Source: Rhodoferax sp. | GTDB lineage: Bacteria > Pseudomonadota > Gammaproteobacteria > Burkholderiales > Burkholderiaceae_C | Assembly: GCA_031417575.1 (NCBI GenBank) | Contig: JANOVW010000050.1 | Span: 1-51,457, forward strand | DNA: 51,457 nt | Direction: 5' to 3' | Shown here: positions 1 to 51,457 of the stretch, piece after piece | Position numbering within the stretch: position 1 is the stretch's first letter | Layout: each line of letters begins with the position of its first letter | The notes under the pieces: generated by a model | Told to the model about the DNA's origin: nothing | The model's input: the letters and a program-made list of their open reading frames with translations, nothing else | Databases searched by the model: none | Position numbers and translations under genes: made by a program

Positions 1-232
1 GCGCTGCCGCCGGGGTTTGCTTGAAAACGATCTCTTCATCGAGCGTTTTTTCAAACGGTTTGAGTCAAGTTTGACAGTAGCACAGGCCGGCGGACTAACC
101 CGTTTGATGGACTTGAGTGACAATGATTTGATGGACTTGCACCTGCGCCGCAAGGAACTCAAAGACCTTGAAGATGCGCCCCAAGACGAAGATGCGCAGG
201 CCGTATTGCAGATGTTGAGAATCCTGAAATAG
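1..232 (+). CDS. sdhE: FAD assembly factor SdhE (DUF339), 5'-truncated at window edge
   Basis: The frame is open from the window edge (..RCRRGLLENDLFIERFF..). This matches the SdhE RGxxEnDLxL..F motif. The gene lies directly upstream of gltA, as at the end of sdhCDAB-sdhE-gltA clusters. Confidence 0.8.
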   Translation, partial: RCRRGLLENDLFIERFFKRFESSLTVAQAGGLTRLMDLSDNDLMDLHLRRKELKDLEDAPQDEDAQAVLQMLRILK

Positions 233-276
233 TGTTGAATTAAAGTAAAACCGAAGTGCAAAGCAAAGGGCAAAAA

Positions 277-1587
277 ATGAAACTATCAGACAACAAAGCC
301 ACCCTGTCGTTCAGCAACGGCAGCCCCAGCGTTGACATGCCCGTTTACAGCGGCACCATTGGCCCCGACGTGATCGACATCCGCAAGCTGTATGGCCAAA
401 CCGGCATGTTCACTTACGACCCGGGTTTTCTTTCAACCGCATCGTGTCAGTCCAACATCACCTTCATTGACGGTGACAAGGGCGAATTGCTCTACCGCGG
501 TTACCCCATTGAGCAGCTGGCAACGCAATGTGACTACATGGAAACCTGCCACTTGTTGCTGTACGGAGAGTTGCCCAACGCCGAGGGAAAGGCCAAATTC
601 AGCAAACTGGTCTCCATGCACACCATGGTGAATGAGCAGATGCAATTTTTCTTGCGCGGTTTCCGCCGTGACGCGCATCCCATGGCGATCATGACCGGCC
701 TGGTCGGCGCGTTGTCGGCCTTCTACCACGACAGCACCGACATCAACAACCCGCAGCACCGCGAGATCGCTGCCATCCGCCTGATCGCCAAAATGCCAAC
801 GCTGGTGGCCATGGCTTACAAATACACCGTGGGCCAGCCTTATATTTACCCGCGCAATGAACTGAGCTACGCCGGCAACTTTTTGCACATGATGTTCGCC
901 ACACCGTGCGAAGACTACAAAGTAAGCCCGGTGCTGGAACGCGCCATGGACCGCATCTTTACCCTGCATGCTGACCACGAACAAAACGCCTCCACTTCTA
1001 CCGTGCGCTTGTGCGGTAGCTCGGGCACGAACCCGTTTGCCGCCATTGCGGCAGGTGTAGCCTGCCTTTGGGGCCCGGCGCACGGCGGTGCGAATGAGGC
1101 GGCGCTGAACATGCTTGAAGACATCCAGAAGATGGGTGGCGTGGCCAAAGTTGGCGAGTTCATGGAGAAAGCCAAGGATAAAAACTCCGGCGTGAAGCTG
1201 ATGGGTTTTGGCCATCGCGTCTACAAAAACTACGACCCCCGCGCCAAACTCATGCAGGAAACCTGCAAGGAAGTGCTGGCCGAGCTGGGCCTGGAAAACG
1301 ATCCGCTCTTCAAGTTGGCCATGGCGCTGGAAAAAATCGCGCTCGAAGACGACTATTTCGTTTCCCGCAAGTTGTACCCCAATGTCGATTTTTACAGCGG
1401 CATTGTGCAACGCGCCATCGGCATCCCCGTGCCGTTGTTCACCGCTGTCTTCGCCCTCGCCCGCACCGTCGGCTGGATCGCCCAATTGAACGAAATGATC
1501 GGCGACCCGGAATACAAAATTGGCCGTCCGCGCCAGTTGTTCAGCGGCTCGGTGGCGCGGGATGTGGTGTCGCTGGCAAGTCGTTAG
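277..1587 (+). CDS. gltA: citrate synthase (type II)
   Basis: Carries citrate synthase signatures ([23 protein letters not shown]). ATG 277 has AAGGG 6 nt upstream. The longest ORF starts at GTG 256. Confidence 0.96.
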
Positions 1588-1594
1588 TCCGTCG

Positions 1595-1630
1595 ATTGGC
1601 AGCAAACGCTTTGCTGCCAATTTACCAAAT
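1595..1630 (+). terminator. intrinsic terminator of gltA
   Basis: A 12-bp perfect stem (attggcagcaaa-cgc-tttgctgccaat) lies 8 nt after the stop, followed by a T-rich tail. Confidence 0.75.
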
Positions 1631-1797
1631 TGTCAATCTAAAAAATTAATTGAATATTTTTAGATCGTTTATACTATTTAATAGATAGCTGTTACTGCCA
1701 TTATTTAGAGAACAATTTTCGGATAATACCAAACACTTATTTTTCAAACAAATAAATAGCCGTTAAGTGATCGTTTCGCGTGATTGTTTGCTGGCGG
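1631..1797. other. AT-rich island 1 (non-coding, convergent gene ends)
   Basis: About 25-30% GC by eye in a ~60% GC backbone. No ORF longer than 7 codons. Contains the AATAGATAG..CTGTTACT block shared with island 2. Confidence 0.7.
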
Positions 1798-2391
1798 CTA
1801 GCCTTTTCCCGAGGGCGGCAAGGCTTGCTTCAGCAGGCCAGACAGGCCTTCAAATGGTTTGGTTTGGGAGGCGGATGCGGCTTCAAAATCATCATCCTGC
1901 ACACTCAATTTGACGGGTACCGGGCAGGTTTCGTGTAGCGCAATCAGCGGGATGGCCATCAGCAGCTCATCCTCCACCAGCTCAGCCAGGTTGAATTGTT
2001 TGCTCAACACCAACAAATCTTCTTCGCTCTCGTCGTCGGCCGCTTCGGCTTCTTTTTCAGTCAACACAAAACGAAATGTGTAGCTGACATCCACCGCATG
2101 CGGGAACTCATTCAAGCACCGTTGGCAGGTTTGCGGCAAGCTGGTTTTCAGGCCCAATGCCAGCCACGGCTGCACATGCCCATCGGCAGCCGTCCGAGAA
2201 TCGAAAGTGGCCACCCATTGCACCTGCCCGTCGGGCTGCAAACCAGGCAATTCCGCGACCAGGCGCGGGTAGTTTTGCAACAGGTCACACCCGGCCAGCC
2301 GGGTTGAGGCCGTTGCGAGTGACTTGACATCCAGCCGGCTGGGGACAGGCTGGGGTGGTGCCGATGTGGCGGGGTGTAAGCTAGGAGGCAT
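1798..2391 (-). CDS. yceD: YceD/DUF177 family protein (23S rRNA accumulation protein)
   Basis: C-terminal CxxC..C, an acidic stretch and ..LLMAIPLIALHE.. are typical of DUF177. It is divergent from maf, as in Burkholderiales. The ATG at 2391 is preferred; the longest ORF starts at TTG 2409. Confidence 0.85.
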   Translation of the reverse strand: MPPSLHPATSAPPQPVPSRLDVKSLATASTRLAGCDLLQNYPRLVAELPGLQPDGQVQWVATFDSRTAADGHVQPWLALGLKTSLPQTCQRCLNEFPHAVDVSYTFRFVLTEKEAEAADDESEEDLLVLSKQFNLAELVEDELLMAIPLIALHETCPVPVKLSVQDDDFEAASASQTKPFEGLSGLLKQALPPSGKG

Positions 2392-2416
2392 CAAGGCAGT
2401 GTAAGACAATCACACG

Positions 2417-3073
2417 ATGCCTCTGCCTTCTACATCGACTCCTTCCGCGCATTCCAGTACCCACCCAGGTAGTACACCAACGACCCAACGCCTACTGGTA
2501 CTGGGCTCCACGTCAGCCTACCGCCGCGAATTGTTGCAGCGGCTGCGGTTGCCGTTTGAGGTGGCTTCGCCGGAGGTAGACGAAACGCCCTTGCCCGGCC
2601 CACAACCTGAAGCCCCGCGTGCGCTGGCGCTGCGCCTTGCGCTGGCCAAAGCCCGTGCCGTGGCCGCGCGCTACCCACAAGCGGTGGTAATCGGCTCGGA
2701 TCAGGTGGCAGATCTGGATGGCACGCCACTGGGCAAGCCGGGTGACCACGCCCGCGCCACCCTGCAATTGCGCGCCATGCGCGGCAAAACCGTGGTGTTT
2801 CAAACAGCGCTGGCGGTCGTTTGTCTGGAAACCGGTTTTGAGCAAGTAGATCTAGCCGCCGTCAAGGTACGCTTTCGAAACCTGACAGACACCGAAATCG
2901 AGGCCTATTTGCACGCCGAGCAGCCCTATGATTGCGCGGGCAGCGCCAAAAGCGAAGGCCTGGGTATCGCCCTGCTGGACGCCATCGACAGCGACGACCC
3001 CACCGCCTTGGTCGGCCTGCCACTCATCCGCACCTGCCAAATGATCCGCGCCGCCGGGATCGCCGTTTTATGA
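2417..3073 (+). CDS. maf: Maf-like nucleoside triphosphate pyrophosphatase
   Basis: Carries the Maf motifs LVLGSTSAYRRELL, GSDQV and CAGSAKSEGLG. Confidence 0.93.
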   Translation: MPLPSTSTPSAHSSTHPGSTPTTQRLLVLGSTSAYRRELLQRLRLPFEVASPEVDETPLPGPQPEAPRALALRLALAKARAVAARYPQAVVIGSDQVADLDGTPLGKPGDHARATLQLRAMRGKTVVFQTALAVVCLETGFEQVDLAAVKVRFRNLTDTEIEAYLHAEQPYDCAGSAKSEGLGIALLDAIDSDDPTALVGLPLIRTCQMIRAAGIAVL

Positions 3074-3864
3074 GCGCGGGGGCCTTGTATCTGGTCCCGG
3101 CCCCGCTGGATTTTGGGTGCGACGTTCAGGCCGAATTGCAGGATGTACTGCCCCAAAAGACCCTGCAAATCGCCTCGCAACTGCAACACTGGATTTGTGA
3201 AAACGCCAAAAGCACACGGGCTTATCTCAAACGGGTCGACGCCTTGCATCCGCTGAAACATCCGGTTCAGCAATTGAATATCCAGGAGTTGCCTCGCGCC
3301 GTGCACAAAAAGGGCGATCACGTGGTACCCCCCGCAGGCGGCAAATCGGCCGCAGGTGCCGCGCCATTCGATGCCAAACCGCTGCTGGCGGCCTGCCTGC
3401 AAGGGCATGATGTGGGCTTGGTCAGTGAAGCTGGCATGCCCGCCGTGGCAGATCCTGGCTCATCTGTGGTTCGGGCAGCCCATGATTTGGGCATTGCCGT
3501 GGTGCCGCTGGTCGGGCCCGTGTCGTTGTTGCTGGCGCTGGCTGCCAGTGGTTTGAACGGCCAAAATTTTGCGTTTGTTGGTTATCTGCCAACCGACGCA
3601 GCCGAACGCGGCAAACGGATTCGGGAACTGGAGGCGATGGCGCTCAAAACCGGGCAAACCCAGCTCTTCATCGAAACGCCTTACCGCAACCAGGCGTTAT
3701 GGCAGGCGCTGCTGCAAACCCTGCAACCCGCCACCCGGCTGGCCACCAGCGCGGCGCTCACACTCAGCCACGCGGCAAACCAGTCTTACAGCGTCAAAGC
3801 CTGGAAGGCCAAAACGCCACAGCTGGACAACCGCACGCCCACGGTGTTTTTGATCGGACCCTGA
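3070..3864 (+). CDS. SAM-dependent methyltransferase, tetrapyrrole-methylase/RsmI-like family
   Basis: ATGA overlap with the maf stop. GLVSEAGMPAVADPG resembles the RsmI SDAGTPxISDPG motif. Confidence 0.85.
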   Translation: MSAGALYLVPAPLDFGCDVQAELQDVLPQKTLQIASQLQHWICENAKSTRAYLKRVDALHPLKHPVQQLNIQELPRAVHKKGDHVVPPAGGKSAAGAAPFDAKPLLAACLQGHDVGLVSEAGMPAVADPGSSVVRAAHDLGIAVVPLVGPVSLLLALAASGLNGQNFAFVGYLPTDAAERGKRIRELEAMALKTGQTQLFIETPYRNQALWQALLQTLQPATRLATSAALTLSHAANQSYSVKAWKAKTPQLDNRTPTVFLIGP

Positions 3865-3911
3865 ACGCTGTCGAACCCATTGCCAATAGCAGCCCGCTTG
3901 AATGACTGGAA

Positions 3912-5063
3912 TCAGCGCAGCGCCGGCACGGCATTCATCATGCGCAGCGCCTTGGCTCCGCCTTCGCCGATAGACGCACCAAATCGCTTGGCCAGACGTT
4001 CGGCCACGTTGTCGCGCCGGGTGTAATCAATCAGGTCTTCGGCTTTGACAACTTCACGGGCGACGAAATCCAAGCTTCCCAGCTGGTCGGCCAGCCCCAG
4101 CTCAATCGCCTGCTGGCCGCTCCAGAACAGGCCACTGAACATCTCATGCGTTTCTTTCAGGCGTTTGCCACGCCCAGCTTTCACCACGTCAATAAACTGC
4201 TTGTGGATCTGGTCCAGCATGGTTTGCGCAAACGCGCGCTGCTTTTCGGTTTGCGGGCTGAAGGGGTCCAGGAAGCCTTTGTTCTCGCCGGCTGTCATCA
4301 AACGCCGTTCCACCCCTAGTTTGTCCATCAGGCCGGTGAAACCAAACCCGTCCATCAGCACGCCAATGGAGCCGACGATGCTGGCCTTGTCGACGTAAAT
4401 TTTGTCTGCCGCAACGGCGATGTAATAGGCCGCCGAGGCGCAGGTTTCTTCCACCACGGCGTACACCGGTTTTTTGTGTTTGGCCTTGAGCCGGATGATT
4501 TCATCATTGATGATGCCAGCCTGCACCGGGCTGCCGCCCGGTGAATTGATCAGCAACACGACCGCCAACGCACCTTCGTCTTCAAACGCGGCCCGCATGG
4601 CGTTGACGATCAGATCGGCGCTGGCCTCACCGCCGGAAGCGATTTCGCCCTTGATTTCCACCACGGCGGTGTGGGGTTTGCTCACATCCTGGCTGGCGCC
4701 ACCTTTGCCAACGGCCATCCAGGTGAGGTAGACGAAAAAAGTGAGCCAGGCCAGAGCGACAAATGTCTTCCAGCGTCGCCGGGACTTTTGCTCATGCAAC
4801 GAGGCAAACGCCAGCTTTTCAAGCACGGCACGGTCAGAAGGGCTGTTTTCCATATTTTGGCTTTTTAATTCACTTTTATTATGCAAATTTGCTACATTAT
4901 CAATATCTAATTGTTGCTTATCTGTATCAACAAATTCGGGTATTTTATTTTCAAAAATACTTCTATGTATATTTTCAGACAGTTTTACGGTGTCTGGTTC
5001 CTTCGGGCCATCTTGGCCTTGCGGATTAACGGGTGGTTCCGGGTTCATGGGGTGGGGTTCCAA
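3912..5063 (-). CDS. sppA: signal peptide peptidase SppA, 36K type (S49 family)
   Basis: Has the S49 core (LLINSPGGS, CASAAYYIAVAADKIY, GSIGV) after one TM helix. The start is uncertain: TTG 5063, ATG 5048, or ATG 4853 if the AT-rich 5' part is not translated. Confidence 0.9.
   Translation of the reverse strand: MEPHPMNPEPPVNPQGQDGPKEPDTVKLSENIHRSIFENKIPEFVDTDKQQLDIDNVANLHNKSELKSQNMENSPSDRAVLEKLAFASLHEQKSRRRWKTFVALAWLTFFVYLTWMAVGKGGASQDVSKPHTAVVEIKGEIASGGEASADLIVNAMRAAFEDEGALAVVLLINSPGGSPVQAGIINDEIIRLKAKHKKPVYAVVEETCASAAYYIAVAADKIYVDKASIVGSIGVLMDGFGFTGLMDKLGVERRLMTAGENKGFLDPFSPQTEKQRAFAQTMLDQIHKQFIDVVKAGRGKRLKETHEMFSGLFWSGQQAIELGLADQLGSLDFVAREVVKAEDLIDYTRRDNVAERLAKRFGASIGEGGAKALRMMNAVPALR
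4855..4995 (-). other. AT-rich segment 3, in frame within the sppA 5' region
   Basis: About 140 bp of AT-rich DNA encodes SENIHRSIFENKIPEFVDTDKQQLDIDNVANLHNKSELKSQN with codons alien to the host (ATA, AGA, TTA). The sppA frame stays open across it. Confidence 0.6.
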
Positions 5064-5084
5064 TCAGATGCAATGCGGTCAGCA

Positions 5085-5480
5085 TCAAAACTCGACCGGC
5101 TTAAAACGAGAGTTGCTGACCCAGTGCACCACGCCTTGGCGTTCATCAACACCCAGCTTGACCAGCCCGCCCTGACATGGCCCACCGACACACTCGCCGG
5201 TGCTGGGGTGGTACATGGCGCCATGGGTGGCACATATCAGCCACTGGCCACTGCTGTCAAAAAAACGGTTGGGCTGGTAATCCATTTCCATCGGAATGTG
5301 GGCACAGCGGTTTAAATAGGCTTGAGCCTGGCCCTCAAACCGAATCGCAAACCCGCGGCAGGTTTGCCCCTGGTAAACCACGTCAAATGGCACGGCGTCG
5401 GCGCTTTCCTGTAAATCACCCGAATTGCACAACGCAATCGGTGTCTCTGCTTCGTCGTTTAAGGCGCTGGTTTCAGCCAT
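5085..5480 (-). CDS. Rieske (2Fe-2S) domain protein
   Basis: Has the CAHIP..H and CATHGAMY (CxH..CxxH) ligand boxes. ATG 5480 overlaps the HAD gene stop by 8 nt. Confidence 0.88.
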   Translation of the reverse strand: MAETSALNDEAETPIALCNSGDLQESADAVPFDVVYQGQTCRGFAIRFEGQAQAYLNRCAHIPMEMDYQPNRFFDSSGQWLICATHGAMYHPSTGECVGGPCQGGLVKLGVDERQGVVHWVSNSRFKPVEF

Positions 5481-6246
5481 ATTGCACCAGCCAATCCTGT
5501 AGCTCGCGCACTGAATGGGCCACAAAGCGGGGGCTTAAATCACCAAATGACGCGTGGGCGTGGGCACCGTAACTCACACCCACGCTGGCGCAACCGGCAT
5601 TGCGGGCCATCAGCAAATCATGGGTGGTGTCGCCAATCATCAAGGTGCGTTCGGGCGGCACACCAAACTCAGCCATCAGCTCATGCAGCATCAGCGGGTC
5701 GGGTTTGCCACGGGTCTGATCGGCCGTGCGTGAACCATCAAACAGCCCCACCAATTCGGCATGGTGCAGGGCATCGTCCAGACCCACGCGGTTTTTGCCC
5801 GTAGCCACGGCGAGCAGGTGCTGGCGCGCCTTCAACACACCCAGCATCGTCACCACGCCATCAAACAGGCTGATGTCGTTCATTCGCAAACGGTAATGGT
5901 GGCGATACCGCAAGCCCAGTTCGGCGTGTTTTTCCGGGGGTACATCGGGTGCTGCGTGCGCCAATGCAGGCAGCAACGCAAGGCCAATGACATACGAAGC
6001 GGCCTCGTTGCTCGGAACGGTTCCCCCGACATCGCGCACCGCCTCTTGCAGGCACGTGGTGATGATGGCGGTGGAATCGGACAAGGTGCCGTCCCAGTCA
6101 AAGGCAATCAGGTCAAATTGACGGGATGATGGCAAACCAGTGCGTTGCACAAAGGTGGTCACGATTGAAGAGGTCTTTCCATAGCGGCAGGTTTTGGGAG
6201 TATTTGCTGGGTTTTTGCGGGTTTCGGGTTTTACAGGCTTTGGCAT
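5473..6246 (-). CDS. HAD-superfamily hydrolase (phosphoglycolate phosphatase-like)
   Basis: Has the DWDGTL motif I and a C-terminal GDTxHD motif. It sits in the conserved position between rluC and the Rieske gene. Confidence 0.88.
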   Translation of the reverse strand: MPKPVKPETRKNPANTPKTCRYGKTSSIVTTFVQRTGLPSSRQFDLIAFDWDGTLSDSTAIITTCLQEAVRDVGGTVPSNEAASYVIGLALLPALAHAAPDVPPEKHAELGLRYRHHYRLRMNDISLFDGVVTMLGVLKARQHLLAVATGKNRVGLDDALHHAELVGLFDGSRTADQTRGKPDPLMLHELMAEFGVPPERTLMIGDTTHDLLMARNAGCASVGVSYGAHAHASFGDLSPRFVAHSVRELQDWLVQYG

Positions 6247-6249
6247 GGG

Positions 6250-7248
6250 TCAATTTGAAACCGGCACAAATTGCGCCAATTCGGTTGGCAACGCAGCATG
6301 CAACTCACAGCGCTCACCCGTGGCAGGATGGGTGAACTGTAACCGCCAAGCGTGCAGGTACATGCGTTTCAAACCCTGTTTTTGCAAGGCTTTGTTCACC
6401 TCAAAGACGCCATATTTGTCGTCGCCGGCTATCGGAAAACCTTCGCTGGCCAGATGCACCCGGATTTGGTGCGTGCGCCCGGTCTTGATGGTTACTTCAA
6501 GCTGGGTGAACTCTGCACCCTGGCGTTCCAGACGCTGCACCACTTTGACCAATGTCACGGATTTCATGCCATCCGGATCGTCTTTGGCGGTTACCCTCAC
6601 GCGCCGCTCGCCATCTTGCCCGTCCTTACCCGGCAGCAGAAATTTGACAAGGGGTTTGTCCAACACCTTTTTGTTACCCGGCCATTTGCCCACCACCAGT
6701 GCGAGGTAGGTTTTGCCGGTTTCACGATCCCGGAACTGGTCTTGTAATTGGGTCAGCGCCGAGCGCTTTTTGGCCACCAGCAAGACGCCGCTGGTTTCCC
6801 GGTCCAGGCGATGCACCAATTCGAGGAACTTGGCTTGTGGCCGGGCGCGACGCAATTGTTCAATCACGCCAAAACTGACCCCGCTGCCCCCGTGCACGGC
6901 CACGCCGGCGGGCTTTTCGAGGGCGATCAGGTGGTCATCTTCAAAAAGACTGGGGAACTCCCGGGCGGGCGCGGGCAATTGCGCCATCAACTCGGCCTTC
7001 TGCTCCACCTTGTCCGACACGCGGATGGGCGGAATTCGAACCACATCGCCCGTGGCCACGCGAGAATCTGCTTGCGCCCGACCCTTGTTCACCCGCACCT
7101 CGCCACTTCGAATAATGCGGTAAACATGGGTTTTGGGCACACCTTTCAGATGGCGAAGCAAAAAATTGTCCAGTCGCTGGCCATCGGCGTTTTCATCCAC
7201 GGTTACCAAAGTGGCCGAAAGCGCAGAGCCAACGACCTGATTTAGCAC
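6250..7248 (-). CDS. rluC: 23S rRNA pseudouridine synthase RluC (RluA family with S4 domain)
   Basis: S4 domain plus the HRLDRETSGVLLVAKK catalytic motif. It is divergent from rne, as in E. coli. GTG 7248 has GAGG 7 nt upstream and gives an E. coli-like N-terminal length. The longest ORF reaches TTG 7329, which lies inside a hairpin. Confidence 0.88.
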   Translation of the reverse strand: MLNQVVGSALSATLVTVDENADGQRLDNFLLRHLKGVPKTHVYRIIRSGEVRVNKGRAQADSRVATGDVVRIPPIRVSDKVEQKAELMAQLPAPAREFPSLFEDDHLIALEKPAGVAVHGGSGVSFGVIEQLRRARPQAKFLELVHRLDRETSGVLLVAKKRSALTQLQDQFRDRETGKTYLALVVGKWPGNKKVLDKPLVKFLLPGKDGQDGERRVRVTAKDDPDGMKSVTLVKVVQRLERQGAEFTQLEVTIKTGRTHQIRVHLASEGFPIAGDDKYGVFEVNKALQKQGLKRMYLHAWRLQFTHPATGERCELHAALPTELAQFVPVSN

Positions 7249-7329
7249 CGGTTTGACCTCTATAATGTGTTGCACTAGCGTTTTGCTGTAAGTGGTTGAT
7301 TTGATTGCTGGTTGGCCTAAAAAGGCCAA

Positions 7330-7939
7330 TCACTCTCTCGGGGCCAGATGACAAAATAGAGTCAAAAGGTTCCGGCAAGCCGGTTTCAGGGGCTGAACAA
7401 GTTTAGTTCAGCCCAGGTCACAACCGTCTCTAACCGCCTCCAACCGTCTGATGGCAACGCTGGCACAAGTCGATGCCCCTAGTCGATTCTCACGCAGACC
7501 CCATGCCAGATGCCTGTGGTGGTTTGAGAATCAACCAGCCAAACCGACGCATTGAAATCAAGAAACGGAATACCAAGTTTGCAGACAACAATTCTGCAAA
7601 CGGATCGAAGCGAGATGTTTGTGATGGTCAGCCTGATTCAACTTTGCCGGTGGGGCGTTTTCGCCTTGCTTTCAGGCATTCGTCAGCGCCTGACCCAATC
7701 TGCACCCGTTAACCGGGCGCTCACTGTTGCCACTACTGCTGGCGCAGCGCCTTCACCAACGCATCCCCTCGCTACCCTCCACGCGCCTGCGCCACCCCTC
7801 AGATTTTTCAAATCCTGAGCGGCGGTCTTTCGGCTTTTCCTCCTCTTTTCAACGCGTTTGCCCGGCATCTGTGTTCTGTAATGGGCCGTTTGACCCCGCA
7901 TTTAAGCGGGGTCTGGAAAAACGCAAGAAGGAGAACCGC
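7330..7939 (+). promoter_or_regulatory. long structured rne 5' leader / rluC-rne divergent control region
   Basis: A 610-nt gap with several strong hairpins: gggctgaac..gttcagccc at ~7391-7416, tttgcaga..tctgcaaa at ~7578-7600, and gaccccgc..gcggggtc at ~7893-7914. rne genes are known to carry long autoregulatory leaders. Confidence 0.55.
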
Positions 7940-10900
7940 ATGAAACGCATGCTGATCAACGCCACGCAGGCAGAAGAACGCCGCTTGGCCATCGTCGACG
8001 GGCAAAAACTGCTCGATTACGAAATTGAAATTGAAGGGCGCGAACAGCGCAAGGGGAATATTTACAAAGCTGTGGTGACCCGGGTAGAGCCGTCACTGGA
8101 AGCCTGCTTTGTCGACTACGGCGAAGAGCGTCACGGCTTTTTGCCGTTCAAGGAAATCTCCAGGCAGTATTTTGCGCAGGGCGTTTCGGTGAGTCAGGCG
8201 CGCATTCAAGATGCCATCCGTGAAGGCCAGGAGCTGCTGGTACAAGTTGAAAAAGAAGAACGTGGCAACAAAGGTGCCGCGCTAACTACTTTTGTCTCAT
8301 TGGCGGGCCGTTATGTGGTGCTGATGCCCAACAACCCGCGGGGTGGTGGTGTGAGCCGCCGCATTGAGGGCGACGACCGGGCTGAGCTCAAAGAGGCCAT
8401 GGATCAGCTGGAATACCCCAACGGTTCCAGCATCATTGCCCGTACAGCCGGTATCGGCCGCAGCGCACCCGAATTGCAATGGGATTTGAACTACCTGCTG
8501 AAACTCTGGGGCGCGATTGACGGTGCCGCCAAAGGCGCCAAGGGCGCTTTCCTGATTTACCAGGAATCCAGCTTGGTGATTCGCGCCATCCGCGATTATT
8601 TCAGCGCTGAGATTGGCGACATCCTGATCGACACCGATGACGTGTTTGACCAGGCCCAGCAATTCATGGCGCATGTCATGCCCGAGCATGCCGCCCGGGT
8701 CAAGCGATACCGCGACGATGCACCTTTGTTCAGCCGCTTCCAGATTGAACACCAAATTGAATCGGCCTATGCCCGAACGGTAACGCTGCCCAGCGGCGGC
8801 GCCATCGTGATCGACCACACGGAAGCGCTGGTCAGCGTGGACGTGAACTCAGCGCGTTCCATCCGCGGCGGCGACATCGAAGAAACCGCCACCCGCACCA
8901 ACCTGGAAGCCGCCGACGAGGTAGCCCGCCAAATGCGCCTTCGCGATCTGGGTGGACTGATCGTCATTGACTTCATTGACATGGAAGAAAGCCGCAACCG
9001 CCGCGATGTTGAAAACCGCTTGCGTGACGCGCTTCGGCAAGACCGCGCCCGCGTTCAATTTGGCACAATCAGCAAATTCGGCCTGATGGAAATGAGCCGC
9101 CAGCGCTTGCGCCCGGCCTTGTCTGAAGGTGCCTCCATTCCATGCCCGCGTTGTGGTGGTTCTGGCCATATCCGTGACACCGAATCCAGTGCGTTGCAAA
9201 TCCTGCGAATCATTCAGGAAGAGTCACTGAAAGACAACACAGCTTCCGTGTTGTGCCAGGTGCCGGTTGATGTCGCGTCGTTCCTGCTGAATGAAAAACG
9301 CACCGAAATCGCCAAGATCGAGCTCAAGCAACGCATCAACGTGCTGATGGTTCCCAACAAGACCCTGGAAACACCCAACTACAAGCTCGAACGCCTGAAA
9401 CACGACGACCCGCGCCTGGACAACATTGAAGCCAGCTACAAAATGGCTGAAGAAGTGGAAGATCCGACCAGCGTGACGCGCCGCTCACAAGAGCCAACCA
9501 ATCGGCAAACGCCCGTGATCAAGGGCGTGCTTCCGGATGCACCGGCGCCGGTTGCCGCGCCATCGCCTGTTGCTGCGCCCAAAGTGGCGCCCCCCGTTGT
9601 TGCCCAGCCAGTTGCCCCACTGGTGGTCGTGGCGGCACCCGCCGAGAAAGGTTTCTTTGGCTGGATCAAGGGGCTTTTTGGTGGCACGGCCGCTACCCCT
9701 GCATCGCCAGCTACAACCGGTGCCACCCCGGCAAAAGTTGTGTCCACTGATAGCCCAAACGCGCAAGACGGAGTCCGTCGCGAAAGAGGCCGACCTGAAG
9801 GACGGGAGGGCAGCCGAGATGGCGGCCGCAGCGACGGCAGCCGCCAATCCCGGGGCGGGCGCGGCGGGCGCTCTGGTCGTGGCGGTGAGCGCAATGAACC
9901 GGGCAACGAGCGCACAAATGAGCGCCCCGTTGACCGCAACACAGACCGGCCCCAGCGTGGTGACCGAAACGGCGCTGGCAGAGACCGCCAAGATATGAAC
10001 GGCCAGTCTGTCCATACCGGCCCTACAGAGGCTTTGGCACCTCAGCACGACGCGCCTGTTCAATCGGCGGCCCGCGCTCCCAACCGGGGCCACTCAAGCC
10101 CGAACAGCGATGCAGGTGGAAGTGGACAGGGCGAAAGCCGTGCACCGCGCCAAACCCGCGAACCTCGTGAGCCGCGCGAACCCCGTGAACCCCGTCAAGG
10201 AGAGCGTGCTGAACGGGGTCCACGGAATGATCGGGGCCCGCGCACAGAACGCCCAGCCGAAACCGGCAGTGACGCAGGCGCGCGTTTTCTGGCAAATGGC
10301 CATCCGCAAGAACCGGTTGACGGTCAGGATGCCAGTGCGCCTCAAGATGCCCCACAGGCAGACAATGGTGAAAACCGCGAACCATCACGCGAGAAACGCA
10401 GTCGCGATCGTTATGGTCGTGAGCGCGGTTCACGTGGTGAGCGCAGCGAACGTCCCGCACCTGACGGACAGCAGGCTTTGGACGGTTTTTCACCCCGTCA
10501 AGATATCCCGTCCGCACCAGAACCAATGCCATTGGAAGCAGCTGGCCAGCCCATTTCAGCGACCCTTGTTGCAGACCTGGCCGCTCTGCAGCCCGTTGCA
10601 AAAGTCGCTGAAGCGGCCCCTGCGCCGACAGTGATAACTGCACCTGTTGTTGCGGTTTCCAACAACCCGCCTGCCATCGGTTTGCCCAAGGTACAAAGTT
10701 TTACCTTGCCCATCGAATCGCTGCTTCAGGTCGCCAACAGCTCAGGCTTGGCATGGGTTAATTCCGATGCTGCCAAGGTTGCTGCTGTTCAAGCCGCGAT
10801 TGCGGCCGAACCCAAGCCCATCCATGTCCCGCGCGAGCGCGCTCCGAGAATTGAATTGGACAACCGTCCCTTGGTCTTGGTTGAGACGAAACGGGATTTA

Positions 10901-10942
10901 CGCAACATGACCTTGCCGTTTGAGAGCACATCCGCTCCTTAA
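7940..10942 (+). CDS. rne: ribonuclease E
   Basis: [22 protein letters not shown].. begins the catalytic N-terminal half (S1, DNase I-like and Zn-link CPRCGGSG regions). The C-terminal half is a long Arg/Pro-rich disordered scaffold. AAGGAG lies 8 nt upstream of ATG 7940. Confidence 0.96.
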
Positions 10943-10962
10943 TGCGCCCTAATGCGCCCTAA
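10940..10962 (+). repeat. 10-bp tandem duplication containing the rne stop
   Basis: The sequence is taatgcgccc-taatgcgccc-taa. The three TAA codons are spaced 10 nt apart, so one falls in each reading frame. Confidence 0.9.
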
Positions 10963-11074
10963 ATGACCTGAATGGTCAGTGCACCATCAGTCAGTTCTCA
11001 AACGGATCCCTTCCGGTGAGTGCGTGGCCCAAGACCTTGACTCAAGGTTTTGAGCCGCGCCCTCTGCGTATGCC

Positions 11075-12379
11075 CTAAACCAGCCCACTTGCCGCTTGGC
11101 GATAGGCGGCAGTGGCTGAGGTGGCATCGCCCCGCTGATCTGCCAGCCGGGCCAACGCCAACCAGGCTGGTCGTTCCAGAGTGGTTTTCGACAATTTGGG
11201 AACAGATTGGCGCAGCAGTTGCTGGGCCTTGCCCCAAAGCTGCAAATGCATGCAGGTGACGCCTGCCAGGTATTGCAACAGGGGATCGCCCGGCCGGTTC
11301 ATTTGAGCCGATTCGATCCGCGTCAACCAGGCGGCATCGGGTACACCACCCGTCATGGCAAAACCCCGTTCCAGCGACAACAACAAACCCGTTTTCTGAT
11401 CCATCGACATGGTTTCTGGCTGCGCACTCTTGGCCGCTGTCGTCAAAACCATTTGTTCCCAAATCGGCAACAACCATTGGCGGGACAAGGCGGCATCACC
11501 GCCGACATCGAGCAGGTGGTTGGCAGACGTAATCGCCAGGGCAGGATTCAACCGCTCCCGCTGTTCAAGTCGATTCCAGGCCGTTTGCAGTTGCGCAGCA
11601 TCACGCGTCGCCAGCAACAGTTCGGAGGTCAGACTCTGAATAATGGTGGTGCCCGTTCCAGCGGCAAACGCCCGGTGTTTGTCCAACAAGCGGGCTGTCT
11701 CCAGCGCCATTTCGGTCCGGCCGGCTTGCCTGGAGGCCTTGAGCCGAAGTCGAAGGGCAACCGTACGCCGAGCGGCACCTTGGGGCATTTCTCCCAGCCA
11801 GTGAAGCGCATCACCAGGCGCTCGGTCGTCCATAGCCCATCGCGCCGCACGCAAATGCACGCCTTCACGCTCCTCTTGCGCATTGCGCTGGTTGGAGCCT
11901 TCAAGTGCTTGTTTGAAATGGCCGGTTCGGCCCACTTTGTCCTGCAAGGCATGAGCGCTTTCGGCCGCCAATAAATGCGCGAGAGCCCGCAAACGCGCCC
12001 CCTGCCCCGACTTCTCCCCTGCTTGGTTCAGCTGTTCTTCATGGGTCAAGGCCAGCTCCGCTGACTTGCGGGCCCGAATGAAACGCCCTGCTGTCAGATG
12101 TGAAAGCGCTTCAAACAGGGCTGTAAACATGGCGCGCTCGCGCTGTGACGTGCGCCATCTGCGCGCCTGATGGGGAATCGCCAATAAGGCTGAAACGCCG
12201 CGCAGTGAGAAATGAATGAGTAAAAACGCAGCCACCGCTACAACAACAAACAAGTTGAGTGATAAATCAATGCGATGGGGCGGCCAGAACAGCGTGATCG
12301 TGCCCGGGTTGTTACCCGCAAACAGCGCCAAAGCAGCTGCCACGGCAAGCATCATCAAAATAGCCAGTGCGGTTCGCAT
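11075..12379 (-). CDS. hemY: HemY-like TPR membrane protein
   Basis: Two N-terminal TM helices plus TPR-like repeats. It is the last gene of a hemC-hemD-hemX-hemY array. Confidence 0.85.
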   Translation of the reverse strand: MRTALAILMMLAVAAALALFAGNNPGTITLFWPPHRIDLSLNLFVVVAVAAFLLIHFSLRGVSALLAIPHQARRWRTSQRERAMFTALFEALSHLTAGRFIRARKSAELALTHEEQLNQAGEKSGQGARLRALAHLLAAESAHALQDKVGRTGHFKQALEGSNQRNAQEEREGVHLRAARWAMDDRAPGDALHWLGEMPQGAARRTVALRLRLKASRQAGRTEMALETARLLDKHRAFAAGTGTTIIQSLTSELLLATRDAAQLQTAWNRLEQRERLNPALAITSANHLLDVGGDAALSRQWLLPIWEQMVLTTAAKSAQPETMSMDQKTGLLLSLERGFAMTGGVPDAAWLTRIESAQMNRPGDPLLQYLAGVTCMHLQLWGKAQQLLRQSVPKLSKTTLERPAWLALARLADQRGDATSATAAYRQAASGLV

Positions 12380-12395
12380 AACCCCGTCGAAGTAT

Positions 12396-13523
12396 TTAGC
12401 GACCCGCCGCCGCAGTAGTCAGCGCACCTAGCGTTTCATCGACTCGCGGCAATTCGAGCATACGCATCTGCGATTGCACCTGCTGCAGCAAGGCTGTAGC
12501 CACCTGTGTCTTGGGCGATTGCGGTGAGAAATAACGCCGCATTGAAGTCGCTACTGACGCAAGATCACCCCGCGAAGCGTCCAGTTGACGTGCCAAAAGG
12601 CCCAGGCGTGCATTGAGCAATTTCAGCTTCAGGTTTTCGCGCGCAAAAAAGGATTGTTCGGGCGACAAAATGGCTGCGTCCGGCACTTCGACCCGACTAA
12701 CGCGCAACAATCCACGCAACTCTGACTTCACCCGATCGATCACGATTTGCCAGCTAAAACCGGCATCGGCAGGCTGTTCAGTGCCTGCCTTGCCATCACC
12801 ACTTCCCTGTTTCACTTGTATCGGCGTACCGGCCGACCCGCCCACCGCATTGGCCAGGGGCAATTCGTCAACCAGTCGTATCAGTTCATCAAGTTTGACC
12901 AGCAAAGCCGGGGTGTCGGCCAACGAACTGGCTTGGATCCGGGCCAAATCCTTGTTGATCGCCCGCGCCAATGCAGACAGTCGCGGTTGGGCGGCCCGCT
13001 GGACCCGAAGGTCTGCCGATTTAAGAGCCGCCAGAAGCGGTTCGGCACTCCCTGTCATTTGGGCTTGCTGTTGCGCCAAGCGCACTGCTGACTCAATATC
13101 GACCACCAGATTTTCATCGCGAGAACGCGACAGACTTTGAATCAATTCGTCGAGCTGGCTGCGCTGCAGCGCCACTTCACTCAGCCTGGCATCGACCACC
13201 GCTACACGGGCAGCGGTTTCCCGGGCCAGTTCAGACGCCTGTCGCGCCAGTCCTCGTGCTTCCAGCGCTTGGCTGCCCGTTTCGGCGCTTTGTCTTGCCA
13301 ATTGTTCCTGAATATGGCTCAGCTTTTGCCACAAGAAAATCGCCAAGATCAGGGCTAAACAGGCACCCGCTGCCCCTAGGTACAGCACCCACAGTGGGGG
13401 CAATGATTTGCCAGTGCCAGCAAAAGCCGACACCTTCTCCAAGGCGTTCTGCGGTGGCTCCAGAACGCGGTTTGCCGCATCGTGCGGCTCATCTTGGGAT
13501 TTCAACGGCAATATACCGGTCAT
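12396..13523 (-). CDS. hemX: HemX-like membrane protein (often annotated as a uroporphyrinogen-III C-methyltransferase)
   Basis: One TM helix plus a coiled-coil-rich periplasmic part. Positioned between hemD and hemY, with an ATGA overlap to hemD. Confidence 0.82.
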   Translation of the reverse strand: MTGILPLKSQDEPHDAANRVLEPPQNALEKVSAFAGTGKSLPPLWVLYLGAAGACLALILAIFLWQKLSHIQEQLARQSAETGSQALEARGLARQASELARETAARVAVVDARLSEVALQRSQLDELIQSLSRSRDENLVVDIESAVRLAQQQAQMTGSAEPLLAALKSADLRVQRAAQPRLSALARAINKDLARIQASSLADTPALLVKLDELIRLVDELPLANAVGGSAGTPIQVKQGSGDGKAGTEQPADAGFSWQIVIDRVKSELRGLLRVSRVEVPDAAILSPEQSFFARENLKLKLLNARLGLLARQLDASRGDLASVATSMRRYFSPQSPKTQVATALLQQVQSQMRMLELPRVDETLGALTTAAAGR

Positions 13524-14374
13524 GACAGGGATTCTATCGACGCAAGGACATCTGCCAGCGTCGGGCGGGCCACGCGCACCGTACCAAAACCGGCCCGAAG
13601 CGCCCGTTCGGCAATGCGCTCATGGGTCGCCACGGCGAACGCGCGCGCCCAATTTTCACCCGGAAACAGTGCGGCCAGGTTATTCAGCGCTTCACTGCTG
13701 CTGAACAACCACACGGCGCCTGCCCCAGCCGCGCCTTGAATAAAACGAATGTTTTCGGCACTCAATGCCGGCCGACAGCGCCAATAACTGACACAAAAAA
13801 CAGGCGTGGCACCGGCAGCAACGATTCTTTGGGCCAACCAATCCCGGCCTGCACTTGGCGCTTGCTCCAACGGCGCGGCCACCAGCGAACCCGTGGCGGG
13901 TTGTTGCAATGGTTCAGCCGGCAGTGAAATTGCCCGCGTTTCCCCCCGAACCACCAGCACCTTGTGGCCCGGTACCAGCTGCTGGCGTACCACCGACCAC
14001 AAGGCCTCAGAATCAAACTGGGCTGCACCGGGCGCAGGCATGTCGATCAAATGAGCCGGCCACCCATGGGCCAGCAAAGCCTGGCGGGTACCGGGCCCGG
14101 TAGCCCAGGCCCTGGTACGCAGGGGTTCAGGGGCATGATCGGCGGTTGCCTTCGGCATGCCTTGCATGAAAAAATTGACAGCATTGCCACTGACAAACAT
14201 AACCGCTGCATTTTCAGCCATTTGATGCCACGCCTTGTGGATGCCCGAGACATCGTTCAGGCGTTCAATCACCAAAAGCGGAAACATAACAGGCTCGTAA
14301 CCGGCCACCTGCACGGCGTCTGCCCAAACCTGCGCCTCGCTGGCTGGGCGAGTGATGACGACACGCACCGTCAC
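13520..14374 (-). CDS. hemD: uroporphyrinogen-III synthase
   Basis: HemD-like sequence (VVITRPA.., two-lobe pattern) with an internal insertion. GTG start 3 nt after the hemC stop. Confidence 0.85.
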   Translation of the reverse strand: MTVRVVITRPASEAQVWADAVQVAGYEPVMFPLLVIERLNDVSGIHKAWHQMAENAAVMFVSGNAVNFFMQGMPKATADHAPEPLRTRAWATGPGTRQALLAHGWPAHLIDMPAPGAAQFDSEALWSVVRQQLVPGHKVLVVRGETRAISLPAEPLQQPATGSLVAAPLEQAPSAGRDWLAQRIVAAGATPVFCVSYWRCRPALSAENIRFIQGAAGAGAVWLFSSSEALNNLAALFPGENWARAFAVATHERIAERALRAGFGTVRVARPTLADVLASIESLS

Positions 14375-14377
14375 TCT

Positions 14378-15382
14378 TCAGTTCGATCCACCGGGTGCTG
14401 ACACGACAGCCGGAGCTACCTTGGCACCCGCTTCAATCAGATCCTGACCCACTTGTTCGCCCAATTTCAGAGCATCTGCCATCTGGAGAATCACACCACT
14501 GCGGCTGGCGCGAATTAACTTGCCTGGCAATCCCATCCCCGAAATTGCCCCTGGATTTGGCCCCGAATCTGGTCCCGATTCGCCCCAGACAGCTTCAATC
14601 ACCATCTCCTGGCCATTGATGCGGGCATGGGCCGCCAGCGGCATTGAACAACTGCCGCCCAATTGGCGACTCACGGCCCGCTCCGCCGTTACGGACAGCC
14701 AGGTGGGTAGGTGTGCCAACTGCTCCAACGGCTTGGTCAAATCCTGTCGGCTGGTGAGAATTTCAATACCCAACGCGCCCTGCCCTGCGGCGGGCAGCAT
14801 TTCGTCAATTTCAAAAACTCGGGTGACGCGATTCGACAACCCCAGGCGCTTCAAGCCTGCAGCAGCCAAGACTATGGCTGCGTAATGCCCTTCGTCAAGT
14901 TTGCGCAGTCGGGTATCCAAATTGCCCCGAAGCGGTGTGATGACCAGATCCGGGCGCAAGGCGCGCAAAAGTACCGTCCGGCGCAAACTTGATGTGCCGA
15001 CAACCGCCCCCTGCGGGAGATCTGCCAAACCCGCAAAGTGGTTCGACACAAAAGCGTCGCGGGGGTCTTCGCGTTGCAGCACGCAGGCCAGGCTAAAACC
15101 GTGGGGCAAGTCCATCGGAACGTCTTTGAGGGAATGCACGGCCAAGTCGGCTTGGCCGTTTTCAAGCGCAAGCTCCAATTCCTTGACGAAAAGTCCTTTG
15201 CCTCCGACTTTGCTGAGTGAACGGTCGAGTATCTGGTCGCCCAACGTGGTCATTCCCAGCAGGTCAACCCGGTGCCCGAGGCGACCCAGGAGTTGTTTGA
15301 CGTGTTCAGCTTGCCAAAGGGCAAGTCGGCTTTCGCGGGTGGCGATGACCCAGGAAGATTGAGGCCCATCCGATCGTGTCAT
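14378..15382 (-). CDS. hemC: hydroxymethylbilane synthase (porphobilinogen deaminase)
   Basis: [16 protein letters not shown] and [13 protein letters not shown] motifs. ATG 15382 is chosen because the longest ORF would overlap the ppc start. Confidence 0.94.
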
Positions 15383-15467
15383 AAACGCTATTTTTTTCAA
15401 GGCAAAGTGGTAACCCGTCTGTAACCGGAACAGCGATTTGGGCGCGACCAGAATGCTAGCATGAGCC

Positions 15468-18290
15468 ATGAAAGATTCGAGCAAACCTCAACCCGCGGCA
15501 AAAACCACGTCGCGTCAAACAGAACGCCCCTTGACTGAAGATATTCGCCTCTTGGGGCGTCTGTTGGGCGATGTCATCCGCGAACAAGCCGGAGCGTCAG
15601 AGTTTGAATTGATTGAACGGATCCGGCAGCTTTCCGTCGCGTTCCGTCGGGATGCGGATACCCGGGCCGACACCGAACTCAAAAAGCTGCTCAAGGGCCT
15701 GTCTGGTGACCAGGCTGTCAGTGTCATTCGTGCCTTCACCTATTTCAGCCATCTGGCCAACTTGGCTGAAGACCGCCATCACATTCGACGACGCACCGTA
15801 CATGAGCGGGCCGGCGACAGCCAGGAAGGCAGTATCGAGGTGGCAGTGGCGAAATGCCGTTGGTCGGGCATTTCATCGGCGACCATTGTTGCCGCCCTGT
15901 CAGAAGCGTATGTTTCGCCGGTTTTGACGGCTCACCCTACCGAAGTACAGCGTAAAAGCATTCTCGATGCCGAACGCGGCATTGCCACCCTGTTGCTGGC
16001 CCGAGACGACATCCGGTCCCGGATGGGCTCCAGTGTGGGCCACAAAGACCGCCTGGCACCGCTTGAGCTGGCCAGCAATGAAGCCCAATTACGCTCAAGG
16101 GTGATGCAGCTTTGGCAAACCCGGCTGTTGCGATTCACCAAACTCACTGTGGCCGACGAAATCGAAAACTCGCTCAGCTACTACGAATCGACCTTTTTGC
16201 GGGAAATTCCCAAGCTCTATGCCGATCTGGAATCAAAACTCGGTGCCATGCCGGTTGCCAGCTTTTTGCGCATGGGGCAATGGATTGGCGGCGATCGGGA
16301 TGGCAACCCGTTTGTCACCGCCCAAACACTGGAATACGCCTTGCGCCGCCAAGCTGAAGTAGCGCTTCGACACTACCTCACCGAGGTGCATTTCCTGGGT
16401 GCTGAATTGTCCATGTCGGCCCTCCTGATCGAAACGACTGCTGCCATGCAGGCTTTGGCTCAGCATTCCCCCGACACCAATGCGCATCGTCAGGATGAGC
16501 CCTACCGGCGTGCGCTTACGGGGATGTACGCCCGGCTGGCCGCAACCCTGCAAAACCTCACCGGCGGGTCTGCCGCCCGACATGCTGTTGCCCCGCAAAA
16601 TGCTTACCCTGATGCCCAGGCATTCGCCAAAGATTTGCGCGTGATCGAAGCATCTCTGGCGGCGAATCACGGTGCTGCTTTGGCCAAACAGCGCTTGCAA
16701 CCGCTGATTCGTGCGGTGGATGTTTTTGGTTTTCATTTGGCTACGGTCGACTTGCGCCAGAGTTCTGACAAACACGAAGCGGTGATCTCTGAATTGCTTC
16801 GCACGGCCAGAATGACGCCCGATTACGCCGCCCTGCCAGAAATGGACAAGCAGGCTTTGCTGATCCGCGTGTTGAACGATGCCCGCCCATTGCGCGTGAT
16901 GGGTGCCACCTATTCACCACTGGCCATCAGTGAAATCAGCATTTTCGAAGCCGCCAAATTGGCACTCAGCCAGTATGGCAAGCAGAGTATTCGCCACTAC
17001 ATCATCAGCCACACCGAAACCGTCAGCGATTTGCTGGAGGTGTTGCTGCTGCAGAAAGAAACTGGCCTGATGTCAGGCACGCTGGATGACCGCTCGGTGG
17101 CTGAACTGATCGTGGTGCCACTTTTTGAAACCATTGCTGACCTGCGCAATGCCGCCGTCATCATGGGTGAATTTTATGGATTGCCCGGCGTGACCGAACT
17201 GATACTTCGCAGTGGTGGCGAACAAGACATCATGCTGGGGTATTCAGACAGCAACAAGGATGGCGGCATTTTCACCAGCAACTGGGAGTTGTACCGGGCC
17301 GAGACCGAATTGGCCAAGCTGTTTGATGGGCTGGGCGTTCCCGTCAAGCTGCGCATGTTCCACGGTCGGGGCGGCACAGTTGGCCGGGGCGGTGGCCCCA
17401 GTTACCAGGCCATCCTGGCGCAGCCCCCGGGCACCGTACGTGGACAAATACGTTTGACGGAACAAGGTGAGGTGATTGGCTCCAAATATGCCAACCCTGA
17501 AATTGGCCGACGTAACCTGGAAACCTTGGTAGCCGCAACGCTGGAGGCCACCCTTTTGCAGCCGACCAAACCCGCCAAACCCGAGTTTTTACGGGCAGCC
17601 GACCAATTGTCGCAATTGAGCATGGTGGCCTACCGGAAACTTGTTTACGAAACCCCTGGGTTTACCGCCTATTTTTTTGATTCCACACCGATCCGTGAAA
17701 TTGCCGAACTCAACATTGGTTCGCGACCAGCATCCAGAAAAAATTCGCAGCAAATTGAAGACCTGCGTGCCATCCCTTGGGGTTTCAGTTGGGGCCAATG
17801 CCGCCTGACCTTGCCCGGTTGGCTCGGTTTTGGCAGCGCCATTCACCAGTACCTGACAGCTGGCAACGCATCAACCGCAATCGAACGTCGCAAACTGCTC
17901 CAAAAAATGCAACGCGACTGGCCTTTTTTCAGAACCCTGCTCTCCAATATGGACATGGTCCTGGCCAAAAGTGACCTGGCGTTGGCTTCGCTTTATTCAG
18001 AGCTGGTTGCCGACAAGAAGTTACGCAACCGGATTTTTGCAGCCATCGAAACCGAATGGCACCTGACGGCCTCCGCGCTGGCCTTGGTCACCGGCGACAA
18101 AACACGGCTGGCCGACAACGCGGCCCTGCAGCGCTCCATGCGCCATCGATTTCCGTATATTGATCCGTTGCACCACCTGCAGGTCGAATTGATCCGCCGC
18201 TACCGGGCCGGCAAAGCAGACGAACGGGTCCAACGGGGCATTCACATTTCGATCAATGGTATTGCCGCAGGCTTGCGCAACACGGGCTAA
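15468..18290 (+). CDS. ppc: phosphoenolpyruvate carboxylase
   Basis: 940 aa with [18 protein letters not shown] and the C-terminal ..[12 protein letters not shown] signature. Confidence 0.97.
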
Positions 18291-18337
18291 AGGCGCGCCC
18301 CGGTAAATCCATGTACGTCAGTCAACCCGCCACCCCA

Positions 18338-19093
18338 TTAGCCGGCAATGGCATCCCGCACCGCCGCCACTTGACGGCGCGACACCGCGAGCCATTCGTC
18401 GACACCCGCAAGGCGTACCGCCCAACCCTCACCTTCTTCTGGGTCGCTTTGTTTTTTCAACGCACGGATGGCTTGCCTGGCAATCAGCGCGTTGCGGTGA
18501 ACTCTGAGAAAGTGCGGGCTGAACCTTTCTTCCAGTTCGCTGAGGGAGCCTTCCAGCAAGTAACTGCGATCTGCGGTGCGCACTGTGATGTATTTGAGTT
18601 CTGCCTTGAAAAACAGCACATCGGCCAAGGCCAACCGCAACACGGCTCCACGATCCTGTATGACCAAATGGTCTTGAAGAAAATCGGGTTTTTGTTCTCT
18701 GGACAAGTCCAGAACACGCTCTATTTTTTGTAGCGATTTTTGCAGCCGTTCCAGGCGCACAGGCTTGGTAAGGTAATCGACGGCCTCGACTTCGAAAGCG
18801 GAAACCGCGTATTGGGCATGTGCAGTTACAAAAATCAGGGCCGGGGGCTGCGGCAAACTGCGCAACATGTGAGCCAGTTTCAAACCGTTTTGACCCGGCA
18901 TTTGAATATCCAGCATGGCAACGTCCGCTTGCATTCTGCCCAGCATCTCGATCGCCTGGGTGGCGTTTGCGGCTTCACCGATACACACAACCGGCGGTTC
19001 CGTGCATTCTGCCAGCAACGTGCGCAGACGCGCTCGGGCGAGCAATTCGTCATCCACCACCAATACACGCAAAGCTGGCCGCTTGTTTTCCAT
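18338..19093 (-). CDS. algR: LytR/AlgR-family response regulator (receiver + LytTR)
   Basis: A receiver domain (VVDDE.., MLDIQMPG) plus a LytTR DNA-binding domain. It lies downstream of a LytS/AlgZ-type kinase, next to argH and hemC as in Pseudomonas. Confidence 0.88.
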   Translation of the reverse strand: MENKRPALRVLVVDDELLARARLRTLLAECTEPPVVCIGEAANATQAIEMLGRMQADVAMLDIQMPGQNGLKLAHMLRSLPQPPALIFVTAHAQYAVSAFEVEAVDYLTKPVRLERLQKSLQKIERVLDLSREQKPDFLQDHLVIQDRGAVLRLALADVLFFKAELKYITVRTADRSYLLEGSLSELEERFSPHFLRVHRNALIARQAIRALKKQSDPEEGEGWAVRLAGVDEWLAVSRRQVAAVRDAIAG

Positions 19094-19096
19094 GGC

Positions 19097-20155
19097 TTAA
19101 ATCGGAATTTCAATACGCACCTGGTGCACACCATCTTTCTGGCCGTGGTGAAAGCGCCCCTGTACATCATGCATCAGGTTCAACCGCGCCTGAACGTTCT
19201 CCAGAGCCAATCCATGGCCTTTTTCACCGGGCCCGGCCGGGACGGTATTCACCACCTTGATCACAACGCTGGAGCCCCGCCGCTCGGTCGAGACCCGTAA
19301 ATCGGCTCCACTGGGACTGGGCTCTACACCATGTCGCACCGCGTTTTCAACCAAAGGCTGTAGCAACAAGGGCGGCAAGCGGGCGGCATCTGCGCTGGCA
19401 TCCAATAGCCACTCGACCCGCAACCGGTCACCAAAACGAATTTTTTCGATTGCCAGATAACGTTGAGCCAATGCCACTTCATCGCCCAAAGTAGCCGACT
19501 CACCCTGATCAATCAGTGCATGGCGAAACAGGTCACTCAGGTCTTCAAGCAACTGTTCCGCCAGGGCGGGTTCGGCGCGGACCAGGGCAATTGCGCTGTT
19601 CAGAGTATTGAACAAAAAGTGGGGCCGGATCCGGGATTGCAACTCACTCAGACGGGCCCTGGTTGCGGCAGGCGCAGCCGCGCGGGCCCGCCACACCAGC
19701 GCAGCGACCAGCGCACCGGCAAATAACGCGCCCGAAAACCCGCTAGCCAGCCAAGGCACTGGACTTGCAATGCCGACCAGCCACAACACCGCACAACCGT
19801 ACCAACCCGTCACCGCCCCCAGGGCAATGCCAGCCACCCATTGCATGCCGTCAGGTAAACGGGCCAATATCTGTTTAAGGCTGCAAGCCAGAATCAGCCA
19901 CAACAAAACCGCCGGCAAGGCACCCGCCGTTAGCAAAGCCAACCGGGTTACCCATTCCATGAGCGTGGCCGATACAAACATGGCACCCACCGCCACCACG
20001 GCTTGAACGCCCAATACGGCTCTGAGCACCACACCCACATGACAGGCATCAAATACCAACCGAGGCGCACTGGCGCTGGGAACCGGGTCACCCAACGGCA
20101 TCAGGGTAGATTCCGGGAAGGTCGATAAAATTTGGGATTCAGGCATTTGCGGCAT
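19097..20155 (-). CDS. AlgZ/FimS-like sensor histidine kinase (His_kinase/LytS family)
   Basis: Multi-TM N-terminus, an HFLFNTLNSA H-box and a C-terminal ATPase domain. ATG 20155 is preferred over TTG 20170. Confidence 0.85.
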   Translation of the reverse strand: MPQMPESQILSTFPESTLMPLGDPVPSASAPRLVFDACHVGVVLRAVLGVQAVVAVGAMFVSATLMEWVTRLALLTAGALPAVLLWLILACSLKQILARLPDGMQWVAGIALGAVTGWYGCAVLWLVGIASPVPWLASGFSGALFAGALVAALVWRARAAAPAATRARLSELQSRIRPHFLFNTLNSAIALVRAEPALAEQLLEDLSDLFRHALIDQGESATLGDEVALAQRYLAIEKIRFGDRLRVEWLLDASADAARLPPLLLQPLVENAVRHGVEPSPSGADLRVSTERRGSSVVIKVVNTVPAGPGEKGHGLALENVQARLNLMHDVQGRFHHGQKDGVHQVRIEIPI

Positions 20156-20280
20156 AGCGTCAGCGGACAATGCCTGATTATTGACCAGCGCAGCAACACC
20201 ACACCAGCCGTTTGGCCCACTCTGAACAACGCGCTTTAACCGGGCTTAGCCACGCCACCACCTGCAAGCAAAACACGTTT

Positions 20281-21756
20281 ATGTCCATCCTTCCCGAGAA
20301 TCCCGCACCCGTCAATCAATTCGACAAAAAATCGCAAGCCTGGTCGGCGCTTTTTTCCGAACCCATGAGCGATTTGGTCAAACGTTACACGGCCAGCGTG
20401 TTTTTTGACAAACGCCTGTGGCAGGCCGATATCGCAGGCTCGCTGGCACACGCCGACATGCTGGCCGCACAAGGCATCATTTCAACCGCCGACCTGGCCG
20501 ATATCCAGCGGGGCATGGCCACCATTCGTTCGGAGATTGAAAGCGGCTCATTTGACTGGCGGCTGGATCTGGAGGACGTGCACCTGAACATCGAGGCCCG
20601 CCTGACTGAACTGGTGGGCGTTGCCGGTAAACGACTGCACACCGGGCGCAGCCGAAACGACCAAGTTGCCACCGATGTGCGGCTGTGGCTTCGCGGGGAA
20701 ATAGATGCCATTTTGGTGCTCCTGTCGGATTTGCAAATCGCCTTGGTCAACACCGCTGATAAAAATATCGAGGTCATTTTGCCGGGCTTTACCCACCTTC
20801 AAGTGGCGCAGCCTGTCAGTTTTGGCCACCATTTGCTGGCCTATGTGGAAATGTTTTCGCGCGATGCACAACGCCTGCACGAAGTGCGCAAACGCACCAA
20901 CTATTTACCCCTGGGCAGTGCAGCACTTGCCGGTACCAGCTACCCGCTGGACCGGGAACGCGTCGCCGCGCTGCTGGGCATGGTGAACGAAGCCGGTCAA
21001 CCCCAAGTGTGCCAAAACAGCCTGGATGCCGTGAGCGACCGTGACTTCGCCATTGAGTTTACGGCCGCCGCCAGCCTGTGCATGGTGCACATCAGCCGTC
21101 TGTCGGAAGAACTCATTTTGTGGATGAGCCAAAGTTACGGCTTTATCCGCATTGCCGACCGTTTCACCACCGGCAGTTCCATCATGCCGCAGAAAAAAAA
21201 CCCGGATGTGCCAGAGCTGGCGCGCGGCAAAACGGGCCGTGTCGTTGGGCATTTGGTTGGACTCATCACCCTGATGAAAGGCCAGCCCCTGGCTTACAAC
21301 AAAGACAACCAGGAAGACAAGGAACCACTGTTTGACACCGTTGACACCTTGAAAGACACGCTGCGCATCTTTGCCGAAATGATTGGCGGGCAACACAACC
21401 CCACCAGCGGCAACAAGGAAGGCGGCATTGAAGTGAACCCCGCCGCGATGGAACAGGCCGCGCTCAAGGGTTATGCCACTGCAACCGATTTGGCCGACTA
21501 TCTGGTTAAAAAGGGACTGGCATTTCGCGATGCCCACGAAACCGTCGCCCATGCGGTAAAGGCGGCTCAGGCGCTGGGCGTTGATTTGTCCGAATTGCCG
21601 CTGGACGTCTTGCAGGCTTTCCACCCCGAAATCCATGCAGATGTGTACGACGTGCTGAGCCTGCGCGGCTCGCTGAACGCACGCAACACACTGGGCGGAA
21701 CGGCACCTGCGCAAGTCCGCGTGCAGGTTGCCCGGCATCGCGCCCGCCTGGGTTGA
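20281..21756 (+). CDS. argH: argininosuccinate lyase
   Basis: Fumarate-lyase signature [12 protein letters not shown]. Starts at ATG 20281 (MSILPEN..). Confidence 0.96.
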
Positions 21757-21789
21757 AACACCCATCGAATGCCCGCACAACACGGCAGC

Positions 21790-23067
21790 TCAGGCTACAC
21801 GTTGCCAAAACCACCAAACCGCCAACACTGTCAGCAGCTGTGAGCCACGGCGCACAACCAAGGTTTGGTACCACGGCCTCATGACAACCACCTGCGACAC
21901 CGCAACCCAAACGCAGACGGCAATCAACTGCCCGGCCTCAATGCCCAGGTTGAATCCGGCCAGGGCATAAGGCAGCAGCCCTTCTGGAGCCGCCGCTTCT
22001 TGCAGAAGGCCGGCAAAACCATAGCCATGCACCAAGCCGAAAAGAACCGCCAATACTTCCACTCTTAACGATTTAACCGGGTACAGGTTCAGCATGGCAG
22101 TGACGCCAATTGACAAGGCAATGACCGGTTCGACCCAACCTGGTGAACCGACCGTCCAACCCAGGCTAGCGGCGATCAGGGTGATGGAGTGCCCAACCGT
22201 GAAGGCCGTGATGGTGCGCACCAACTCAAGCCATGTGTTTGAGGGCCGATTGACCGCAATGGCGCGCATGTCTGACAAGGGGTTTCCAATCACCAGTGAT
22301 CTATTTCGCCACTGACGTGACCCGAGGGTCAGTTGGAGCGGCAACACCAGGGCCAGCAAAAAAGCCAAATGGTCGTATCCCTCCAAAAGGTGGCGTGCGC
22401 CAAGCAGAAAATAGCTCCATGCGACCTTCCAGGCGTTATCCATCGGTGCTATGGCCGATTGCCCCGCGTCATCCAGGCGTCCTTTTTCAGGACTTGCCGA
22501 CCCAGCACTGCGCAGTGGGAACGGGCTGGCCTGTTGGGGTGAAAGGGTGGCCAACAGATCGCGCCCGTTCAGCCTTCCCGCCAGCATCAACCGGTGGTTG
22601 GCATCCTGCTCCCTGAACAGGGTGTAGACCAGCCCCAGCCCGTGGGTGCTGTCGCACTGTGCGGTTGCCGCTAGTTGCAGATAGGTGCCGTCACTTCGAC
22701 GCTCAACGCCCTGGAACTGCCAATTGAGGCGACACATGCTGTCAACCGGGCTATTTGCCGTCGATGCCTTCATTGGCAACTCCACCAGACTGACGGTATT
22801 GTTCAGCCATTGCAATACCGCTGGCATCGCGGCCTTGGTTTCACCCCAGGTAACTTTGCCATCCAAATTGCCATCCAGCGGGACCACGATATCAAAGTCC
22901 TTCACTGCGACCGACAATTTGAATCGCCAGGATTGATCCGCCGCGGATGCCATCGTCACATCGAGGAACGCGTCACTACCTTTGTGGGCCTGCGCGGCAC
23001 CCCCAGCAAAAAATCCGATGACGGCCATCACAGCGAATGAACGCAGCCAAACTGAAATGCACTTCAT
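21790..23067 (-). CDS. HupE/UreJ_2-family membrane protein with ~215-aa periplasmic N-terminal domain
   Basis: Signal peptide, a soluble domain, then six TM helices with HLLEGYDHLAFLL and GFNLGIEAGQL motifs. ATGA overlap with the TPR gene. Confidence 0.8.
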   Translation of the reverse strand: MKCISVWLRSFAVMAVIGFFAGGAAQAHKGSDAFLDVTMASAADQSWRFKLSVAVKDFDIVVPLDGNLDGKVTWGETKAAMPAVLQWLNNTVSLVELPMKASTANSPVDSMCRLNWQFQGVERRSDGTYLQLAATAQCDSTHGLGLVYTLFREQDANHRLMLAGRLNGRDLLATLSPQQASPFPLRSAGSASPEKGRLDDAGQSAIAPMDNAWKVAWSYFLLGARHLLEGYDHLAFLLALVLPLQLTLGSRQWRNRSLVIGNPLSDMRAIAVNRPSNTWLELVRTITAFTVGHSITLIAASLGWTVGSPGWVEPVIALSIGVTAMLNLYPVKSLRVEVLAVLFGLVHGYGFAGLLQEAAAPEGLLPYALAGFNLGIEAGQLIAVCVWVAVSQVVVMRPWYQTLVVRRGSQLLTVLAVWWFWQRVA

Positions 23068-24269
23068 GGCTGTTTCCTCGCTGGAAAGTGCTGGCTCTTT
23101 TGCCGTGCCGCTGCATCCAGGCGCTGATCCTTCAGCCCTGTGTTCCCAACCTGCGCCACCAAGTCGGCCAGCGCCTGTGGGTCATTGGCTTTTTGGGCTG
23201 CCATCACGGCCACCAGCCAGTCAACCGGCTCGCGCTGCAACAGCAGGTTTTGCCGAGCCAGCACCAAGGCACTTTTCGGGTCATCCTCCAGCCATAGCGC
23301 GCTCATGGCCAGCTCACGGCCGTGCAAAGTGATGTCGTCGCCCCGGCGCTTCAAGTCCAAAACACGCTGCTGGAGCGAGCCATAAAGTTGCTGCCAGCGT
23401 TCATCCCCCGTAGCGCGCAGGCTGATTGCGCGGCGAAGCACCACGGCATCCGTATCCGGGTAATTCTTCAGCGCGTTCAGCGCCGCCGATGGCATGCCGG
23501 TTCGCAACAGCAGATCTGAAAACGCAATGGCAGTGTAGAGATCGGGTTGTGCAGAGAGGCTGCGCTGGTAGGCGGTTGACGCGCGGCTGTCCTGGCCCGC
23601 ACGCTCAAGGCTCTCAGCCAGTAAAGAAAGCAGCCAGCTTTGCTGTTCGGTTGAGCTGCCTTGTGCCGCCTGCTGCTCCAGTGTCCGATGGGCCAACGAA
23701 TGCTGACCCAACAGGGATTGGGTTTCCAGCACACAAGCCTGTGAATAAAACGCCTGGCCGGCGCGAGCCACCTCTTGGCAAGCTGCCAATGATTGGCCAT
23801 AGTTGGATGAAAGCCGCTCCAACGCAGCCAAATTGAGCCACCCCTGCGCATGGCCAGGCTGACGTGTGAGCGCGGCCACCAGTACCTTGCGCGACGCGGC
23901 AAACTCGTGTCGTCCTTGTTGAACAGTCGCTTGCAGTACGGCCAGATCAACCGGTGCATTGGGGTGATCCCACCAAGGTGCCAAAACAGATTGGGCGCGA
24001 CCCCAATAACGGTTGTCGCCAGTGCTGCGTGCCAGGGTGATTGCTTGCCGCGCAATATCGGCAGCGCGCAGCGGATCAATCTGCTCCTTCGCAATGGGTA
24101 CTGCTACGGGGCGATTGCGCGCTATCGATGGCAAGACTTCAATCACTTCATCGTCGTTCAGCGGATTAAAAGGTGTTGCCGCCAGCGCAATGGGCGCCAA
24201 CATCCAAAATGCAATCGACAGGCAAACAGACCCGCTTGGAAGGTGCTTCAAGTTGATGGAACAGTTCAT
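23064..24269 (-). CDS. periplasmic TPR-repeat protein
   Basis: Signal peptide plus repeated A/L-rich TPR-like helices. Third gene of the DUF4331 operon. Confidence 0.75.
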   Translation of the reverse strand: MNCSINLKHLPSGSVCLSIAFWMLAPIALAATPFNPLNDDEVIEVLPSIARNRPVAVPIAKEQIDPLRAADIARQAITLARSTGDNRYWGRAQSVLAPWWDHPNAPVDLAVLQATVQQGRHEFAASRKVLVAALTRQPGHAQGWLNLAALERLSSNYGQSLAACQEVARAGQAFYSQACVLETQSLLGQHSLAHRTLEQQAAQGSSTEQQSWLLSLLAESLERAGQDSRASTAYQRSLSAQPDLYTAIAFSDLLLRTGMPSAALNALKNYPDTDAVVLRRAISLRATGDERWQQLYGSLQQRVLDLKRRGDDITLHGRELAMSALWLEDDPKSALVLARQNLLLQREPVDWLVAVMAAQKANDPQALADLVAQVGNTGLKDQRLDAAARQKSQHFPARKQP

Positions 24270-24370
24270 TTGATGCAATTCAGGTTACGCCTGCAAACCG
24301 AATCGCCAGCAGGTGCTGAACGACCCGGTTTGCCGGTCAACCCACGGCCGCAAGACCATGGGGAAACCAC

Positions 24371-24658
24371 CTAAAAACTCACCACCTCAGGCTCAGCGGC
24401 ATCATCAACCGCCAATGCGGTGGCATTGATGTCGACCGGATCACCGTTTCCATCGGAAGCAATCAGTCCACGAACGTAGTTCATCAGCGCTGTTAAGCTG
24501 CTCGCTATGTCGCCAGGTGGAACCTCTGCCGTGGGGGCCCCGACCGGTACTGTGGTTGCACTCACCCCTGGCAGCGCATCCGAACGTCCGCCACACGCCA
24601 CCACAGAACCAGCAACCAGCAGAACCGCCACCAAATAGTTGATATCAGGCTTTTTCAT
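24371..24658 (-). CDS. small lipoprotein (unknown function)
   Basis: MKKPDINYLVAVLLVAGSVVAC lipobox. AAGGA RBS. Starts 23 nt after the DUF4331 stop. Confidence 0.65.
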   Translation of the reverse strand: MKKPDINYLVAVLLVAGSVVACGGRSDALPGVSATTVPVGAPTAEVPPGDIASSLTALMNYVRGLIASDGNGDPVDINATALAVDDAAEPEVVSF

Positions 24659-24681
24659 GGTTTTTCCTTGTGGTATCGGCC

Positions 24682-26268
24682 TCAATTCGAGCCGGCATTG
24701 GGCGTATTCAGGTACGGAAAGGCGCTCAGGAACGGCACTGTTGCCTGGTCCACTGCGTCATGGATATTGGCTGAACTGGCACCCAACGGAACGCTCGATG
24801 CGCGGCAGGCTGACGTAACACCCGGCACACCGGGTATGCTGTTGAGCTTCAGGGCATCGCTGTCACCATTGATGACGCATAAACCGCCCAACATGGCCAC
24901 CAGGGCGATGTCCACCACGTCATCTTTCGGGCGACGGCCATTCGGGAAACCGGCGTTGTCTGTGCCACCTGCCAGGGCATTGCCTGCCACACCCAGCCGG
25001 TTTTGGCCAGCAAACGGAACCGCTGCTACCGCGGTGTTCAGGCGCAGCATTTCCGAAGGGGCCGGATTGATCGCGGGCTTGTTCACGCCAGTGATACCCG
25101 TGAGGAACGTGGTGGCCAAATCAGTGCGCGGAAAGTTGGTCGGTGCTACCGTCGCACCCAGCACCAGGCCCAGCAGGGCAGGCAGTGTCGGGTTGGTCAC
25201 ATAGGTCAAAAATTGCGCATCATCACGGGGACTGGACGCATTGAACTTGTCCTTGTCGGGCAGACCGATTACGACCTCATTCACCAGCGGGTTGCCCAGG
25301 CGCGACACCTGTGTCCAGGCGCCGCCGGCTTTTTCTGCTTTGTCGTTGCCCGTGGGTGTTTTGCCGTTGAGCAGACGCGCTTGGCGCAAGCTGGCGGTGG
25401 TCCAGGCCCCGATGACCGGCTCGCTGTTGGCCGTCAGGCAATCCTTGTGGATTTCCAGCGCCAACGTGGTGACATTGGTTTTCTGGATGGGGTGGTTGCC
25501 GCCCATGCCCGCTGCATCTTTGTTGGCAGGGTCCAGCAATACTGCTGCGGGTGCGTTCACCAGGTCGAAAATCGGACCCAGATTGACGGCAAAACCCTCT
25601 TGACGCTGGCCGACAAACACTTTGCCCTGGTCTTTGCCAGCCGGACAACCGGGAATGGTGATGGTGTGGATATGCTGCGCCGCGTAGGCGGCATAGTTGG
25701 CAATGGTTTTGACACCAATGTTGTCCACTGGTTTCTCAAACGTCGCTGAGCCGGTGGTTTTGGTGACCGCCGCAGAACTACCCTTGCGCCGATCACCGCG
25801 CATCACATTGACGGTATAGGTCTCATTGACGTTCAGGTTGGCATCGTTGAGGTTGGCCACAGCGCCGGCCTGGATCAGGGGAATGGCGACGCTGGCCGAG
25901 CCAATCGTCAGCGGTATCGACTTGAGTGCATTTTTGAAGCGAAACTGGAACGTGATGTCTTCGCGCGCGTCACCGTTGTTGTCGACGTGAATTTCATAGA
26001 GCGCATTCGGATCCAATGAAAAATAGTTTGGGCCGCCGTAAGCAGCTTGAAGCGGCTGGTAATTGGCCAGTAAGGTGATGAAGTCGGATCGACCGCCGCT
26101 TCCGTTGGAAGCAACACCCTCATAACTTCGGAACATATAGAAATCGGTGCCGTCTACTTTGGGACTGGTGGTAATGAACGGAGCTTCACGGTGGCTGGAC
26201 GCCCAAGCGCCTCCTGCGGCTACCAAAAGCAAGCCCGCATGGGCCAAATGCCTGAATTGATGTGACAT
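24682..26268 (-). CDS. DUF4331 domain-containing secreted protein
   Basis: A signal peptide followed by SSHREAPFIT..DGTDFYMF, which is the characteristic DUF4331 N-terminus. GGAG RBS. Confidence 0.85.
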   Translation of the reverse strand: MSHQFRHLAHAGLLLVAAGGAWASSHREAPFITTSPKVDGTDFYMFRSYEGVASNGSGGRSDFITLLANYQPLQAAYGGPNYFSLDPNALYEIHVDNNGDAREDITFQFRFKNALKSIPLTIGSASVAIPLIQAGAVANLNDANLNVNETYTVNVMRGDRRKGSSAAVTKTTGSATFEKPVDNIGVKTIANYAAYAAQHIHTITIPGCPAGKDQGKVFVGQRQEGFAVNLGPIFDLVNAPAAVLLDPANKDAAGMGGNHPIQKTNVTTLALEIHKDCLTANSEPVIGAWTTASLRQARLLNGKTPTGNDKAEKAGGAWTQVSRLGNPLVNEVVIGLPDKDKFNASSPRDDAQFLTYVTNPTLPALLGLVLGATVAPTNFPRTDLATTFLTGITGVNKPAINPAPSEMLRLNTAVAAVPFAGQNRLGVAGNALAGGTDNAGFPNGRRPKDDVVDIALVAMLGGLCVINGDSDALKLNSIPGVPGVTSACRASSVPLGASSANIHDAVDQATVPFLSAFPYLNTPNAGSN

Positions 26269-26462
26269 ATTTAATCTCCAAGTTAAGTTACAGCATTCGC
26301 TGCACTACCATTACGCAGGTGAACTCAACTTGGATTCAAATTCCGGTGCCAGACACAGGTTTTCTGTCCAAGTGTTGAAATTTTCCGCAAAACATTCCCC
26401 CTTTTCGCCCCTTTCGCCCCTTCCCGCCTTTGCACACTCCCCTTCCAAGCGTGTTCCGAACC

Positions 26463-27317
26463 ATGACGTCCACCCAAGCACCACCGGGCAAATCGCCTAT
26501 TCGCTCCCAATACGAAGATTTCATGCGCCATGTGTTCACCACGGGCGCTGCCAAAACCGACCGCACCGGCACCGGGACCTGCAGCGTCTTTGGTTACCAA
26601 ATGCGTTTTGACCTGAACGAAGGCTTCCCTTTGGTTACCACCAAAAAGGTGTTCGTCAAGGCCATCATTCAGGAGTTGTTGTGGTTCCTCACCGGTTCGT
26701 CCAACAACAACTGGCTCACCGAGCGCGGCGTGACGATTTGGGACGAGTGGGCCAAGCCCGATGGCGATTTGGGCCCCGTTTACGGCGTTCAGTGGCGCAG
26801 CTGGCCAACGCCAGATGGCGGGCACATCGACCAGATCAGTGAAGTCGTCAAGGCCCTGAAAACCAACCCCGATTCAAGACGAATCATCGTCAGCGCCTGG
26901 AACGTGGCCGATTTGGGCAAGATGGCGCTGATGCCCTGTCACGCGTTCTTCCAGTTTTATGTGGCGCCCGCCACTGAACCGGGCGGCAAAGGCCGATTGA
27001 GTTGCCAGCTTTACCAGCGCAGCGCCGACATCTTTTTGGGGGTGCCGTTCAATATCGCCAGTTACGCCCTGCTCACCCACATGCTGGCGCAACAGTGTGA
27101 CCTGGATGTGGGCGATTTCGTCTGGACCGGGGGTGATTGCCACATCTACAACAACCACCACGAACAGGTTGAATTGCAATTGGCCCGTGCACCTTTGGCT
27201 TACCCGCGCCTGCATATCAAGCGCCGCCCTGCTTCGATTTTTGACTACCAGTACGAAGACTTCGAATTTTTGGACTATCAATGCCATCCGGCCATCAAGG
27301 CGCCGGTCGCGGTCTAA
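26463..27317 (+). CDS. thyA: thymidylate synthase
   Basis: [18 protein letters not shown] and [15 protein letters not shown] motifs. Confidence 0.96.
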
Positions 27318-27330
27318 GGCACAGAATTGC

Positions 27331-27831
27331 ATGAACACAAAGGTAAAAATGATTTGGGCGCAAGCCCGTCGTGGCGTTATCGGTCGTGATGGCAAACTGC
27401 CCTGGCATCTGCCTGAAGACATGGCCCATTTCAAAGCACTGACATTGGGTGGCTGCGTGCTCATGGGGCGAAAAACCTGGGATTCATTGCCAGCCAAGTT
27501 CCGCCCCCTGCCCGGTCGGCGCAACCTGGTGCTGAGCCGCAACACCCTTTGGCAGCCAGCAGGCGCAGAAGTCTTTGAAAACCTTGAACTGGCACTGCAA
27601 AGTTGTTCACCCGAACAACCTGTGTGGGTCATTGGCGGAGCCGAAATTTATCACCAGGCGCTGCCCTTTGCCAGCATGGCGCATGTCACGGAAATCGATG
27701 CTGACCATGAAGGCGATGCTTTCGCGCCCACGCTGGGCCCATCGTGGGTCAAAACAGCAGGTGCCCCACAAAAGGCCGCCAATGGGGCGCTTTTTTCTTT
27801 CAACATCTACAACAAAAAGATCGGAAATTGA
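27331..27831 (+). CDS. folA: dihydrofolate reductase
   Basis: IGRDGKLPWHLPEDMAHFK and VIGGAEIY motifs. An alternative start at ATG 27349 has AAGG 5 nt upstream. Confidence 0.93.
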   Translation: MNTKVKMIWAQARRGVIGRDGKLPWHLPEDMAHFKALTLGGCVLMGRKTWDSLPAKFRPLPGRRNLVLSRNTLWQPAGAEVFENLELALQSCSPEQPVWVIGGAEIYHQALPFASMAHVTEIDADHEGDAFAPTLGPSWVKTAGAPQKAANGALFSFNIYNKKIGN

Positions 27832-27832
27832 T

Positions 27833-28441
27833 ATGTCAGGTGCAGGTTTTCACGTTCACGGCCCTCACGACCACCAGATCGAACATGCTACCCAAGCGGG
27901 CCATATCGGGCACGGGGCAGAGGGCGACCACGGCAGCAGCATGATGAACCGCGTGGCCATGGCCACCGCCATCATCGCCACGGTAGGCGCACTTTTTTCT
28001 TATATGGGCGGTGCCACCCAAGCCAATGCGGGGCTCTTCAAAAACAATGCGGCTCTCAAAAAGACCGAAGCATCCAACCAGTGGAATTATTTTCAGGCGA
28101 AAAGCACCAAACAATCCTTGGCAGAGGTCTCACGAGATCTCACAACCGTAGAAGCCGACAAGGCCAAATACCAGGCCAAGATTGACCGCTACGAAAAGGA
28201 AAAAAACGAGATCAAGCTGGGTGCCGAAAAACTCGAAGCCAACGCCACCGAATGGGACAAACGCAGCGACGAACAAATGCATCAGCACCACCGCTGGGCA
28301 CAAGCCACCACGGTGCTTCAAATTGCCATCGCCATGGCGGCCATTGCGCTGTTAACCAAACGCAAATGGGTTGAGGTGGCCATGTACTGCGCTGCGGCAG
28401 CAGGTACCTTGGTCGGCGTTTTGGCCGTCATGCACTATTAG
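27833..28441 (+). CDS. DUF4337 domain-containing membrane protein
   Basis: His-rich N-terminus, a TM helix, the NQWNYFQAKSTKQ motif and a C-terminal TM pair, as recalled for DUF4337. Confidence 0.75.
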   Translation: MSGAGFHVHGPHDHQIEHATQAGHIGHGAEGDHGSSMMNRVAMATAIIATVGALFSYMGGATQANAGLFKNNAALKKTEASNQWNYFQAKSTKQSLAEVSRDLTTVEADKAKYQAKIDRYEKEKNEIKLGAEKLEANATEWDKRSDEQMHQHHRWAQATTVLQIAIAMAAIALLTKRKWVEVAMYCAAAAGTLVGVLAVMHY

Positions 28442-28483
28442 CCAAAAATTAACCCACAAGGCCTTTCGCTCAAACGTGCGCCC

Positions 28484-29284
28484 ATGAAATTTGCCACCTG
28501 GAACGTCAACTCGCTCACCGTTCGCCTGCCGCAGGTCATCGACTGGCTTGCCGCGCAGCAGGCCGCTCACGCGCCCATCGACGTGCTGGCGCTGCAGGAG
28601 CTGAAGATGACGGACGACAAGTTTCCGCAGCAAGCTTTCACTGACATCGGTTACTACGCCCAGTGGTTTGGCCAGAAGACCTATAACGGCGTGGCTTTGT
28701 TGACGCGCCAGCCGGTGACTGAGGTGGTCAAAAACATACCGGGTTTTGACGACGACATGGCGCGGGTTATCACCGCCACTGTGCCTTCAGAATACGGCCC
28801 GGTGCGGGTGATTGGCGGTTATTTTCCAAATGGGCAAGAGCCCGGCAGCGAAAAGTTCGATTACAAAATGGAATGGCTGCAAGGCTTGCGGGCGTGGGTC
28901 AAAACCGAGATGGCGGCGTACCCCAACCTGGTCATCATGGGCGACTACAACATCACCTTTGACGATGCCGACGTGTGGGATCCGGTGGGCCTGGCCGACA
29001 CCATTCATTGCACCGAAGAAGAGCGTTACCACTTGCGGGCGCTGGTTGCGATGGGCCTGACGGATAGCCTGCGGCTGTTCCCGCAACCGCCCAAAAACTA
29101 CTCCTGGTGGGATTACCGCGACTTTGGCTTCAAGCGCAACCAGGGGCTACGGATTGACCACATCCTGATCAGCCCCGCGCTCAAATCCCGGGCTACTGCT
29201 TGCGTGATCGACAAAACACCGCGCAAGAATGAACGCCCCAGTGACCATGCACCCGTGGTGCTCAGTTTTTCAGCCTCCGAGTAG
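28484..29284 (+). CDS. xthA: exodeoxyribonuclease III
   Basis: MKFATWNVNSL.., LQELK, and a C-terminal SDHAPV motif. Confidence 0.95.
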   Translation: MKFATWNVNSLTVRLPQVIDWLAAQQAAHAPIDVLALQELKMTDDKFPQQAFTDIGYYAQWFGQKTYNGVALLTRQPVTEVVKNIPGFDDDMARVITATVPSEYGPVRVIGGYFPNGQEPGSEKFDYKMEWLQGLRAWVKTEMAAYPNLVIMGDYNITFDDADVWDPVGLADTIHCTEEERYHLRALVAMGLTDSLRLFPQPPKNYSWWDYRDFGFKRNQGLRIDHILISPALKSRATACVIDKTPRKNERPSDHAPVVLSFSASE

Positions 29285-29435
29285 ATATATTTTGTTTAAA
29301 TATTTTCTATGAGAAAAAAACGTATTTTATTGACGTGATAATTGCATAAATTGCTACTTTATACATATCGAAAATGACTAAAAATTATTTAATATTATTT
29401 AAAATAATTAAATAGATAGATTTTTTTAACCTGTT
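29285..29435. other. AT-rich island 2 (non-coding, left border of stress island)
   Basis: About 20-25% GC by eye. Lies between the convergent xthA and BON genes. Shares sequence blocks with island 1 and with the sppA AT-rich segment. Confidence 0.7.
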
Positions 29436-29453
29436 GCTAGCCGCCGCCACAGC

Positions 29454-30032
29454 CTATTTCTTGATGCTCATTTCGTTGGTGACACGGGTCACGTTTTCCA
29501 CCCCTCGGGCTACCACCACCGCACGATCTATCTGTTTTTGATCGTTCACAAAACCACTGAGCTGTACTTCCCCTTTGCGGGTCACCACAGCCACATCGAT
29601 GCTCTTGATGTCCGGGTCGTTCATGAACGCGGCTTTGACCCGCGCGGTCACAATTCCGTCGTCAACGCCTACGCCAACCGATGTGGGGGCGCCCTTGAGG
29701 CTGAGTTTGTTCTGTACGTCTTTCACACCTTTGACCGCTCGGGTTAGTTCAATGGCGCGATCAATTTGAGACTGGTTCAAGGCAAAACCGCTGAGCTGAA
29801 CTTCACCTTTGCGGGTTTCGACCTGGAAATCAAAACTTTTGATGTCCGCGTCGCCCAGCAGGGCCGATTTCACGCTGGCAGTGACGACGGTATCGTCGAT
29901 TTCCGTACCCATCGTGGTGGTAGCCCCAGGCGCACTCACCGGGATTTCGGTCTTGCTGCAACCCGTGGCAAAAAGGGCTCCAACGCTGATAACGCCAACG
30001 GCAATCAGGGTCAGGGTCGAATGGGTTTTCAT
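29454..30032 (-). CDS. OsmY-like periplasmic lipoprotein with two BON domains
   Basis: Lipobox ..ATGCS, then two copies of the D..IT..VK..L....I......V.T..G.V.LSG pattern. Confidence 0.9.
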   Translation of the reverse strand: MKTHSTLTLIAVGVISVGALFATGCSKTEIPVSAPGATTTMGTEIDDTVVTASVKSALLGDADIKSFDFQVETRKGEVQLSGFALNQSQIDRAIELTRAVKGVKDVQNKLSLKGAPTSVGVGVDDGIVTARVKAAFMNDPDIKSIDVAVVTRKGEVQLSGFVNDQKQIDRAVVVARGVENVTRVTNEMSIKK

Positions 30033-30118
30033 AAACGGTTACTCCAAAATAAATGCGGGAAACACGTTGGCGAACCTTTTGTGTGCCGAAACACACAAAG
30101 AGTTCGACGGGCCAAAAA

Positions 30119-30604
<486 letters not shown>

Positions 30605-30779
30605 TCAGCGAGCCGACTGGTTGCAGCTTACGCATCGCGTCACCGCGTCTCTGTGCGGTGCACCACTTAGCGCAAATAAATTGTTGCGGCCCAAATTTTT
30701 CTCCTTATGTAGGGCAACGCACAGAGCAGCCCTTGGATTCCGCGCACCATTCAACTCTTTAACCACCGAGGAGTTGGAC

Positions 30780-31250
30780 ATGACAAAACATAACTGGGCG
30801 ATGCGCAAGGCCGCACTGGCATGTGCCCTGGGTGCCACCCTGGCAATGCCGCCCATGCAGGCGCAAGCTCAGGTGAACTTCAGCATCACCATTGGCCCTC
30901 CGGCGCTGCTGTATGAACCCGTGCCCATGATGGCACCGGGCTACATTTGGGCACCAGGCTATTGGGCTTGGCATGATGATCGACACATTTGGGTTCGGGG
31001 CCGCACCATCATTCAACGCACCGGTTACCGCTGGGAACCTGATCGCTGGGAGCAGCAAGGCCCCCGGTACGTGCAAAGGCCTGGGCGTTGGGAGCGTGAA
31101 TATGAGCAGCGCCCACTCAACCACGGCCAAGCCAAAAAGTACGACCGCAACGAGATGCATTCCAACGAAAGAAACAACGGCAAGGACAAGGATAAAAACA
31201 AGACCAAGGACAAAGGCAATAACGGCAAGGGTCAGGGTGACCGCAAATGA
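30780..31250 (+). CDS. YXWGXW-repeat secreted protein with Lys/Asn/Asp-rich tail
   Basis: Signal peptide, then GYIWAPGYWAW, RWEPDRWE and RPGRWE Trp repeats. GAGGAG RBS. Confidence 0.8.
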   Translation: MTKHNWAMRKAALACALGATLAMPPMQAQAQVNFSITIGPPALLYEPVPMMAPGYIWAPGYWAWHDDRHIWVRGRTIIQRTGYRWEPDRWEQQGPRYVQRPGRWEREYEQRPLNHGQAKKYDRNEMHSNERNNGKDKDKNKTKDKGNNGKGQGDRK

Positions 31251-31495
31251 AGCCTGTCCGCCTTGGCCTCTACAGCAGTGGCAGGCCGACAGACAGCCGA
31301 CGCCATTGCCCACTGTGCGGCGCGACCCTGGTGCGTACACCGCGGCGCTTGATCGACCGCTTGTTCAGCCGGTTCATGCCGATGCTGCGCTACCGGTGCG
31401 AGCGATTCTTGTGCCAATGGCAGGGCAATATGCGCCTGGGCCCGATGGAAGAGGCCTCAGACACCATCACATCCCTGCCCTCGCGCGGGTCTTGA
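31247..31495 (+). CDS. small Cys-rich (zinc-ribbon-like) protein
   Basis: ATGA-coupled to the upstream gene. Has a CPLCG..RYRC..C.W.G four-Cys pattern. Confidence 0.5.
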   Translation: MKPVRLGLYSSGRPTDSRRHCPLCGATLVRTPRRLIDRLFSRFMPMLRYRCERFLCQWQGNMRLGPMEEASDTITSLPSRGS

Positions 31496-31512
31496 GCGTC
31501 GGCCCCGCCCAC

Positions 31513-31543
31513 AAAAAAAGGGCCGACTGCGTCGGCCCTTTTT
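31513..31543. terminator. bidirectional intrinsic terminator
   Basis: The sequence aaaaaaa-gggccgac-tgc-gtcggccc-ttttt lies between convergent genes. Confidence 0.85.
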
Positions 31544-31572
31544 AATTGAAGGGCAACCCATGCCCCAAAAAT

Positions 31573-32136
31573 TCAGGTCTTGCCAAACCGGCTTTTGGCG
31601 TTGGTGATGCAATCGGCTTTGGCGGCACCGGCCAACATTTCGCATTGCTCAGCTGCTACCTTGTAATCCGCATCGAGCTTCTTTTGTTTGCCTTCAGCGG
31701 TGGTGCTGTTGATCGCGCCCGTGCTGCGCACATCCACCAGCGCTTTGACCATCACCGCTTTGGCTTCTTTGCGGCAAACCGACTTGTCGTTACCGGCCAT
31801 GTCGTCACAGCGTTCTTTGGCTACTTCATACGTGGTGTTGGCCTTGGCTTCGCCCACCTTGGTCAGGTCTTTTGGTTTTTCGCTAAAGCTGTATTGCAGC
31901 TCGGCCCGCGCCACCGTGGCTTTGCCTTTGGCTTCCTCTTTGCAGATATCACGGGCATTGCCAGCCAATACCTTGCAAGCAGCTTGGTCTGCCTTATAGG
32001 TGGTGGCAACACGTTCCTTGCCCATTTTGAGTTCGTCCTTGCTGATCGCGGCCGCATACACGGGCGCAAAAAACAGGGGCAATGTCAGCGCGGCAGCAGC
32101 GATGCTGGATACGCGAAAAGTGAATTTGGAGGTCAT
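31573..32136 (-). CDS. periplasmic protein with three Cys-pair repeats (unknown function)
   Basis: Signal peptide, then three copies of Y.(V/A)A...C..(L/M)AG..(K/R)..C...AK. Confidence 0.7.
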   Translation of the reverse strand: MTSKFTFRVSSIAAAALTLPLFFAPVYAAAISKDELKMGKERVATTYKADQAACKVLAGNARDICKEEAKGKATVARAELQYSFSEKPKDLTKVGEAKANTTYEVAKERCDDMAGNDKSVCRKEAKAVMVKALVDVRSTGAINSTTAEGKQKKLDADYKVAAEQCEMLAGAAKADCITNAKSRFGKT

Positions 32137-32180
32137 ATAAGTCCTTGGTTTGGTTGAAAAAGCGGAAAGAGGAAAAGAAA

Positions 32181-33002
32181 TCAGGCGCGGGGTTCGCCCT
32201 GGCGATTTACGGTGATGGTGGAGCCGGGTGGCGTTGTCATTTGCAGCCGGTGCTCCACGCCCCGAAAGCTGTAACTCACGTCATACAACTCAGGCCGCGC
32301 CTGGCTGGGCACTTCCCGGCAGCGCTGAACACTTTGGGTGGCCATGGGCTGGGAATATCCATCCCGGCCAACCTGGGCACCAATGGCGCCCCCGGCAATC
32401 GCACCACCCACAGTGGCCAGGTCATTGTTACGGCCACTCCCGACTTGGTGCCCCAGAATGCCGCCAATCAGCGCGCCCACTACTGCACCCGGAACATTGG
32501 AGTTGTATGGTGATGGTGATGGCGCCGAAACCTGCTCGCGTTCCACCCAGCAGCGTTGTTCCGGCGGGCCAACCACGGCACGCACCGAGGTGACGTCGGC
32601 TTCAAAAAGGCGTTCATTGCGGCGGCGGCGGTTGTCATACACCGGGGCTGCTGGCGGTGCATATCGGTCGCTGTCAACCCTGGCGTTGCCATTCACCGCC
32701 CGCATGGATGAAACCCGGTCATTCAGGCCCATGGCCGCCAATGAAGGGTAGCGCCCTGGGCGCAACACCACACACTGGCCATGGAAATCCGCGTGCTCGC
32801 ATACTTCCCAGCGGTTCTGCAAAACAATCATGGAAGAAGAGCGGTCGTTAAAGCCGTAACTGCCCAGGTTTCGGACGTTCTGACCGCTGTTGAAGGAACG
32901 GCCCTGAAAATTCGGCTCTTCATAAAAGGTAACCTGGGCGCTAGCCTGGCCCGCCAGGGCGATGGCGGCACAGGCCAGGGCACCGCGCAGAAGTGTTTTC
33001 AT
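32181..33002 (-). CDS. beta/gamma-crystallin domain + glycine-zipper (Rick_17kDa-like) outer-envelope protein
   Basis: Signal peptide at ATG 33002. Two Greek-key motifs (FYEEPNFQGRS..; VCEHADFHGQC..RVSS). C-terminal GAVVGALIGGILGHQVGSG..GGAIAGGAIGAQVG. Confidence 0.8.
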   Translation of the reverse strand: MKTLLRGALACAAIALAGQASAQVTFYEEPNFQGRSFNSGQNVRNLGSYGFNDRSSSMIVLQNRWEVCEHADFHGQCVVLRPGRYPSLAAMGLNDRVSSMRAVNGNARVDSDRYAPPAAPVYDNRRRRNERLFEADVTSVRAVVGPPEQRCWVEREQVSAPSPSPYNSNVPGAVVGALIGGILGHQVGSGRNNDLATVGGAIAGGAIGAQVGRDGYSQPMATQSVQRCREVPSQARPELYDVSYSFRGVEHRLQMTTPPGSTITVNRQGEPRA

Positions 33003-33036
33003 GGGAATCCTTGAAGACGGTTGATAAACATCGCCC

Positions 33037-33042
33037 AGTATC
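33037..33042 (-). promoter_or_regulatory. -10-like box GATACT (crystallin/glycine-zipper operon)
   Basis: Lies exactly 45 nt from operator site 1. It is followed after 10 nt by ATCAAC, as at two other island promoters. Confidence 0.4.
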
Positions 33043-33087
33043 AGGATTACCCGTCGCCACGACCAGCAGACAAGCGCCTGATGGGCC

Positions 33088-33103
33088 GTAGTAGCTGTCC
33101 TAC
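33088..33103. promoter_or_regulatory. 7-2-7 operator site 1 (GTAGTAG-CT-GTCCTAC)
   Basis: Member of the GTCCTAC heptad family. The variant is identical to site 5 (GTAGTAG-NT-GTCCTACACA). Confidence 0.5.
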
Positions 33104-33118
33104 ACACGGATGGCTCAC

Positions 33119-33140
33119 CGCGTAGGACGTGTCCTACGCG
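33119..33140. promoter_or_regulatory. 7-2-7 operator site 2, perfect 10-2-10 palindrome CGCGTAGGAC-GT-GTCCTACGCG
   Basis: Perfect inverted repeat. Lies 45 nt upstream of CATACT (33183-33188) and ~106 nt upstream of the orphan receiver ATG. Confidence 0.55.
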
Positions 33141-33182
33141 CACGCGGGTAAGAAACCGATTTCGCGCGGCAGCGTTCATGGG

Positions 33183-33188
33183 CATACT
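33183..33188 (+). promoter_or_regulatory. -10-like box CATACT (orphan receiver gene)
   Basis: Lies exactly 45 nt downstream of the heptad pair of site 2. Confidence 0.4.
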
Positions 33189-33245
33189 GTCTGCATGCAT
33201 TCCGTGCCACGTTTTCTGCTGGGCGGCCCCCTCAACACCTATCCC

Positions 33246-33650
33246 ATGCTCAAGACTTACCTCGTTGAAGACAGCCCGGTGATCCGCGAAAGCCTGATCA
33301 TCACCTTGGAAGAGCTCAGCGAAGTCAAGGTAATCGGTACGGCCGAAGACGAACACAACGCTGTGGCGTGGCTGTCAGACCCGGGTAATGTGGTGGATCT
33401 GGTGATCATCGACATTTTTCTCAAGGGCGGTTCCGGGCTGGGTGTGCTCAGAAGCATCCACCAGTTGGCCCTTCGGTACCATTTGGTTGTGCTCACCAAC
33501 TACGCTACTGAAGATATGCGCCAACGATGCCTTGCGTTAGGTGCCAGCCGGGTATTTGACAAATCGAATGACATCGACGCCTTGATTGCCTACTGTGACA
33601 AACTGTCAGGCGACAACCCTGACACCACAAGGCCAGGTTGGCTTCAATGA
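33246..33650 (+). CDS. single-domain (CheY-like) response-regulator receiver
   Basis: Has the VEDS acidic pocket, the IIDIFL phospho-Asp, and LTNY and FDKS motifs. No output domain. Confidence 0.85.
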   Translation: MLKTYLVEDSPVIRESLIITLEELSEVKVIGTAEDEHNAVAWLSDPGNVVDLVIIDIFLKGGSGLGVLRSIHQLALRYHLVVLTNYATEDMRQRCLALGASRVFDKSNDIDALIAYCDKLSGDNPDTTRPGWLQ

Positions 33651-33689
33651 ACGCAGCTTCCGGCGTTCGATCGTTGAATCAGGCTGGCG

Positions 33690-34325
33690 TTACTGAATCA
33701 GCCCGTTCTTCATGGCGTAATACGTCAAATCGCTGTTGGATTCGAGTTTTGTCTTCTCCAGCACACGGGTGCGGTACGTACTGACAGTTTTGACACTGAG
33801 TGACATGCTCACCGCCATATGCCCAATCGTTTCACCTTTCGCCAGCCGCAAGAACACCTGGAATTCCCGCTCCGAGAGCAGTTCGTGGGGCAGTTTGTCA
33901 GCGCCGCCGCTGACCATCGTGTCGGCTATTTGCTCAGCCACCCCAGCAGTGATGTATTTGCGGCCCCGGTGCACGGTGCGTATGGCGGCCACGATTTCCT
34001 GGGGGTCGCAGTCTTTGTTCAGGTAGCCGCTGGCTCCCTGGCGCAGCAAGGTGGTGGCGTAATGCGCTTCGGGGAAACCGCTCAAGATCAGCACCGGCAA
34101 ATCAGGTGCCCGCGCCTTGATGGCGGCCAGCGCGTCAACACCACTTTGGTCGGGCATCGAGATGTCCATCACGATCACGTCCACGTCGCCTTTGCGCACA
34201 ATATCGACCGCCTGGCGGCCCGTAGTGGCCTCTGCCACCACCTGAAAATCAATCTGGTCGGAAAAAAATTGCCGCAGGCCCGCACGCACCATGGCGTGGT
34301 CGTCAACGATGGCAATGCGGATCAT
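33690..34325 (-). CDS. NarL/FixJ-family response regulator (receiver + LuxR/GerE HTH)
   Basis: IAIVDDH.., VIVMDISMPD, and a C-terminal LSEREFQVFLRLAKGETIGHMAVSMSLSVKTVSTYR HTH. Confidence 0.92.
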   Translation of the reverse strand: MIRIAIVDDHAMVRAGLRQFFSDQIDFQVVAEATTGRQAVDIVRKGDVDVIVMDISMPDQSGVDALAAIKARAPDLPVLILSGFPEAHYATTLLRQGASGYLNKDCDPQEIVAAIRTVHRGRKYITAGVAEQIADTMVSGGADKLPHELLSEREFQVFLRLAKGETIGHMAVSMSLSVKTVSTYRTRVLEKTKLESNSDLTYYAMKNGLIQ

Positions 34326-34381
34326 GAAACAAAGCGGTTAGTCATGCCGAATGATTACACACTTCTTGGGCAGGCCTGAAA

Positions 34382-35728
34382 ATGGATTTGGTCAACACCC
34401 TCAAAACCAACCGCGTTGTGGTGCCAATGGCATTTTTGGCGGCACTGTTGATGTTGCTGTTGAGTGAAACCGCGTATTGGCGGGCGCAAAACGCCTTGAA
34501 CAGCTTGGTGACCGTGCAGAATGACCGAAGTAGCATTCTGCAACTGACGGAAAGCGTTCTCAAGGTCGAGTCGGGGCAGCTCGGCTATATCCTCACGGGC
34601 GATTTGCGCTTGCTTGAAAACCAGAACGAAAACAAAGCCGCCATTGCCGAAATTTTTCCGAAATTGGCGACCACTTTTGCCGATAACCCTGAGTTGCTGG
34701 CGGCACTGAACAAAATGCGATTGACGGTTGGCAACCGGCAAGCAACCCTGGCGGAAGGTATACGGCTCAAAAGCGAGCGTGGTTCACAGGCGTCGACAGA
34801 TGCCATCCTGCAAACCATTCAATCCATGCCCTTAGCCCAGTCACTGGACGACGAATTGATGGCGCTGGAACTACCTGGGCGCGTGCAGCGACGCGAAGCA
34901 GTCTACAGCGCGCTGGTGCTGAATCGTTTGGGCGTGGCGTTGCTCACAACCATCAGCCTTATGGCCCTGCTGCTCTACCTGCGGCAAACCCATGTGCTCG
35001 GACTGCAGCAAAAGGAGCTCAAGCAGATCGAACAACAAGTGCGGGTCGACCTGGAAGCCGAAGTTGCCCTGCGAACAGCTGAGCTCACCGACTTATCACG
35101 ATATCTGCTGAATGCCCGCGAAGACGAGCGCAACCGCCTGGCCCGCAACCTGCACGATGATCTGGGCGCTTTGTTGACCTCCGCCAAACTGGACGCGGCC
35201 CGTATCAAGGCGCGGCTGACCAAGACAGCACCCGATGAGCTCGAGTTGCTGAGCCACCTGGTGGCCTCGCTCAACGCCTGCGTTGCAATGGGGCGCAACA
35301 TTATTGAAAACCTGCGCCCTTCTGCGCTGAGTAACCTGGGCCTGGTGTCAACACTGGAAATACTGACCCGCGAGTTTACGGAAAACACCGGCGTTCCGGT
35401 GCAATGCCAACTCAGCCCGGTGGCATTGAGCCCCAACGCCGAACTCATGCTTTACCGCGTGGTGCAAGAGGCACTGACCAACATTTCCAAATACGCCAAC
35501 GCCACGCAGGTCTGGGTTAGCCTGGGTAGCCAAAATGGCCAGGTCAGCCTGGCAGTCCGCGACAACGGGCAAGGTTTCAATACCATAACCAAGGTTGGCA
35601 CAGCCTATGGCTTGCTGGGCATGCGCTTTCGGGTGGAGGCCGAAGGGGGCCACCTGACGGTAGTTTCCCACCCCGGCAGCGGTACACAAATTCTGGCCAC
35701 GCTGAAGGTAAGCACAGCCCAGCCCTGA
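34382..35728 (+). CDS. CHASE3-domain sensor histidine kinase (HisKA_3 type)
   Basis: TM helix, CHASE3-like periplasmic domain, second TM helix, H-box ARNLHDDLGALL, and an HATPase domain. Divergent from the NarL-type regulator. Confidence 0.88.
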   Translation: MDLVNTLKTNRVVVPMAFLAALLMLLLSETAYWRAQNALNSLVTVQNDRSSILQLTESVLKVESGQLGYILTGDLRLLENQNENKAAIAEIFPKLATTFADNPELLAALNKMRLTVGNRQATLAEGIRLKSERGSQASTDAILQTIQSMPLAQSLDDELMALELPGRVQRREAVYSALVLNRLGVALLTTISLMALLLYLRQTHVLGLQQKELKQIEQQVRVDLEAEVALRTAELTDLSRYLLNAREDERNRLARNLHDDLGALLTSAKLDAARIKARLTKTAPDELELLSHLVASLNACVAMGRNIIENLRPSALSNLGLVSTLEILTREFTENTGVPVQCQLSPVALSPNAELMLYRVVQEALTNISKYANATQVWVSLGSQNGQVSLAVRDNGQGFNTITKVGTAYGLLGMRFRVEAEGGHLTVVSHPGSGTQILATLKVSTAQP

Positions 35729-35775
35729 ATCAAGCCTTCACCTGGCTAGAAGTAGCTGGTCGTGGCGCCTGGCCT

Positions 35776-35791
35776 GTCGGCCAAGTCCTAC
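35776..35791. promoter_or_regulatory. 7-2-7 operator site 3 (GTCGGCC-AA-GTCCTAC)
   Basis: The right heptad is exact and the left arm matches 5/7. Lies upstream of the DUF883 operon, with GATACTGGG at 35860. Confidence 0.4.
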
Positions 35792-35859
35792 AGCTGCGCG
35801 TCGGCTTCACCCACACATTTGCAGCCATCACACTGATGGATGCGCATCGCAGTCCCGCA

Positions 35860-35865
35860 GATACT
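35860..35865 (+). promoter_or_regulatory. -10-like box GATACT (DUF883 operon)
   Basis: GATACTGGG-N..-ATCAA uses the same phasing as the two glycine-zipper promoters. Confidence 0.35.
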
Positions 35866-35957
35866 GGGTTCACCCCATCAAAGCGGTCTCTGTACTCAAG
35901 CTTTCAGCCAGACTGCAATTCAATGGCCAAACCCGTCTTTATCCTGAAGGAAATCAT

Positions 35958-36338
35958 ATGTCTACCACCCCCATCGCACAAACCATCGACAGCCTCGCCG
36001 ACAAGGCAACCGGCTCGGCTGACAACGCCATGTTTGCGACCCAGCACGCGGCCAATGGAGCCTTGAACATGCTGGCCGACAAGGTATTGGAAATTCGCAA
36101 TCAAGCGGAGCCAATGCTGGCAAACGCCAATGGTCAAGCCAAAGATTATTTGCATCAGGGCATTGATTCCGTCCGCCATGCATCCCAACAACTCGCTGGG
36201 GCCGCTTTACATGCACGCGACGGCGCAACCAGCTATGTGAAGGAAGAGCCGCTCAAGGCCATACTGATCGCAGCGGCAACAGGTGCCGCCCTGATGGCAT
36301 TGGTCAGCCTGATCAGCCAGTCGCACCGCAAGGCTTAA
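35958..36338 (+). CDS. DUF883 (ElaB/YqjD/YgaM-family) membrane-anchored stress protein
   Basis: Ala/Gln-rich helical body, then EEPLKAILIAAATGAALMALV as a C-terminal anchor. GAAGGA RBS. Confidence 0.88.
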   Translation: MSTTPIAQTIDSLADKATGSADNAMFATQHAANGALNMLADKVLEIRNQAEPMLANANGQAKDYLHQGIDSVRHASQQLAGAALHARDGATSYVKEEPLKAILIAAATGAALMALVSLISQSHRKA

Positions 36339-36344
36339 CCCCCA

Positions 36345-36776
36345 GTGCCACTGGTTCTGCCATTTTTAACCCTTTTGCCACCTCCAATGCCATCCCAACA
36401 ATCACCGGCTTTGGTTGCCATGCTTCAACTACTGGCAAGTCACCCAGGCCTGTTGGTGGATCACGCGCAGGCTTATGCAGGGCTTCTCGCCAGCGAAGCG
36501 CAAATGGCCGCCCAACGCTGCAAGCGCCAGACCATTTTGCTGGTGGTGGCGATTGCCAGCTTCTGCGTAGCCGCGGTGTTGCTTGGTGTTGCCTGGATGT
36601 TATTTGCCTTGGGCACACCACTCTGGGCCTTGTTGTCCGCACCACTGCCCGCCTTGCTGGTGGGTGGTGGTTGCCTGCTCATGGCAAGCCGGCCGATGCC
36701 CGCGCCACCTTTTTCCGAGATTAAACGCCAGTGGGCAGACGACCTGGCCATGTTGCAGGAAACAATGACACCATGA
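36345..36776 (+). CDS. YqjE-like / holin-X family membrane protein
   Basis: Two TM helices and a position after DUF883, as in E. coli yqjD-yqjE-yqjK. The start is GTG 36345 or ATG 36387. Confidence 0.7.
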   Translation: MPLVLPFLTLLPPPMPSQQSPALVAMLQLLASHPGLLVDHAQAYAGLLASEAQMAAQRCKRQTILLVVAIASFCVAAVLLGVAWMLFALGTPLWALLSAPLPALLVGGGCLLMASRPMPAPPFSEIKRQWADDLAMLQETMTP

Positions 36777-37255
36777 CCGACCCGAGCACTGCCGCCAGTC
36801 TGGCCAACGAACGTCTGGCCCGTTCGCGCGACAGCCTGCGTCAGGCGATCCGCGCCGACAGGGTGCCGGCAACTCCCGATGTGGGCACGCCAAACTGGTT
36901 CAAGGGGTTCGATGGCCTGAAGGCCCTGCCGGGTTTTGATGCCCTGCTGACAGCACTGCGCATTGGGTGGCTGCAGCCGCTGCGACAGGCGGGCGTGACG
37001 TTGTCCGATGTGGCAACACCATTGCTCAAGCCGTTGGCGCAACGTTACCCCCTGGCTTTGGCCTTGGGTGGCGTCGCCATCGGTGCGATATTGGTGAAAC
37101 TCAAACCCTGGCGCTGGCTACCAGCTGCAGCCATCGTATCGAGCCTGGCACCTCAAGCCCTAGGCAAAATAGTGAGCGCTCTCCCCGTGCAATCGTGGTT
37201 GGTCTCGGCGGTGCGCTCCATCAGGGTCAAGAACCAGAACAAACCGCGGGTCTGA
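36773..37255 (+). CDS. YqjK-like protein
   Basis: ATGA-coupled to the previous gene. Has the ERLARSRDSLRQAI motif and a C-terminal hydrophobic segment. Confidence 0.65.
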   Translation: MTDPSTAASLANERLARSRDSLRQAIRADRVPATPDVGTPNWFKGFDGLKALPGFDALLTALRIGWLQPLRQAGVTLSDVATPLLKPLAQRYPLALALGGVAIGAILVKLKPWRWLPAAAIVSSLAPQALGKIVSALPVQSWLVSAVRSIRVKNQNKPRV

Positions 37256-37264
37256 GACCCGCCC

Positions 37265-38236
37265 TCACTTCACCTCCAAAAAAGCACAGCCCGAGCCCTT
37301 GCGTTTGGCTTGGTACATGGCCCGATCAGCCTGTTTGAGCAACACTGCACCGGTGTGGCCATCATCAGGCCACACCGCGATGCCAATGCTGGGGCGAACC
37401 ACCAAAGCCAGTTCACCGACAGGCAGGTCTGCTACTGCCTCAAAAATTTTGCGGGCTTGCTGGTAGACCTGGTCGCGGCCCGGAAACCCCGTCAGGAAGC
37501 AGCCAAATTCATCACCCCCCAAGCGACCCACCATATCGTTGGTTCGAACCGCTTGTTTAATCCGTCCGGCAACGATTTTTAGCACTTCATCGCCCTTGTC
37601 ATGACCATAGGTGTCGTTGATTTTCTTGAAACCGTCCAGATCCAGAAAAAACACAGCGAGTGCCGGGCGCGTTGGCGCCGGTTGTTCCTGCTGCTGCGCC
37701 TGTTCCATTGCCTGATCCAGGCATTGGCAAAAATGGTTGCGGTTGGGCAACGTCGTCAACCCATCATGGCGCGCCAAGTGGTGCGAACGCCGCTCCTGCG
37801 CACGGGTGCCCTGCAACTCAATGTGTTTGCGCGCCAAAGCAGCCTGCGCCAGTGACACTTCCTGTTTGAGATGTTGGCGCTTGGCCAATTCCTTGGAAAG
37901 TGATAGGTGCAGTTGATCCAGCGCGGCCACACAGTCCACCATGCCGGCCTGGATTTGATGAATACTTTGCTGGCGCATGGGCTCTGGCAAATCAGCCAGC
38001 GCATCGCCCGCCGTTGACAGCAGTCGGGCCTTGATGGCGTTCAGCAACAGGTCCCAGTCAGTCACGGGGATGTCTCCAGCCACACCCGATAAAGGCTGAA
38101 GGCGCAGGCGGGCACCACCGTTGCCATCGTACATGACAGCTTCTGCTCTTGGCTTGATGCCGTGGCTTGCGCCATTGGGCAAGGCCTGCAGGCCTGGGCC
38201 GGACTGCATGCTCTTCAGCATCTTGATGCTGCCCAA
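37265..38236 (-). CDS. GGDEF diguanylate cyclase with coiled-coil N-terminal domain
   Basis: GGDEFG active site and an RxxD-like region. The start is uncertain (TTG 38236, ATG 38221 or ATG 38209). The longest-ORF start lies 1 nt after the DUF3309 stop codon. Confidence 0.88.
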   Translation of the reverse strand: MGSIKMLKSMQSGPGLQALPNGASHGIKPRAEAVMYDGNGGARLRLQPLSGVAGDIPVTDWDLLLNAIKARLLSTAGDALADLPEPMRQQSIHQIQAGMVDCVAALDQLHLSLSKELAKRQHLKQEVSLAQAALARKHIELQGTRAQERRSHHLARHDGLTTLPNRNHFCQCLDQAMEQAQQQEQPAPTRPALAVFFLDLDGFKKINDTYGHDKGDEVLKIVAGRIKQAVRTNDMVGRLGGDEFGCFLTGFPGRDQVYQQARKIFEAVADLPVGELALVVRPSIGIAVWPDDGHTGAVLLKQADRAMYQAKRKGSGCAFLEVK

Positions 38237-38237
38237 C

Positions 38238-38396
38238 CTAGATACGACCCATCACCACCAAGATGATGAGGATGATCACCACCAAGCCCACACCTCCAGA
38301 GGGACCGTACCCCCATTTGCTGCTATGCGGCCAGGTGGGCAAAACGCCGATCAGCAACAGGATCAGGACAATTAAAAACAGGGTTCCGAGGCTCAT
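38238..38396 (-). CDS. DUF3309 small membrane protein
   Basis: MSLGTLFLIVLILLLIGVLPTWPHS..YGPSGGVGLVVIILIILVV. AAGGAG RBS. Confidence 0.8.
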   Translation of the reverse strand: MSLGTLFLIVLILLLIGVLPTWPHSSKWGYGPSGGVGLVVIILIILVVMGRI

Positions 38397-38652
38397 GATG
38401 TTCTCCTTGGTTGGATCAAAACGTGAACTGAAGCCCGCCGTTTTGGCGACATGACTCACTCCACACGATGATCGTAAACAAGCCCCAGCACGCATTCTGT
38501 TCGATACCGAACACAATAAAAAAAAGAGAGAAAAGCGGTTTGACAGTGATTGTTTGGAACCACAATCATCAACGGCAACCTGTGTGCGCCAACGCACAGC
38601 CCACCCACGCCTGCGCACAGCAAAATGAGCCCCCCTGATTTGGAGAAACACG

Positions 38653-39786
38653 ATGGAAGCCGCCCCTGAAAGCCCCGTACCACCGCCCGCTGCTTTGGCC
38701 GATCAGCCCCTTGAGCACCTGGTGAAAGGCACGCCACAGTTCACGCGCAACAAGGCACTTTTCTGGCTGCTGGTGGCCGCGTCGTTGAGCCTGGCCTGGA
38801 TACTGTTGCCGTTCTACGCACCGATCATGTGGGCGTTTACCTTTGCGCTGATGTTTGCGCCTTTGAATCAATGGTTGCTCAAACGCATGAAGGGCGAAGC
38901 CAATGCTGCAGCTGTGCTGACCCTGCTGATCGTGATCGCGGTGGTGATCTTCCCGCTGGTACTGGTGGTATTGGCAATAGCTGGCGACATTGCTGAATTG
39001 AATCGCCGATTGATGACTGGCGAATTGAACCCCCTGCGGTATTTGCACGCCTTGTTCGACAACCTGCCACAGTGGACGCGTTTACTGCTGGAACGCCTGG
39101 GCCTGAAAGATTTCGACAGTGTGGAGCGCCGTGGCACGGCTGCCATGGCCCAGGCTAGTCAGTACGTTGGAGGGCAAGCCCTGAGCATCGGCTTGGACGC
39201 ATTTGATGTGGTGATCGGAATGTTCATTGCGCTCTATCTGGCCTTTTTCATGCTGCGTGACGGTGAACAGCTGGCGCGAACCTTGCACGACGCGTTTCCG
39301 CTGGCACCTGGTTACAAATACCAACTACGCAACAAATTTGCCACGGTGGTTCGGGCCACCATCAAGGGCAACTTCCTGATCGCCGGTATCCAGGGCGCAC
39401 TGGGGGGATTGGCGTTCTGGTTTCTGGGTATTCAGGGTGCGCTTTCGTGGGCGGTGTTGATGGCATTGTTATCGTTGCTGCCCGCTATTGGAGCCGGTTT
39501 GGTATGGGTGCCGGTCGCCTTGTATTTTTTTATCACGGGTGCGATATGGCAGAGCGTGGCGCTGACGGCCTTCGGCGTGCTGGTGATAGGCCTGGTCGAC
39601 AACATTTTGCGGCCCGCCTTGGTGGGCCGAGACACCCGTCTGCCTGACTACCTGGTGATGATCAGCACATTGGGTGGCATGGCTGTTTTCGGCATCAATG
39701 GTTTTGTGTTGGGGCCGGTGATCGCAGCACTGTTCATAGCCGTGTGGCATATCCATGGCACCACCCGCACCGACACCACGCCTTGA
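38653..39786 (+). CDS. AI-2E family transporter (PerM/YhhT-like permease)
   Basis: Eight predicted TM helices, with LLPAIGAGLVWVP and DNILRP motifs. Confidence 0.88.
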   Translation: MEAAPESPVPPPAALADQPLEHLVKGTPQFTRNKALFWLLVAASLSLAWILLPFYAPIMWAFTFALMFAPLNQWLLKRMKGEANAAAVLTLLIVIAVVIFPLVLVVLAIAGDIAELNRRLMTGELNPLRYLHALFDNLPQWTRLLLERLGLKDFDSVERRGTAAMAQASQYVGGQALSIGLDAFDVVIGMFIALYLAFFMLRDGEQLARTLHDAFPLAPGYKYQLRNKFATVVRATIKGNFLIAGIQGALGGLAFWFLGIQGALSWAVLMALLSLLPAIGAGLVWVPVALYFFITGAIWQSVALTAFGVLVIGLVDNILRPALVGRDTRLPDYLVMISTLGGMAVFGINGFVLGPVIAALFIAVWHIHGTTRTDTTP

Positions 39787-39811
39787 GCCCAACAGCCGGC
39801 CCTACACGGCT

Positions 39812-40504
39812 TCAAGCCACCATTGCGCCCGATTGGCCACTGCGCTGTTGGAGCATCTGGCGATCGAGCACATCTATCTGGCCCCGGCTGTAGCGGATGG
39901 CGCCAGCCCGTTGCAGCTTTAATGCTGCTGCAGTCACGCCTTCACGCCGCACCCCCAGCAGATCAGCCAGCAGTTCTTGTGTCATGGTCAGGGCGGCAGA
40001 CTCCAAACGCTCCAGGCCCATCAGCAAACGGCGGCACATCAACTGATCGATCGACTGGTAGCGGTTGCACGCAGCAGTTTGTGCCACCTGCGCCATTAAG
40101 GCCTGGGCATACACCAACACGATGCCCGGGACTGGGCCTTGGCGGTTCATGGCATCTTTGACACACTGCACACGCAAGCGGTAAGCCTGCCCGGCGCTTT
40201 GTACCACGGCATCACTCGGGGTGGAGTTGCCCCCCATGAAGACGGAGACACCCACCACCCCATCTTTACCGACGACTGCAATTTCGGAAGAATCGCCGTC
40301 TTGCGTGCGGTACAACAACGAGACGATCGCTGTGGTCGGGAAGTAGACATAAGCTGGTGTGCGTCCTGATTCGCTCAAGACCTGGCCCAGCCGCAGATTG
40401 ACCGGTTCGAGTTCTGGTAACCATTGCTGCCATTCGACATCTGGCAAACTGGCCAGCAGCAAGTTATGGCGTGGATCGGAGCACGGGTCGGTGTTTGTAT
40501 TCAT
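39812..40504 (-). CDS. Crp/Fnr-family transcriptional regulator (no Fe-S Cys cluster)
   Basis: cNMP-binding fold plus a C-terminal HTH (QELLADLLGVRREGVTAAALKLQ). Confidence 0.88.
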   Translation of the reverse strand: MNTNTDPCSDPRHNLLLASLPDVEWQQWLPELEPVNLRLGQVLSESGRTPAYVYFPTTAIVSLLYRTQDGDSSEIAVVGKDGVVGVSVFMGGNSTPSDAVVQSAGQAYRLRVQCVKDAMNRQGPVPGIVLVYAQALMAQVAQTAACNRYQSIDQLMCRRLLMGLERLESAALTMTQELLADLLGVRREGVTAAALKLQRAGAIRYSRGQIDVLDRQMLQQRSGQSGAMVA

Positions 40505-40729
40505 GAAACTCTCGCATGGCTGAATGAGTCCTCATGATCCGGGCGCGTTGAATTTGGCGCCATCAGCCGCAGCCGTTTTAAGTTGTCAGTGCGTTCCTAC
40601 GCTGTTGAGCCGGGCTGCCGGCAAACGACAGTATTCTTTTTTGACGCCACCGCAACACTCACATGCGCAGCAGGTGGGCGTCATCTCGCGAACCGCTTGC
40701 ATAGCGTTTGCAAGCGCTTTGTGCGGCAT

Positions 40730-40745
40730 CGCGGCGTTGTCCTAC
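40730..40745. promoter_or_regulatory. operator site 4 (exact right heptad TGTCCTACATC, weak left arm)
   Basis: Lies 111 nt upstream of the BON gene ATG. A near-heptad GTTCCTAC lies at 40593-40600. Confidence 0.35.
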
Positions 40746-40855
40746 ATCGAGCCGTAACGCCAACTGATAACGCAGGGCAGACTTGCCTCATAAAGTCAAT
40801 CCAGATTCGACGCAACCCGCATCCAGCACCATCGAAGCGTCACAGGAGAACCATC

Positions 40856-41197
40856 ATGCGCATTTACACCACGTGGGGAACCATTGCCGCCGCAATTGCC
40901 ACTACGCTTGTCGTCGCTATTGCCTTGATGGCCTTGACCGCCTGCGTGGTTAGTCCTTCCCGCGAAGCGCAAAGCATTCTGATGGACGATGCCGGCATCA
41001 CGCAGCAGGTCAAATCCCGTTTTGTGGACAGCCCGCAAGTCGATGGTCGCGCTATCCACGTTGAAACATTGCACGGAACCGTTTTACTGACCGGTGTTGC
41101 CAGCACCCCACTCGATAAGGCCGTCGCCAGTGAAATTGCGCTGGGTGTTGCCGGTGTACGGTTGGTGCAAAACGAAATCACGATACGTCAACGATGA
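40856..41197 (+). CDS. BON-domain lipoprotein
   Basis: ..LTAC lipobox and a single BON domain. AGGAGA RBS. Confidence 0.88.
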   Translation: MRIYTTWGTIAAAIATTLVVAIALMALTACVVSPSREAQSILMDDAGITQQVKSRFVDSPQVDGRAIHVETLHGTVLLTGVASTPLDKAVASEIALGVAGVRLVQNEITIRQR

Positions 41198-41260
41198 GCC
41201 CGTGATGGTCCGGTGCAAACCGGGCTGGCATTTTTCAATCTTCAATCAAAGGAACTTCAT

Positions 41261-41488
41261 ATGAACTGGGATCAAATTCAAGGCAACTGGAAACAATCGG
41301 TTGGCAAAGTCAAAGAACAGTGGGGACAACTGACGGATGACGACCTGGATGTCGTGGCTGGCCGCCGCGACCAATTGGCCGGCAAGATCCAGGAGCGTTA
41401 TGGCATTGCCAAAGACGACGCAGAAAAGCAGTTGGCCGAGTGGCAACGCAAAGCCTCTGACACCTGGTTTCCAAAAACCAAAAACTGA
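41261..41488 (+). CDS. CsbD-family stress protein
   Basis: MNWDQIQGNWKQ..GKVKEQWGQLTDDDLD..GRRDQLAGKIQERYG. Confidence 0.92.
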   Translation: MNWDQIQGNWKQSVGKVKEQWGQLTDDDLDVVAGRRDQLAGKIQERYGIAKDDAEKQLAEWQRKASDTWFPKTKN

Positions 41489-41517
41489 CCCCACCAGACT
41501 GGATTGGGGGCCTCGGC

Positions 41518-42240
41518 ATGAACTGCTCCACGCTTTTACCTGCACCGAGCGCCTGTTTGGGTTGCCGCTTGCGCGAAATGTGTCTGCCAGCGGGCATGAC
41601 CGACGCGCAGGTGGAGCAGTTCAGCCAAGGCGTGACCAGCAAGCGCCGCATCAAGGTGGGGCAGGCCCTCTACCAACAAGGTGACACATTTCACACGATT
41701 TACGCTATTCGCAGTGGTACGCTGAAATCCAGCCTGATGCTGGCGGATAGCCGTGAACAGGTTAGCGGTTTCCACATCGCGGGCGAACAGGTCGGTCTGG
41801 ACGGCATAGCCCACGCCAGGCATGCCACCACAGCCATCGCGCTGGAAGACACCGAAGTTTGCGCCATCACCTATGCCGGCCTCGTGCCACTATTGCTTTC
41901 CATGGGTCGCGAACACGTACTGAGCCGACTGATGAGCCATGAAATTGTGCGGGATCAGCGTCTTTTGTTGATGTTGGGCAGCATGAACGCGGCGCAGCGG
42001 CTGGCAGGTTTTTTGATCAACCTGGCAGGTCGGCTCAAAGGCTTGGGGTATGCCTCCGGCGAATTTCATTTGCGCATGACACGAGCCGACATTGGCAGCC
42101 TGTTATGCATGAAGATTGAAACCGTTAGCCGGATGTTTTCCGCCTTTCAAAAACAACGTTTGCTGAAGGTTGACAAGCGGCATATCCAGATATTGGATGC
42201 GCAAGGCCTGGCCAGCGCCTTTGCGGCACCCCGAACCTGA
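41518..42240 (+). CDS. fnr: FNR/Anr-type oxygen-sensing Crp/Fnr regulator
   Basis: The N-terminal C13-x2-C16-x5-C22 spacing, plus a central Cys (EDTEVC), matches the FNR [4Fe-4S] ligand spacing. C-terminal HTH (RADIGSLLCMKIETVSRMFSAF). Confidence 0.85.
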   Translation: MNCSTLLPAPSACLGCRLREMCLPAGMTDAQVEQFSQGVTSKRRIKVGQALYQQGDTFHTIYAIRSGTLKSSLMLADSREQVSGFHIAGEQVGLDGIAHARHATTAIALEDTEVCAITYAGLVPLLLSMGREHVLSRLMSHEIVRDQRLLLMLGSMNAAQRLAGFLINLAGRLKGLGYASGEFHLRMTRADIGSLLCMKIETVSRMFSAFQKQRLLKVDKRHIQILDAQGLASAFAAPRT

Positions 42241-42252
42241 ACGGCGGTCCGC

Positions 42253-43236
42253 GTGAAGTTCAAGGATTACTACGCTGCCCTGGGCGTGGCCCGCGATGCT
42301 GATCTGGAGCAGATCAAAAAGGCCTACCGAAAACTGGCACGCCAACATCACCCGGACATGTCCAAAGCGGCTGGTGCAGAGGCCCGTTTCAAAGACGTGG
42401 CTGAAGCGTATGCCACCTTAAAGGACCCGGAAAAACGCGCTGCTTATGATGGCTTGGGCAGCCACCCGGAAGGCCAGGAATTTGAGCCACCCCACGCAGA
42501 CCGCTCGCGTGGGTTTGACAGCAACAACTTTGACGACATGGATCTGGCTGACTTATTGGCGTCGCTAGGCCGTGGCCACCGCCAGTCTGGCCGAGCCCCT
42601 GGCCCCATGCCGGGGCCAGATTTTGAAACCGGCTTGCAGGTCACACTGGAAGATGCCCACCGGGGTACGACCGTTCACCTGACTCTGCAAACCAGCGACG
42701 GCGAACGTACCCTGGAAGTCACGGTGCCAGCGGGCGTAACAGAAGGCCAAAAACTCAGGCTGCGCGGCAAAGGCGGCAAAGGCCATGCGGGTGGTGCCGA
42801 TGGCGACATCTACTTGCACATCACCCTGCAACCGCATGCCGTGTTCCGCACCGACCACCATGATCTGTATTTTGATTTGGCGTTGACCCCTTGGGAGGCT
42901 GCACTCGGCACAGACGTGCAAGTGGCCACGTTAGACCAACCCGTTATGCTGACTGTTCCCCCGTTGACGCCCTCTGGCCGCAAGTTGCGCCTGCGCGGGC
43001 GTGGCCTGCCCAACCCCCGTGCAGGTGCAGTGGGCGTACCGGGTGCGGCGGCTTCACCGGATTCAAAAAGGCATGGCGATTTGTACGCAGTTGTTCGAAT
43101 CGACATGCCAACCAGCCTGAACGCCGCACAACGCAAGCTTTTTGAAGAGATTGCTTCCTCATCGACCTTCAACCCCAGGGCGAACCCCGCAGCCCCGCAA
43201 CCCAAAGAGAAATCCCATGACACCCCAACTGACTGA
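42253..43236 (+). CDS. cbpA: curved-DNA-binding protein CbpA (DnaJ homologue)
   Basis: J domain (KDYYAALGV..HHPD) plus DnaJ C-terminal domains, with no zinc finger. GTG start. Confidence 0.9.
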   Translation: MKFKDYYAALGVARDADLEQIKKAYRKLARQHHPDMSKAAGAEARFKDVAEAYATLKDPEKRAAYDGLGSHPEGQEFEPPHADRSRGFDSNNFDDMDLADLLASLGRGHRQSGRAPGPMPGPDFETGLQVTLEDAHRGTTVHLTLQTSDGERTLEVTVPAGVTEGQKLRLRGKGGKGHAGGADGDIYLHITLQPHAVFRTDHHDLYFDLALTPWEAALGTDVQVATLDQPVMLTVPPLTPSGRKLRLRGRGLPNPRAGAVGVPGAAASPDSKRHGDLYAVVRIDMPTSLNAAQRKLFEEIASSSTFNPRANPAAPQPKEKSHDTPTD

Positions 43237-43606
43237 TTGGATTTGGCTGGACATGCGGCAAACCGTGTCGCTGGCGGAGTTGTCGCAGGCCTGCGGCTTG
43301 TCTTCGGAGGAACTGGGGGAACTGATGGACTACGGCGCACTGGCACCCTCACAACCGCTGCAACCACAACGTCGCTCACCCGATGAGGTGGCATCGCAGT
43401 TGCCGCATCAATTCCGTGCTGACTGGATCACGCGGCTACGCACTGCCGCCGGTTTGCGCCTGCACTATGACCTGGATCTGTTCAGCATGGGCATGATGCT
43501 GGGATACCTCACGCGCATTGAAGACCTGGAGCGACAACTGGCCTCGCTGCTGGCGCAGTCACCCAGGGCGGCGCGACCCAGTCCCGGCCAAGGATATGAA
43601 AACTGA
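43217..43606 (+). CDS. cbpM: chaperone modulatory protein CbpM (MerR-like)
   Basis: Overlaps the cbpA 3' end by 20 nt. Has the ..VSLAELSQACGLSSEELGELMDYG motif. Confidence 0.82.
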   Translation: MTPQLTDWIWLDMRQTVSLAELSQACGLSSEELGELMDYGALAPSQPLQPQRRSPDEVASQLPHQFRADWITRLRTAAGLRLHYDLDLFSMGMMLGYLTRIEDLERQLASLLAQSPRAARPSPGQGYEN

Positions 43607-43613
43607 ACTGAAA

Positions 43614-43631
43614 ATGGCCCGAACGGGCCAT
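43614..43631 (-). terminator. intrinsic terminator of the OsmB-like gene
   Basis: On the minus strand: atggccc-gttc-gggccat followed by ttttcagttcagtttt. Confidence 0.6.
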
Positions 43632-43692
43632 GGCAGAACCGCTGCTGCGACAGCGTAGTCGCCAAGCTTTCGCCTGACGGAGCTGCCACAGT

Positions 43693-43911
43693 CTATCGCT
43701 GACGGTTCACTTCGCTGCCGATCACACCACCGACTGCGGCGCCTGCTCCGGTGCACAAGATGCCACCACACAGCAGGTTGCCGGCTACGCCGCCGATCAC
43801 GGCGCCGGTGGCAATGCCTTGTTCCTGACGGGTCATGCCTGAGCAGCCCGACAGCAACACAAGTGCCACGGCTGCGATGGCCAGACTGGATTGGGTATAG
43901 ATTGATTTCAT
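43693..43911 (-). CDS. OsmB-like glycine-zipper lipoprotein
   Basis: LLSGCS lipobox, then GAVIGGVAGN..GAGAAVGGVIGSEV. Confidence 0.85.
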   Translation of the reverse strand: MKSIYTQSSLAIAAVALVLLSGCSGMTRQEQGIATGAVIGGVAGNLLCGGILCTGAGAAVGGVIGSEVNRQR

Positions 43912-43950
43912 GATGAAGGCTCCTGTTGAAAAAGTTGATGAGGAGCCTTC

Positions 43951-43956
43951 AGTATG
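43951..43956 (-). promoter_or_regulatory. -10-like box CATACT (OsmB-like gene)
   Basis: Lies exactly 45 nt from operator site 5. The TGTCTGCT and ATCAAC blocks sit at the same offsets as upstream of the crystallin gene. Confidence 0.4.
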
Positions 43957-44001
43957 GCCAGCCCTCAAGGCGCCGGGTAGCAGACATCGCCGCTGACTGC
44001 G

Positions 44002-44017
44002 GTAGTAGATGTCCTAC
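44002..44017. promoter_or_regulatory. 7-2-7 operator site 5 (GTAGTAG-AT-GTCCTAC)
   Basis: Same variant and same 45-nt phasing as site 1. Confidence 0.5.
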
Positions 44018-44083
44018 ACAAAGGGTGTTGTTGGTTCAGTCAAATCGCAGGGCCTTGCCAATCGGCTCTCTGGTTGCAACACC

Positions 44084-44099
44084 GTAAGCCATGTCCTAC
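44084..44099. promoter_or_regulatory. 7-2-7 operator site 6 (GTAAGCC-AT-GTCCTAC)
   Basis: The right heptad is exact and the left arm matches 5/7. Lies 35 nt upstream of GATACA (44135-44140) and 120 nt upstream of the DUF1328 ATG. Confidence 0.45.
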
Positions 44100-44218
44100 G
44101 CCAATGCGTGTCGTTGGCTCACGGTGATCGGGCTGATACACCTATGGTTTGCCAACCCTGTTGCAGCCAAACTTGCTGCATGGCGGTGGCTTTTCACCGC
44201 CTTCAGCAGGAGTTCAAC

Positions 44219-44383
44219 ATGCTTCACTACACCGTTGTATTTTTTGTCATCGCCTTGATCGCCGCCCTTTTCGGGTTTGGTGGCATCGCCGCAGGCGCGG
44301 TCGAGATCGGCAAGATTCTTTTCACTGTTTTCGCGGTTCTGGCCGTCGTCAGTTTTCTGGTCGGCCTGGTTCGTAAAAACTGA
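44219..44383 (+). CDS. DUF1328 (UPF0391/YtjA-like) small membrane protein
   Basis: [27 protein letters not shown].. AGGAG RBS. Confidence 0.88.
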
Positions 44384-44492
44384 CCCTTATTTTCATGGTG
44401 TCAGCACTTGCATGAGCAGACACCTTGCACGGTTTTTTTGTTCCCCTTCCTCGTCCCCTTCCCTTTCACAACTATTTTCACCGGAGATATTC

Positions 44493-44807
44493 ATGACCTT
44501 TCGCAAACTTGCCATCATCACATTGTCTAGCTTGGCCCTGCTCACCGCCACCGGCTGCGCCGTTACACGCGGCCAGGAAACCGTGGGTGCGTATGTGGAC
44601 GACACCGTGATCACCTCAACTGTTAAATCGCGTTTTATTGAAGACACACAGGTCAGCGCGGCAGCCATCAGTGTGGAAACCCTCAACGGCACCGTGATGC
44701 TGTCGGGTTTTGCCAAGAGCAACCTGGAACGCAATGCCGCCGAAACGATCGCGCGGCGCGTGAATGGTGTGAAGCTGGTGAAGAACGAGATCGCCGTTCG
44801 ACCTTGA
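44493..44807 (+). CDS. BON-domain lipoprotein
   Basis: ..LTATGC lipobox and a single BON domain. GGAGA RBS. Confidence 0.88.
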   Translation: MTFRKLAIITLSSLALLTATGCAVTRGQETVGAYVDDTVITSTVKSRFIEDTQVSAAAISVETLNGTVMLSGFAKSNLERNAAETIARRVNGVKLVKNEIAVRP

Positions 44808-44978
44808 ACTGAACCCGCGGCGCAAGTTGCGGGTCACAGCAGGTCACGCTACCTCAGGCGGGCCTTGCTGTAACCGTTCGGCAGGTACTGGCTCAGTTCA
44901 TCGCGACATTGAAAAAGACAAACCCGAACGCTTGTCTACCGCTTCAAAAATTGTCGCCCACTGCGTAAAAAACGCACC

Positions 44979-46697
44979 TCAATCATCCAAGCCCAGTTCC
45001 TGAATCTTGCGGGTGATGGTGTTGCGGCCGATGCCGAGTTTTTGTGCGGCCTCGATACGGCGGCCCTTGGTATGGGTCAAGGCGGTAGTGATGAGCTGGG
45101 CTTCAAAACGGCGGGTCAATACATCCCACACATCTGGTTTGCCGTTAGCCAACAAAGTTTGCGCTTCGGCTTCGACACCGATCTCCCAAGCCGAACGGGC
45201 CGTTGGCAATGCCGCCGCCATTGCGGCCACGTTTGACGCGTCTGCACGTGCAGGCTCTGCACCGGGCTCGGCCGGCTCACCTGCGCTCAGCGCAGCATTG
45301 ATCGAGCCCGTGCCATCCGCAGCACCCAGACCGGCCGCAACCCCACCTGATGCTCCTGCGTAAGATGCAGCCGAATAGACTGGCACATTCGACATAGGAG
45401 CGATGGCGCTTTGCATGGGCTGGTCATCAGCACTCACCCGGGCAGCTATTGGCAACCCGCCTGGGCTGCTGCCTTCGCGGTTGGGTGGCGTGCCTTCACC
45501 ACCCGAAACCAAGCCTTCCAACACCTCCGGTGGCAAGTCTTTAGGCTCAATCATTTGAGCCGGGGCCATCACCATCAGCCAGTGGCAGATGTTTTCGAGT
45601 TGCCGCACGTTTCCCGGGAAGTTAAATGCGCACAGCGCAGCCAAGGCGGCCTCTGAAATACGTTTGGACTCAACCCCCAATTGCACTGCGCTCACATGCA
45701 GGAAGTGCTGCGTCAGCACCGCAATGTCTTCACGCCGCTCGCGCAGGGGCGGCAGACGCAGGCGGATGACGTTCAAGCGGTGAAACAGGTCTTCCCGGAA
45801 CACCCCGTCTTTGACGCGCTGCTCCAGGTTCTGATGGGTTGCCGCAATGACCCGCACATTGGTCTTGATGGCGGTGTGGCCGCCAACGCGGTAAAAATTA
45901 CCATCGCTCAACACCCGCAGCAAACGGGTTTGAAGGTCATACGGCATGTCGCCGATTTCGTCAAGAAACAAGGTGCCACCGTCGGCCTGCTCAAACCGGC
46001 CCCGGCGCATGGTTTGTGCACCGGTAAATGCACCCCGCTCGTGGCCGAAGAGTTCACTCTCAAGCAGATCTTTGGGAATGGCCGCTGTGTTGATGGCCAC
46101 AAACGGCCCATTGCTGCCCTTGGCGCTGGCATCGCCACGCGGCGAATGTTTGTGCAGGGCGCGGGCCACCAGCTCTTTGCCGGAACCCGATTCGCCCGTG
46201 ATCATCACGGTAACGTTGCTCTGGCTCAGCCGGCCAATCGCCCGAAAAACATCTTGCATCGCCGGGGCTTGGCCCAGCATTTCCGGTGCGGCTACCGGGC
46301 GCGAATCGGCCACTGCTTCACGCTGGCTTTCATCCACCGCGCGGCGGATCAGCTCGACCGCTTTGGGCACGTCAAACGGTTTGGCCAAATACTCGAAGGC
46401 TCCACCCTGGAAGGCGCTCACGGCGCTGTCCAAGTCCGAATACGCCGTCATGATGATGACCGGCAAACCAGGGTATTTCGCTTTGACTTTATCCAACAGT
46501 TCCAGGCCCGAGCCACCCTGCATGCGGATGTCGCTCACCAGGATTTGCGGAATCTCGTCGTCGCTGGCGGTGTTGAGTGCGGTCAACACGTCTTTGGGGT
46601 TGGTGAAACTGCGGGTCGGCAGGTTCTCACGCAGCAGCGCTTTTTCCAGTACGAAGCGGATGGACTGGTCGTCATCTACTAACCAGATCGGCTTCAT
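44979..46697 (-). CDS. ntrC: nitrogen regulation protein NtrC (sigma-54-dependent response regulator)
   Basis: Receiver domain, AAA+ domain ([22 protein letters not shown]) and a Fis-type HTH. An unusually long Ala/Gly-rich linker precedes the HTH. Confidence 0.95.
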
Positions 46698-46729
46698 TCG
46701 GTAGGTTCTCGGGTTGGCAGGTTGAGCGG

Positions 46730-47884
46730 TCAGGGCAACGGAATCAAAATCTCAAAATCGGTACGGCCCGGCTCGCTATCAACCCCGATCGTGCCGTGGT
46801 GCTGTTGCACAAAGGTTTGTGCCAACGTCAACCCCAAGCCAGAACCACCATCGCGCCCACTCACCAGCGGGTAGAAGATGCGCTCCTTGATCGAGTCTGG
46901 TACGCCAGGCCCGTTGTCTATGACATGCAATTCCAATGCCAATCTGTAGCGCTGTTTTCCAAACGTCACCTGCCGGGCAATTCGCGTCTTGAAGGTAACC
47001 ATCGCGCAAGCGGCACCGGGGTCAGTTTTGCCGTCCCCATCCAGCGCCGCTGCCTCGCTTATTTTGTCGGCCAGTGCCTGACAAGCGTTGTGGGCGATGT
47101 TCAGCACGGTTTGAATCAGTTGTTCTCGATCACCCCGGAACTCCGGGATCGAGGTGTCGTAATCGCGCACCACACGCAAACCTTTTGGAAATTCCGCCAA
47201 AATCAGAGAGCGGACCCGCTCGCACACCTCGTGAATGTTCACATCACCCACCAAGTGCGGGCGTCGGTGCGGTGCCAGCAGGCTGTCGACCAAGGTTTGC
47301 AACCGATCCGCCTCGCGAATGATGACCTGGGTGTATTCGCGCATTTCACGGGTTTGCAAATCCATTTCGAGCAACTGAGCGGCGCCCCGAATGCCACCCA
47401 GCGGGTTTTTGATTTCATGCGCCAGGTTTCGTATCAGCTCCTTGTTGGCCTCGGCCTGCTCAGCCAGTCGCTCTTCGCGGTCTAGTTTGACCTGTTGCTC
47501 CAACGGCAGCATTTCGACTACGATTTCATCCACTTGGTCAGTCTGCGTGACGATTACATGCACCAAAATAGGCTCGTGGTTCTGGGCTTGCCCGGCGCGT
47601 TTGAGCCAGGCGTCGTAACGCAATGCAGCAAAAGCATTGCCACCCGCGCCTTTTAGCGCTTGCTCCAGCACTGCGGGTTCAGTAAAACTGGCCGCCAACG
47701 ACATGCCCTGAATCTGGCGACGTGAAACACCCAAAGCATCTTCCAGCGCGGTGTTGGCAAACAATACGCGGCCTTCCAGCGTAACGACCGCGACCAGCGT
47801 GGCCAGCAGTTCAAACGAGAGAAACCGCTCGCTTCGGGGGGTGGGTTGCGCAGCGTATTTGCGGCGGTTTTTAAAGGTGTTCAA
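46730..47884 (-). CDS. ntrB: nitrogen regulation sensor kinase NtrB
   Basis: PAS domain, H-box LAHEIKNPLGGIRGAAQLL, and an HATPase domain. TTG start. Confidence 0.93.
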   Translation of the reverse strand: MNTFKNRRKYAAQPTPRSERFLSFELLATLVAVVTLEGRVLFANTALEDALGVSRRQIQGMSLAASFTEPAVLEQALKGAGGNAFAALRYDAWLKRAGQAQNHEPILVHVIVTQTDQVDEIVVEMLPLEQQVKLDREERLAEQAEANKELIRNLAHEIKNPLGGIRGAAQLLEMDLQTREMREYTQVIIREADRLQTLVDSLLAPHRRPHLVGDVNIHEVCERVRSLILAEFPKGLRVVRDYDTSIPEFRGDREQLIQTVLNIAHNACQALADKISEAAALDGDGKTDPGAACAMVTFKTRIARQVTFGKQRYRLALELHVIDNGPGVPDSIKERIFYPLVSGRDGGSGLGLTLAQTFVQQHHGTIGVDSEPGRTDFEILIPLP

Positions 47885-47965
47885 GCGGCTATTTTGCCGC
47901 AGATGACCAGGGCCTTGAAGGCCGACGGGTCATTCATGGTTGCCGCAAAAACCCAAACTTTTGGC

Positions 47966-48496
47966 TTAACGTGAAGCTGAACTCGCGGGCAAACGACTGA
48001 GTTCACGCCGAATGCCGGCGATATCACTGTCGACACGTGCCAAATTGCTCTTGAGTTCGGCAGTGCGGTCGAGGTACTTTTGATAGTTGCGGGCTTCATC
48101 GCCCCGTTTTTCAGGTTCGCCGTTGTTGTATTCACGGCTCAACTCTTCGCGCCGCGCCTCGGCCTTTTTCAATTCCGAATCCAGAATGATGCGGGCGTCT
48201 GAATCACGGCCGCGTTGCTCATTGGCATCTACCCGTTGACCTGGCTGACCACCGGTTTGCGCAGACTGTGGCGCTGCCACCACTTTGACCGGTGAACCGG
48301 GTACCGCATTGGCAGGCGTTTGTACCTTGGTACCCTGCACGATGGTGACGTTGCCGCCCTCAAGCGCCTTGCAGTTATGCGCTTTGGGATCGGTCAGTGA
48401 ATTGGTGTAGTAGTTGTGATCGCACCGGAACAGGCGCTCTTGGGCCATGGAAGGCCCGGCACAGACGACGACAAGTAAAAACAAGAGCGGTTTCAT
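47966..48496 (-). CDS. DUF4124-like periplasmic protein
   Basis: Signal peptide at ATG 48496, then ..LFRCDHNYYTNS.. and a charged coiled coil. It holds the conserved slot between glnA and ntrB. Confidence 0.75.
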   Translation of the reverse strand: MKPLLFLLVVVCAGPSMAQERLFRCDHNYYTNSLTDPKAHNCKALEGGNVTIVQGTKVQTPANAVPGSPVKVVAAPQSAQTGGQPGQRVDANEQRGRDSDARIILDSELKKAEARREELSREYNNGEPEKRGDEARNYQKYLDRTAELKSNLARVDSDIAGIRRELSRLPASSASR

Positions 48497-48575
48497 GCTG
48501 ACGTGCAAGTATGCGCTATTTGTGCAAAATTTCAAAATCAATCCCTTGCCCAGTGCTGGTTGCAAATACCGAATG

Positions 48576-48609
48576 CAAAAACAAAACGGCCTGAACTCCC
48601 GTCCAGGCC
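48576..48609 (-). terminator. intrinsic terminator of glnA
   Basis: On the minus strand: ggcctg-gacgggagtt-caggcc followed by gttttgttttt. Confidence 0.75.
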
Positions 48610-48635
48610 GCCGTGCGAATTGGTATCGACGTGGA

Positions 48636-50051
48636 TTACAGCGAGTAATACATGTCGAATTCAATCGGGTGGGTCGTCATGCGGAAACGCGTCACTTCTT
48701 GCATCTTGAGCTCAATGTAGGCATCAATCATGCTGTCGGAGAACACGCCGCCTTTGGTCAGGAAGCCACGGCTTTTGTCCAGATAATCCAGGGCCTGATC
48801 CAGGCTGTGGCACACGGTTGGCACCAATGCGTCTTCTTCGGGCGGCAGATGGTACAGGTCTTTGCTGGCCGCTTCGCCGGGGTGGATTTTGTTTTCCACA
48901 CCGTCCAGGCCAGCCATCATCAATGCGGTAAAGCCCAGATACGGGTTCATCAGCGGATCGGGGAAACGCGCCTCGATGCGGCGGCCTTTTTCGCTGGGCA
49001 CGTAAGGGATGCGGATCGAAGCCGAGCGGTTGCGGGCCGAATAAGCCAACTTCACAGGGGCCTCAAAACCAGGAACCAGGCGTTTGTAGCTGTTGGTGCC
49101 CGGGTTGGTGATCGCGTTCAGGGCACGCGCGTGTTTGATGATGCCGCCGATGTAATACAGGGCGAAATCAGACAAGCCAGCGTAACCGTTGCCGGCAAAC
49201 AGGTTTTTGCCGTCTTTCCAGATCGACTGGTGCACGTGCATGCCGGAGCCGTTGTCGCCCACCAGTGGTTTGGGCATGAAGGTTGCCGTTTTGCCGTAGG
49301 AGTTGGCGACGTTCCACACCACGTATTTCAGGTTTTGGGTCCAGTCGGCGCGTTGCACCAAGGTGCTGAAACGTGTGCCGATTTCGTTCTGGCCAGCGCC
49401 AGCCACTTCGTGGTGGAACACCTCAACCGGGATGCCCAGGGATTCAAGAACCAGCGAGATTTCAGCGCGCAGGTCTTGCGTGCTGTCGACCGGTGGTACG
49501 GGGAAATAACCACCCTTGACAGTGGGACGATGGCCGCGGTTGCCGCCTTCGATTTTTTTGCTGCTGTTCCAGGGCGCTTCGTATTCGTCAACCTTGACGA
49601 AGGAACCCGACATGTCGGAACCCCAACGTACGTCGTCATAAATAAAGAACTCGGGCTCGGGTCCGAAGTAGGCCGTGTCACCCATGCCGGAAGCCTTGAG
49701 GTAAGCCTCGCCGCGCTTGGCGATGGAGCGGGGGTCGCGGTCATAGGCCTTGCCGTCGCCTGGCTCCAGCACGTCGCACTGGATAAAGACGGTGGTCTCT
49801 TCAAAAAACGGGTCGACATTGGCGGTGTTCGGGTCAGGCATCAGCAACATGTCGGAGGCTTCGATGCCCTTCCAGCCTGCGATGGAGGAGCCGTCAAACG
49901 CATGGCCCGACGTGAACTTGTCTTCATCAAAATGAGAAACGGGCACGGTGACGTGCTGCTCTTTGCCACGGGTATCGGTGAAACGGAAGTCAACAAACTT
50001 GGCTTCGTTTTCTTTCACCATCTTCATCACGTCTGCGACGGTCTTGGCCAT
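48636..50051 (-). CDS. glnA: glutamine synthetase type I
   Basis: [26 protein letters not shown].. and the adenylylation-region motif. AGGAG lies 6 nt upstream of ATG 50051. Confidence 0.97.
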
Positions 50052-50101
50052 CAAATACTCCTGTTGATTAATCTAAAAAGGGAAACCTGTTCTGAAGCGA
50101 A

Positions 50102-50117
50102 CGCAGTTTTTATGCCA
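50102..50117 (-). promoter_or_regulatory. sigma-54 promoter candidate (glnAp2-like)
   Basis: The minus strand reads TGGCATAAAAACTGCG, with GG and GC at canonical -24/-12 spacing. It lies ~50 nt upstream of the glnA ATG. TGCAC half-sites at 50303-50325 are possible NtrC enhancer elements. Confidence 0.6.
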
Positions 50118-50346
50118 CGTTTTTGGGGTCGGTCTGGCGCGGCTTTTTTTATCGACTGGTCGCCGCCATCTGATCGCCAAGCCCCGAATTTTGCCCCAGT
50201 TTCGAGGCGCAGCCTGCTCCAACTAAGCTTTCCCACGCACATTCACGCGATTGAGGGCGTTTTGACAGTCGGCGATTGCCAGTCTCTGATATCACCAAAA
50301 AAGTGCACGAACGGATTTGCACCAAATTAGAGCGACGTTATTATCT

Positions 50347-51237
50347 TTATCGCACCATTTCGGGGCCTAATTTTGCATCGTAGGTCGCCAACCCCGCCAG
50401 CAAGGCCGGATACGCCAACGCGACCAGGGCCGGATCACCCTTGACCCCTAGCTCAATGTGCCGCCCATGCTGCGGATGATCGACGCTGGGCAAGCTGAAC
50501 ACCTTGACCCCCACATGATCACGCTCGATCGCTTCCATCAGGGGCGTGAGTGTGGCCTCCATCTGGCCATACACCACAACTGATTTTTCGATACGGGCCG
50601 ACTGTTGATGCAAATGGGGGTAGTGTGTATCCAGCACCCACGCCATCATCGGCCAAGCCATCACCGGGAACCCCGGAAAGAAATGTACGCCCCCACGCTC
50701 CCCCACTACGTGTGGGTCGCTGCCCCCCAAGGGGGCCCTCGCTGCTTGGGGCGGCCCGGCGCGACGCTCGCTACTTGCCCCCAGTATCGAAAACCCGGCA
50801 ATCTTGTTGTACGGGTTGGGGATCAGCTGCGCGCCTTGCGGAAAAACACCCATGTTCAGGCGGTGCTGGTTGTCTTCGCGTTCGGGTTCGTAGGGTTTGC
50901 CTTGCTCCTGCGCCACATCTTTCATGCGTTCACGAATCAAATCAGCAGCGCCAGGGTGCAAAGCCAGCGGCACACCCAGCGCCCGCGCGGCACATTGGCG
51001 CGTGTGGTCGTCCGGTGTGGCCCCAATGCCACCGGTCGAAAAAACGATGTCACCCGAGGCAAATGCACGTTTCAGGGCCGCTTCAATACGCTCGGGCGAG
51101 TCGCCCACATATTCGGCGTAATCAAGCTGCAACCCTCTTGCGTTCAGCAATTCGATGGTTTTGGGCAGGTGTTTGTCGGCGCGTTTGCCAGACAGGATTT
51201 CGTCGCCAATGATGAGAAGGCCAAATAAGGGTTGCAT
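50347..51237 (-). CDS. CinA-like molybdopterin-binding (MoCF_biosynth) domain protein
   Basis: LLIIGDEILSGKRADKH.. and FSTGGIGATPDDHT motifs. Confidence 0.85.
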   Translation of the reverse strand: MQPLFGLLIIGDEILSGKRADKHLPKTIELLNARGLQLDYAEYVGDSPERIEAALKRAFASGDIVFSTGGIGATPDDHTRQCAARALGVPLALHPGAADLIRERMKDVAQEQGKPYEPEREDNQHRLNMGVFPQGAQLIPNPYNKIAGFSILGASSERRAGPPQAARAPLGGSDPHVVGERGGVHFFPGFPVMAWPMMAWVLDTHYPHLHQQSARIEKSVVVYGQMEATLTPLMEAIERDHVGVKVFSLPSVDHPQHGRHIELGVKGDPALVALAYPALLAGLATYDAKLGPEMVR

Positions 51238-51246
51238 GGTGGATGC

Positions 51247-51457
51247 TCAGAGGGGAAGCAGGGGCGCCGATTGGGTGGTGATGACCAGCGGTTCCGCGGG
51301 CGCTGGCGAAGGTGCAGAAGATGGCGAAAGTGGAGGCGCAGGTGGGGCCGATGCAGCTTGCGCCTTGCGCAAATCCGCCAACGCTGCCAGCGCGTAATGC
51401 GAAAACCAGAGTGAAGAGAATGCAAACACCAAGGTGTAAATCCAGATGGCAAACGGC
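51247..51457 (-). CDS. hypothetical membrane protein with Pro/Ala-rich C-terminus, 5' end outside window
   Basis: The frame is open to the window edge (..PFAIWIYTLVFAFSSLWFSHYAL.. then APPAPPLSPSSAPSPAPAEP). Confidence 0.4.
   Translation of the reverse strand, partial: PFAIWIYTLVFAFSSLWFSHYALAALADLRKAQAASAPPAPPLSPSSAPSPAPAEPLVITTQSAPLLPL

Follow-up and report, generated by a model that had tools for sequence, protein, structure and literature searches.

The question raised by this locus is whether the heptamer GTCCTAC, which recurs between the stress genes of a Rhodoferax sp. contig, marks the operator of a local regulator. The stretch of DNA analysed, here called the window, comprises 51,457 nt, and the scan of this genome covered these 51 kb. 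A recount confirmed the six plus-strand copies (33097, 33131, 35785, 40739, 44011 and 44093) and the one complement (33122-33128) of the initial annotation, five of the six being preceded by T as stated there. The chance figure of 6-7 copies given at that time presumes equal base frequencies, whereas dinucleotide-preserving shuffles of the window led to an expectation of 1.5; the largest count in a shuffled window was 6, and the observed 7 were reached in 0 of 100 shuffles. Coding sequence makes up about 90% of the window, and all copies fall between genes, as had been claimed, once the true gene starts are applied (crystallin ATG at 33002 on the minus strand, receiver at 33246, BON at 40856, osmB-like at 43911 on the minus strand, DUF1328 at 44219). 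An ORF at 44091-44258, which overlaps one of the sites, was rejected as a gene, DUF1328 starting at 44219.

Allowing up to three mismatches, the 16-mer GTAGGACNNGTCCTAC was matched five times in the window compared to 0.56 expected, and the left heptads listed before were recovered. The motif can be written as GT(n)RGnn-NN-(G/T/C)TCCTAC-R, an inverted repeat in 7-2-7 format whose halves are unequal, one being strong and the other weaker, and the perfect 10-2-10 palindrome described in the initial annotation is present at 33119-33140 (CGCGTAGGAC-GT-GTCCTACGCG). In sites picked solely by TCCTAC plus geometry (n=32), the weaker left half was kept independently of the right one (G1 27/32, T2 27/32, R4 31/32, G5 24/32). 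Left-half conservation and the perfect palindrome at one site point to a dimer-type symmetry. A position weight matrix (PWM) trained on related loci only, the window sites being left out, gave eight window matches at a score ≥14 (0.18 in simulation) and seven at a score ≥16 (0.06 in simulation). The top seven matches of a first locus-only PWM were the sites of the initial annotation, the palindrome being scored on both strands, and the weaker match at 40585-40600 emerged as a new candidate site. As judged from sequence, seven stress-gene promoters in the window appear to carry the operator upstream:

33088-33103, class A operator GTAGTAGCTGTCCTAC, reading GTAGGACAGCTACTAC on the minus strand, centre about -65.5, presumably serving the crystallin/glycine-zipper gene
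33037-33042, minus strand, GATACT, predicted as the -10 of the crystallin promoter, spaced 45 nt from 33088-33103
33119-33140, perfect 10-2-10 palindrome with the core 16-mer GTAGGACGTGTCCTAC at 33122-33137, centre about -65.5, presumably serving the single-domain receiver gene
33183-33188, plus strand, CATACT, predicted as the -10 of the receiver promoter, spaced 45 nt from the palindrome
35776-35791, operator GTCGGCCAAGTCCTAC, centre about -88.5, 48 nt past the kinase stop, assigned to DUF883-yqjE-yqjK
35833-35840, conserved proximal element CTGATGGA of the DUF883 promoter
35860-35865, plus strand, GATACT, predicted as the -10 of the DUF883 operon, spaced 68 nt from 35776-35791
40585-40600, weaker candidate site GTCAGTGCGTTCCTAC (PWM score 10.3), assigned to the minus-strand Crp/Fnr gene 39812-40504
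40534-40539, minus strand, GATCAT, predicted as the -10 of the Crp/Fnr gene, spaced exactly 45 nt from 40585-40600
40730-40745, operator CGCGGCGTTGTCCTAC with a degenerate left half, assigned to the BON-domain gene starting at 40856
40791-40796, plus strand, TAAAGT, predicted as the -10 of the BON gene, 45 nt downstream of the site
44002-44017, class A operator GTAGTAGATGTCCTAC, assigned to the minus-strand osmB-like glycine-zipper lipoprotein gene
43978-43985, minus strand, proximal element GTCTGCTA of the osmB-like promoter
43951-43956, minus strand, CATACT, predicted as the -10 of the osmB-like gene
44084-44099, operator GTAAGCCATGTCCTAC, centre about -88.5, assigned to the DUF1328-BON operon
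44141-44148, proximal element CCTATGGT of the DUF1328 promoter
44168-44173, plus strand, CAAACT, predicted as the -10 of the DUF1328 operon

The 56-bp intergenic region between regulator and kinase contains no site, which counts against the operator assignment proposed below.

The spacing was tallied over 48 non-identical sites. The distance between the 16-mer and a NANNNT hexamer was exactly 45 nt for 27/48 and exactly 68 nt for 17/48, compared to a background of 0-7 at all other offsets. The hexamers at these fixed offsets (CATACT, GATACT, GACACT, CACACT, GAAACT and similar) follow the pattern (C/G)A(T/C/A)ACT; the first base of a -10 hexamer is usually T, and here it is C or G. The fixed spacing from the motif end to the hexamer downstream holds for either motif orientation, and it is retained across 56-73% GC while the sequence in between has diverged. 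Since the strong half can be either the promoter-distal or the promoter-proximal one, depending on the promoter, the motif is not a directional promoter element. With the putative -10 assignments, which were made purely by positional conservation, the motif centre would lie near -65.5 or -88.5 relative to the predicted starts. All eight class A sites, originating from six genomes, share the layout 16-mer-N16-GTCYGCTG-N21-hexamer, and TAAAGT also occurs 45 nt from the sites L004 8284 and L015 4924. Furthermore, maxima of likeness to GTCCTAC lie at +23 and +46 bp relative to the strong heptad (4.2 and 3.6/7 vs about 1.9 background), and these weaker heptad-like elements step by 23 bp towards the -35 region. 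The 23-bp step corresponds to a non-integral number of helical turns, a further point against this assignment. The proximal elements GTCYGCTG, CCTATCGC and, in distant loci, CCGATA are partial heptad matches only; they could instead be a sigma-factor or second-factor element.

The following genes are concerned:

33690-34325, minus strand, NarL/FixJ-family response regulator (receiver plus GerE HTH), proposed binder, recognition helix SVKTVSTYRTRVLEK
34382-35728, plus strand, CHASE3-HisKA_3-HATPase sensor kinase, proposed cognate kinase
33246-33650, plus strand, single-domain receiver protein, acidic pocket and D, T and K residues intact
32181-33002, minus strand, beta/gamma-crystallin plus glycine-zipper lipoprotein, putative target gene
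35958-37255, plus strand, DUF883 (ElaB/YqjD-like), YqjE-like and YqjK-like putative target operon
39812-40504, minus strand, Crp/Fnr-family regulator, probable target with a candidate TTCCTAC site
40856-41197, plus strand, BON-domain protein, putative target gene
41206-41227, terminator-like hairpin between BON and csbD
41262-41488 (csbD), 41518-42240 (second Crp/Fnr) and 42253-43606 (cbpA/cbpM), uncertain members
43693-43911, minus strand, osmB-like glycine-zipper lipoprotein, putative target gene
44219-44807, plus strand, DUF1328 (YtjA-like, 44219-44376) plus BON-domain protein, putative target operon

Pfam bore out the gene identities given before, and the orthologues in L012 and L015 carry Pfam DUF1328. 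The earlier target list can be kept for crystallin, receiver, DUF883-yqjE-yqjK, BON, osmB-like and DUF1328-BON, while the membership of csbD-fnr-cbpAM is uncertain because the hairpin separates these genes from BON. The Crp/Fnr gene 39812-40504, absent from that list, is likely an extra target. We take the target genes to be homologues of osmY, osmB, yjbJ, elaB/yqjD, yqjE, yqjK, ytjA and cbpAM of the E. coli RpoS regulon.

The initial annotation had proposed a comparison of orthologous promoters, and motif and spacing were found to be retained in 14 related loci (56-73% GC), in which the receiver-regulator-kinase-DUF883 module is flanked by sites. The term 'island-specific' thus holds within the window only, the motif being conserved family-wide in many other genomes. 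The recognition helix is invariant across the loci, and the kinase is only 47-70% identical. A site precedes the receiver gene, the most widely conserved target, in nearly all loci, and the palindrome or a near-palindrome recurs at this position in Comamonadaceae loci and in distant metagenome loci. The site directly 3' of the kinase is kept in L001, L004-L010, L012, L014 and L015, that at 40730-40745 at L001 7355 and in L007, and the arrangement at the Crp/Fnr gene (40585-40600) at L001 6536 and L007 1615. As most sites are orthologous between loci, the counts overstate independence; about 8-10 independent promoter families are represented. An unbiased motif-first metagenome scan with the perfect palindrome as query yielded 120 loci, reduced to 86 by removal of an unrelated repeat family. 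Fourteen of these 86 encode a NarL-type regulator (42-72% identical, helix SVKTVST(Y/H)(R/K)), usually at a distance of <300 bp to the site. The most frequent arrangement is kinase-regulator-[site]-receiver-Crp/Fnr, the site most often preceding the receiver gene.

The motif is conserved, keeps a strict geometry and travels together with the regulator. In our estimation, with a probability of roughly 75%, the 16-mer would be the operator of the NarL/FixJ-family regulator 33690-34325 and its stress regulon. All tests run agree with the core of the initial annotation, a 7-2-7 operator of a local regulon with a NarL-family binder, where binding is what we infer.

Binding by a Crp/Fnr protein of the island (39812-40504 or 41518-42240), with the operator read as a 5-6-5 palindrome GTAGG-N6-CCTAC, has to be weighed against this. 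Two such genes lie in the island, they adjoin the module in L001 and L007 and occur in six motif-anchored metagenome loci (among them L054, L077, L099, L116 and L135), and a 16-bp palindrome near -65 would also suit class I Crp-type activation. However, six loci (L006, L008, L009, L012, L014 and L015) retain sites but lack Crp/Fnr genes at distances up to 10 kb, and seven metagenome loci on contigs of 6-13 kb comprise site and regulator but no Crp/Fnr gene. As the half-sites are unlike TGTGA or TTGAT, the 23-bp-phased heptads are a NarL/FixJ-family feature and one of the Crp/Fnr genes looks like a target instead, this assignment is improbable. A GerE-family regulator that is encoded elsewhere and has a similar helix, for which the neighbouring two-component system would merely be a co-regulated target, is unlikely as well: the site adjoins the regulator in the 14 motif-found and also in the 14 protein-found loci, and no other DNA-binding gene is consistently present. 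Nonetheless, the KTVSTY helix is common to a wider subfamily including EvgA, and the orthologue in L013 (85% identical) stands alone with neither kinase nor sites nearby, which indicates that regulator and targets can be unlinked.

It is very improbable that GTCCTAC is a core promoter element, i.e. the -10 or -35 recognised by a stress sigma factor, such as the RpoS-type CTAYRCT box. In favour of this reading, CTACRC is loosely similar to the box; however, the T at the -7 position is not conserved, a much better -10-like hexamer lies separately 45 or 68 nt away, and the conserved upstream half forms an inverted repeat. The location of all copies on one strand in the window and the first loci, which would fit such an element as would the assumed RpoS-regulon homology of the targets, follows from synteny, and in the class A and receiver promoters the strong heptad points away from the gene. 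The comparative data effectively refute the idea that the copies cluster by chance or belong to a dispersed repeat (REP or MITE-like) and lack a regulatory role. Although 34 of the 120 metagenome matches place the palindrome inside a MITE-like repeat, unrelated and about 110 nt long, on low-GC contigs, in this lineage the 16-mer and the spacings are conserved and the flanks are not, the placement relative to genes is kept across 56-73% GC, and no shuffle reached the observed count.

With regulator 33690-34325 as the binder, the CHASE3 kinase 34382-35728 would sense an extracytoplasmic stress (osmotic, envelope or desiccation stress would be a guess) and phosphorylate the regulator. The phosphorylated dimer would bind the strong inverted-heptad site about 65.5 or 88.5 bp before the start, then probably fill the weaker heptad-like elements, which follow at 23-bp intervals as far as the -35 region, and may thereby activate promoters with a -10-like (C/G)A(T/C/A)ACT and no recognisable -35. 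The activated set would comprise general-stress or osmotic genes plus the regulator's own feedback receiver, which most likely exerts feedback on the kinase or serves as a phosphate sink. Such a regulon appears solid and mechanistically ordinary, and it seems previously undescribed, no published description of the operator or regulon having been found in the literature.

Concerning known systems, the BvgA-type likeness noted in the initial annotation stands for the TCCTA core, which is EvgA-like, while the half-site arrangement is closest to the RcsB box and differs from that of EvgA, the E. coli homologue of BvgA. In RcsB, K180 and S184 are the residues by which TTAGGAA half-sites are read (PMC5829831). 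BvgA is resembled in half-site and promoter layout: its promoters comprise a strong distal inverted heptad followed by weaker dimers every 22 bp to the -35 region (PMC7250471), compared to a step of 23 bp here. The GAD box of the LuxR family is centred at -63 (PMC2887963). Among solved structures, the recognition helix of the regulator showed its best match to EvgA (KTVSTY), and the E. coli emrK-evgA intergenic region holds TTCTTAC-N4-GTAGGAT, which comprises the same TCYTAC half-site.

The motif GTAGGAC-NN-GTCCTAC is certainly a real conserved cis-regulatory element and very probably represents the operator of the adjacent NarL-type regulator, which is predicted to activate transcription from positions around -65 or -88. 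On the forward strand, GTCCTAC was found at 33097, 33131, 35785, 40739, 44011 and 44093, and its complement at 33122-33128. The initial annotation had put the chance expectation for such a heptamer at 6-7 copies, an estimate that left out the GC content of 57.6%; dinucleotide-preserving shuffles gave 1.5 copies, and seven were reached in 0 of 100 shuffles. For the 16-mer GTAGGACNNGTCCTAC with up to three mismatches, five matches were determined compared to 0.56 expected. Since the true gene starts were fixed by reading the intergenic regions (crystallin 33002, minus strand; receiver 33246; BON 40856; csbD 41262; osmB-like 43911, minus strand; DUF1328 44219), every site proved to be intergenic in a window with a coding share of about 90%, and with these starts the earlier statement that no copy lies in a coding sequence stands. 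The gene identities proposed there were likewise upheld by Pfam, comprising crystallin and glycine zipper, receiver, NarL-type regulator, CHASE3/HisKA_3 kinase, DUF883, GGDEF, AI-2E, two Crp/Fnr and two BON proteins, CsbD, CbpA/CbpM and the osmB-like lipoprotein. Housekeeping genes border the island, on its left side gltA, rne, the hem operon, ppc, argH and thyA, and on its right side ntrBC-glnA. Rfam covariance models gave zero matches across the entire window.

The genes of the module, the sites with the genes assigned to them, and the predicted -10 hexamers are as follows.

33246-33650, plus strand, single-domain receiver
33690-34325, minus strand, NarL/FixJ-type regulator
34382-35728, plus strand, CHASE3-HisKA_3 kinase
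33088-33103, site of the crystallin/glycine-zipper gene, predicted -10 GATACT at 33042..33037
33122-33137, site of the receiver gene, predicted -10 CATACT at 33183-33188
35776-35791, site of DUF883-yqjE-yqjK, predicted -10 GATACT at 35860-35865
40585-40600, new and weaker site (TTCCTAC) of the Crp/Fnr gene 39812-40504, predicted -10 GATCAT at 40539..40534
40730-40745, site of the BON gene, predicted -10 TAAAGT at 40791-40796
44002-44017, site of the osmB-like gene, predicted -10 CATACT at 43956..43951
44084-44099, site of DUF1328-BON, predicted -10 CAAACT at 44168-44173

The initial annotation had treated BON-csbD-fnr-cbpAM as one operon. Control of csbD, fnr and cbpAM by the site of the BON gene is uncertain, since a terminator-like hairpin (41206-41227, 9 bp then GCATTTTTCA) follows the BON gene ahead of the csbD start codon, and the proposed operon may consist of two transcription units. 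No site above background was found for the double-BON gene 29454-30032, the GGDEF gene or the AI-2E gene. Left of the sites, the stretch 27575-32157 holds more genes of the stress or envelope type, none of them with an operator above background: DUF4337, an endonuclease/exonuclease/phosphatase-family gene, a WXXGXW-repeat protein, the OsmY-like double-BON gene (minus strand) and a collagen-triple-helix-repeat gene (30119-30589, minus strand). The island extends beyond the regulon. An inverted repeat, GCTTGCA-N7-TGCAAGC, lies at 40695-40715, 15 nt upstream of the operator at 40730, and is partly kept in a related locus, L001 (TTTGTATAGCGTTCGC); another regulator, e.g. a Crp/Fnr protein, may bind there.

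One of the window sites is a perfect palindrome, and the format is that of two inverted heptads separated by 2 nt. In 32 sites picked solely by TCCTAC and promoter geometry, the left half was kept independently of the right one, with G1 and T2 each in 27, R4 in 31 and G5 in 24 of the 32, which supports the 7-2-7 layout described before. When the distance between the 16-mer and a NANNNT hexamer was counted over 48 non-identical sites, 27 had the hexamer at exactly 45 nt and 17 at exactly 68 nt, compared to a background of 0-7 at all remaining offsets. The hexamers seen were CATACT, GATACT, GACACT, CACACT, GAAACT, CAAACT, TAAAGT and GATCAT; they nearly never begin with T, and their consensus (C/G)A(T/C/A)ACT has the -ACT end of the RpoS-type TATACT. 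Both spacings hold with the 16-mer in either orientation. Relative to the promoter, the strong heptad is the distal one in front of the lipoprotein, receiver and Crp genes and the proximal one in front of BON, DUF883 and DUF1328. Since the inverted half is conserved, the hexamer spacing fixed and the orientation free, the 16-mer can be read as a two-fold symmetric upstream site.

If the conserved hexamer is the promoter -10, as we infer, the 16-mer has the fixed position and the independence of orientation of an upstream (class I type) activator site. Its center would lie at about -65.5 or -88.5, provided that transcription starts 7 nt past the hexamer; a precedent for a position near -63 is the GAD box of the LuxR family (PMC2887963). 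In class A, which comprises the 16-mers of the crystallin and osmB-like lipoprotein promoters, the layout 16-mer-N16-GTCYGCTG-N21-hexamer was exact in 8 of 8 sites from six genomes; the spacer sequences themselves are divergent. No recognizable -35 was present in the predicted promoters, and a scan for the sigma-70 consensus flagged none of them. The missing -35 fits activator dependence; the sigma-70 scan itself lends no positive support. Among the 120 metagenome loci listed with the palindrome, the hexamer at exactly 45 or 68 nt was present in just four, and distant families showed it at 65-68 or about 88 nt. Since these distant loci mostly deviate, the strict spacing is confined to the Burkholderiales group.

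Downstream of the strong heptad of the 68-nt class, resemblance to GTCCTAC has two maxima, at exactly +23 and +46 bp, with 4.2 and 3.6 of 7 matches compared to a background of about 1.9, and the 45-nt and 68-nt classes also differ by 23 bp. At about -41 to -32 lies a proximal element, which is GTCYGCTG in class A; its variants in the DUF883/DUF1328 class are CCTATCGC, CCTATGGT and CTGATGGA.

33064-33071, GTCYGCTG element preceded by GGCGC, lipoprotein promoter
43978-43985, GTCYGCTG element preceded by GGCGC, lipoprotein promoter
35833-35840, proximal element of the DUF883/DUF1328 class
44141-44148, proximal element of the DUF883/DUF1328 class

TATCGC/TATGGT, 43 nt downstream, was considered as the -10 of DUF883 and DUF1328 and rejected, as the offset histogram puts the conserved hexamer at 68 nt; accordingly, CCTATCGC is assigned to -39 to -32. 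The proximal elements share the pattern C-Y-K-n-T, end 21-22 nt ahead of the hexamer and are strongly conserved, but they lie too far upstream for a normal -35. Distant families carry CCGATA at this position, which is not heptad-like. An explanation of the elements as weak heptads is therefore only a partial one, since the match is incomplete and CCGATA is unlike a heptad.

A parallel layout, with a strong distal site and a poor -35, is known from the BvgA promoters of Bordetella (Pfha, Pfim3, Pptx). There, the strong inverted-heptad site is the most upstream one. Weaker dimers are spaced at 22-bp intervals from it to the poor -35, which the last of them abuts or overlaps; promoters given a consensus -35 become constitutive (PMC7250471). 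A phased array of weaker dimers extending from the strong distal site is likely also for the promoters described here, although the predicted step is 23 bp instead of 22 bp and the match of the proximal elements is partial.

A search with the kinase led to five Comamonadaceae/Burkholderiales MAG loci, which are Rhodoferax-like. With 7874 clusters at E <1e-40, of which the best 120 are at least 83% identical, the family of the regulator is very large; nine more loci were fetched from these matches, and the comparison also included an annotated replicon of Ideonella dechloratans. Receiver, regulator and CHASE3 kinase recur as a core module across the related loci, followed in most of them by the DUF883-yqjE-yqjK operon, and motif sites flank the module at either end in genomes of 56-73% GC. 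The recognition helix SVKTVSTYRTRV(M/L)EK is essentially invariant, the kinase just 47-70% identical. In Ideonella dechloratans, exact GTCCTAC was found inside genes only, and the strong heptad reads CTCCTAC or ATCCTAC, so that the invariant core is TCCTAC. At one locus (L013; ena:ERZ12298642 scaffold_540_c1, 10001-10636), an orthologue of the regulator with 85% identity is located between the genes for G6PD and an Asp/Glu racemase, with no kinase, receiver, stress gene or plausible site within 10 kb, which indicates that linkage of the regulator and its targets is not universal. Another one (L007; ena:ERZ25039503 contig_42459) has three Crp/Fnr paralogues and, within 20 kb, eight copies of GTCCTAC, with apparent sites upstream of Crp, PRC-barrel, 52-aa membrane-protein and crystallin genes; this suggests an enlarged regulon in that genome.

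Since the targets are homologous to genes of the RpoS regulon of E. coli, GTCCTAC was at first suspected to be an RpoS-type -10. Its orientation is not tied to the gene, the T at -7 is missing and a separate hexamer stands at a fixed spacing, and this assignment was rejected. The same holds true for a stress-sigma -10/-35 element, since the strong heptad faces away from the gene in the class A and receiver promoters and the 16-mer lies 45-68 nt upstream of the separate hexamer. Sigma-54 and ECF promoters were considered for the class A block CAGCRGAC...GTAGTWG, of which the spacings fit neither GG-N10-GC nor GGAAC-N16-17-GTC. Binding of the 16-mer by a Crp/Fnr-family protein would agree with the partial co-occurrence of Crp/Fnr genes and sites in the window and at some loci. 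Nevertheless, we assign it a low probability: the 16-mer is unlike TGTGA-N6-TCACA or TTGAT-N4-ATCAA, and of the 14 loci reached through proteins in which sites flank the regulator-kinase-receiver module, six retain their sites with no Crp/Fnr gene within 10 kb.

Besides this linkage, the assignment to the NarL-type regulator is based on an unbiased scan, in which the perfect palindrome GTAGGACNNGTCCTAC was sought in public metagenome contigs and at least 120 loci were listed, and on the match of recognition helix and half-site. Among the listed loci, 34 belong to an unrelated MITE-like repeat on low-GC contigs, and 14 of the remaining 86 encode a NarL-type regulator 42-72% identical to that of the window. 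All 14 regulators comprise the helix S(V/N/I)KTVST(Y/H)(R/K), and their genes mostly lie less than 300 bp from the palindrome. The arrangement seen most often is kinase-regulator-[site]-receiver-Crp/Fnr, and on three more truncated contigs the site precedes a receiver gene. From the few such genes per genome, we estimate that this adjacency should arise by chance with a probability well below 1%. Among solved structures, EvgA showed the best helix match (SNKTVSTYKSRLMEK), and the emrK-evgA intergenic region of E. coli holds TTCTTAC-GCCT-GTAGGAT, presumably the EvgA box, with half-sites that are also of the TCYTAC type. In RcsB, the half-sites TTAGGAA/TCTAAGA are read by K180 and S184 of the equivalent helix (PMC5829831).

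The complete stretch of E. coli K-12 (NC_000913.3; 2514-2540 of the extracted locus L016) reads TTCTTAC-GCCT-GTAGGAT-TA-GTAAGAA. Its three half-sites all belong to the TCYTAC type; the first two form an inverted pair, and the third stands behind them in direct repeat. The low-GC repeat was seen in L022 (1820-1930), L024, L026, L029 and about 30 more palindrome loci, on contigs of 38-47% GC. It spans about 110 nt with GTGTAGGAC-NN-GTCCTACAC, several GTGTAGGAC units and CATAGGCGCCGGAACC ends, and resembles a mobile repeat of the MITE/REP type from an unrelated organism, not a regulon site. The divergent regulator and kinase genes of the window are separated by 56 bp (34326-34381). Since no operator is present in this intergenic region, direct autoregulation of the two genes seems to be absent in the window. 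In several distant loci (L040, L027, L050), the palindrome lies immediately upstream of the regulator or kinase gene.

Judged by its sequence, the regulator is an orthologue of neither RcsB, EvgA, NarL nor DevR; its best PDB hits were VraR/LiaR (4e-31), NarL (8e-23), DevR (about 2e-22), EvgA (7e-21) and RcsB (6e-14). Closest to the operator in both sequence and arrangement is the RcsB box, the site of the RcsB homodimer in Enterobacterales, e.g. at flhDC, with TA(G/A)GA-N4-TC(C/T)TA compared to TAGGA-CNNG-TCCTA here. The form of this box was recovered, with TAGGA-CGTG-TCCTA standing against the RcsB half-sites TTAGGAA and TCTAAGA. Both systems share the GerE-type HTH reading with Lys and Ser/Thr on the helix (K180/S184; here K-T-V-S-T) and a regulon of envelope and osmotic stress genes that includes an osmB-type lipoprotein, osmB being an RcsB target. 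In contrast to RcsB, to which the regulator is only a weak PDB match compared to VraR, the strong sites are located near -65 or -88 instead of abutting the -35, the flanks and center of the sites are GC-rich, and the kinase is a plain CHASE3-HisKA_3 protein and not RcsC/RcsD.

EvgA has a near-identical recognition helix, KTVSTY(K/R)(S/T)R, and the half-site TCCTAC matches TTCYTAC of the emrK-evgA region. However, the EvgA box TTCYTAC-N4-GTARGAA, an arrangement read directly from that E. coli region as a printed consensus was not found in the literature, has TAC towards the dyad, whereas in GTAGGAC-N2-GTCCTAC it lies outside (everted). A conserved partner downstream of TCCTAC, as in the EvgA arrangement, was absent here. 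With BvgA, whose heptad is TTTCCTA, the core TCCTA is shared, as had been pointed out in the initial annotation; the sensor is unrelated to BvgS or EvgS, and the regulon comprises stress genes instead of virulence or acid resistance genes. NarL and NarP bind as dimers to two inverted heptads with a 2-bp gap (TACYYMT-NN-AKRRGTA). This 7-2-7 format is common to both, and the regulator has NarL as one of its better PDB hits, but the heptad here is GTCCTAC instead of TACYYMT and the regulon is unrelated to nitrate respiration. DosR/DevR of mycobacteria, a NarL-family regulator with a HisKA_3 kinase and tandem strong and weak sites before stress and dormancy genes, resembles the present system in its kinase, its GGAC/GTCC palindrome and its tandem sites, and differs in spacer (GGGAC-N4-GTCCC), recognition helix, phylum and signal. 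An RcsB-box arrangement, an EvgA-like helix and a BvgA-like layout can thus coexist in one system, which is useful for the prediction of specificity within the NarL/FixJ family. No description of this regulon or motif was found in the literature, including combinations of CsbD, DUF883, BON and CHASE3 and CHASE3 in Comamonadaceae.

The receiver gene is the most conserved target, and its product retains the acidic pocket and the phospho-acceptor Asp, Thr and Lys residues. It might act as a phosphate sink, or as a kinase inhibitor with a FixT-like feedback. In Caulobacter, the induced single-domain receiver FixT of the FixLJ-FixK-FixT system is a negative-feedback kinase inhibitor (PMC7078487). 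The list of parts is the same in both cases, with a kinase, a NarL/FixJ-type regulator, an induced single-domain receiver and Crp/Fnr regulators. Unlike FixL with its haem-PAS, the sensor is an extracytoplasmic CHASE3 protein, and unlike FixT, the receiver keeps all phospho-acceptor residues, with nothing pointing to an Fe-S motif.

Only tentatively, and with more doubt than confidence, the module can be regarded as a master switch through which Comamonadaceae, Sphaerotilaceae and lineages further away mount a general-stress, osmotic or desiccation response, working through 23-bp-phased dimer arrays and FixT-like receiver feedback. If true, the gene set under RpoS or Rcs control in enterobacteria would here be controlled by the module, and a widespread unnamed stress regulon would be built on a two-component system instead of a sigma factor. 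The system described here is a well-defined regulon of a known type, and its mechanism is not new. Its interest is moderate, since the system is widespread and a regulator is proposed for many stress genes of unknown function (DUF883, YqjE/K, DUF1328, BON, CsbD and glycine-zipper lipoproteins). The result is a concrete, testable regulon for a two-component system that is unnamed although very common, and whose hosts are abundant freshwater and soil Betaproteobacteria; for this regulon, the model predicts the exact operator, the promoter geometry and the feedback loop.

Close to the right end of the window, a 627-aa ORF without a Pfam match (48447-50330, plus strand) runs antisense to glnA (48636-50054, minus strand) and is almost certainly a spurious high-GC shadow ORF.

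Follow-up and report, generated by a model that had tools for sequence, protein, structure and literature searches.

In our reading, the element shared by two divergent intergenic regions in a 51,457-nt stretch of Rhodoferax sp. DNA (hereafter the window) is a conserved cis-regulatory cassette and not a duplication. We propose, with a probability of roughly 75%, that this cassette represents the operator and promoter of a regulon under the NarL-type response regulator encoded at 33690-34325, and that the region 43912-44218, like the region 33003-33245, would consist of two such units placed back to back. Site I denotes the operator, an inverted repeat of the 7-2-7 form (GTAGGAC-NN-GTCCTAC, core TAGGA-N4-TCCTA), and promoters are assigned to class 45 or class 68 according to the distance in nt between site I and a -10-like hexamer downstream.

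On the minus strand, the promoters of the crystallin-like gene (33003-33103) and the osmB-like gene (43912-44017) have five exact blocks in common, all in a single ungapped register, and in both regions these follow the order GTAGGAC-A(G/T)-CTACTAC, 15 nt, TGTCTGCT, 22 nt, (G/C)ATACTG, 10 nt, ATCAAC, and 17 or 22 nt to the ATG. These blocks had been described at matching offsets in the first-pass annotation, and the recomputed offsets agree. The formal alignment that it had called for gave a local score of 39, whereas 2000 dinucleotide shuffles gave 14.5 +/- 2.4 and never as much as 39, and the number of blocks of at least 6 nt sharing one register was five here, with a maximum of two among ~200,000 random window pairs. 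Ungapped identity between the two regions is 51/88. Inside the blocks 35/37 positions agree, and outside the blocks only 13/47 (28%), where 25% is expected at random. The two regions are thus alike only in discrete elements, a pattern that shared function would produce and recent copying would not, and the annotation's description of the second control region as a copy or duplication does not hold at this random level of identity. The ATCAAC block is common to three promoters of the window and lies in the predicted early transcribed region; comparison of the promoter consensuses revealed no conservation of it across the genomes of relatives.

Allowing up to three mismatches, the 7-2-7 pattern occurs five times in the window versus 0.56 expected, and all five sites are intergenic and lie beside stress or regulator genes (Table 1). 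The heptamer GTCCTAC or its complement occurs seven times, always intergenic and between 33.0 and 44.1 kb, and the next base is a purine in 7/7 occurrences, followed by C in 6/7. On the plus side, TGTCCTACGC had been claimed 109-120 nt upstream of the receiver and DUF1328 genes; both sites are present, 106 and 117 nt before the respective ATGs and close to the claimed range, and each forms part of a separate 7-2-7 site, as its promoter-proximal half. Collinearity of the second region with the first therefore stands for the minus side and fails for the plus side, where the receiver promoter belongs to class 45 and the DUF1328 promoter to class 68. Likewise, the idea that both gene pairs use the same bipartite cassette was half right, since in each divergent region either direction has an independent operator-promoter unit of its own, and the plus-strand units differ in class. 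In the osmB-like promoter, whose 16-nt site I recurs identically at at least 17 other loci, the half-site-like GTCTGCT follows the proximal half of site I at 23 bp, with 22 nt left between its end and the -10-like hexamer. In the DUF1328 promoter, GGCTCAC and CACCTAT are the counterparts, at equal offsets, of the conserved class-68 blocks CCCGAC and gCCTATCG.

Table 1. Genes, operators and promoter elements around the cassettes (window coordinates; mismatches are to the 7-2-7 pattern, bits are PWM scores, and offsets with a plus sign are counted from the end of site I)
Feature	Position	Strand	Remarks
Secreted beta/gamma-crystallin + glycine-zipper protein	32181-33002	-	Pfam; cassette-bearing gene
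Single-domain receiver	33246-33650	+	Pfam Response_reg only; ATG at 33246
NarL/LuxR-type response regulator	33690-34325	-	Pfam Response_reg 8.8e-30, GerE 5.1e-11
CHASE3/HisKA_3/HATPase_c sensor kinase	34382-35728	+	Pfam
DUF883-like protein	35958-36338	+	Pfam/NCBIfam; first gene of small operon
GGDEF protein	37265-38236	-	Pfam/NCBIfam
DUF3309	38238-38396	-	Pfam/NCBIfam
AI-2E family transporter	38653-39786	+	Pfam/NCBIfam
Crp-family regulator	39812-40504	-	Pfam/NCBIfam
BON-domain protein	40856-41197	+	Pfam/NCBIfam
CsbD	41261-41488	+	Pfam/NCBIfam
Second Crp-family regulator	41518-42240	+	Pfam/NCBIfam
DnaJ-like protein	42253-43236	+	Pfam/NCBIfam
osmB-like glycine-zipper lipoprotein	43693-43911	-	72 aa; Pfam Rick_17kDa_Anti/Gly-zipper; best NCBIfam match OsmB, score under OsmB cut-off; ATG at 43911
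DUF1328 small membrane protein	44219-44383	+	54 aa; Pfam PF07043; ATG at 44219
Crystallin/Gly-zipper promoter, site I	33088-33103	-	GTAGGAC-AG-CTACTAC; 2 mismatches; 39.2 bits
Crystallin promoter, GTCTGCT	33065-33071	-	
Crystallin promoter, putative -10-like GATACT	33037-33042	-	
Receiver promoter, site I	33122-33137	+	GTAGGAC-GT-GTCCTAC; 0 mismatches (perfect palindrome); class 45; conserved in ~70 loci; 39.2 bits
Receiver promoter, TGTCCTACGC	33130-33139	+	
Receiver promoter, AACCGAT	33154-33160	+	+17..23
Receiver promoter, putative -10-like CATACT	33183-33188	+	
DUF883-like operon promoter	35776-35865	+	class 68; 68-nt spacing kept in three related loci
DUF883-like promoter, site	35776-35791	+	GTCGGCC-AA-GTCCTAC; 2 mismatches; 42.4 bits
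DUF883-like promoter, putative -10-like GATACT	35860-35865	+	
Weaker candidate promoter before Crp-family gene	40534-40600	-	class 45
Crp-gene candidate, site GTAGGAACGCACTGAC	40585-40600	-	
Crp-gene candidate, GGCTGAT		-	+17..23
Crp-gene candidate, hexamer GATCAT	40534-40539	-	
osmB-like promoter, site I	44002-44017	-	GTAGGAC-AT-CTACTAC; 2 mismatches; centre ~-65.5 if hexamer is taken as -12..-7; 41.9 bits
osmB-like promoter, GTCTGCT	43979-43985	-	part of TGTCTGCT; ~-41..-35
osmB-like promoter, putative -10-like CATACT	43951-43956	-	45 nt after site I
DUF1328 promoter, site I	44084-44099	+	GTAAGCC-AT-GTCCTAC, contains TGTCCTACGC; 2 mismatches; class 68; predicted centre ~-88.5; 36.5 bits (class-68 PWM)
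DUF1328 promoter, TGTCCTACGC	44092-44101	+	
DUF1328 promoter, half-site-like GGCTCAC	44116-44122	+	+17..23
DUF1328 promoter, half-site-like CACCTAT	44139-44145	+	+40..46
DUF1328 promoter, putative -10-like CAAACT	44168-44173	+	68 nt after site I
Shared block, site I	33088-33103; 44002-44017	-	
Shared block, TGTCTGCT	33065-33072; 43979-43986	-	
Shared block, (G/C)ATACTG	33036-33042; 43950-43956	-	
Shared block, ATCAAC	33020-33025; 43934-43939	-	

In 1.18 Mb of related loci, 73 7-2-7 sites with at most two mismatches were found versus ~4 expected, and together with the excess inside the window this indicates that a NarL-type operator is enriched upstream of the targets. For 238 sites with at most three mismatches in 82 related loci, the position of [CG]A[TC]ACT downstream was tabulated; the offset was 45 nt in 76 cases, 46 nt in 6 and 68 nt in 22, with 0-4 cases at every other offset, and these counts are not all independent because many of the promoters are orthologous. 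The spacing thus differs by 23 bp between the two classes. Promoters of class 45 stand before the receiver gene (61), crystallin genes (22), osmB-like lipoproteins (7) and a 183-aa Lys/Ala/Cys-rich secreted protein (7), and are also found before CsbD and small membrane peptides, while DUF1328 (35) and DUF883 (at least 8) are preceded by class 68. Overall, the target families comprise the receiver, crystallin, osmB-like, 183-aa secreted, CsbD, 47-aa peptide, WXXGXW, FecR/DUF6600, BrkB, DUF1328 and DUF883 proteins; transcription of the 183-aa gene is seen in soil metatranscriptome contigs on the Rhodoferax ferrireducens locus, which carry no start sites, and no RNA run containing the window itself was found. 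Common regulation, which the first-pass annotation had offered beside duplication, gains strong comparative support from an identically spaced module preceding at least nine unrelated gene families in dozens of genomes and contigs, and from the clustering of this module around conserved kinase, response regulator and receiver genes.

Consensus sequences of the promoters place further elements between site I and the hexamer. Non-receiver class-45 promoters read GTAGGACAtctaCTAC, N6, tggcGGcgc, n, GTCcGCT, N22, gAtACTgg, and the offset of GTCYGCT has high information content in 44 of them. Receiver promoters read tGTAGGA-NNN-gTCcgAC, with G at +11, ccgaTgg at +19..25 and ggCAnACTcg, and class-68 promoters read GTCgGCg-nc-gTCCTAC, with CCCGAC at +18..23, gCCTATCG at +41..48 and cAcACT. 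Half-site-like blocks at +17..23 and +40..46, i.e. with a phasing of 23 bp, occur in the three promoter classes, their partner halves being weak or absent, and in every class the proximal block ends 22 nt before the hexamer. Since the left halves of the proposed downstream sites show little conservation, each phased element may be no more than a single half-site, or may be contacted by something else. For the distal half of class-68 site I (GTCGGCG), a direct repeat fits about as well as an inverted one. Plain counting of heptamers was uninformative without the 7-2-7 arrangement and the spacing (192 GTCCTAC/GTAGGAC in the loci versus 143 expected by composition).

Position weight matrices (PWMs) for classes 45 and 68 were trained on other genomes only, with the window left out. 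The maxima in shuffled windows were 6.9 bits for class 45 and -4.6 bits for class 68, far below the scores of the five sites in Table 1. The candidate on the minus strand before the Crp-family gene reached 17.5 bits versus the null maximum of 6.9. A further GTCCTAC at 40739, before the BON gene and with TAAAGT 45 nt on, fits the layout by eye; its PWM score was not above the null, and we regard it as a weak candidate only. Moreover, metagenomes were scanned with a pattern made of site I and GTCYGCT, of which the -10-like hexamer was not a part. The scan gave 51 matches on 49 contigs, and the hexamer was found exactly 22 nt past GTCYGCT in 44 of the 50 readable matches and shifted by one base in 4 more. 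Genes downstream of the matches encode crystallin, the 183-aa protein, osmB-like lipoproteins, 47-aa peptides, WXXGXW, FecR/DUF6600 and BrkB/YihY proteins. Of the 49 matching contigs, ~15 also bear a gene of the cluster (receiver, regulator or kinase), and several contigs of 6-15 kb have none of these genes, which suggests that the regulon is dispersed, as in the window.

Synteny links the genes of the kinase, the regulator and the receiver to each other and to the 7-2-7 sites, and crystallin, DUF1328 and DUF883 genes are frequent neighbours of the cluster. Homologues of the regulator fall into more than 120 clusters with 83-99% identity, among which the recognition helix varies only conservatively and at a single position (V/I). 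A genome scan assigned them to Burkholderiales, with Rhodoferax MAGs closest (~90%) and further carriers in Caldimonas, Rubrivivax, Methylibium, Rhizobacter, Polaromonas and the isolate Rhodoferax ferrireducens BE313, at whose locus promoters of both classes are found before receiver, crystallin, 183-aa-protein and DUF1328 genes; the cassette itself is carried by Comamonadaceae and Sphaerotilaceae genomes and by metagenome contigs, and the window sequence was found in freshwater-sediment metagenomes. The receiver adjoins the response regulator in 80 of 85 sequences, and its gene is the most consistently site-bearing target, with the best-conserved site; it is probably a feedback component. The CHASE3/HisKA_3/HATPase_c kinase, in which Pfam finds no receiver or Hpt domains, is presumed to be the cognate kinase of the NarL-type regulator. 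None of the NCBIfam equivalog cut-offs was reached by the regulator, the kinase or the receiver, and the best PDB matches of the regulator are NarL, DevR, DesR, VraR and EvgA. No earlier description of this system or regulon was found in the literature.

The layout of the cassette resembles that of BvgA promoters (PfhaB, Pptx, Pfim3). BvgA binds as head-to-head dimers every 22 bp, and the sites of PfhaB lie at -88.5, -66.5 and -44.5, of which the strongest, the primary site TAAGAAATTTCCTA, is furthest upstream and the weakest adjoins a poor -35 (PMC7250471, PMC9708447). Common to both systems are a NarL-family regulator (here the presumed binder) with inverted heptads head to head, the 14-bp TAGGA-N4-TCCTA frame present in TAAGAAATTTCCTA and in the core of site I, and, as predicted here, a strong site lying most upstream, with presumably weaker half-site-like elements phased at two helical turns, the last of which would abut a non-consensus -35. 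The predicted centres here are -88.5, -65.5 and -42.5 for class 68, and -65.5 and -42.5 for class 45. This likeness is one of site layout, and binding of multiple dimers is presumed here. In contrast to the BvgA system, the phasing is 23 bp and not 22 bp, the targets are small envelope and stress proteins and not virulence factors, and the hosts are environmental Comamonadaceae and Sphaerotilaceae. Moreover, the kinase is a CHASE3/HisKA_3 non-hybrid protein and not of BvgS type, an architecture which argues against orthology to BvgA/BvgS.

With Escherichia coli NarL the system shares inverted heptamers with a 2-bp spacer, a predicted GerE-type HTH dimer, a kinase of the HisKA_3 class and, as noted above, NarL structures among the best PDB matches. 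However, the NarL heptamer is TACYYMT and the one here is GTAGGAC, the regulator scores 112.9 bits against the NCBIfam NarL cut-off of 250, and no link to nitrate or nitrite genes was seen. Compared with EvgA, 9 of 13 residues of the recognition-helix core are identical and the other 4 conservative (KTVSTYRTRVLEK versus KTVSTYKSRLMEK), and the EvgA-controlled emrK-evgA intergenic DNA contains the words TTCTTAC, GTAGGA and GTAAGAA, similar to the GTCCTAC half-site; on the other hand, overall identity is 28%, the score is 101.7 bits against the NCBIfam EvgA cut-off of 251, EvgS is a hybrid kinase, and the half-site arrangement of the published EvgA box appears opposite in orientation to the operator here. 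The best NCBIfam score, 176.7 bits, and a like domain architecture were obtained for UvrY/GacA/SirA; as this score is below the equivalog cut-off of 280, the 'UvrY' label given to the regulator by some sources is likely an over-annotation. Further differences from UvrY/GacA/SirA are that the partner is not a BarA/GacS-type hybrid kinase, that the GacA box differs from the motif found here, and that the targets are protein-coding stress genes, with no CsrB/Rsm RNA detected by Rfam in the window. No RNA family of any kind was found when the whole window was scanned with Rfam, which rules out a common leader RNA as an explanation of the shared blocks.

The regulon signal could also be real with a different binder, either a Crp/Fnr-family regulator of the island or an unlinked protein, in which case the two-component genes would be mere members. 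Two Crp-family genes do lie within the island, one of them may itself bear a site (the 17.5-bit candidate), and relatives carry several such genes beside Gly-zipper genes. However, a 16-bp 7-2-7 inverted repeat is the geometry of NarL/GerE dimers, whereas FNR/CRP sites have a 5-4-5 or 5-6-5 geometry. Moreover, the sites follow the response-regulator cluster in at least 80 loci, whichever other regulators are nearby, and both the near-match of the recognition helix to EvgA and the resemblance of the half-site to words in EvgA and BvgA target DNA speak for the response regulator, so we consider a Crp-type or unlinked binder unlikely.

A consensus scan found no sigma-70 -35/-10 pair in either region, as expected of activator-dependent promoters. 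The hexamers lie 34 and 39 nt from the ATGs, with Shine-Dalgarno sequences, and their assignment as -10 elements is putative, made by sequence and position only. The hexamer consensus (C/G)A(T/C)ACT keeps A-11, C-8 and T-7 but not T-12. CATACT is one base away from TATACT, which is favoured by sigma-S, and together with a gene content (OsmB-like, DUF1328, DUF883, CsbD, BON) resembling sigma-S/general-stress regulons, this closeness lends some weight to the alternative that GTCYGCT and CATACT are the -35 and -10 of an alternative sigma factor (ECF or sigma-S-like) and that the 7-2-7 repeat is accessory; a study of sigma-S-dependent small proteins in Salmonella reportedly names DUF1328 and CsbD proteins. 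This alternative is nevertheless quite improbable, because the gap of 22 nt between GTCYGCT and the hexamer is beyond the 16-19 nt of sigma-70-family promoters, because receiver and class-68 promoters retain the hexamer while their sequences at -41..-35 differ, and because the strictest constraint is on the 45 or 68 nt that separate the 7-2-7 site from the hexamer. Recruitment of a sigma-S holoenzyme is still conceivable and would be compatible with control by the NarL-type regulator. Recent duplication, by which the second region would be a copy of the first control region or a small mobile repeat and the likeness would mean nothing for regulation, is scarcely credible: five identical blocks at identical offsets in one genome would suit it, but identity outside the blocks is near random, flanks and coding regions are unrelated, and in many genera the blocks alone are conserved, upstream of orthologous genes as well as of unrelated ones.

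In the mechanism that we favour, control by the NarL-type regulator would begin with its phosphorylation by the adjacent CHASE3/HisKA_3 kinase, upon which a regulator dimer would bind the strong 7-2-7 inverted repeat, centred upstream of the start site by ~65.5 bp in class 45 and by ~88.5 bp in class 68. Weaker half-site-like elements would follow each 23 bp on the same face of the helix, the last of which (GTCYGCT, GyCCGAY or GCCTAT) would end at about -35 and may aid RNA polymerase at a promoter with a usable -10 ((C/G)A(T/C)ACT) and without a -35 consensus. The phosphorylated regulator would switch these promoters on in a BvgA-like manner, the genes switched on would encode small proteins of the envelope and the stress response, and feedback would come from the single-domain receiver, whose gene bears a site. 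In this scheme, we infer from the DNA the regulator as binder, activation rather than repression, the start positions and the extra dimers at the phased elements.

A NarL-family operator in a multi-site promoter is of a well-known kind; what is new is this widely conserved member with its unusually clean geometry. With a defined operator, two strict geometries and a first list of targets, the module makes an uncharacterised two-component system accessible from sequence; that system is conserved at a very high 83-99% identity among abundant Burkholderiales of freshwater, sediment and soil. The module allows prediction of the regulon in any genome of the clade, suggests that a BvgA-style multi-dimer architecture is used outside the control of pathogen virulence, and offers a clean case in which to ask how promoter response depends on operator distance (45 or 68 nt). 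We think it possible, while on balance doubtful, that the CHASE3 kinase, the NarL-type regulator and the receiver form the master switch of an envelope and general-stress regulon across Comamonadaceae and Sphaerotilaceae, which may take over much of the role of sigma-S in enterobacteria, and that the -65.5 and -88.5 geometries are BvgA-like affinity classes giving graded or temporally ordered expression. Such a regulon, if true, would cover OsmB-like, DUF1328, DUF883, CsbD, BON, crystallin/Gly-zipper and small secreted proteins.

The block ATCAA(C/A) lies exactly 10 nt past (G/C)ATACTG in three promoters of the window, and in other genomes it is not conserved at the same position. In class-68 promoters, where the −10-like hexamer follows 68 nt after the inverted repeat of site I, the distal half of this site is a conserved cTGTCgGCg (e.g. 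window 35776-35782, and the related loci L001-L003 from other genomes), and a direct repeat of a GTCnGC-type element fits this half about as well as the inverted GTAGGAC half does. The two control regions (33003-33245 and 43912-44218) are separated by a ‘stress island’ of ∼9 kb, and a recognisable site is present at only some of its genes.

Homologues of the response regulator (33690-34325, minus strand), the proposed binder of these sites, are labelled ‘UvrY’ in several public sources. The name is probably an over-annotation: with the UvrY/GacA model, which has a cut-off of 280 bits, the regulator scored 176.7 bits, and its kinase partner and targets both differ. The open reading frame antisense to the regulator gene had no Pfam match and is most likely a shadow ORF. 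A regulator 83% identical to the Burkholderiales protein of the window is encoded on the contig L047, and the receiver promoter of this contig is the same as in the Burkholderiales loci; its taxonomic label probably reflects contamination or mis-binning of the assembly.

Hairpins were found in two predicted leaders. The stem in the DUF1328 leader is located a little 5′ of the Shine–Dalgarno sequence, and no T-run follows it. The hairpin in the receiver-gene leader lies a few bases past the −10-like hexamer and is weak, with 5 pairs; it could be a chance structure or an attenuator.

Features of the window and of related loci
Feature	Location	Strand	Description
ATCAA(C/A) block	33020-33025		window promoter
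ATCAA(C/A) block	43934-43939		window promoter
ATCAA(C/A) block	35877-35882		window promoter
186-aa ORF	33819-34379	+	antisense to response-regulator gene
Receiver-leader hairpin	33193-33216		short, terminator-like, T-rich tail; predicted leader
DUF1328-leader hairpin	44182-44201		perfect 7-bp stem GGCGGTG / CACCGCC, 6-nt loop; predicted leader
Stress island	35900-44400		DUF883-like operon, GGDEF protein, DUF3309, AI-2E family transporter, two Crp-family regulators, BON-domain protein, CsbD, DnaJ-like protein
L047	CAJPFF010000044.1		2.2 kb; labelled ‘Geobacteraceae bacterium’
183-aa protein	L079 12350-13000, and homologues		secreted target

The secreted 183-aa protein, a class-45 target in relatives, belongs to no Pfam family and is built of repeated Lys/Ala/Asp units with Cys within the units. 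Metatranscriptome contigs jump 76-260 nt inside its gene, which is consistent with internal repeats. In the locus of Rhodoferax ferrireducens BE313 (L079), this gene had the highest soil-RNA coverage.
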